NCBI GenBank assembly: GCA_964270895.1
Contig: OZ185435.1
Direction: 5' to 3' (one strand)
Source: Podarcis filfolensis
Lineage: Eukaryota
Length of the DNA: 64,000 nucleotides
Part shown: piece by piece, positions 1 through 64,000 of the stretch
Position numbering within the stretch: position 1 is the first letter of the stretch
Layout of the letters: each line of letters starts with the position of its first letter
The notes under the pieces: generated by a model
What the model saw: only the letters and a program-made list of their open reading frames with translations
Told to the model about the DNA's origin: nothing
Database searches by the model: none
Position numbers and translations under genes: made by a program

Positions 1-560
1 TGGAAAGGAAGCACCGGAAGGGAGGCCGGGGCAGGTTTCCTCGTTCGCGCGGGGAGTCGGAGGAGCGACAGGAGGGGCGCGGAACGACGACCACCGGCGG
101 CCGGCAGGGCCCGCTGCCCCCGCCGCCGCCGCCATGGCCGTGTCGGAGAGCCAGCTGAAGAAGATGCTTGGCAAGGTAACGGCGAGGCCGGCCGGGGAGC
201 CCCTCCCAGCGGGCTTCTGCCGGGGGAACAGACCCGGGGATTCCTCCGCGCTCGCCCACCCGGCGGGGCCTCCAGGCCGCCCCTCTCCCCTCACCTCACG
301 CCGCTTCCCGAGCGAAACTTCCTCCTGAGTCATTATCTTTTCCTTCTTCCTGCTGCCAGAGGGGGAAAAAACCCCACAAAAATATCCTAGCCAGACACGA
401 ATAAACGAGGCCGGCTTTCTGGCAGCAGGAATGGGAAGGGTTTCTAATTTCGTGGGTCGCGAGAATGATCCTCCTGGGAGTCCGCAAAGGGAAAGAGCAG
501 GCCGAAATAGTCCCTGGTCTGTCCAGTCCAAAAAGGGATCACCCTTAGCGCCCAACGCCT
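1..560 (+). promoter_or_regulatory. CpG island / promoter-5'UTR of TSG101
   Basis: Very GC- and CpG-rich stretch around the ATG at 134; ETS-type CCGGAAG at 13..19; strong Kozak context gccgccgccATGG. Limits approximate. Confidence 0.85.
134..175 (+). CDS. TSG101: TSG101 coding exon 1 ([14 protein letters not shown])
   Basis: ATG in Kozak context; donor AAG|gtaac at 176. Confidence 0.97.
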
Positions 561-3500
561 TTTGCTAACTCTTTGAGGCCTCCCTAGTTATTACAGGAAA
601 ATAATGGGCGTGTTGCGACCTCTCCCAAGTTTTCAGTTGGGTGTTTTGTTTTTGTGGGTTTCCGGAATCATTTGTTGCCCTTTGTGGCCTATTTAAAGCT
701 AAATTCCGTTCTGAAATGAGGAACATGGGTACGACTAAGCTTTTAGTCGCTAAAGGAATCATGGAAACTAGTAAGCAAGTTCTTTAGGAGTTTTTAAAGT
801 CTAAATAAACACAAATTTGATTGTGGTGTTGTTATTATTACTACTACTACTACCACATTTTAAAAATACGTATGTAACTCAGCAAGTGAGCAGAGATCAT
901 TCAGGTTGGTGAAGGAGTTGGTTAGTTACCATCAAAGAATCTCAGTGATCAAGGTTGAGTATAAAGGTACTTTGGGCCCAAATTGTGAATTAACACAAGT
1001 TGACCTAGTGTGGCATCTGTTAACAGCAGCTGGGTACAGTTTACTTGGGAGCTTTAATGACTCTAAGGTACTTAGATAGTGTCAAAACATTTAATTTTAA
1101 AACACTAAAAAGTAAGAAATTTACTATAGGGTTGAATTTACCAGGTTATAGGAATACCGGTATGTCAGTTACAAAGAAAAGGATGCCACCCAGCAGCTTA
1201 GTTCACTAATTCCCTGTATAAGCAACTTTTTTGTGCTGGGAATTTCATTTGGAGAAGGTTGTTAATGTTCTTTATTCTTCTGCTGAAATCAGTAGAACAT
1301 AAAGGCTCTGAACATTGATGAAAGGTGACTAGATTCATGATAAAACCTGGATGAGAATGCCAAACTGGTATCAGTATCAAACCAAAGTTCAGTTGAATTG
1401 CAAAGTTCAGTGTAGGTTTGTTGTTAAATTGTTAATAAATGAAGCTATTTGTACTGTATTTTTATTTGCTGTGCTACAGTGGAATTAAGTTTATTGAAAA
1501 CACAAACTCTTATTCCTTCTTTAATAATTATTAATGCATAGTACTTAAAGAATAACCTAAATAGTGAGTGCCATTTAATTTTAATTTAATCTTGATTCTT
1601 ATATGTGAGTAAGCTTCATTGAATTCAGTAGTAGTAATTATTATTATTATTATTTATTATTATTTATACCCCGCCCATCTGACTGGGCGCTCTGGGCGGC
1701 TCCCAACAGAATATTAAACAGAGTAAAACATCAGACATTAAAAGCTTCCCTACACAGGGCTGTCTTCAGATGTCTTCTAACAATCAGATAGTTGTTTATT
1801 TCCTTGACATCTGATGGGAGGGCGTTCCACAGGGCGGGCACCACCACTGAGAAGGCTATCTGCCTGGTTTTGACTTCTGAGTAAACATATAGGAATTGAG
1901 CTGTAAGCGTACTTAAATTTGCAGCCTTACATCTCATGTTCAGTTGAGTTCAGTGGGACTTACTCCCAAGTAAATGTGTGTAGGACAAGCAGTCTTACTC
2001 ATCCAGCTGATCCTTTAGTTGGATGAAGCTAATTTAAGTAGTCAGCAGGTTTAATGTGCATATTCTCCCCTGAGTCATTTTCTGATCCATTCTATACTTA
2101 ATTGGCAAGTAAGTTGCAAAACCACCTTATTACTTTGTAACAAGTTGAATGAAGAGGAGGAAGTAGAATGTAAGAATGCATCATTGCCTTATTAGACACC
2201 TGTGATTTTAACCTTTAACATACATTTCTAACTGAGGGTGGGGACAGTATTTTGTCAGCTTTTTGTTGTTAAAGATTATGAGTAGAAATTTGCATATCAT
2301 CTTTGCTTCTTAGCTAGCACTATGCTAATTTGGGCCAGATTCAACTAAGTGGGTGCATTAGCGGGAGCTAGCACAAGGGCTTCCACTAGTGCAATGGGAT
2401 TTTCTCTCTCCTATCCTGCTGGGGGGTCAGGAGAACCCCCAGAACTGGGGGGGGGGAGATTGTTCTGTAGAAATGCTTGCACTGATGGAATGTTTGTGCT
2501 AGTGTGACACTGAATTCCTCCCTTTTTTAGACTGGTTTTATCAAATTAGTGATAAACCATAGGATTGAATATTTGAACTTGTTCAAGAGCATACTAAATG
2601 TTGAGCTAGTGTGGTGTAGAACATGGATACTATTCATAATTCTTAAAATATTAATTCTTGCATTATTCTCTTTTTTCGTGGCTGCATAACTCTCATTGTC
2701 TTCAGATAAACAAATATATTGGTAATTAATTGGACGTGAATTTTGGTGACTGCCTTAAAGGTACAAAGTCACTAGTACATTGCTAGCTGGCTCTGCACAG
2801 CTGATTTTACTTGGCCATGTTAGCAGATCAGACTAAATCTGTATTCTAATGCATAAAGGTATGTCGTGGCTGCAGTGCAAACTCTGGTACTTCTTTCTGA
2901 GCAGTGTGGCCACAGAAGTTGACTGCTGTTGGTCTTAAAACCAAAGGCAAGGTGGTTCTTTTAAAATGAGATTCAGAAGCAATACAAAAAACACAAGTGA
3001 ATGAGAAGATTACAGATTTTATTCTCAAACAGCAAGCAATGTATACATACCAAGCAAGCACTTCAACCTGCCATTTGGAAGCCCTCAAGAAGTGGCAAAG
3101 CGACTCCCCCAGGTAGCCTCACTTTGCACAGACCTGCAGCCGATCAGTCTGTGCAGGAGCTTCAAAGAAACTCTGCCCAAACCATAGGTAGCAGGTGTGG
3201 CTTGCCAGACTGGCTATGTGCAGATCATCCATTAGCTACCCCCTCCCAGTTCTTCACCTTCTCAAAACAATGTCCAGTGTCAAAGAAGGTTCCCAGTACT
3301 ATGCTTCCAACTGATTAAGGCAGATGTATGTGGGGCTTCATCTCCTCCCAACTTTCTCAGGCCAATAAAGACCAGTCTCACACCATCAAAAAACGTAACA
3401 AGAGCAAGGGAGGGGGAAGGAACAGATCACTAACTCCTTGATACATTTTTGTCTTCTGGATGCATTTCCCATACAAGGAGACCTTAAGAACAGGGAGTTG

Positions 3501-6500
3501 TGAACTGCGATTGCTCAAGTAGGTGAGCAGAGTTGATAGTGGACTTGAAAGAGGAGCTTGAAGAAATCAGTTTTCGTGCTGTCCAGTGGAGAGTGAGAGG
3601 CAACAGATATAAGATTGGGACCTGAGAGTGCTCTGGATCAGTTGGCGCTGTGTGTGGATGGCTGAGGTAGAGAAAGATGGTTTTTGCAGAGATGTTGGAC
3701 TAAATATGTGCCTCTGTCATAGAGACACAATCCTCTACTTATTTCATTGCCATCAACAATTTAAAAAATCTGTTCAGTGGTCTACATTAATTCATAAGTG
3801 TATTCATTTTCTTTGTAGAACTGTGTCAGCTTACCACAAAACAAAGAACATGTTGGATTGTGGATAGTCTCATTTCACTTGAGCATCCTAATTGTAGAAT
3901 TGAGTTTGATTCACTTTGCATCATGACATACCACTTATACTTGATCCTGGCAGGTCAGGTTTACTCTATAATCTCTGGCTGTAATTCAGCAAAGTGGTTC
4001 TATATACAAAAGTAGTTACAGTGGTACCTCTGGTTGCGAACGGGATCCATTCCAGAGGCCCATTCGCAATATGAAAGGAACGCAACCTGCAGCGGTGCGG
4101 GTGGCGATTCGCTGCTTCTGTGCATGTGCGTGACATCATTTTGCGCGTTTGTGCATGCGCACGTGGCTAAACCTGGAAGTAACCATTTCCGGTACTTCCG
4201 GGTCGCCGTGGGACGCAACCTGAAAAAACGTAACATGAAGCAAACCTAACAAGAGGTATGACTGTGTAGTATCTTACCTGCTTGGAAGACTGTGCAGATA
4301 TTGTTCTCTAGTCACTATAGTTGTGTTGAAGGAAGTCTAAATGTTTTCAGTGGAAGTTGTCTTTTGTGGAGCTTTAAGATTTTCAAAAATCTATTTCCCC
4401 CTAGTACAAGTACAGAGACTTGACTGTTCAGGAAACTGTCAGTGTTATTACCCAGTACAAAGACCTCAAGCCTGTAATGGATGGATATGGTGAGTTTTTA
4501 TGTTATGTTTTTCTTTTTTGTACAGTATTTTTGTTAGCTAGCCTATGTCGGTTTCCTATCAGTATATCATACTGTATTTTGTGTAAGAAATTTTATGACA
4601 AAGAAGAAATAAGATAACTTGTTAGACCAGGGTAGCTAACCTGGTGTTCTCCAGATCTTGTTAGTCTGCAGTCAGCCTTAGCTAGCAAACCCAATAGTCA
4701 GAGAAGATTTGAATTATAGTTAAGCAAGATATGGAGGACCAAAGGTTAGTCACCCCTGCACTGTGCTAATTATTTGAGACATGCTTTTTGGCAAAATGGT
4801 AATAGGGGAACCTTTTCTTCCAAAGCCAATGATCAGGGGTGATGGGATTGTAGTCCAGCAACGTCTGGAGTACCACAGCCACCCCTCACTTGACTTGGAC
4901 ATAGTATTGCTCATTTTTAGGCTTTGCTTTGAAGGCTGACAACTACAATAGCAATGTTATGGCAGCTTTATTTTTCATAGATGCTAGAATTGTATGGAGC
5001 AGATCTGCCTGTCACACAATAATTTGCTCACCATTTCTTATTGTGTGGTGTTGTTAGTTCATTTTCCTAGAAGATGCTTGCTTCTATATAGAGAAGTGTT
5101 TGAAAAAAAGTAGTCTCTGAGATTATACTGTATATCTGTTTTGTCAAGCATGCACACAGTTTTTGTTATCTGACTATAAAATGAACAGGTTGCATAACAC
5201 TTTTTTTTTGCTTTTCAGTTTTTAATGATGGTTCATCAAGAGAACTGATGAGCCTCACAGGAACCATTCCTGTAAATTACAAAGGTATGTATTTGTCTTT
5301 GGTAGATTGCCAGTACATTACTTGAAAGCTTACATCATTTACTTTGATCAGCTTGGTCACTAACTTGTTCTGAATGCTTTGTTCTTAGTTTTGGACCTTT
5401 GTACAACTGTTTTGTGTTGCCACATACAGGAGGTTTTCCTATTCTTTGTGCAGTGTCCAACAAAGTTTTTTCATTAGCACAATGTGTGCAGTGGAATTTC
5501 CCCCTCCCTTCTCGTACCCTGGGAGAGGGGCTCAAGGAGACTTCCAGAACAGTGGACTGGAGGGCAGCCTGCTTCTGTTAGTGGAGGTTAGAAGGCCTTC
5601 CATCACTACAAGGGCAGCTTTTGTAATCATTCCTATTTCACAGCATTAAAATATATTGTCAGAAGGAGAAAATAATAATGCTTTCATCTTTTCTTTTTAA
5701 ATAACTTCTTCAGGTAACACATACAATATCCCAATATGTCTGTGGCTGTTGGATACATATCCATACAATCCACCAATCTGTTTTGTTAAGCCAACTAGTT
5801 CAATGACAATTAAAACTGGGAAGCACGTGGATGCAAATGGCAAGATATACCTTCCATATCTACATGAATGGAAACATGTAAGTACAATTATAAAATTCTT
5901 AACTATTAGCCCTAAATTATTTCACCATTTAAGTAGCAGTTTTGTTTAATATTCTTCTTTCTCCTTTGGTCATTTGTTATAGCAGAAAGATGTGACATTG
6001 GGAAACTGGGGTCTCTATTGAGTAAAATCTTAGCACTCTTACATAGTACTAATTGTGTTACTGCTTTTGTCATATTTGATCTCCGTTCATGAGATCTGCA
6101 ATTGAAATGTGGCCTGCCGTAAAATGTCTAATTGCTGCTGATAATTAATATGGGGTTAGGGTTCATATTCTCATTAGTACTTTCTCAGTGATATGCTACA
6201 CTTTTAATTTTTATCAGTTAGTGATTGCACCTGAATTGGAATATACTTGACCAAAACCTACAAATAGAGTAATGAAATGACCACCTATAACTGACAAGGT
6301 GATGGATGCATTGTCATTGTTAATCTTTGTGGGATTAAAAAAGCAAAGAGATTTTTATATGCTTTCCCCCTTAGCCACAATCAGATTTGATTGGCTTGAT
6401 TCAAGTGATGATTGTGGTGTTTGGAGAAGAACCTCCAGTCTTCTCTCGGCCTACCATTTCAGCAGCCTACCCACCTTACCAGGCAACAGGACCACCAAAC

Positions 6501-9500
6501 TGTAAGTACCTTGTACCCCATATACTTGCAAGTTGCAATGAAAACAAGTAGAATAATGGCACGGTGTATTGTTGAAAAGATCTAGTTATTGTAGTATTGG
6601 TTTCTGAATATGTAGTTATGTTGTTGGTTAAAATACAAAGTATCTCTGCTGCCAATTGCCCATTCCAGAGCACAAGTTGTATAGCCAATATTCATTCTGT
6701 GTAATCTTTTTCAGCTACCAGCAGCTCTGAGTTTGGTTTATTTAAATGTAGAGAATTAGGCTAGATATTTTGAACATGCTGCCTAATAACTGTTTTGATT
6801 ATAAATAAATTTCCATGAAAGATGTTGTTTTTTAGCGCCCACACTACAATCTCAACAACATTGCTACAATTCATTTGATCCTTGATCTATTTTCAAACAT
6901 TATTTATGCTAATATTTTGCCATTATCAGTACCTTTATCTTCATATGTCATTGTTTATGAAACTTATTTATTTTATAATGCTAGCACAGTTATATTGGCA
7001 TCCTTTATACTATTTTTCTGTTAATTGCAAATCAAATTAAAAACTCGCTTTGGTATCTAATTTTTGAGTATCTAATAATGACACTTTTATGTTCCATTGC
7101 TCTCAACTTCTGAGAAAAAGATGTTCCTACAACTGTTAATTATTTTGCAAGAATTTACTGTGCTATTTTACAAGATGTGTAGGGCATTTATTTGAAATGT
7201 ATACTTATACCAGTTTGAAAACTGGTATTATTGTAGGGAAATTCATTTTATAGAACACAAACCTGTCATTGTTAGATGTACCAATGCTGAACACTCAAGG
7301 AAAGTTAAATTTGCTTTCTTTTTTGCCATTTTAGCATTGCAAAAAGCTTTCTCATTGTACAGTACTTTTTACCACCAGAGAATATCATCTCTGCCAGTAG
7401 GTGTCAGCCAAATATAGAATAGCCAGGAGTTTGACTTCAGAACTAATAAAGCTATATATTGCCAGCTTGATAGTAACACTGATACTTTGACACCATCACT
7501 TTAAAAATCATAGGTAGCTGTCCTGGTCTTCAGTGGGGGTGGAGCTGTGCAAAACCACAGTTGGGAAATAGCTTCATTAGGACCCTTAGAAATGTAATAT
7601 TAATAGCAAGCAAGTTTTCAGGTTCTCCAGAACTCTTCATTGCACTGAATGTAGAGTTGGTGCAGTGAGAGATATAAGATAATGGAGAAAGCCCCAAAGT
7701 GCAGTCTCAATTGTCTTAAATTGGAGTGTGGGATGTGCTACTTATACTTAATGAATGCAAGGCACACATCACATCTAATTGATTGATTTCTCCCTCGTGT
7801 CCCATCTTGGACCACTCCAGAAACTCCCCAAATTTCAGCTGATTTTTGGAAGGGGTGTAGTGAGCTGCAGCGGGGAGGAGGGGGCAAGTGGACCTTTTCC
7901 CTCGCAATTCTGGAACCAACTCTATAGATCCAGCTCTTAGTATGAACATTTTAATCTTTATTATTAGATTAATCGCTTCATTTTAATAATGGCTTGCTTG
8001 TAAGGACTCCCTGGTTATATAGGACTGGATTCAATTAAAGTACTAAACAATTGTACTAGCAGGAGCCAGTGGAAGGACTCCCAGTAGCACAGCAGGATCT
8101 CCCCACACTATCCGCTTTGGGAGGAAAAAACCCCAGACTGCAGGAGGAGAAGAGGGGAGATTGTTCTGTCAAGCAAGCAAAAACACTTGCACCAAGGGAA
8201 CAATTGAAATAATGTGATGTTGAATTCCACCTATGGATTTGAATATGTGTAAGGAAAAAATGGGATAAAGGAACACTCTGAATTGGCTTATGCAGCAAGA
8301 GTAAAGTAACTGAAATGCATAATAAGTGCAAGCACAACAGGGAAGACTAGGAACAGGAATGGTTTCCTGGGCTGTTGTTTGCTTATTCTGAAGGTGGGGC
8401 AGGGTTCAAGAAGACTTCTTTTTTCTTTCCTTCTGCATTTTCTTCATTTGGGCTATTAAAAAATAACTTTTACAACTGTAGAAATTACATCAATAGTTGA
8501 TGTAATAGCATCAATAGTTGTCATTCTATTAATAAAACAGCTGCTTCTGTTCCAAAAAGGGACTGAGGTTCAGTGGAGACTTGGGGAAGTGATCATTGCC
8601 TCTTGTCTCAGCACCAACTTCCATGGTCTTTGCCTCTTCCTTTTCCCCCAGAAGGTTTCTGCTCACAGGAAGTTTGGATCTAATCTAGTTGGTTGTATTC
8701 AACTAAGTTCTACTCAACCCATTGAAAGAAATAGACCTAAGTTCATTAATTCCATTCATTTGGTGGATCTACCTTGAGTTGAGGCAACCCAATTAATTTT
8801 TAACTACTTATTTGTAAAGATAATTTTATAATTGTACAACACTATCCTAAATTGTTAAAATGTTTGAAATTGTTGTTGTGCACAGCTTCCTATATGCCAG
8901 GAATGCCAAGTGGAATGCCTCATTTCCCTCCTGGACCACCACCTAACCCAAGGTAAGCTATGGTTTGCTGAATCTGCTGATCCAATAGACTACACTGGCA
9001 ATATTGGACAATGTGATGTTGTGCCCATTTCTGAAATTGAGAGTGATGGACTTTAAAAGCATTAGATTTGTATTCCATTCATCTTGAGTTCAGTTTTGTC
9101 TGGGTGTTGAGTCAGGGTCTTTTATATGTTGTTATTTAAATACAGTCATCAAAAACCCTGGTTGCATTTAAGGTCCCTTCATTTGGGTAAAGCAATGATT
9201 AAGTGTATAGTGAGCAAAATTGGTGTCATTGTAAACCTATACTTCTAAAATGACTCACGTTCTTGCCTTTTTATAAAACTTTTCAGCTTGCTTCCTGCAT
9301 TCTTAACATTATTTGGCTGCATAATCTCCTGATGAGAGCCCTTTTATATATAAAAAACCTAGGCTTCCCATGTTCAAAGAACACATGTAGGGGGGTGCAC
9401 AGCTATGGATGTTTTTTTTCTGTCTCTGATGTCTCTGTTCCCTCCAGCTCATCCCCCAGACCTTTGTGCACTGGGCAGAAGATCTGTTGGGAGAATGTGT

Positions 9501-12500
9501 GTAAGTTCAGCTTAATGCACACAGGCTCCTCCACAAAATTTGCATCCACACATCCACAGAACTCCTAGTTACATGGAGGAGCCTGTATACCTTCTGCTGA
9601 ACGTGTGTAAGTTTCCCCTTCAGACTTTCTGCCCAATAAGTATAAGTCTGAGGGTGGAGCCAGTAATAGACAGTGTGGGCAGTGGTGGTGGAGCAACTCC
9701 AAAACAGACCTAGGATTAGAACCCAACATACTGGAGCAACTGCTGCAGCCCATGTGTTCTGGCAGGGCCCCAATGGAACTGATGCCAGTCTTGCTATCAC
9801 CCCCATTGGCGCTCTGCCTGGCATTTCCACCACCGTTGGGGTCTCTGTCCAATGCACCAATCACTACCCTCCACCAGCAGGTGCCATTTTCATATGGGAG
9901 CCAAGCTACCACTCAAACTCCAGTCCGTGGTGGGTGGCCACCATCTCAGGACCCCCAAAATGCAGTGCTCACAAACAGGCATTGCATTTGGGGTCTCTGA
10001 GATGGCAGCCATCTGCTGCTGAAGATCAGAGCTGAGTAGTAGCCTGTTTTCCATCAAAAACACCGCTGCCATCTGCTGGATAAGCACAACCAGAGGGAGT
10101 GAGAAATGACTGGTGGCAGCAGAATTGGTGGGCAGAGTGGCCAAGGGAAGACACATTGTTGGGCAGGGGAACTGAGAGAGGCCCAGTCTGAGAGTCTACT
10201 AAAATCTAACACCAACCTTGATATAATACACTGCTACCTTTTGCACATGTTCTTTTAATGTATGGAGACAGAAGAGGGCTGAGGACTGCTTTATTTCTAC
10301 ACATCGGCTCATTTTATCCCTTTAGTTGTTGGCTAGTGTTAGTACAATGAATTAAACAGTAAGGCTTGTTCACAATAGACACAGTTCTGAGTGTAGAAAT
10401 CCCACACATGTACTGTATTGTATCTCCCTTTTTCATATCCTGTGGTGGTATTGTCTCTAGTTTCCTACTATTGATGGCTTATTAGTTCTGCCATCACTAT
10501 ATGCATTATATAACTGATTCTGAAAATGGAGTGCATGGCACCAACTGAGTGGAAATAGAGGGCACTAACTTTTGAGGAAAGTAACATAGCATGCAGAAAC
10601 TCTAAAATGTGTACGTTCTCTGGCAGTTGGAGGAGCCTGCTCAATCTCCCCTCTGTAAATGAAACCACCAAGGCAACATAGACCTTTTCAAATGAAAATA
10701 ATGCAACAAAGTACAAACCTGTTAACTGCTAACAGAATGAACCATGAATAATTAGACTGAGTGCCTCTACCTGTCTTCAGCTTTAATCCACAAATGTGAA
10801 GAAACTTTGATCAGGGAACTTGAAATTTATTTATACTTATTTGAATAACATTGATAAAAACATTGATACCTCTGAAACCTATGGATGACAACAAATTTCT
10901 GATAGGCTTGAATATTACTCTGACTGTTTATATCTGCATCAGTGGCTCTTTTTTAAATTCTGTTTGTCTATTATAAATTGTTTAAATGTAAAAAAAAATT
11001 GCTTATGAATGGAAATATTAACTAAAGAATGCATAACACTGTGTCTTTCTCCCCCTCCCCTTTCAAGTGGTTACCCAAGCTATCCTTACCCTCCCCCTAG
11101 CGGATCATTTCCACCAACAACTAGCACACAACACTACCCTTCTCAGCCTCCTGTAACCACTGTGGGTGAGTAACTTTGAAAGTGTCTTTTTCCGAATGTA
11201 ATGAGATGGCTCATTCAAAATATATAGCATAAAGCAAATCCAAATACACCTATTTCTAAGATGGGCATTAAGTGCCTCGTGGCAAAAACATCAGTTATTT
11301 TACACTTTAACCATGCTAGATGTTCATTTTTTTCTCCATTGTTTGATTTATGGAACAATCATTAACTGTTTTCACTGTTCAACAAACTTCATTTTTATTG
11401 AACTGTTTTATGTAATGAAGTTCACATGTGTTTGAAAATATTATGTTTGCAGGTCCAAGATAAATTAAAGCCCGAAGGCTTTTTTTTTTTTAAGCCTACA
11501 TATTTATTATGTTCTTATTAACTGGGGGAATGATCTTGTAGTTATGAACTTTTCAATGATGAGAAAAGGGTGGGTTTCATTTGATCACACCACTGAATGT
11601 ACCAGGAACTTGAACAGCAGCATCATTTGGGCACAAGAATGAAGAGGCATGTAGCCAGTGTGGAGTAACTGCAGTCCAAGAGGCAGTACTACAGCCTATT
11701 TACAAGCCTTTTGCTATGTCAGCCAAAGATGGAGAATAGTACCTAAGGATGATGTGAACTGAAGAAACCTTGATTGCTGTCGGGTCAGTAGCACTGAAAA
11801 TACAGTTGAGTTCCGTGCTTAACTGGAAGCGAACCAAGCTATCCTTGACTCCATCGTGTTTTCCAGTACACTCCCAAACTGCGATTCCCCCCCCACTCTT
11901 TTTGTGTGTGATGCAAGTGTAGAAGTGCCGTTCATGAAGTAGCCCAGCTACCATCACCAGATCTTCATCTTGTGAAGTTTGTTGATCTGTAAGCTAAAGG
12001 TGCCAATCAACAGCTTTCTTCAGTTTCGTGTTCAGTGTAATTCTTGGGTGCTGAAATGCTTGCTCACCTGTGTTACTACTTAGCCCAGAACTACCAAACC
12101 TGTTCAGAGAAGTCCTAAGAATCTGAAAGTATTGTTGCCTCTAGTGATAAGCAAAAACTTGAAAACCCTCAAAAGAGTATAATTTAGAAAGCACATTATT
12201 ATTTAGCACAAAGACTGCAAGATCCCTGACCACATCATCATCCACTGTTTTCTTGTCCAATGTCACATAGAATATATTTGAACACCAAAAATTACCATCA
12301 CTTTTGTTGAGCTATTACTATTATCGTTGTTGTTATTTTACAGGTCTATAGACTGCTTCAGAGCCATATGCTATTGAAGCTATGTACAATAAGATCAAAT
12401 ACAAAAGATGCAAACTCTAAAAACAATAAAACCATTTTTACAATTATAAAATTGACTGGATTGCATGTCAGGAAAAGACTTCATAAACAAAAACAAGTTG

Positions 12501-15500
12501 AAAATTGAACGGAGAATGTAAAAATGATAATTTTCTGTAGTTTAATACTGGAGGTCTACATTGTTTAGAAGAGATCAAATTACTATTCTTTCAGGGCAGT
12601 AATAGAAAATCTATCCCTAGTCCAAGCTTTCTAGCGTTTTGTTCAGAAAATGAATTTTTAGAAATGGAGGTGTAATGTGGCAACAAAAATTAATCCTGTC
12701 AGGCAAAGTGTGGAAATGGTTACATAAATTTCTACATAAGATTTAATAGAGAAGTATAACTCTGCTCCCTGGGCTTTCTTAACAGTCGAAGCTTTCTCTT
12801 CTGCTTGAAAGGTATGGACTTCTGCTCCTGACCTTTTGTTAATTTTGGAAAAAAATCTGGAAGAACTTCATTCTGAGTAGAGCACATCTATCAAACCTAT
12901 ATACTTTATCAAGATCTAAATGGATTGTTAGCAACTTTATTTAGAAAAGATATTTTCACTTGCTCTTGTAAGATTGATCAAAAGGGTACATGGGCATGCA
13001 TTCCTTTCCATTGATCTTATAACTTGCATACAGGCATTTTTACCTGTAAACTTTACACACCAATCTTCAAATAAAGAGTTGACTTTATGGATTATTATGC
13101 CATGTATTTTAAGATAGAGGTGTCATGTTTTGATTTTTACATGGAATAATTCAGACAACACTGAATAAAGTTTTCAGGAGGTGCTTGGGCCACAAAATTT
13201 ATGAAGCATTAATGTATGTTTGTTCTCTTAATAGCAGATGGCAGAAGAAAGCAGAAACAGGTATGGATATGTGGTCATTCTTACGTTTTCTGGGCAGAAA
13301 AAAGAGCACTTGAAAGAAGCTTTGGCCCACAGTTGGGCATTCGACTGGAGGATGCCAAACTACATTGGCTAGGAAAGAGTGGCATGACGTGGGATCAGTT
13401 GATACCCAGCCTATTGCACACACGGCGGCGTCTAACAGATCCTGATATATTGGTGGTCCATCTAGGAGGAAATGACCTTGGGACATACGCAGATTATGAT
13501 ATCATAAGACAAATGAAGAAAGATATAATACATATTAAGATAACATTCAAGAACAGCATCCTTGTCTGGTCTAATATTGTACCCCGCAAAGCATGGAGCC
13601 AAGATATGTCCCATGAATTTATGGAGAAAAGCAGGAAGAGAGTAAATCGGGAAATCGGCAGTTTTATGGAACGTATTGGAGGGATTATAATCAAACACGA
13701 TTCACTTGTCCCAGAATCTCCAGGATTGTTCCATCTAAATGGTGTTCTCTTGTCTGAAAGTGGCACAGATGTCTTCAACATGGATTTATTAAGTGTTTTG
13801 GAGACTTTGATCTAACTTTTTCTTTGGAGAAGGAATAATAGATTTCAGTTTAAGCAAGTATGGAAGGTCTCTACAGACAGAGATTATTAGAAGGTTGTGA
13901 ACGGTGGTAATTTGAATTTTCAGGCAGTGGAATTGCACTGTTAATATGGTGGTGGGTATTAATTTAGTAATGTAATTGCTAGTGGCATTGTTCTGCAACC
14001 ACTGCAGTAAGACATTTGCCGATATATTTAACTGTTTGTTTTTTTAAAATTCTGTTTACTTCCCCACCCCCCTGAATTCAGTTTGCTTCTACAGTGTGCT
14101 TAGAGACACTGCCAAGCAGTTTAGTTTCCCTGATTGATATTCCCATCCGAAAAATGCTCAGTGAATAGCACGAGGTGATAGCTACCTAAAATATGGGTGC
14201 AGTAATAGCTTACAAAGCTATTTTATGTGGGTAGATCAGAAAAAACATCATAAAAAATATGTAACTTTGGAAAAGGTGAGTCTGACTAGAGCAGGAAAAC
14301 AAACTGAAGCATTAGGGCTTCATTATACATGGACTCACATGTTACTCTAGTTATATGTTAATCACTTATGCTTCATGAGTGTTTATTAACATATGGCAGG
14401 CTCAGAGGTAAAATTCTTAATAAACCATAGTTCATTAAGCAAGAATAAGCATCAAGCTTATTCCTGCCTCCCCATGTGTGCCAGGTTCAGCCCAAGCTGC
14501 TTTTAAGTCACACTTTCCTCTGAAATGGGGAATTGAGGTTTAATACAACTTTGCAAATCAGATTTCAGATGCTGGTTAGTAAATCAACATTAAACCAGTG
14601 CTCCCAATTTCAGACATAATGGGAAACTGAGTTAAAGAGCCTGGGCTCAAAGTACTAAAACCAGCCTAAACACCAGATGCTTGCACCAGATGCTCCTTCA
14701 TGGCTTATTCAACCAGGAATGTCACATCCAAAATCCTATATAAGTTTTAGACGCTGAAAGTTTTAAATGTTACTCTGCAAGACATTCATTGCAAAAGATC
14801 ATGACTGCCCAGAGCTATTATGGCACTTGTTAAAACTGTGTGAAGGTACATATTCTGCTTACCTCGAAGCTTGTTGAACTGTCTGACAGTGACTGTATGA
14901 CAGTTTTGCCACGTTTTGCTTTGGCATTACTGTGTCACCTTTCCTGGAAAAAAAGGCAGATCACCTGCATCAGAATTTGCTTTAAAAATACAATCTAATA
15001 GAATGACCATTTTTCACAATCACTGTTAGTACTTACTAGGAAACAAATTACAGGGAAGCATATGCTTTTTTTATTTTAAAAGAACCCTGCCGTGAACTTG
15101 ATTATTCTTAAGGAGAGTTGGTTGTGAATGAAGCCACATAAGACAATATCCTTCAGTGTTTCGGTAGCACATTTTATGTAAATTCCTTTTATGATGTAAT
15201 GTGCCTTTCACAAACGAGAGAGCTTAACTTCAGTGGCTTATTCACCTTCCCAGCTTCTCTGAAATCAGGTCAATATCCAGATGAATTCTGGATTCGTTGG
15301 TATTGTGGTTTTAAATGGTCAGTACTTCCAAATATGATATCAATCTTGTAGGTTGATGTTGGAAGCTAAAATTTAGCACAAATGTGATTCTGGAATGCAA
15401 GGGCAACAGGAATAGAATGTAGCAGACAGATATTGACTAGACTTGAACTTTACTGCAGTTTAAGATGAATGCTTGGATTACATTTATATTTTTTTACATA

Positions 15501-18500
15501 ACCTCTCTTTGCATACCACTCTGGAAATTTCCCACTAGATTGGGGGAGAACTATATAGCCTTTGGGAGGGACAGGAGCAGAATTCTACATGTTTATAGTG
15601 CGGTCCAGCTCATTCCCTTAAGGACATGGCAGGCGCTTACTGGTGCTTACAACTGACTATAGCCTTCATTTTGAATACTTGCTTGTAGTAGGGACGTTAA
15701 GTTCCAATATGGATCTGGGCCTATCTTTTCTACCTTTTTGATGTTGGGCAATGCTGTTTGATCCATCTAATTTGTATAACTTGGAGATTTGTGTTCTAAC
15801 AATAAAATACTAGTATTTATTTCTTAGTCCTTACATTCTTTGTTAGCGAACACTGAATGATGCGAATTTTTTTTATAAAGACAATTGAGGAAAGATGTTC
15901 TTTGGGTTGCTAATTGTACTTGTTGAAACACTTCTTGATTCAGCCCACAGTCAAACATCCCAGAAATGGTGATACTTTCCTCAGCTATACTTAGGTTGTA
16001 TAAAAATAGCGTGTTTAAGTAAGCTACTACTACTCATAATTTTATTAAAGCAAAACTTTCAAGAGCTGTTGCTATCAGTAATTGGTGACCATTATCTGCA
16101 TGAGGTAAAAGTAAAGCTTTGGATCCAGACTTTGTCTTACATAAGTTGAAAGGACTTCTACTTGTACTAAGCAGCTTACCGATCTCCCCCTTCAACTGCA
16201 TTTCCTCACCACCCATCTCATACTGTTCTTGAGGTTCCCTCTACTCTCAAGGGTGGTTTTTTGGGAGAATGCAAGGGAAAGCTTTCAGGCAAAACAGTGT
16301 TGCTTTTTGGATCCATGGTATTCATTTTGTTGGGGCTGTTAAAATTTAGTTACCACTGCTGTTGAGTACTATATATGGTTTACTTACGGTTGGTATATAG
16401 TATTTCAAGTATATTGCATGTTTATGAATGAGCAACAAATATTAAGTTTGCTTTTATATTTTCATGTTAGCTCACAGCGTCTCCCTTGCTTGCACATCTG
16501 TACGAACAAGGTGGCCTTTCAGAAATCTTTGTTCTTGTTGGAATACTCCAGTTTCTTGGGGAACTGGAATATAGCAGTGAGCAGAGCAACATCTTCCACA
16601 GGGTCTCTTTGATTTGCAGACTTAATTAAGCTTTGGGGGGTAAGTAGCAGTTATATAATTAGAATGGAATCCCCTAAAAAGACTAGTAGAGATGGATATC
16701 AGGGTTCATTCTTCTTAGATTTCTTTCCGTAAATATATTAACATTCAGGTGTTCAGAGTTCACTTATGTTATCATGGAGCAGGATCCCAATGCACAAGTG
16801 AAAAGCACTTCTACTGGGCAAGAGGTGGAATTTCCTTCTGATGGAAATTCCTTGCAGCTCATGGGGGCCATTACGGAGGGCTCTCCAACCTTGGCTGTTG
16901 GGCCACTAGAAGCAGGGTCTGAGAAAGAAGAGACCATAGCTCAATGAGCAGATATTTTGTCTGCTGAAGATGTGTCAGGTTAAATTCCTGGCATTGCCTG
17001 GTAAAAGGTTCAGTGAAGATTGACCCCAGGCTGATATCAATGTTCTTTCCTTTCAATTTTTATTCTCAGAGAATGTTTTTTTTGCTCAAGAATATAAGCT
17101 GCATATTAAGGGTTTATGGCAGTATTAATCTTAAGGTACTTAATTTGTGGGGTGGGGGTGGAGGTTACTACCTTATCTGAAGAAATGTCTTACCTGAAGT
17201 TCAACTAAACAGAGGCCTAGTAAGGCAGTATTTTCTGGAAGTCATTCAAACTGGTTATAGGGCCCCCAGCTGATGGACTTCCACAATGTATTAATCCTTT
17301 AAAATGGACTGTCTACTCTGGCAGTTCTGATACAGCTAAAGCAATTTAGCCTGTTTAATCTTGCACTTCCATCTTTCAGTGTTAATATTTTGTTTGACAT
17401 CATACCCCTCCTGAAAAGTCAACTGAAAAGATAATTAAAATTCTTTTCTAGTTAATAATTGAGGAATACACCATTATTACATGTTACATTTCACATTGTC
17501 CTGCTGGTGGTGATATATAGTCATCATTATTAAATTAAATTAAACATCAGTTTCTTCCATTGCCAAGTTGATATTTGGCTGTTTCTTTTCTGTCTGAGTC
17601 AACTGCTAGTCTGCAGTACTATAAGGTCAGTACCATAAGGTCAGCTCTGAAACTAGACTCTGTATAGCAAAGGTTAAATGTCTGAGTTTTCCCTTGGACG
17701 TATGGCTGCATGCCAGGAACTCTTCTCTAAGGGTGGCTAATTATGGAAGTGATTGAAAATGTTAAGGGTTCATGTTCTTGAAGGTGCTCTTCAAATCAAG
17801 TGCTCCTGGTATGAATTGGTATACGGTGGTAGCCTGTCTTGTTCTCTGTACATCTAAAACCATATATTTGTACATGCAGACTTATTTCTCTGACTTTATT
17901 TAAGCTCTAGACAAAAGCTTCATAAATAAACAGCTTTGACCAAGAAGTTGTAACTGGTTCTAAGATATATTTATATGATATATGCTTATGGTAGTTAGAA
18001 AACTGGGGCATGTGGAAATGTGGGTCTAGCACTTGAATAGGATTTTGTTTTGCTGGCTTTTTCAAGATCATTTTCTGGATGACCATATAGGCTGATAATC
18101 CTAAATTAGCATTGAGTAGACCCGCTGAAATAAGTGGTCTTAAGTCCATTGATCTAAATGGGTTTACTTCTGAATGAGTAATATTTGATATCACCCATAG
18201 TTGCTTTGAACAGTGTTTACCTTCCTCTTTAGCACAGCTTACTCAGTTGAGCCAAGTGGTTTGTTCGTTTTGTTCAGGTTTTTCTTTTTTGAGGATTTTC
18301 TTTTTTTGCTGTTGCCCAATTTTAATACAGTTTCTGAAGCAGGGGATTATCAAAATAAGGTTAAGTTACTTTTTGAAACTGCCTTCATGATTTTCTTACT
18401 CTGAATAATTCGTTTTAAACAGGACAAGTCTAGACAGTAGTAGAAGAAGATAAAACCTGGTATGGAAAACACAGAAATGGATAGTTTCAGAACAGAACCT

Positions 18501-21500
18501 TCATTTATTTTGTTGAAACTGTTATCTAGATCATTCAGAAGAAAACGATGCAACATGTTGCAATTTAGGACCAATTTCTGCAGTAAACTCTTGCGTGGAG
18601 CTGTCTTCAGGCACAGGAATATGCAACAGAGGGTGAATGGGGAAAACACTTAAGAGAACCTCATTAGTGATTTGAGATGGTACTTGAAATTCAACCAAAA
18701 GTAGCCCTTGCTCTTTTTATTAGGAGCAAGTGTAAGTGTGTGTTTACTTGATGGATAAGGGGGCAAAATATGCAAAGCAGTCTTCAGGCACTTGGTGCTG
18801 CATAGCTCCCAAATAATGCAGATCACCTGTCAAAAGCTTTTGTTATCACTATGTTGTGGAAATGGGCTCTACACATTTTCATCTGCCCGATCTACCAGGC
18901 TTCCTTGGAATTTGGCAATGCAGATAATCACATGCTGACATCACTGCAAACCTACCTTAAGTCTGCCAGAATACTTGTTTTCATTTGTCCTACCACATAG
19001 CTAGTCTGGTCTTAATCTTTTAAAGGCAAACTTTGATGAATTCTTAAATCAGTTGAGAGGGATTAAAGGGTTACATCTTTTGATGTACATAAACATATTT
19101 GCTTAGATCACTTAAGTTACACTCCTATGTTTGGCTAGTTAAAACGTCTGAATGTTTGCAGTTCACTCAAATCACCTGAGATTATATTATAGAACGTCTA
19201 CTACATACTGTTTTGCGTTGGGTCTTTTCAGTAGTTGGGACAGCACTTGATGACACAACACATTCCATGGTGCCCCTCTAAAGCTAAAAGAATATCAAAC
19301 AATATCCTGGCTTCCATCTCTGTTTTAGCTTGAATTATACTTGTTTTCTTGTTGCACAAGTATTTGAATAAATGTTTTAACAACAAGCTATGTTTTTATA
19401 TTTAATGAGAATATGGCTTGTTTTAAAAGCAACGCAACAACAATTTGTTCTAAGGATGTTGGCTCTGGCCTTTGCTTATTTCTTAGCTGTCATTTTGGAA
19501 CCTGCAGGAATTTGTTAACATGAGTTTTGATGCTTTTATTTGGGCTCGCCTTACAAATTGTATACATCTAGCAGCATGTATCAGCGTAACTGTCTGTATG
19601 TCTGTTCATTCTTCAGAAATATGCATATAATTCAAGTTGAAACTGTTAAAAGTTAAATACCAGTAATGATGTAATAGTGGGAGGCGTTTTTGGAGGTGTT
19701 GGTATTTGGAGATTTTCCAGGATGTTTTGGGGCCCCTTGTCCCATAAGAATGTCTTATTAAAATCTGTATTATTATACATTTAATACAATAGAAAATTAA
19801 TAATTCCAATCTTTGGAGAGGTGTTTATGTTTTGTTTTTGGGATAAAAGCTTCATGGGGGGAACTCAGATGATATGCAAATGTTTAGAATCAGAACTCTG
19901 AGTTGTAATAATGTTTTGTGTTCAAATAATTTTTGGTTTAAATTGCTCAACATTTGTTATGCAGAAGGGTTTCTTGATCTGACACCAGTTTTCAGTGTTC
20001 CTTACATATGATACCACGCCTATGCATACTCAAGAGAAGAGCAGAAAGACTTTAGGGAGCAATGATCAACATAACGGACATTAGCGTCAGACTTTGAACT
20101 TTGTTGGACATGAACCCAAGACAAGAATGGAAATGAGAGCAAATAAAAATAATCTGGTCTTCACTGAAATTGGTAATTGGACTTTAAAAGCATTGAAGAA
20201 ATGAAATTGTGATACTCATCCGTCATGAGTTTTATTCTGAAGATAAGAAACTGATATCCATTTAACGAAAAGAAAATGAAAGCAGGAAGAATGAAATACT
20301 GAAAATGAATTCACAATGTATCCTCATAAAGTGAAATCCCAAGTCTGGAGTCGGAAGTTCCAATCAGAGACTGTGATTCCATAAAGTTGTTTTGGCGTGA
20401 AGATCCCCCAGTGTGAATGAAGCAGCAGCAAGACAGAGCGGATTCAGAAAGAACAGCATGAACAGTCGTTTTCCGTACTTTGCTTACTTTTGCTGAGTGG
20501 ACAAAATTGCTGCAGGTGGGCTGGTCAGGAAACTGCTGGGATGGACCCATACCATACTTTCTACATACTAAGTGCTATTTGGGGCAGTGGGAACACCTCA
20601 AAAGCAAAAAGAATGGACTGATAATTGTGAAAGAGACTGTAAGAAGAAGAGTTTTAATGTTAAGAGAACACATGGATGGCGGCAAATTCAAGCTGCATAT
20701 GAAACCTGTGGGGCTCTTTGAGTTGGTGTGTTAAGGTAAAATACAATTTTTATACTAGAGTGCTGTTGCTAATTCTTGCTAGGTTTGATATAATTGTGAT
20801 GTTTGGAACCTACACAGTTTATTGAATACTTTCTTAAAATATATTTGTAGATTAGTAATGGTAGTGATTAAGACAGGGCATTCATTTTTATAAAATTTCA
20901 AGTCCTCAATGTAAGGAAACTCTTCAGACAGTGTTGTCTGTGAGGAGACAAGTGAAAAACTTGTAGATTTGAATGTGCAATGTGAATTAGTGGATGTGAG
21001 TGTTTGGAAGGAAAGGTTTTAATAAGGAAAGACCATCTTGTGCATGGCAAACATTTGGGGTTTCATGTGAACTTGGTGATAAAAAATGACTGTAGATATT
21101 TTATATGATGGTTGATGCAAAAGCAAAAGAAATATTTGTATTAAAAATAAACTAGTGTTTCATTGTTTGTAGCTCAACTCAGTGTTCCTCAAACAATAAC
21201 CAGAGCTAGTAATCTGACAGAAGCATTCTGTGTTTTCATTAAAACATTTTGAATTTGGGGGTGTATCCAAAGTAAAGTTTGAGTGGCTGAGTGGCCTGTG
21301 TTCAAGGACGATGTTTTTTCATTGTGATAGTTAGCTAATGTGTTAGTTAGCTAACACTTGAAAGCTCTATGGTTGCTTTTAAAATGTTTGCTGGTTCAAG
21401 TTCACAGTTGCACTCTGTGAGAAGATGGGCAGAACCTCCTTAAGCTGGGAAAGTGCAATAGATTATTAAGCAACTTAGGAGTTCATGGGTACACCTTTTG

Positions 21501-23922
21501 GAATGTTATGTCTAAAAATTAATCTGTTTTAACATACTCTAGCTTTTTTAGCCTCAAATACCTTTGCAAACAGATTGTCATGACCTACAAATCTCAGAGG
21601 TAGAGGGGGTTGATTCTGTGACTGAATCTTATTGTACAGGTCCCAGCAGAGATGGCACCATTAGCGAAGATACCATTCGAGCTTCGCTTATTTCAGCAGT
21701 CAGTGATAAGTTGAGATGGAGAATGAAAGAAGAAATGGACCGTGCCCAGGCAGAGCTCAATGCCTTGAAGCGCACAGAGGAAGACTTGAAAAAAGGTCAC
21801 CAAAAGCTTGAAGAGATGGTAACTCGCCTAGACCAGGAAGTGGTAAGCAAACGAAAAGGCTTGTCATTGGGTTCATGACTTCCCATGTCTTTTCAAACAA
21901 CAACGAAGCATTTTTTGTTGCTCAAAGCAGCTGGAACATTTCCTTCCTTGCAGTAGATTCTGCTGCCTGTAGCTCTTGGCATCCATTGTGTGGTAGGTAA
22001 GGCAGTTATAGGAAATGAAAAATTTAGCCCTTTTCTTTTTAGCCATCTATTCCTCACCACTGATTCATTATTTGCAAGTGGGGATAGTGGTCTTAAAACT
22101 GCAATTATTACAATTATTTGTCCTGTGTCTATGGTTATTTACAAGGTCAATAGCACAGGAATGGTAAAATTTTGAGACCATCCAAATAAGCAGTTAAATG
22201 CTGTTCTCGTACATAAATACTCGTAAAATGTTACGGAGCAATCCTACTGAGGCAAAGAAAATGCCACACCCAAAGTCCTACCGGCCTTACGGTGGCAGGG
22301 CAGAAGGTGGTCTTGCAGCACCCGTCCTGATTTTTTCCCTTTTGCATCTACCTTGTCCTTTGCCCACTCTGCCTACCGCCACAGTTTCCCAATTAGTGCC
22401 AAAAGGACAGGAAACTGAGTACACCAGCTTCAGGACCATGTACTCCCCCCCCCCCCGCCATTCCAGAAGTATGTCATGGGAACAGGAGAGTTTGGGATTC
22501 AGTGGATCCCAAGTTTCCCCAGACACTTTTTTTGCCATTATTGCCCTCAGAGCAGTGTGGGGGTAATTTCTTCACATGCAATGGGAGATGTTTGAGGGCA
22601 GGAGGGAAACCTCTTTCTTGTGGTACCTGGAATTCCCTTCCATGGACTTTAAAATGAAATTTAGGGTGTTGATTAAATAGGTATCAAGGCATCTTAAAAC
22701 AAACCTATAATTTTATTTTAGGCTGAAGTTGACAAGAACATTGACCTCCTGAAAAAGAAAGACGAAGAGCTGAGTTCTGCCTTGGAAAAAATGGAGAGTC
22801 AGTCAGAAAATAATGACGTAGATGAAGTTATTGTTCCTACAGCGCCACTTTACAAACAAATTCTGAACTTGTATGCTGAGGAAAATGCCATTGAAGATAC
22901 CATCTTTTACCTGGGTGAAGCATTGAGACGTGGAGTTATTGATCTTGATATCTTTCTAAAGGTAGGTTTGAGTAAATATTCAAAGGTACGTTCATGCAGT
23001 TTTTTTCTGGTCCACTGAAACCAATAGTTATATACCTAGTTCTTAACTCTAATGCCTCTTCAAATGTAGGGAAGAGGGGAGGGTTTTTCAAGTGCATTGG
23101 ATGGTACCAGAGTGTGCCTGTTGTTATTGCTCTCTCACATCAGCAAAACTGTAGTTTAGAGCCTTACACACCTGACGGCCAGGAAGATATAAGCCTGTAG
23201 AACAGAATAACTTGTCTTCCCATGGGTGTGTGTAAATATTCTTGTTGTAACAGGTCTGAGTGAGGTATTTAATGCACTGCCTGGTCAGGTTTTGTGGGAT
23301 CAGTTTCAGCTTTTAGGTTCTGAAGACGTGCTTGTAGCTGTATGGCCAACCAAATGCCCTCTTTACCTTTTCCCATTTTGGCTAATTCACCCACTGTGTG
23401 GGTGACTGCATGTGTCTAGTAAATGGTTTCTGAAGCTTTGGTCTTCAGCTGTTGTTGGACTACAATTCCCATCATCCCTAGCTAGCAGTACCAGTTGTCA
23501 AGGATTATGGGAGTTGTAGTCCAACAACAGCTAGGGACCAAAGTTTCAGAAACACTGGTATATGTTACATGCACCATTACACAAAGTTAATTTATAAGAA
23601 TCTAAAAATGTCAAAATTTACACCTTCGAAATTATTGGGACATACAGTCAAAGAGAAAATGCCAATCAAAATGGTATCTTACTTTTCAAGTTGTCTTTAA
23701 ATTCAAAATCTGGACCTAAATATTCATTTATCAGTAATAAAGATACTCCATTGAAGTTGATCAAATTAAAATGTTATAACTGCTGTCGGATCATGCTCAG
23801 ATGATTTACCCTCGCCTGTTTTTTCTTTTTAGCATGTCCGCCTCTTGTCTCGCAAGCAGTTTCAGCTGCGGGCACTTATGCAGAAAGCAAGAAAAACGGC
23901 AGGACTCAGTGATCTCTACTGA
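134..23922 (+). CDS. TSG101: Tumor susceptibility gene 101 protein (ESCRT-I subunit, Vps23 orthologue), whole spliced CDS, 393 aa
   Basis: join(134..175,4405..4489,5219..5284,5714..5877,6375..6501,8886..8952,11068..11165,21640..21842,22722..22961,23833..23922)=1182 nt. All introns GT..AG, phases compatible. Translation [22 protein letters not shown]...[11 protein letters not shown] matches vertebrate TSG101 (UEV, proline-rich, coiled coil, steadiness box). Confidence 0.98.
1637..1870 (-). mobile_element. L2-type LINE 3' fragment with (TAA)n tail
   Basis: Minus-strand peptide [17 protein letters not shown]...[13 protein letters not shown] resembles the L2 ORF2 C-terminus; (att)n tail at 1637..1665. 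Confidence 0.75.
1886..1997. repeat. Old short dispersed repeat (gagttcagtgggacttactcccaagtaa-like core), unclassified
   Basis: Related copies by eye near 35875..35960, 44250..44330, 47335..47410 and 54590..54660. Confidence 0.45.
4019..4264 (+). mobile_element. Tc1/mariner (Tigger-like) MITE
   Basis: TA|cagtggtacctc ... gaggtatgactg|TG imperfect terminal inverted repeats; upstream TA target, downstream TA apparently mutated. Confidence 0.7.
4405..4489 (+). CDS. TSG101: TSG101 exon 2 ([28 protein letters not shown])
   Basis: ctag| acceptor, |gtgagt donor, 85 nt. Confidence 0.97.
5219..5284 (+). CDS. TSG101: TSG101 exon 3 ([23 protein letters not shown])
   Basis: ttttcag| acceptor, |gtatgt donor, 66 nt. 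Confidence 0.97.
5714..5877 (+). CDS. TSG101: TSG101 exon 4 ([54 protein letters not shown])
   Basis: cttcag| acceptor, |gtaagt donor, 164 nt, UEV core. Confidence 0.98.
6375..6501 (+). CDS. TSG101: TSG101 exon 5 ([42 protein letters not shown])
   Basis: ccccttag| acceptor, |gtaagt donor, 127 nt. Confidence 0.97.
8886..8952 (+). CDS. TSG101: TSG101 exon 6 ([22 protein letters not shown])
   Basis: cacag| acceptor, |gtaagc donor, 67 nt, proline-rich region. Confidence 0.95.
11068..11165 (+). CDS. TSG101: TSG101 exon 7 ([33 protein letters not shown]), ends in phase 1
   Basis: tttcaag| acceptor, |gtgagt donor, 98 nt. Confidence 0.95.
13238..13815 (+). CDS. Transposon-type SGNH/GDSL hydrolase-like frame (192 codons from the acceptor); candidate alternative terminal exon of TSG101
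   Basis: SGNH blocks: VWICGHSY (I), WLGKSGMTW (II), [12 protein letters not shown] (III), degenerate FHLNGVLLS (V; consensus DGVHLS). No stop or frameshift to TAA 13813..13815. Preceded by tttgttctcttaatagcag acceptor in phase with TSG101 exon 7. The domain call is well supported; the exon role is inferred. Confidence 0.75.
14419..14424 (+). terminator. Intronic AATAAA, candidate poly(A) signal for the SGNH exon
   Basis: First AATAAA I found downstream of the SGNH stop (about 600 nt); hexamer only. Confidence 0.3.
21640..21842 (+). CDS. TSG101: TSG101 exon 8 ([16 protein letters not shown]...VTRLDQEV, coiled coil)
   Basis: tacag| acceptor, |gtaagc donor, 203 nt. Confidence 0.98.
22722..22961 (+). 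CDS. TSG101: TSG101 exon 9 ([10 protein letters not shown]...VPTAPLY...DLDIFLK)
   Basis: ttttag| acceptor, |gtaggt donor, 240 nt; internal PTAP motif at 22836..22847. Confidence 0.98.
23421..23557. mobile_element. Palindromic hAT-type MITE in the last TSG101 intron
   Basis: Same core (ggactacaattcccatcatccctagctagc...gggagttgtagtcc); 5' limit approximate. Confidence 0.75.
23833..23922 (+). CDS. TSG101: TSG101 exon 10, terminal ([29 protein letters not shown])
   Basis: tttttag| acceptor; TGA at 23920..23922. Confidence 0.98.
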   Translation, partial: HVRLLSRKQFQLRALMQKARKTAGLSDLY

Positions 23923-24148
23923 CCCATGGTTTAGGGAAGAGTGGTGTAGTCCAAGTGGTCATATCCTCATTTATTTTTTCCTTTTAATCAGTAAGTGGCC
24001 AGAATAAGTTATTACATCATTCAACTTGTAAAATATTTTGAATGGATAATATATTTTCTTTCTTTTTTTTCTTTTTTTGGTAAGGACTAGCTTTATTAAT
24101 GCACTTTCTATTCTCTGTAAACCTTTTGCATTTGTGGGCTGATGGCTA

Positions 24149-24154
24149 AATAAA
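24149..24154 (+). terminator. TSG101 polyadenylation signal AATAAA (further candidates 24287..24292 and 24672..24677)
   Basis: AATAAA about 230 nt after the stop, followed by a GT/T-rich tract (tttgttgtgtt...tttttt). Confidence 0.75.
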
Positions 24155-24776
24155 ATTTGTTGTGTTAACACTTTTTTGGGGGTGCTACAGACATTTGTGT
24201 AACGAATGCCACTGCTGTAGTCTCAAGTTTGTCTAATGTAGAATGTAGCTGGAAACTTCATACGTGTACTTTCAAGATTAATTTATAATAAAAGCGTAGA
24301 AGTTAGTAGCAGGTTGGGATAAAATGTGTGTTTGTTTTCTAGTCTCATCCTCTGCATACTTACACAGAAGAAATAAGGCCCATTTTGTTCAGGGGGACTA
24401 TGTATGCTTAGAATTGCAGATCAGTTATCAGCCCCCCTATTCACAATAACCTTGCTAGTTTAGTCAGTTATAGGGCACATTGTCCATTTGATCAGATTTA
24501 GTCTTGGGTTGGGGACCATTATGGAATTAATTACAATAATGTACTGTTGGTTAACCTGCACCCTCTGACTTTCATTTTAGCTGTATTTGGGAGCGGGAGG
24601 GAGTCATTAATCCTTGTTGATTTACTTTAAATAACACAGATCTATTCTCTGCCCACCCTGGCTTACATGGCAATAAAGGGTGCATGTGTCTGTTAACTGC
24701 TGTACAAAACCTGGAGGTTGAAGATTAGTCATGTTTACGGCCAACCATATAGACACGGAGAAGTAGCAGTTAACTG

Positions 24777-24782
24777 TTTATT
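24777..24782 (-). terminator. LDHA polyadenylation signal AATAAA
   Basis: tttatt on + strand, about 610 nt downstream of the LDHA stop. Confidence 0.65.
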
Positions 24783-25391
24783 TTGTTGCTTGGGCTGGTA
24801 CTACCGTTAGACAATTGCATCAGTTGTAATTGTTGCATACAGAGGTTTTTTTACATAACATTTAAGACACTTCTCTAGAGTACACATGGTTCTCTTGAAA
24901 AGTATGCACAAAGACTAAGGAAAAAGGACATTTAGAACTGCTCAATACTGGAGATTTAAGTCATCTGTTAAGCAGAGAATATTGGTCAGTGAATCTGCCA
25001 ATCCTTTTTGATCACAAAATATTCTTTGGTTTTCTACAGCTTTTGGAAGACCAATTGAGCTCTTCTCTTCTGAGTGACTAAAGTTTAGCTGAGGAAAGGC
25101 AGGAAGCTTCCATTTGGCAGTGTTGTTTCAGAGCATGCTGGATCTACTTTTACACCACTTAACAAGAGACTAGGTTCTTCCAGTTCTGGCCACAGACGGG
25201 GGTTGTGGTAAACAGGAGCTGCAAGTTTCCTACTGGATAAAATAGGCATTTCATTTGCAAATTTAGCTCTGCATTGTGTTGGTAGTTGACACACATCATA
25301 AAGGGAGTTGATCTAGCTGAAAAGTGCAACAAGACAATCCACTAAGACCCATTAAACACTAGTTAAGCGGTGAAGTGATAGGACATCAGGC

Positions 25392-36393
<11,002 letters not shown>

Positions 36394-39097
36394 CTTGTAG
36401 CTCTGTGGGAGGAAACATAAGAATACAATCAACTCATTTTCATCACTTGTTGAATTGTGCTGTGATGATAAGTTAACACAGTCCATTTCAAATATGGATC
36501 CCATCACTAAGATACACACACCACAGAGTTTACTCTGCAAATTTGCAAGAACCTTGATTTTGCTTGAATTGTTATTGCAGTATTTGAATTTTAGCAGATT
36601 CTTCTGTTTTCACAATGGGAACAAAGTCATGAGTAAATTGCCCATTTATTTGCATGGGATCCAAGTTCAATCAACTAATTTTAGTGTGGATCCAACCCAC
36701 GGTTGGCACATATGTATCATTTATTTCCAAAATAAACATTAGAAAATTTGGCAGGGTCATTGCAGGTGAGAGACAAGAGGTTTTCAAGAAGTGGAATGCT
36801 AATGTACACAGTCAACACAAAACCACACAGTATCTTATCAAAGGATCTTGCAAGCTCAGTGCATTGTGCAACAAAACATCTTGTCTGTTTGATCAGTATG
36901 CTTTCAGGCACAAAGTCTACCCAGGATGTGATTGAGAACTAAAAGATGCGACTGACTCACTCGGAAGTAGTGAAACACTTTGCTCTTTGTTCTATATGCT
37001 TGTCTTAAAGTTTTTATTTTATTTCTTAAAGATGTATGTTATGTTTTGCTTTGTTAAAAGCTGTCTTGGGAGAGAACAGCATATAAAAACCATAAAATAT
37101 TAGGCAGCATATAAAAATCATGAAATATTATGCCATACTCTGATGTTCCAAACTCTGATGTTGTGGCCACAACAACTCTGGAAATGGTGTAGGTGACAAG
37201 AGACAATGAGGCTTGGACTGAAAACTGGCAGCATGGCAGGTGAAAATCCCCAGGAGGACAAAGGTTGATTCTGGATATCACGTTGGGCCCAGAGTCCAGA
37301 GCTAGAAGCTAGTAGCAAGTCAGGAATATACAAAACTTGGGTAGTACCAGCAAGGGGTAGGGGTGCATGCCTGCCAATGCAAGAGCACAATAGTGAAAAT
37401 AAAGGGGTCAATATAGCAGATTAGTGGTCAGTGTTGCTGGAATGAAGGGGCATTTCATGATGTTAAACTTTGCAATTAAGACTGTCAGGCAGTTCTGAAT
37501 CAAATTCTGCAACAAGCCATTGCCATCTCAATTTAAAGTTGGTGAACCAAACTGGGGGAGGGAGTATGGCGCAAGGGTATGGCATAAAGGCACACCTGCT
37601 TGGTGGGAGAAGGCTGCTGAAGAGGAGGAAAGATGCCCAACAGGACTGATGAGGGAGGGCACATTGAAGGGATATATTGGTGGGCAGAGTTTGAGAGAAG
37701 AATGTGGAATGTAGATTCTGGAACACTGACAGCAAGGAGCTAGGATGACAGATCTCAGAACCAGTCATTAAAAGATGGGCTTCCAAAGCTCATGGGATAG
37801 TCAGCCATACACCTGTAGTCCAAAATTATGACAATTCCTGCATTCAAAGCTGCCCCATGTAGAACAACTGCAAGGGGGGAAAACCAAAAAGTCTGATCTC
37901 TCCTGGGTGCATCACTTCAGTGTCATCTGATATGCAGCACTCTGCTCAGTTATGCTCTTTGCAGAAATGATGCTACTGCAAATGTGGAAATTCTGAGCGT
38001 CCCTACTGAATATATTGAATCAGAGTTACTGCAGGTATTTTTGTTGCTACTATATGCAGCTGTTCACTTGGTGGCTAAAGAGCAAATCAAGGCAAGCACT
38101 CTCTCTCCACCGTGACCATCAGCACTCCAGTTTGGTGATCAGTAAGTATTTGGAGACATTTGTGACAATGAGCGAGTTTTGCAACAAAACAAAACCACAA
38201 CTTCTGAAGCAGTAGCAAGTGAATGACCTAGCAACTTCCCCATAGACTAAAAACAGCTGCTTATTAGTTGCCAATAATAGTGTGAATTAACAACAGTGCA
38301 GTTCAGAGTGAGGCACAAGCAAGATTCATATGCAGTACGTACATTAAGCTCCACATCGTTCCAATGAAATTGTAATTTTTTTCATCTGATCAGCAATTTT
38401 GCAGCATCAGATACCTTTCCTGAAATCGAAAGACACATCTCTATAGGCAGAAATGTGTCATGCAGAGTGTAACAAAACAGGAATACTATTTTTTGCATGT
38501 CTAATTCAACAAGCAAAATGGAAACCTAATTCCACTGCCCTGTAGGGGCCAAGGTCACAAGGGCACATTCTGACATGAAAGGGCTCTGGCATGTGGGTGG
38601 TATCTGATGAAGAAGCTGAAGTCAAAGGGAATCTGCATATGTGATGCTAGGAAAGCCATGGGGGGTTAACATGCACCTAGATTTACAAAATTCAAGATGT
38701 TGGAAGAAGGAAGGGGAAATCTGGTAAATCATGTTCCTGTGACCAAACACAGGACAAAAAGCGGAATATTATTAGAACTTGGTACCAGTGGCACACTTCT
38801 GGAGTCATTTAAAGAAGTATCATACCTCTTTAAGCAATCATGGCTTCCCCCAAAGAATCATAGGAACCATAGTTTGAGTTCTGAGAGTTCCCTTCACTCT
38901 GGGAGTTGTGGCTGTGTGAGAATAGGGGTCTCCAATCAACTCACAGCAGCTTTAATAAACTAGTTCCCTGAGTTATTTGAGATAAGCCATGACTGTTTGA
39001 AGTGGTATGATACTGCCTTTAAAGGTGAGATGAGGCCTTGAGTCCAATTCACAAAATCAAACTCTTACACTGAACCATGTGCGTCCACATAAGCTGG

Positions 39098-39098
<1 letters not shown>

Positions 39099-39168
<70 letters not shown>
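39099..39168. repeat. Compound microsatellite (TG)16(AG)19
   Basis: Counted directly from the sequence. Confidence 0.95.
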
Positions 39169-39173
<5 letters not shown>

Positions 39174-39914
39174 ATAAATTGACAACTTGGTGCCATCACC
39201 ACAATGCTGCCAAATGCATTTTCAGTAACAGCGTGGTAAATGCACACTTGTGTTACAAGCCATTTGGTTTGTGTGCTGGAGCAACTACATCAACTTCCTG
39301 TGTGAACTGAGCCACTCCACATTCAAGCCTAATTTAGCCCCAACTGCTGGGTCTGTAGACATTAAGTTCTTCTGCCAGCTCCCTGCCTGGAACTAACTGC
39401 ACACAGTCATAGCCATGTACAGGATCAGCCTTGTTGTGCAGCCAAGAGTGCTGGGCTTTGACCAGGGCTCAGATCTCAGCTCCCTAATGAAGCTAATTGG
39501 CTGAGCTTGCATCTCATTTTAACCTATTTCCATTGCAAGGAGGAGGCACAACTATGCTTGCTCTCCTAAGCTCCCGGCTGAACATCTGGCAAAAACTGCA
39601 TTCCACTATGCATGTGGCCCACTTGAACATATGTAGTTTGGGCCCTATAGTTTGCATTCCTGCAGTCCTAAGAATTACCCCTAATAAATCTGCAAGAATC
39701 TGGGAAGTCACAACAAATTGAGGGAAAGGGCATTTTCCCCACAACACAATGCCTGGCTCCACCTATTCTCACTGAAGAGTGAAGTGATTCACTAACACAA
39801 GTTATCTTCTCTGGGATTCTTCCGGCATCCCTTAAACTAGGTAGCAATACTGTTAACCAGGAAGCGTATTAAGCCTTGGGAGGTAGACAGATTTCAGGCT
39901 TAGAGGATATACTT

Positions 39915-39917
<3 letters not shown>

Positions 39918-39961
<44 letters not shown>
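39918..39961. repeat. (AC)22 microsatellite
   Basis: Counted directly from the sequence. Confidence 0.95.
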
Positions 39962-39964
<3 letters not shown>

Positions 39965-41582
39965 TACCAAAATATAATCAGCCAAAGCCCATGCACGAAC
40001 AAGTTATAATTAAAAAAAAAACAAGGTGTCTAGAATTTGGTTCTCTGAACCAAAACTGAACTCACAGTACTTGAACTCAGGAGTCTTCTCCTGCTTAGCA
40101 CCCCCCCCCCCGACAAAAAACCCCTAAGCTGTTTTAAGTGGAGAGAAGCAGTTTTGTTAGGGCAGCCTGAAACCCTCGGTGATCTAACGCAGATCCATCA
40201 GAGATCAGCAGATCCAGATCGACCTTCCTCCCACCCCTACATAAGCGGCACTATATTCCTAAGGGGATCACCGACTGCGAGCGCGATCCAGCTACTGCCG
40301 AGATGAACTACCGCTTTATACCCCTCCCAATTAAATTTCCGGGAAGCGGGCCGTGTGAGGCACTGAATCCAGTGCTGACCAGTTTTCCCGGTGCAAGATA
40401 TTCAATGGTCGGGCAGGGAGCCGATGCAGGCGGGGAATGGAGAGAACTGTCCACACTTCCTCCTCCTCCGTGCGAGCCGAATGCAATCAGGTTGATTTAG
40501 TTGCCAGGGATAAAAGGCAAGGAGGAATCCCGGCTCAAAGGCACGAGAACTACGCGAGTCAGAGACAGAATACCACCACGATCTTCGCCTGGGGGTTGAT
40601 AGGCCGGTGCTAGTCCCGCTCCCGGGAGGAAATAAAGGAGCTAAGAAGGTACAACAGCCTGAGCAATAACTCTAGTCTGCTGCGCTTGAGCTGCAAACCT
40701 CACCATGGACTAGCGACCTAGAAGTTCCAGTGGCCCCAAAGCACAACCTTCCCCGGACATCCCCCTCCCTTTTTTAATTTCCTCCCGGCAGTGCGATGAC
40801 CCAGCGGTTTTCGGAAACCACGTTTTCCCTCCTCTCTGTAGCGGATATTGCAGAACCTAGGGCGGAGGCGGCAAGGAAATACGACGCGTCCACAGGTCCT
40901 CGCAAAGTAACTCCAGCACAGTCATCTCTCCACCCCAACACACCCAAAGCCTCGGGGCATTGGAAATCCATTTAAAAATTCCATACCTAAAACAGCTCGA
41001 ATTTATTGAGGGTCCAGGGGTCGGCGTTTTCCGCTCCAAAGTGGACTCTCTGACCTGTACAGAGCATCCCTTTCTGCAGCCGCCTCCCTCCACCCCTCGC
41101 GTTACATAATGACCAGTGGGCCAAAAAAAGGACCACAACAGCCTGCTTCTCTCCCCACCCCGGGCACTTCTTACAAAACCATTTCAGCGGGACACGGGGG
41201 AAGCGGGGAGAGATTCCTATTTCCTCCTCTCACACCTTCTCACGGGTAGCCAACGTGGTGCCCTCCAGACGCACAACTCTCGCAGCAGCCCAAGCTGGCG
41301 TGGCCAACAGCCTGGGATGCTGGGAGATGTGGTCCCACAACGTCTGGAGTTGCCTTACTCCAACCTAGAGGGCTGCCTTCCTACCGACTCTGCCTCTCTT
41401 TCCTTTCGCGCCAAACGCCCGGTCTCTTAGCTCCGCTTTGGAGGATCTCCTTCTACCCATCCAGCAGGGAAAGTCCTCTTTGGACGGCTTGCTTTACCCC
41501 GAGGGTGCAAGTGGAGAAAGGTGGCGCGGCGCTCTTTGCACGCATCGCCCAGCCCGCCTCGTTCCCACGAGCGCTTCCTTAC

Positions 41583-41645
41583 CTGGGTAAGTCTAGCAAA
41601 GCGTGCGCGCAATGACCGGGCCCTCCGATTGCCGCTGCAGTACCG
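41583..41645 (-). other. LDHA: LDHA non-coding exon 1 (5' limit approximate)
   Basis: Strong donor CCAG|gtaagg at 41582/41581; lies about 25-30 nt downstream of a TATA-like CTTAAG and the CRE/HRE cluster, same order as the mammalian LDHA promoter. Confidence 0.75.
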
Positions 41646-41669
41646 CGAGGCGGGGGGAGGCGGCGGGCG

Positions 41670-41874
41670 CTTAAGTAGGAATCCCGCGCGTGACGTCGGA
41701 GGGGGCGGTCGCCGCCGCTTGTCTGGCGGGGTTGGCCACCGCGGGACGTGCCGGCCCACACGTCGAGGGGAGCCGGGCTTCGGCGGCGGCGGCGCGGTTC
41801 TGACTCAGGCCGGCGCAGTCACTCCGCAGAGCACAGGCGCGAAGAGTTAGGCTCTCTGGGGATCTAAGCACGTG
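41670..41874 (-). promoter_or_regulatory. LDHA proximal promoter: TATA-like, CRE-like, GC box, paired HREs, E-box
   Basis: CTTAAG 41670..41675; TGACGTCG 41691..41698; GGGGCGG 41702..41708; ACGTG 41746..41750 and CACGT 41759..41763; CACGTG 41869..41874. Confidence 0.8.
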
Positions 41875-42418
41875 GCGTCCCTACTCGCTTCCTCCCGGTC
41901 AGGTCAGAGGCCGGGAGATCCGACGGAGGAAGGAAAAACCCGGCGACGTGGTGGCCGGAGCGGATGCGGGTGGCAGCCCCAAACAGGCTGGAGGGCACCC
42001 AGATCTCAGAAAGGCTGCGAGAGCGCACTCTGAAGGGGCCTGCAAAACCATCAGTCCGATGCCCTGCGGCACAAGGCCTGAGAACCAGTGTTGCGGAGTC
42101 ACTGGGGTCAACTCACAACATGGATGCCACTTGTTAGTTTTTGTAGGAAAAGCAGCCGGTCGACTAGCATTGCTGGTGTGGAGAGGCAAACCAGCAGCAA
42201 AGCAATTTTGTTTCTTCCTCTGGGCGCCTCAGTGGGGAGGACCGGGCTGGTGGTGGTGCTGCACACAGAGAAAACGCGAGCAATGGCCTCTGCCTACTGT
42301 CACTTTCTTCCTCTCTCTCTGGGCAGTGCAGCAAATAGGAAGCAAAAAGCATAGAAGGAGCAGCTGCCCTCGTCCTGTCACTTCCTGGTCTGAGTTGGCC
42401 CTCTGTTGGCACAGTGGT

Positions 42419-42765
42419 AGAGGTAGAGGTAAAGGTAAAGGGACCCCTGACCATTAGGTCCAGTCGTGACCGACTCTAGGGTTGTGGCGCTCATCTTGCT
42501 TTATTGGCCAAGGGAGCCGGCGTACAGCCAGTATGACTAAGCCGCTTCTGGCGAACCAGAGCAGCGCACAGAAACGCTGTTTACCTTCCCGCCGGAGCAG
42601 TACCTATTTATCTACTTGCACTTTGATGTGCTTTCAAACTGCTAGGTTGGCAGGAGCAGGGACCGAGCAACGGGAGCTCACCCCGTCTCGGGGATTCGAA
42701 CCGCTGACCTTCTGATCAGCAAGTCCTAGGCTCTGTGGTTTAACCCATAGCGCCACCCGCGTCCC
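42419..42765 (-). mobile_element. Sauria (Squam1-type) tRNA-derived SINE, full length
   Basis: GGGACGCGGGTGGCGCTATGGG head, B box GGTTCGAATCC, (ACCTTT)-type tail; 13-bp TSD ttggcacagtggt (42406..42418, 42766..42778). Confidence 0.9.
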
Positions 42766-43048
42766 TTGGCACAGTGGTGGAGGCTTCCAATCCTCCCAGA
42801 GAGAGAGAATGGGGAGAAGGCAGCTGCCTCCCTCTGCATGATTGTTCACCTTTGGCTCTGCAGAAAGTTTTGAGCAAGCTGCTCGTTTCTGAGATGCCCT
42901 CTCCCTCTGCAGGCACTTCCTGTTCATGCAGACAGTACAGAGGGAGGAGGAGGCCCAGCAGAGCCAAGCAAGGAAGCAGGTGGCCAGTGACTGTAGGCAG
43001 CTCACAGACTGAGTCAGAAGATTAGCCTCTCTAGCCATCAGTATCCTG

Positions 43049-43180
43049 GCTGGGCAGCAAAGCATCTGTTTTGCAGGCAAAAGGTCCTAGGTTCAGTTCT
43101 GAGCATCTCCAGGTAGGGCTGGGAACAACCCCTGCCTGGAACCTTGGAGAGCTGTTGCCAATCATATAAGACAGTTGTGT
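43049..43180 (+). mobile_element. Degraded tRNA-derived SINE (Squam2-like)
   Basis: aaggtcctaggttcagttctgagcatctccaggtagggctggg...ctggagagctgttgcca; weaker relatives near 16931..17010 (+) and 31745..31855 (-). Confidence 0.55.
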
Positions 43181-43462
43181 TTTTTTGTCCCTAGTCCAGT
43201 GTTGTTAAAGACTGATCAGCAACTTTCAGATCACAGGCTTTTCCAGGCCTGCTGGGGATTGATTCTGAAACCTCCTGACTGTGGTGCTCTGCTACTAAGC
43301 TGTAGTCACTGTCCATTAGAGGAGTAATCCACCACCTATGCCTGAGTAATATAGCACAGAGAACTAGAGCTCATTTTGCCCCAATTCCCCACTGAGAGAG
43401 AAAGACTGAATAATTGGCTGTTTCTCCATTACCAGCTCTTTATCACCCAGAGATAAAGGCGA

Positions 43463-43508
43463 GAGTGTGTGTGTGTGTGAGTGTGTGTGTGTGAGAGAGA
43501 GAGAGAGA
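43463..43508. repeat. Imperfect (GT)n(GA)n microsatellite
   Basis: gagagtgtgtgtgtgtgtgagtgtgtgtgtgtgagagagagagagaga. Confidence 0.9.
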
Positions 43509-43785
43509 AAATAAATGACTACCTACTGTACTTTTTCTCCTGTTCTCTGTTCACTGTCTCCATGCTAAGCAGCAGATTTCAGAGCAATGATGCTGTGGAG
43601 AATGTTTCCAGGAAGGCTTAGTCCTGGGTCTCTTCTCCCTTTTCCAGCCTCAGCTGCTGCAGGGCAGGTTACAATGCACTGTTTGATCATCTCTCCTCCC
43701 CAGCAACAGCTGCTGATCAGCTACTTTAGCCCTCAAAATAAAAAGGGCAACGATGCTGACACAAAACCCCACACATACACTAAGG

Positions 43786-43969
43786 CAGGCATGTCCAAAG
43801 CCCATTTTGGGGGCCTAATCCAGCCTGCTGGTCGATTTAATCCGGCCCCCCGGTAGTATATGCCATGGGGTAAAATTGTAAAAAAAAAAGCTTAACAACT
43901 TTGGTCGGCTCTCACACATGTTCACTTCATCAAATCTGGCTCTCTTTGAAAAAAGTTTGGGCACCCCTG
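43786..43969. mobile_element. hAT-family MITE
   Basis: TIR caggcatgtccaaa / tttgggcacccctg; exact 8-bp TSD cactaagg (43778..43785, 43970..43977). Confidence 0.85.
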
Positions 43970-45416
43970 CACTAAGGAGAATAGAAGCATTGCTACCCCA
44001 CCCCCACTTACCATTCCCCCCCCACCTCTTTCCCCCTTTTCTTCCTAATGTAACGCTAATGTCTCACAACAAATGAAACTGATCTGCAGAAAACGTAACT
44101 TGAAAAAGAGACATTGCACATACTTTTGTAAACCAAGAAATCTTTAATAAATATATATTTAAAAAATAAAAAATAAAACAAAAGGGGCAACCAGCATTGA
44201 GCATACCTAAAAAAAGATGTCCTTTGACCCCAAGTTACCATCCTGTAGACAAGATACTTATTGGCAAGTAATCCCCACTGAACAAATTTACTTTCAAGTA
44301 AGCATGCACCGGATTGGGCTGTCAAGTTAACATAAATGCATGCAGCTGGATCCTAAGAATATGTTTATTTCGAGGGACATTCCGCTGAGTTGGATGGTTG
44401 GCACTAACTCCTCAATCCGTGTGCTTAAGGATATCACAAACAGAACATCCCTTCAACTTGCAGACATGGAGAACAAAATGTAAACAATGGGAAAAAGAAC
44501 CCTATAATGTAACATCTGATCACTTATCGTATGGGATGAATATCATCAGCAGGTTGATGCATCAATTGCTGTAGTGATTTACGGTCTAGACTCCACTCCC
44601 AAAATATACTTTGAATGATATAAAATATAATTCCTACACATGCATGACTAGTATACAACATGAAGTGAAATCCATAGGAGGAAGTTATAAAGTTTATTAA
44701 TGGTTAAATATCACTTCAGTTTGAATATTTACAGACAGTAGACTAGGCTATTGAAGGAAAAAATAGTCACAGTATCTGACAGCATTACTTACTGGAATAA
44801 AAATTACATATTTCCACCTATGTTTAAAAAAACCTACATGAATTTAATGGTGAGCAGGGTGGGTAGATTGAGAACTGCTGGTAGAGCTATAATTAAAAAG
44901 AACCCTTTAAATAATAATTTTAGAAGCACATTATTACACAAGCAGACACTGGTAATGCAGATTTTACATATTTAATATTTTTCATCCTCTGGGGCCAATA
45001 GGTTTATTGAATGTCCCTGTTGAAAACTATCTCATTTGCTGTGCAGTTGGTACTAATTGCAGGCGCAAACGTATGTTAAGTTGTGATCTCAGCGTGATCA
45101 GTGGATGCCCTACACCTGTTGGAATCTACTAGTCTGTGTGCTGATCTGCTGATCTTTATTGCATTTTATTGCACCTACTCCACTGTTTGCACTCCAGATT
45201 AGTTTGTACTATTTCCTGGTATGGATATTTTTAAATGGCAGACTTTTTGCAGAGTGCAGAGGGTGTGGGGAAAGCTTCTACAATCTGATTTTGCTTCAGG
45301 ATGAGATAGGCCTTAACTTTACCACTAGAAGGATGGAACTTATCACAATAACAGGTCTATATTCTCCTTAGCCAGACAGGCTACCCCACCTGAGCCTCAG
45401 CACCATAACACTAGAG

Positions 45417-45554
45417 CAGGCTTCCTCAACCTCGGCCCACCAGATGTTTTTGAGACTACAATTCCCATCATCCCTGACCACTGGTCCTGCTAGCTAGGGT
45501 TCATGGGAGTTGTAGGCCAAACACATATGGAGGGCCAAGTTTGAGGAAGCCTTT
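45417..45554. mobile_element. Palindromic hAT-type MITE (ctacaa(c/t)tcccatcatccct core)
   Basis: Near-complete hairpin; exact 8-bp TSD cactagag (45409..45416, 45555..45562). Confidence 0.85.
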
Positions 45555-46952
45555 CACTAGAGGCTTTGTTCCATTCATACTCAGACAGACTGGCAGTGTG
45601 TGAGAGAGAGGTGGGGCAGGCAACTGCTGCATACCCCTTTTCTGTTTCTTCATATCCTTTCAACCATTTCTCCTACTTTGAAAAATACTTTTCAGCAGCA
45701 TTCTCAGTAAGCTTGCTTGAGGACATTTCCTCTGGCTTGTAACCTCTGTAAGGGATATTGGGCATATATGAGTTTCCTAAAATAGATTTTTGGAAGGTCA
45801 TGTAAGGCTCTTTCTCTGCCCCCAGTATAAAAAGCTCTGGCGTTTTAACTTACATGGAGGGTCTTTTGTGGCTACTTACTCTGCCGGAGCAATAACGTTG
45901 CAGTCCTGTACACATATATTTGAACAATGGGATTTACTTCTGCGTTTCTGAGGGCTTAGCAACAAATGGCACAAAAACATACTTTAAAAAAAAGAGAGAG
46001 AGAAGAGGATGTTTTAATATTTTTGAAACAGCTTTGCGTAATTACCTCCCCCACCCTATCCAGTGAATCTGTCCATCTGCTTTGCTGCTTCTTCAGTGAA
46101 AGAGAGAGAGAATTATATGGTAAGGTTATTAGGGTTGTTGGCTGGATTCTGGCACAGAGCCTTTAATGCTTAGGATGCGTCCAGAATCTCGTTGGAACTG
46201 AAAATCTGCATGCAGGTTATTCAAGGTTGCTGCTAACATCCAAGTCCCTGGGAGCAATCGCATTTCTGTTTGTCATGCTGCCATCTCTGCTTCAGTATTG
46301 ACATGAACTAGATACGAGTTACGATTTGGGACACATCCCTTGTTCAGAGTGAAACAAACAAACAAACAGACACAGACAGACAAGATATATTATGCATTGT
46401 GATAGGAATTTTTAGGTCTTAGCAATAGCATCTAGCCACATACACACAGAGACAGTATACACATAAAATTAACAGTTGTAATGGGCAGGTTTGAAAAAAA
46501 TATTTCAGTCTGCTAAATTTGCTTTTCAGTATTTTCAGGGCAAGGGAGCACTCAGAAAGCTGTCTGTGGACAAACGCCAGCTCCCTTGGCCTGAAACGCA
46601 AGATGAGCACCACACCCCATAGTTGCCTTTGACTGGACTTAACCATCCAGGGGTTCTTTACCTTTACCTTACCCTTTATTCCACTTGGCTAACAATATTA
46701 TGTGTACTCAATTTCACAAAAGGAGCACTATGTTGGCAGAAGCCGGAAAGTTAGGGCAAAATGAAGGGGGAGAAAGTGCTAAATTTGTGTAAAAATAGTG
46801 GTCACTTCCAGACCAAATAATGAAAAGCTTCCTTTTAGAAGCTCCAATAGAAATTTATCATAGTGTGAGGAAGGTGGACAAGAAGTTTTCCTTCCTCTCA
46901 TAATACTAGAATCCCAAGCCATCCATTGATGCTGAATGTTGGAAGATTCAGC

Positions 46953-47088
46953 CAGTGTTTCCCAAACTTGGGTCCCCAGCTGTTTTTGGACTACAACTCC
47001 CATCATCCCTAGCTAGCAGGACCAGTGGTCAGGGATGATGGGAACTGTAGTCCAAAAACAGCTGGGGACCCAAGTTTGGGAAACATTG
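46953..47088. mobile_element. Palindromic hAT-type MITE, same family
   Basis: cagtgtttcccaaacttgggtccccagctgtttttggactaca ... tgtagtccaaaaacagctggggacccaagtttgggaaacattg, almost perfect inverted arms; TSD not evident. Confidence 0.85.
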
Positions 47089-47104
47089 AGATAGACAAAG
47101 GAAA

Positions 47105-47250
47105 GTGATGGCCACCAATCTGGATAGCTTTCCAAGAGGATGAGATAAAATATTGGATGATAGAGCTATCAGTGATTGCTAGCCACAGCGGCTATGTTTT
47201 ATCTCCAGTGTTAGAGGCAGTGTGTCTCTGAAGACTAGGCCCTGGAAATT
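47105..47250 (+). mobile_element. CR1-type 3' fragment
   Basis: gtgatggccaccaatctggatagctttccaagaggatgagataaa...gctatcagtgattgctagcc pattern; limits approximate. Confidence 0.5.
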
Positions 47251-49135
47251 AAGTTTTCTTGTTTTTTAAACACTGCCCCAGAGTTCTGAAGAAATATTTG
47301 CCTGCTGCTTTGGTTGTGGGTCATGCAGTTCAGTTGTGTGTATGTTTACTCAGAAGTAAGACAAGCTGAGTTCAGTGAGATTTACCTCCAAGTAAGCATA
47401 CATGGGACTACACCTGACACAATTGTTGTTTGCTTTTGCCTTGCCTCCAGGTACCTGTACTGGTTCATTCAGAGTTGAGAGCACTTTCTGGCTGTGGCTG
47501 CAGAGCAGAGTGCATGAGCCTGGCTTGTTTTTGTACTGCATGGCAAATATAGTTACATCACTGATGCAGTTGAAACACATGCATTATTTAGAAACTTATT
47601 TTCAGTGTCCTGCCAGCAAAGTGAACCTCTTACAGCCTTGACAGTCAGGCGTTTCATTTTTTTAAATAGATGTTAAAAACCAAATGGTCATAGCAAAAAA
47701 TAGAAATAATGTCTGACTCCTTTATCCCAGAAAAATGTCCAAACCAGAATGAATCTCCCTCCCTCCCTTGATCTCTAGATATACTGCAACAAGATAGATG
47801 GCCTATAAGGCTTCCTCCAGCTCCCTGGTTCTCACAGGAGAAAGGGAAATTTACATGTGCAGATCTAGAAATGGCTAGCTTTGCAACTGTGTGATGTGTA
47901 ACTTTACTAGGAAAGTAAGTAATGTAACAGGTTCCAGCGCCTGCACTTGTTTGATGGCATTTTCATCCAATTATCTACTTAAATTGTTTAGGACTTCTTG
48001 CCAAAGGCCAGCTTGCAAGCTCACAGTGAAATTCTCTCTTTGACGCATAGGTACAAACTTTTCCAACATACCTCTCAGACTGACTTGTGCTAAGTTAAAT
48101 TACGGACCTGTCAGAACAATGCAGGCATTTTAGGATCTGCAAGTGATGGGGTGTGGAAACAAGTTCCCTAACTCATTTATCCTTTGCAATGTTTTCCTCC
48201 CTGTGTACACTGAACACAAAGAGGGAGCAGGAACACTGGCCTTACCCAGAACATCGCCATACCCCCATTGTCAGCAAAATCTTAAAAACCATCTTAAACT
48301 GTTCTGCAGTGTAACTTCTTCAATTAGGGAAATGCTCAGACTGCTTCCTTCCAGGGCTGGCTGCTTATAAACAAAATATTACTTGTTGCTAATGAGCAAT
48401 TTTGGTAGGGCCAGTGACTTTACTAATGGTTCTACGTGTAACAAGCCCACATTTCATCTTTGATTAAAAATAACAAAGACTTGGGGGTGGGGAGAGAGAG
48501 AACTAATTACTATTACAGTCAACGGTCCAAATGGACATCTAGCTGCTGCCAACTTTATTAAATGATGCCAGAGAGAAAGATTCTAGCATAGACTTCAGGA
48601 TGTTATTTCAATTTCTTTTTGCATGGAGGCTCATTCAGTCATGCACAGCCTAGGGAACACAGGATTACCATCTCTATGAGAACTAGGACTCGGACATTGG
48701 CATGGGAACCAGGCAGCCTAGTTTAGGAGAATCTTCCCACTGCCTGTGCTAACTCAGATGAATGTTTAAAGAAGTAATATGTATTTTACATTTATCCAGT
48801 ATAGTCCAGCTAGCAACTTTCAACTTTCCTTTATTGCATTTCATATAGGAATTAAGCAGCACCCATTAACTAAGCATCTAAAGGAGTGAGGGGAGACAGA
48901 AGAGACCAGGATGGTTGCCTTAGATGACAGCCACAGATGGCAAAGAAGACAGTCTGTTTTGCTGGATGTGCCAGATGTGTTCACCCAGGTAGATAACCAG
49001 GATGTTATATCCAGCTTTGGGTAAGGCACAGAGCCCGCTTCATCAGATTTCAGATTAACTAGTCAAACTCTTCAAAGGCAACTCACACTGCTGTTATAAC
49101 TGCTTAATCTGCCACTGCTCTTTTTTATGACAGCT

Positions 49136-49260
49136 GGGATAGCTCGGTTAGTAGAGCATGAGACTCTACTAACCCATGTTGGGAAAATCTTCCTGCAGTG
49201 CAGGGGGTTGGACTAGATAACCCTTCTGGTCCCTTCCAGCTCTACAAATTCTACAATTCT
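49136..49260 (+). mobile_element. tRNA-headed SINE with CR1-type tail (Squam3-like), internally deleted
   Basis: gggatagctcggttagtagagcatgagactct head; gggggttggactagat...ggtcccttccagctctac tail. Confidence 0.65.
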
Positions 49261-49376
49261 CTGTGATGAGGTAGAGAATCTAAAGGTGCTCATTGCTTCA
49301 GCAATCTCATAATGTACTATTTCTGCTACACTGAGCATGATGCTTAAGCCAGAGGCAAACGAAGACTATATTAGGG

Positions 49377-49512
49377 CAGTCATCCCCAAACTCGACCCTC
49401 TAGATGTTTTGGGACTACAACTCCCATCATCCCTAGCTAACAGGACCAGTGGTCAGGGATGATGGGAATTGTAGTCCCAAAACATCTGGAGGGCCGAGCT
49501 TGGGGATGCCTG
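49377..49512. mobile_element. Palindromic hAT-type MITE, same family
   Basis: Same core and inverted arms; TSD not evident. Confidence 0.8.
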
Positions 49513-50479
49513 TACAGTACTGTAGGGAGAGGGGTTGTAGCAGCTCAGTGGCAAAATGTATACTCACTAAGCAGAAGGTTGAAAGGTTGTACAGTTCAGC
49601 TCAGACATACTGTTGCTTTGTTTCAATTGCCTCATTGTATCTGACTCAGAGTAAATGGCTTGTTAACAATGTTTGCTTAAGGTGAAGTGGTCTCTCTGCA
49701 AGAGCGAGGACCTGGTATGACATTAATGGCCAGGAAATCATCAAGGAAGCAAATTGTGCTGCAGAATTACCCAGACTGCTCTGAAAAGAAAAACACCATT
49801 CAGATTCCTGGAGCCACTACAGAAGCAACCTCAGTCCAGAGCGGCTGAGAAAGAAAAGGGAGCAGATCAACAGGCTTACTGAATAGTTTTACATGGAAGT
49901 TTGGGGCTGGGTAGAAGTCAAAAGTAAAATTGTCATCTCTCTTGCATGATTAATTTGGCTTCCTAGCCATAAAAATCCAGTTTGCAAAAGGGTTGTTTTC
50001 TCCTTGGTTTTTGAGGCCAGCTTACCAACCAAGAGCCCAGAAAAACAAAATGCAACAGAGCCCCACTGAGACCAGAATTGGTGTGTGCCAATGCTAGCAA
50101 TGTCACCATCTAATTCCGTTTTTCCACTTTAGTTAAGAATGAAACAGGGAACCAGGATGAACAAAGCCTCAAAAATTCAGGTATTGTTAGGCAATTTAAG
50201 GGGCTGACATTGACAAAAGACCACTAATCTCTCTTAATGGGCCATTTGCCACCTAGGATGGGGTTGGACACAAGTATGTGGCTGATTATGCAGACACAGT
50301 AAGACATTCTCCACCTTTTAAGGCCCACAGCATTTCTCTTATTGCCTAATTAACATCAGTAGGAACAAACTTCCTGCCCCAGAGGATAATCCAGTACATG
50401 TCAAGGCCAGTCCGGTCCTGCATAAAACTAGGCCTTTTCTCATGGAATGTAGATCCCCATTACAGCACCCATTCTAGAG

Positions 50480-50823
50480 GTACGGGTGGCGCTGTGGGTT
50501 AAACCACAGAGCCTAGGACTTGCCGATCAGAAGGTCGGTGGTTCAAATCCCTGCGGTTCGAATCCCCGCGATGGGGTGAGCTCCTGTTGCTCGGTCCCTT
50601 CTCCTGCCAACCTAGCAATTTGAAAGCACGTCAAAGTGCAAGTAGATAAATAGGTACCGCTCTGGTGGGAAGGTAAACGGCATTTCTGTGCGCTGCTCTG
50701 CTTCGCCAGAAGCGGCTTAGTCATGCTGGCCACATGACCCTGGCTCCCTTGGCCAATAAAGCAAGATGAGCGCCGTAACCCCAGAGTCAGTCACAATTGG
50801 ACCAGGGGTCCCTTTACCTTTTA
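50480..50823 (+). mobile_element. Sauria (Squam1-type) SINE, second copy
   Basis: Same body as 42419..42765 in opposite orientation; ctagag flanks both ends; 15-bp duplication of the B-box region and an internal deletion. Confidence 0.9.
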
Positions 50824-51169
50824 CTAGAGATATATACTGAACCACAGGTACTGCTAACATGGAAAGAGGCAATTTCTCTTTGCCACTGATCTCGTTGATT
50901 TGTTTTTGCCAAATAACAAGCATAGGATGTGATGAAGTGGGGCAGTAACTCCTAGCCTAAGCCCTATAGTACAATGGACAACACACAATCAGCTTACAAG
51001 TGGAGGAAGAATTTAACTCCTGAGTTACAAAACTAGAAAATTGGGGCAAGGTTTCATTACATGCAATGCAACTTCCCCTCCCCAAACCTGAGGGTTCCAC
51101 CAACCCTCTGGGGCAGATTGACTACATCCAAGGAGCACAAGGTGGTATAACATGGTTATCTTTCTCCTC

Positions 51170-51320
51170 ACTTAGTCCCCGCAAGCCTGCGAGGTAGGTT
51201 ATGTTGAGAGGCAGTTACCGGCTTGAGGTCATCCACTGAGTTCTATGGCCACATGGGGATTTGAATGCTGGTCTTCCATGTCCTATTCCAGGGCTCTAAC
51301 CACTACCCCACACTCTGGCT
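51170..51320 (-). mobile_element. MIR/core-SINE-like fragment
   Basis: ctgcgaggtaggttatgttgagag...gaggtcatccactgag...ggggatttgaa...ctctaaccactaccccacac pattern. Confidence 0.55.
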
Positions 51321-54300
51321 CTGGATTAGATTAATAAAGCCCAGGAAAAAATACACTTATGGAACTCCTTATATTTAGGAAATACATAATCACCACATTT
51401 TAATGACATTATGAGTTGCATGCACACTTTTGCATTTCTTTTCAAAAATTATTTGATTAAAATGTATGGTATTCTATTTTTTGCAAGTAAAAATGTAAAT
51501 GATTTTTTAAACAAAAGATTTGTTCAATTGTTTCATTATATTCGTAACTGAAAATGTTCTTTGTGTGCCTAACCAGAGCCTCCTGCAGCTGTACACTCTG
51601 CTCTTCTTTGATCTCCTAGACCTCTTGCTGAATGTGCAGACTGTGTGGTTGGGTGAGCATTGATGTGCATGTGTGCCATTACCCAACATGCAATGCCTGA
51701 GCAGCAGTAGCACATACAGCTGAGGCTCCCATTTAAAAGATGGAAAGGATATTTTCCTTTCAACTGAAGGACAGCCGCAGCAGCCTAGAATATTTGCAAA
51801 TAAATGTGGAAATGAATTACAGTTCAGCGTATCAAAAACAAAGGAACCTTCAAAATACTCAGTTACACAAGCATGATTATCAGATTCTCGAGTTGATATT
51901 TCCTCTTGATTTGAGAGAAGTCGCAAGATAGACACCCTAAGGCATAGAAAAACCACTTGACTACAGAATTCAGATTTATTCTACAATTTTGGATCAATGC
52001 CAGTGATACAAGTTGCATGAGTTTCCATTAAATACAAGTTCTATCTTCAGATTCCAATAACTGCATGGTTAGCAAAACATCAATTCACAGTTAATGACAC
52101 TCATCTGTTTTGGACCATGCTTAAGTAGTACTGGAATCAACAAAGGTCAAACAGCAGGAGCACAAAAGAGCTATGTAAGGAGAGTAGGCATGATGTAGGC
52201 ATGATAGTGCTATTGCCATCTTCTGGTAGGAGAGTCTCATGGTACTTCTCAAGTCAAAGAATTGAAAAAACCATTCACGGTGTTTAAATTCTCTATTTGG
52301 GGATATTTCTGCAATTACAGACTTTTTTGTCCCAAAGCCTGACATAACTATGGAAATTTTAAAATTCCAGGAAGAGAGGACAGAAAAAATATTTTGTTAA
52401 ATGACCGTCAATCTGGTTATCTGGCTGAATAAGTTTTGATGAAGCCCACCTTTATGGTCTGTATCAGCTAATTATTGCTCAGAAATATCAGTGCAAATGT
52501 ATACCTTCATGCCTTCACAGCAACAGGATCAAGTAGAATGTGTGCACATGAATCCTGCACTTGAGAGCCTGACCGAAGCATTTCTCAGTGCAAAAAGCTG
52601 TTTCAGCCTGGCACCTGTAGTATGCTCTTTGTTGCACAGATGATACTTGAAGATATGTATGTGTCAGTGGTACACTGCCAACAAGGTCATCAGAATTACA
52701 CTTGCTTGAGGGGCTCACCCAAAAGACACAGTGACGTATTACCAGAGCCATGTTTCAGTAAGTTGACATTACCACAGCAGCAGCAGCTTTTATTATTCAT
52801 GATTAATTCCAGCTTTTCACATTTCGCCGCGTCCGATCAAAGAGAAAGCTCCTTTTCGTTTAGAAGCAGAATCATTTTGCAACACATAACATGCAGCCCC
52901 TCTGAAAAGGCAAGCAGTGGCAAGTTTAAGGATAATGCCTTACATCTACTTCATAGTATTTCAGTATAGATACAGTGGTCTGCTTATCAAGTTTGGGTTG
53001 TTGCAGAATATCAATCAATTCACCGGAGAACACTGTGTGAGCATGTAAAGAAGCACATACTCTTGCATCAGGAGAAATTCTTGTGGCTCTCAAACTGCTA
53101 GTTCATAGACATGGCTCAAGGTGGGAAACGATCCTTCATGCCAATACACTGTAAATCAGTAATACTAATAATTCTTTCTGGGCATGAAGAGTTCTGAAAA
53201 CAGGATAAAGTTTCTAACTTACCAATGAATTCCAACAGTTGCCACTAAAAAATAATGGTTTATGGGGTCATAAACCACTGGTTTCTAAAATATCTCAATA
53301 GATCTCATCACACACATAATCAAAGCCATTTGCTTGGTCCTAGAATAGACTTCTAATGAGGAAGACATTAAGACAACAAAATATAAGGAGTCTGACTCCA
53401 TGGACTATATAAAACAAGTTTACTTTGTTTTTATAAGTCAAGTATTTAATACATGGCAGGTACATCTTAGGTAAGAGTGAAATGCTTCCTGTTTGGACCA
53501 TAACATGGAACAGATTCCACATATAGCTAAAGATATTGTATTTTCACTCTTCAATGATTATCTAGTCGCCAGATACAGCGCTAACAGTCATCAGGAGAGA
53601 ACTGAAAAAAGCACACGTAAGATTGTTTTTTCCCTCAATAGTATAAAAAGTTATTACTTCTGTAAGCTTCTTAAACTCACTTTAAAAATGATTTTGTTTC
53701 ACCTCCAAACAAAAGTCAGACTTTAAAAAACTGCAGCAGCACACTCTAGCAGTAAAAAGAAAACATGTAAACGATGGCTGGTAAAAATCCTGCATAAAAC
53801 TTTGCACTCTTTCTGCCAAAGGTACCTCCTTTAAACACCAAACTTCATAAGTGCATTGGCTGTTGATTTGTAGCTAAACATGGCAAAAAACCCAAAAACT
53901 TTTTTATTTTAGCATCTAAGCTGCTTAGGAATTTGAGGCAAAAAAGTCTCTCAATAATATTTAAAATGTTAAACCTGTTTCTAGAAATACAAACAGAATT
54001 CAATATAATGCCAGGATACAGTGAAGAAATAACTGTTTAGGTTCTACCCTGTACCATACACTTTTAAAAAACTAGACAAACAATCTTGGATTTTATTAAT
54101 ACACCCTTTTTAAAGTTTTTATTTCTGAAAGCAGCTCCTTATGAAAATCAAAAGCAGTTCCTGAGTAACTGCAGTAAACAGTGTCTTTACATTTATAGGT
54201 ATAGATATTTGCCACTTAGCTCTTCTGGTTTGGTTCCTTTTAACTTCCTAGTTTTCAAGTTTGACCTCTTGTTTCTTTCCAGAAAGTGTGCAAGTTCAGT

Positions 54301-54432
54301 TAGCATCGTTTTCAGGAGTCCGTATGATGCTGACTTTCCAGCATTGTCTGTAAGATATACCCCACTGGGTAGCTGCATTCCTACAGCTATTGCAAATGCT
54401 TCCCACTCAAAAAATCTGGCATCACTGGGTCT

Positions 54433-63459
<9,027 letters not shown>

Positions 63460-64000
63460 CTACAAGAAGATAAATACTGACAATAATTTATTTGAACTTT
63501 TGCAAATCATTGTTCAATGGCACCAATGAACTATGTCAATACTATGTGTCAAAATGGCTTGTACACATCCTTATGTCCAATACTTAACCTATACTGAGAA
63601 ACAGCTAGTTAGTACCCTACGTGTGTAAGCCTCAGTCCTGATTACAGATTCGAGCATAATGAGAGAGGGGACATGAGCCCAAGGCTTATTTCTATACTCC
63701 CATGCAGATAACATACACACCTGGACTCAATTGTGGTGTTTAATACTTCCTAGATCAGCATATATGAAAAAAGAGGGCTCAAGGAATGTGAGTGGCTATA
63801 CATCATGGTAGCTTGTTTGGCGGAAACAAACCACAGGCCTGGGTTCAGGCAACATGACAAGTGAGACTCTGGCTTGTTTCATTTGTGGTTCAGCAGGAGT
63901 GCTCTGGAAACTGTTGAGCAGCATGCACTATTGTTTGTTTTAAACTATGGTTTAACATATGTGGACAGGATCATTGAATTGTCAAAAGCCCAAGAGAACA

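Follow-up and report, generated by a model that had tools for sequence, protein, structure and literature searches.

Intron 7 of TSG101 in the window (the whole 64-kb stretch of Podarcis filfolensis DNA analysed here) very probably contains an alternative 3'-terminal coding exon of this gene, extending over 13235/13238-13815 and followed by a 3' UTR to ~15.8 kb. The resulting isoform consists of the UEV domain, the proline-rich region, and a 192-residue SGNH fold, and the stalk and Vps23 core ("steadiness box") of canonical TSG101 are missing from it. The exon is orthologous across amniotes and is under purifying selection as protein. The core of the first-pass annotation, which read the frame as an exonised, domesticated transposon-type SGNH domain in frame with TSG101 exon 7, was supported.

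An intact ORF with an SGNH fold is present at 13216..13815 on the + strand (199 aa), and only one other ORF in the 64-kb window reaches this length. By our own estimate, the chance of 199 open codons is ~2e-6 per start at the local base composition (~6% stop codons). The frame is located in a 10.5-kb intron 3' of the TSG101 exon ending at 11165, and was present as described earlier, namely as an uninterrupted 192-codon SGNH/GDSL-like frame on the TSG101 strand in intron 7. The UEV exons were found at 4405-6512 in the window sequence. "Exon 7" (11068..11165, +), which encodes the end of the proline-rich region, was delimited by the sequence and by RNA reads ending at 11064-11067 and 11165-11167; its canonical loose RNA end reads PSRDGT. 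The exon terminates in ...CCT GTA ACC ACT GTG G|gtgagt at 11165 and therefore ends in phase 1, with its donor (G|GTGAGT, +) directly after 11165. The canonical next exon, in which the coiled-coil stalk begins, was assigned to 21640..21839 (+) from the sequence and from 80 reads of run X23 that join it to 11165. The acceptors at 21640 and 13235/13238 compete for one donor.

The frame is preceded by a complete 3' splice site on the + strand. A branch-point-like TTAAT (13209..13213) lies inside a CATTAAT/CATTAAC motif that occurs at 9/9 amniote loci, from lizard to manatee and echidna. It is followed by a polypyrimidine tract (13219..13232), conserved in 9/9 loci, and by a tandem (NAGNAG-type) acceptor AGCAG (13233..13237), which is indicated by the sequence, the RNA joint, and the RefSeq models X1/X2; "aatagcag" is identical across the nine loci. 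Use of AG 13233-34 gives G+CA, that is Ala and then Asp, and a 409-aa form, and use of AG 13236-37 gives G+AT, that is Asp, and a 408-aa form. The first-pass annotation had claimed all three splice elements, the phase of exon 7 and its agreement with both AGs, and a product of 408 aa. The sequence confirmed the elements and the phase, and the product of 408/409 aa matches database proteins exactly.

The coding part of the alternative last exon covers 13235..13812 (+) and comprises the 192 codons of the SGNH-fold domain, plus one Ala codon with the upstream acceptor. Its stop codon TAA (13813..13815, +) occupies a position shared by all orthologues, and since this stop sits in the last exon, nonsense-mediated decay is not expected. 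The RNA depth profile and single-cell peaks point to a 3' UTR of ~2 kb (13816..15825, +). AATAAA at 14419 and ATTAAA at 14589 (both +) are possible proximal poly(A) sites. The AATAAA at 15801..15806 (+) is likely the main poly(A) signal of the isoform, at which the transcript would terminate; the surrounding block (15664-15829) is conserved with two lizards and a turtle, and RNA depth falls just after the signal.

Four stranded reads with four different starts in run X23 crossed the joint 11165^13235 (logged as 11164->13234, GT..AG, cut +1), and the same joint was found in one 7994-nt contig of run X1 from another study. The junction reads share their orientation with the exon 7 reads. The RNA basis is thus thin, amounting to one contig and four short joint-crossing reads, all taken from a close relative and not from the window's own animal, and the isoform accounts for ~5% of joints in the one RNA sample. 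The RNA-seq check proposed by the first-pass annotation therefore yielded junction reads in stranded RNA, with one difference: of its two candidate joints, the second (^13235) was the one seen in reads, and its first choice (^13238) was not the read-supported joint. RNA depth increased ~tenfold at the acceptor and was ~7-19 over 13121-15792, compared with 0-5 in the upstream intron and 1.8 after 15793. A 3'-biased single-cell run showed peaks at 14290-14623 and 15459-15792.

RefSeq and UniProt carry the same 406-409 aa product in dozens of species, mostly as "TSG101 isoform X1/X2", and both acceptor forms are listed in RefSeq under these two names. Chimera entries were found in squamates (XP_042302597.1 of Sceloporus undulatus and XP_015744717.1 of Python bivittatus), turtles, crocodilians (XP_019407292.1 of Crocodylus porosus), the echidna (XP_038620734.1 of Tachyglossus aculeatus), marsupials, and afrotherians (XP_023593445.1 of Trichechus manatus). 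The junction peptides of the isoform are ...PPVTTVADGRRK and ...PPVTTVDGRRK, and XP_042302597.1 and many other 406-409 aa entries have the junction ...PPVTTV(A)DGRRK. The in-frame joint of exon 7 with the SGNH frame is therefore borne out by phase, acceptors, reads, and identical database junction peptides. These models share architecture, junction, and length with the product of the window, and their SGNH parts are 71–81% identical to it (eight loci compared). However, they are automatic gene models with undescribed function, and the window's own species is absent among the matches. Pfam recognised UEV (E 7e-50) and GDSL_2 in one orthologous isoform (P0019). The frame also appears in separate-gene models, namely Carettochelys LOC142014737 (230 aa) and Mauremys mutica LOC123368998. 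No chimera from a bird, amphibian, fish, or boreoeutherian mammal was present among the database protein matches; therefore, the isoform is dispensable in large clades. No human or mouse chimeric isoform surfaced in the searches, the human sequence itself being outside their scope. A 217-aa Logan ORF (P0090) has the appearance of a decayed and frameshifted copy of the exon, of eutherian type. The isoform is thus already predicted in databases, and no paper describing a TSG101-SGNH chimera was found among open-access papers and preprints.

Eight further amniote loci were found to contain the orthologous exon, which lies 5' of exon 8 in the TSG101 orientation and has 192–193 codons, the same stop, and a conserved 3' splice site. 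Similarity to distant amniotes was restricted to 13202-13819, which contains the splice site, the frame, and the stop; on the upstream side it reaches only ~33 nt beyond the acceptor, and it ends at 13817-13819. The ATG at 13216 is specific to squamates, and turtle, crocodile, echidna, and manatee have no ATG there but keep the acceptor. Pairwise dN/dS values, obtained from a set without marsupial DNA, were 0.06–0.47, and the omega of the SGNH exon was 0.24 (tree length 3.7), but this is ~18 times that of the canonical exons 8-9 (0.013). Among 15 orthologues, 86 of the 192 residues were invariant, and the gene tree agreed with the species tree. The possible domestication raised by the first-pass annotation is borne out by an intact frame and a conserved acceptor in nine amniote loci together with this omega. 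On the other hand, the exon is much older than it assumed and is not a squamate feature, being amniote-wide with occurrences in turtles, crocodilians, a monotreme, marsupials, and afrotherians. None of the outcomes it had named as speaking against its reading (absence of junction reads, a frame absent or disrupted in close relatives with dN/dS near 1, or flanks aligning to a young multi-copy element) was observed.

The frame alone matched Pfam Lipase_GDSL_2 with E 3e-4 and 21.7 bits, below the gathering cut-off of 32.9, and most retroelement paralogues tested also scored below this cut-off or gave no match. An AlphaFold2 model of the domain had a pLDDT of 94.7 and a pTM of 0.91, and Foldseek matched it to SGNH hydrolases (GDSL lipases, TesA, and PAF-AH Ib) with probability 1.0 and a TM score of ~0.7. 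The predicted structure is a three-layer alpha/beta/alpha SGNH fold. The assignment of the frame to the SGNH type, made earlier from the letters, thus stands on this fold match, with the Pfam match remaining below its gathering score. The key codons are all on the + strand: Ser15 (13279-81), Asn79 (13471-73), Asn168 (13738-40), and Leu171 (13747-49). The block I nucleophile Ser (G-x-S) is kept: CGHSY does not vary among the 15 orthologues, and GHS occurs in the paralogues as well. The block II Gly and block III Asn of the oxyanion hole are kept within LGKSGM and HLGGND, which are likewise invariant, so that Ser15, Gly46/49, and Asn79 do not vary among the 15 orthologues. Block V does not have the Asp-x-x-His signature. 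It reads (D/N)GVLLS in 15/15 orthologues, with Leu171 at the position of the catalytic His and with position 168 of the triad Asp varying between species (Asn in the window, Asp in many species), whereas 129–153 of 182 paralogue domains have DGVHLS. V158, P159, S161, H166, L167, L171, and S175 of the block-V loop are invariant in the 15 orthologues, and no part of the exon is more conserved than this remodelled loop. Judged from these residues, the domain is probably a pseudo-enzyme whose activity is predicted to be lost. Of the earlier term "transposon-type esterase domain", the SGNH fold and the origin hold, and "esterase" does not; since the catalytic His is absent, "pseudo-esterase" is the appropriate name.

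By sequence comparison, the nearest relatives of the domain are SGNH domains of retroelements. A total of 1697 sequence relatives were obtained at E<=0.001. In the tree, the orthologues group as a single clade (support 100/99) that lies within the paralogues, the closest of which are 35–43% identical. A single-sequence search of solved structures gave only a chance match (E 0.1), and the best match in a profile search was 4C1B, the esterase of ZfL2-1 ORF1p (E 7e-8). The transposon-type character of the domain claimed earlier is consistent with both the clade and this profile match. As the nearest named context, a caecilian element (L009, paralogue P0028) carries the SGNH frame on the 3' side of an RVT_1 frame. 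The decayed pieces of this element gave a Pfam match to RVT_1 and none to a tyrosine recombinase, so that "Ngaro-like" refers to gene order alone. The caecilian arrangement matches the gene order of Ngaro elements, with their SGNH ("Hydro-SGNH") ORF, as given in PMC9210276, which cites Goodwin and Poulter 2004. The TSG101 frame belongs to the same domain family, marked by the blocks GHS...GGND...DGVHLS, as the SGNH ORF of Ngaro-like elements of the DIRS order, and the caecilian paralogue lies 3' of the reverse transcriptase as in Ngaro. Unlike the Ngaro ORF, however, the TSG101 frame is single-copy, orthologous, and within a host gene, has lost the catalytic His, and is not accompanied by a reverse transcriptase, tyrosine recombinase, or split direct repeats. 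No terminal or inverted repeats bracketing the frame were detected in the intron, and there was no reverse transcriptase around it, both in line with the first-pass annotation; the flanks are unconserved between distant amniotes. With no such repeats or reverse transcriptase and with a single orthologous position in nine genomes, the frame does not belong to a mobile element. The esterase domain of the CR1/L2 LINE ORF1p (ZfL2-1, 4C1B) has the same fold and is the best solved relative by profile, but it is distant, enzymatically active, and placed behind a coiled coil in a retrotransposon protein (PMC3905857). LINE ORF1 also differs in order from the caecilian element, the sole paralogue context examined, whose SGNH frame comes after the reverse transcriptase.

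Could the frame instead be an independent nested gene with its own promoter, starting at ATG 13216 in squamates and producing a free 199-aa SGNH protein? ORF callers do give 199-aa products, NCBI has "uncharacterized LOC" models of 220–230 aa in two turtles, and run X5 has contigs that follow the genome colinearly through the acceptor. However, the species that lack this ATG still keep the branch site, pyrimidine tract, and AGCAG, conservation starts just upstream of the acceptor, reads join exon 7 to the frame, and dozens of models join the frame to TSG101. We therefore reject this explanation as highly improbable. That the frame is a neutral DIRS/Ngaro or LINE relic, open by chance or youth and spliced as noise, would fit the transposon-borne domain family and the low usage, but it is refuted, and its probability is next to nil: the frame is orthologous and intact in nine amniote lineages with the same length, stop, and constraint, its flanks are unconserved and free of repeats or reverse transcriptase, and its gene tree matches the species tree. 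TSG101 levels are tightly controlled ("steadiness box"), which would suit a mainly regulatory exon that ends transcripts early with its own poly(A) site and lowers full-length TSG101, the protein being a by-product. The competition with exon 8 for one donor and the conserved 3' UTR block around the poly(A) signal are in keeping with such a role. However, regulation does not need a 192-codon frame kept open for >300 million years, nor does it call for an omega of 0.24, for 86 residues without change, or for a globular fold predicted with confidence, and we consider this reading very unlikely.

An alternative at the level of the domain is that it is still an active hydrolase, using a non-canonical base (e.g., the clade-specific invariant His166) or a Ser-only/Ser-Asp mechanism. 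The invariance of Ser15, Gly46/49, and Asn79 and of the remodelled block-V loop including H166 favours this possibility. Nevertheless, the canonical His is Leu in 15/15 orthologues, and the triad position has Asp in some species and Asn in others, a variation incompatible with an active triad; retained activity is thus improbable, and the domain is treated below as a pseudo-esterase.

Taken as an alternative terminal exon, the SGNH frame would have been captured once from a retroelement in the amniote stem, >300 million years ago. Donor 11165 is sometimes spliced to the tandem acceptor in the next intron instead of the 21640 exon. Because the stop at 13813-15 lies in the isoform's own last exon, the exons from 21640 onward are skipped, and with them the coiled-coil stalk and the Vps23 core that bind VPS28, VPS37, and MVB12; the UEV is retained. 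This agrees with the loss of the ESCRT-I assembly region noted in the first-pass annotation. The protein would be unable to assemble into ESCRT-I, but its binding of ubiquitin, P(S/T)AP ligands, and CEP55 would persist. The esterase domain of ZfL2-1 ORF1p binds acidic phospholipids and liposomes (PMC3905857). By analogy, the non-catalytic SGNH cleft may be a binding module, with acidic lipids or membranes as its most plausible targets, and the isoform may then act as an ESCRT-I-independent adaptor or decoy competing for TSG101 ligands. It might serve as a guard that intercepts PTAP-bearing or SGNH-bearing proteins of retroelements and viruses, or alternatively as a lipid-directed UEV adaptor in sorting or cytokinesis. 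The full proposal is that most amniotes, apparently excepting birds and boreoeutherian mammals, have a second TSG101 protein in which a dead retroelement SGNH cleft was rebuilt >300 million years ago into a ligand- or membrane-binding module working outside ESCRT-I. In this complete form we regard it as conceivable but doubtful.

UEVLD, a TSG101 paralogue adjoining TSG101 in mammals, combines a UEV with lactate/malate dehydrogenase domains and thus resembles the isoform in joining a UEV to an enzyme-like domain that replaces the ESCRT-I core. However, UEVLD is a separate gene that arose by duplication and fusion with an LDH gene, and is neither an alternative last exon nor transposon-derived. 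Host-transposase fusion genes, of which SETMAR is one and which Cosby and colleagues reportedly described in 2021, are said to arise by alternative splicing to captured transposon frames. The route is the same, in that an intronic transposon frame, once it has gained an acceptor, supplies a host protein with an alternative C-terminus, but those fusions took up DNA-binding transposase domains of DNA transposons and gave transcription regulators, whereas here a retroelement SGNH domain is joined to a trafficking protein. N-terminal TSG101 fragments (UEV alone, "TSG-5'") block PTAP-dependent virus budding, according to Demirov et al. 2002 as cited in PMC5478143. Like the isoform, these fragments have the UEV without the ESCRT-I assembly region. 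However, they are laboratory constructs, whereas the isoform is natural and conserved and has, in addition to the UEV, the proline-rich region and a folded domain at its C-terminus.

TSG101, which acts in ESCRT-I, in the budding of HIV and Ebola, and in cytokinesis, is among the most studied trafficking proteins, and to our knowledge it has been studied almost only in human, mouse, and yeast. In reptiles, monotremes, marsupials, and afrotherians, a conserved isoform exchanges its ESCRT-I assembly region for a transposon-derived pseudo-esterase. The weight of this finding is limited by the isoform already being a RefSeq prediction and by its low usage in the one sample examined. It raises the questions of whether a UEV-PRR module acts outside ESCRT-I, how old and stable a retroelement domain captured by alternative splicing can become, and what led to the isoform's apparent loss from birds and most placentals. 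Earlier discussion in the literature (PMC5478143) has already connected ESCRT with LINE proteins that bear an esterase, and a natural TSG101-esterase fusion would make this link directly testable.

The long open frame in the 10.5-kb intron of TSG101 is an alternative last exon of this gene (SGNH exon), which is in frame, spliced, conserved, and constrained as protein. TSG101 lies on the + strand of the window, with its UEV exons at about 4405-6512 (+), the proline-rich exon (exon 7) ending at 11165 (+) with a phase-1 donor (...CCT GTA ACC ACT GTG G followed by gtgagt), the next canonical exon (exon 8) starting at 21640 (+), and the last exon near 23839 (+). In the ORF listing, the intron after 11165 holds a single long frame, 13216..13815 (+; 199 aa), one of only two frames of this size in 64 kb. 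Directly 5' of it are a TTAAT (13209-13213, +) and a pyrimidine tract (+), followed by the tandem acceptor 'atagcag' (+; its two AGs at 13233-34 and 13236-37), and the phase-1 codon of exon 7 stays in frame with either AG. The frame, branch-like TTAAT, pyrimidine tract, acceptor, and phase described in the first-pass annotation are all present in the sequence. It had also reported no element around the frame; likewise, ORF listing and repeat search found no transposon-like features around the SGNH exon in the window.

To obtain RNA evidence, two raw RNA-seq runs and two contig sets were aligned to window 10950-15949. All four data sets are from one close relative (organism A), whose reads differ from the window sequence by a few percent at most. 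The joint from 11165 to 13235 (GT..AG) was carried by four reads of the stranded bulk run X23, which began at four distinct positions and covered up to 58 nt on their shorter side. A 7994-nt contig belonging to run X1, of a different study, also contained this joint. The canonical joint from 11165 to GPSRDGT... had 80 reads in X23, so that the SGNH-exon joint accounted for ca. 5% of donor use in this sample (4 vs 80 reads). The predicted joining of exon 7 to the SGNH exon was thus seen in reads, but the acceptor was 13235, 3 nt upstream of the first choice of the first-pass annotation (13238). All X23 reads had the orientation of the exon-7 reads. RNA depth was 0-5 in the intron 5' of the acceptor, 7-19 over 13121-15792, and 1.8 beyond. 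Since depth falls after 15792 and an AATAAA at 15801 (+) lies within a block (15664-15829) conserved also in two lizards and a turtle, we infer a 3' UTR of ca. 2 kb ending at this signal. A 3'-biased single-cell run showed peaks at AATAAA 14419 (+) and ATTAAA 14589 (+), which may serve as proximal poly(A) sites. At 14953, 11 RNA reads of organism A depart from the window sequence and share one unmatched tail, and small indels are found close by; this suggests that the 3' UTRs of the window animal and organism A differ by an insertion or rearrangement.

The SGNH exon was compared with the TSG101 loci of Carettochelys, Sceloporus, Python, Sphaerodactylus, Mauremys, Crocodylus, Tachyglossus, and Trichechus. 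In all eight, the frame was found on the TSG101 strand 5' of canonical exon 8. It spans 192 codons (193 for Crocodylus), ends at the same stop position, and follows a CATTAA(T/C), a pyrimidine tract, and an identical 'aatagcag'. The squamate ATG at 13216 is missing from turtle, crocodile, echidna, and manatee; therefore, the conserved element is the 3' splice site and not a start codon. In blastn against five non-squamates, similarity around the exon started at 13202-13207 and ended at 13817-13819, covering the splice signals, frame, and stop and extending no further on either side. Omega (GY+F3X4) was 0.24 for the SGNH exon and 0.013 for canonical exons 8-9, with tree lengths of 3.7 and 3.9 substitutions per codon, respectively. 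Pairwise dN/dS of the SGNH exon was 0.06-0.47, and its tree agreed with the species tree. The SGNH exon is clearly under protein-level purifying selection, ca. 18 times weaker than that on the ESCRT-I stalk and core. The tBLASTn and dN/dS check proposed at first pass returned an open orthologous frame and a retained acceptor in the eight amniote loci.

The first-pass annotation had left open whether the isoform is annotated; it is, in RefSeq and UniProt, far beyond squamates and as unreviewed predictions. An exhaustive search of representative proteins matched the window's frame to residues 214-409 of a 409-aa protein, XP_042302597.1 ('tumor susceptibility gene 101 protein isoform X1') of Sceloporus undulatus. 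The same UEV-PRR-SGNH architecture (406-409 aa, often as an X1/X2 pair differing by one residue) recurred in cluster look-ups and in a search restricted by region: the chimera is listed for many lizards and snakes, at least 15 turtles, Crocodylus and Alligator, echidna, six marsupials, and two manatees and a tenrec. Bird, amphibian, fish, or boreoeutherian chimeras were not found by cluster look-ups and a word-based region search of limited reach, which is not to say that they are absent. P0090, a 217-aa Logan ORF among the relatives, looks like a decayed SGNH-exon copy with eutherian-type residues and a frameshift after ca. 130 residues, which hints that some placental lineage has lost the exon. 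No paper mentioning the isoform was found in the open-access literature.

Several other features of the window were observed. In the same TSG101 intron, 17575-17975 is a conserved block, whose part at ca. 17.6-17.8 kb aligns with lizards, a snake, a turtle, and the crocodile at 70-82%. A 1.2-kb block just upstream of exon 8 (19930-21170) aligns with squamates at 67-70%; at its core, about 20.6-20.8 kb, turtle and crocodile align as well. These blocks might be enhancers, further alternative exons, or elements of splicing control. The intron before exon 7 contains a GC-rich island at 9600-10200 (52-55% GC vs about 35% around) with a 120-aa ORF (9673-10035), which is probably an interspersed repeat. 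An ORF at 36151-36540 (-), on the strand opposite TSG101, bears the N-terminal exon of a lactate dehydrogenase, fitting the TSG101-LDH neighbourhood known in vertebrates. The longest ORF of the window, 30101-30727 (-; 208 aa), had no Pfam match.

The AlphaFold2 model of the SGNH domain had a pLDDT of 94.7 (65-sequence alignment), and Foldseek matched it to GDSL lipases, TesA, and PAF-acetylhydrolase Ib at probability 1.0 (TM about 0.7). In a profile search, the best solved relative of the family was 4C1B (E 7e-8), from the LINE ORF1p of zebrafish ZfL2-1; this esterase domain is enzymatically active, and it binds liposomes as well as acidic phospholipids (PMC3905857). The retroelement SGNH affinity suspected at first pass was thereby upheld. 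It is a large family, with 1697 representatives at E<=0.001; identity to the domain is 25-43% for most of its members. The 15 TSG101 SGNH exons form one clade (support 100/99, stem 0.48) with short internal branches, nested among paralogues. The nearest paralogue with retrievable context is a caecilian element, in which a 559-aa frame and an RVT_1 frame precede the SGNH frame, the order given for Ngaro-like elements (PMC9210276). Since no tyrosine recombinase was detectable in its decayed pieces, this assignment is tentative. P0027, P0030, P0031, and other predicted proteins of 1300-2040 aa carry an SGNH domain of this family at the C-terminus, together with cold-shock (CSD/CSDE1-type) domains; these SGNH domains are 41-43% identical to that of the window and form a tight, well-supported clade, which may represent a second host-gene capture or a gene-model fusion.

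Across 182 paralogue domains, the conserved blocks are G-H-S, G, GGND, and D-G-V-H-L-S. CGHSY, LGKSGM, and HLGGND are unaltered in the TSG101 SGNH exons. All 15 orthologues have (D/N)GVLLS, with Leu at the catalytic His position throughout, and the triad Asp varies with Asn (Asn in the window). Judging from these residues, the domain is probably a pseudo-enzyme. Conservation is highest near blocks I and V and at the C-terminal helix, and clade-specific invariant residues gather at the block-V loop (V158, P159, S161, H166, L167, L171, and S175). On this basis, we read the former active-site cleft as one that was remodelled once, early, and since retained as a binding surface.

Capture of an intronic transposon frame through a newly gained acceptor, which gives a host protein an alternative C-terminus, is a known route, seen in host-transposase fusions. 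The TSG101 case follows the same route but differs in that a retroelement SGNH domain, amniote-old and catalytically dead, is placed on an ESCRT-I subunit. The isoform product consists of the UEV, the proline-rich region, and the SGNH fold; as proposed at first pass, it ends in the SGNH exon with no stalk or Vps23 core. TSG101 without these parts is unable to join VPS28, VPS37, and MVB12 in ESCRT-I. The isoform retains the UEV, which binds ubiquitin and P(S/T)AP, as well as the CEP55 site in the proline-rich region. Fragments limited to the UEV inhibit PTAP-dependent budding (Demirov et al. 2002, cited in PMC5478143). We are highly confident in the structural and evolutionary account of the TSG101-SGNH isoform. 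Its functional reading is tentative: we consider it possible, if rather unlikely, that the dead cleft has a ligand, for which acidic lipids, as in ZfL2-1, are the most plausible candidates, and that the isoform would then bring a free UEV to membranes or vie for TSG101 ligands with the full-length protein.
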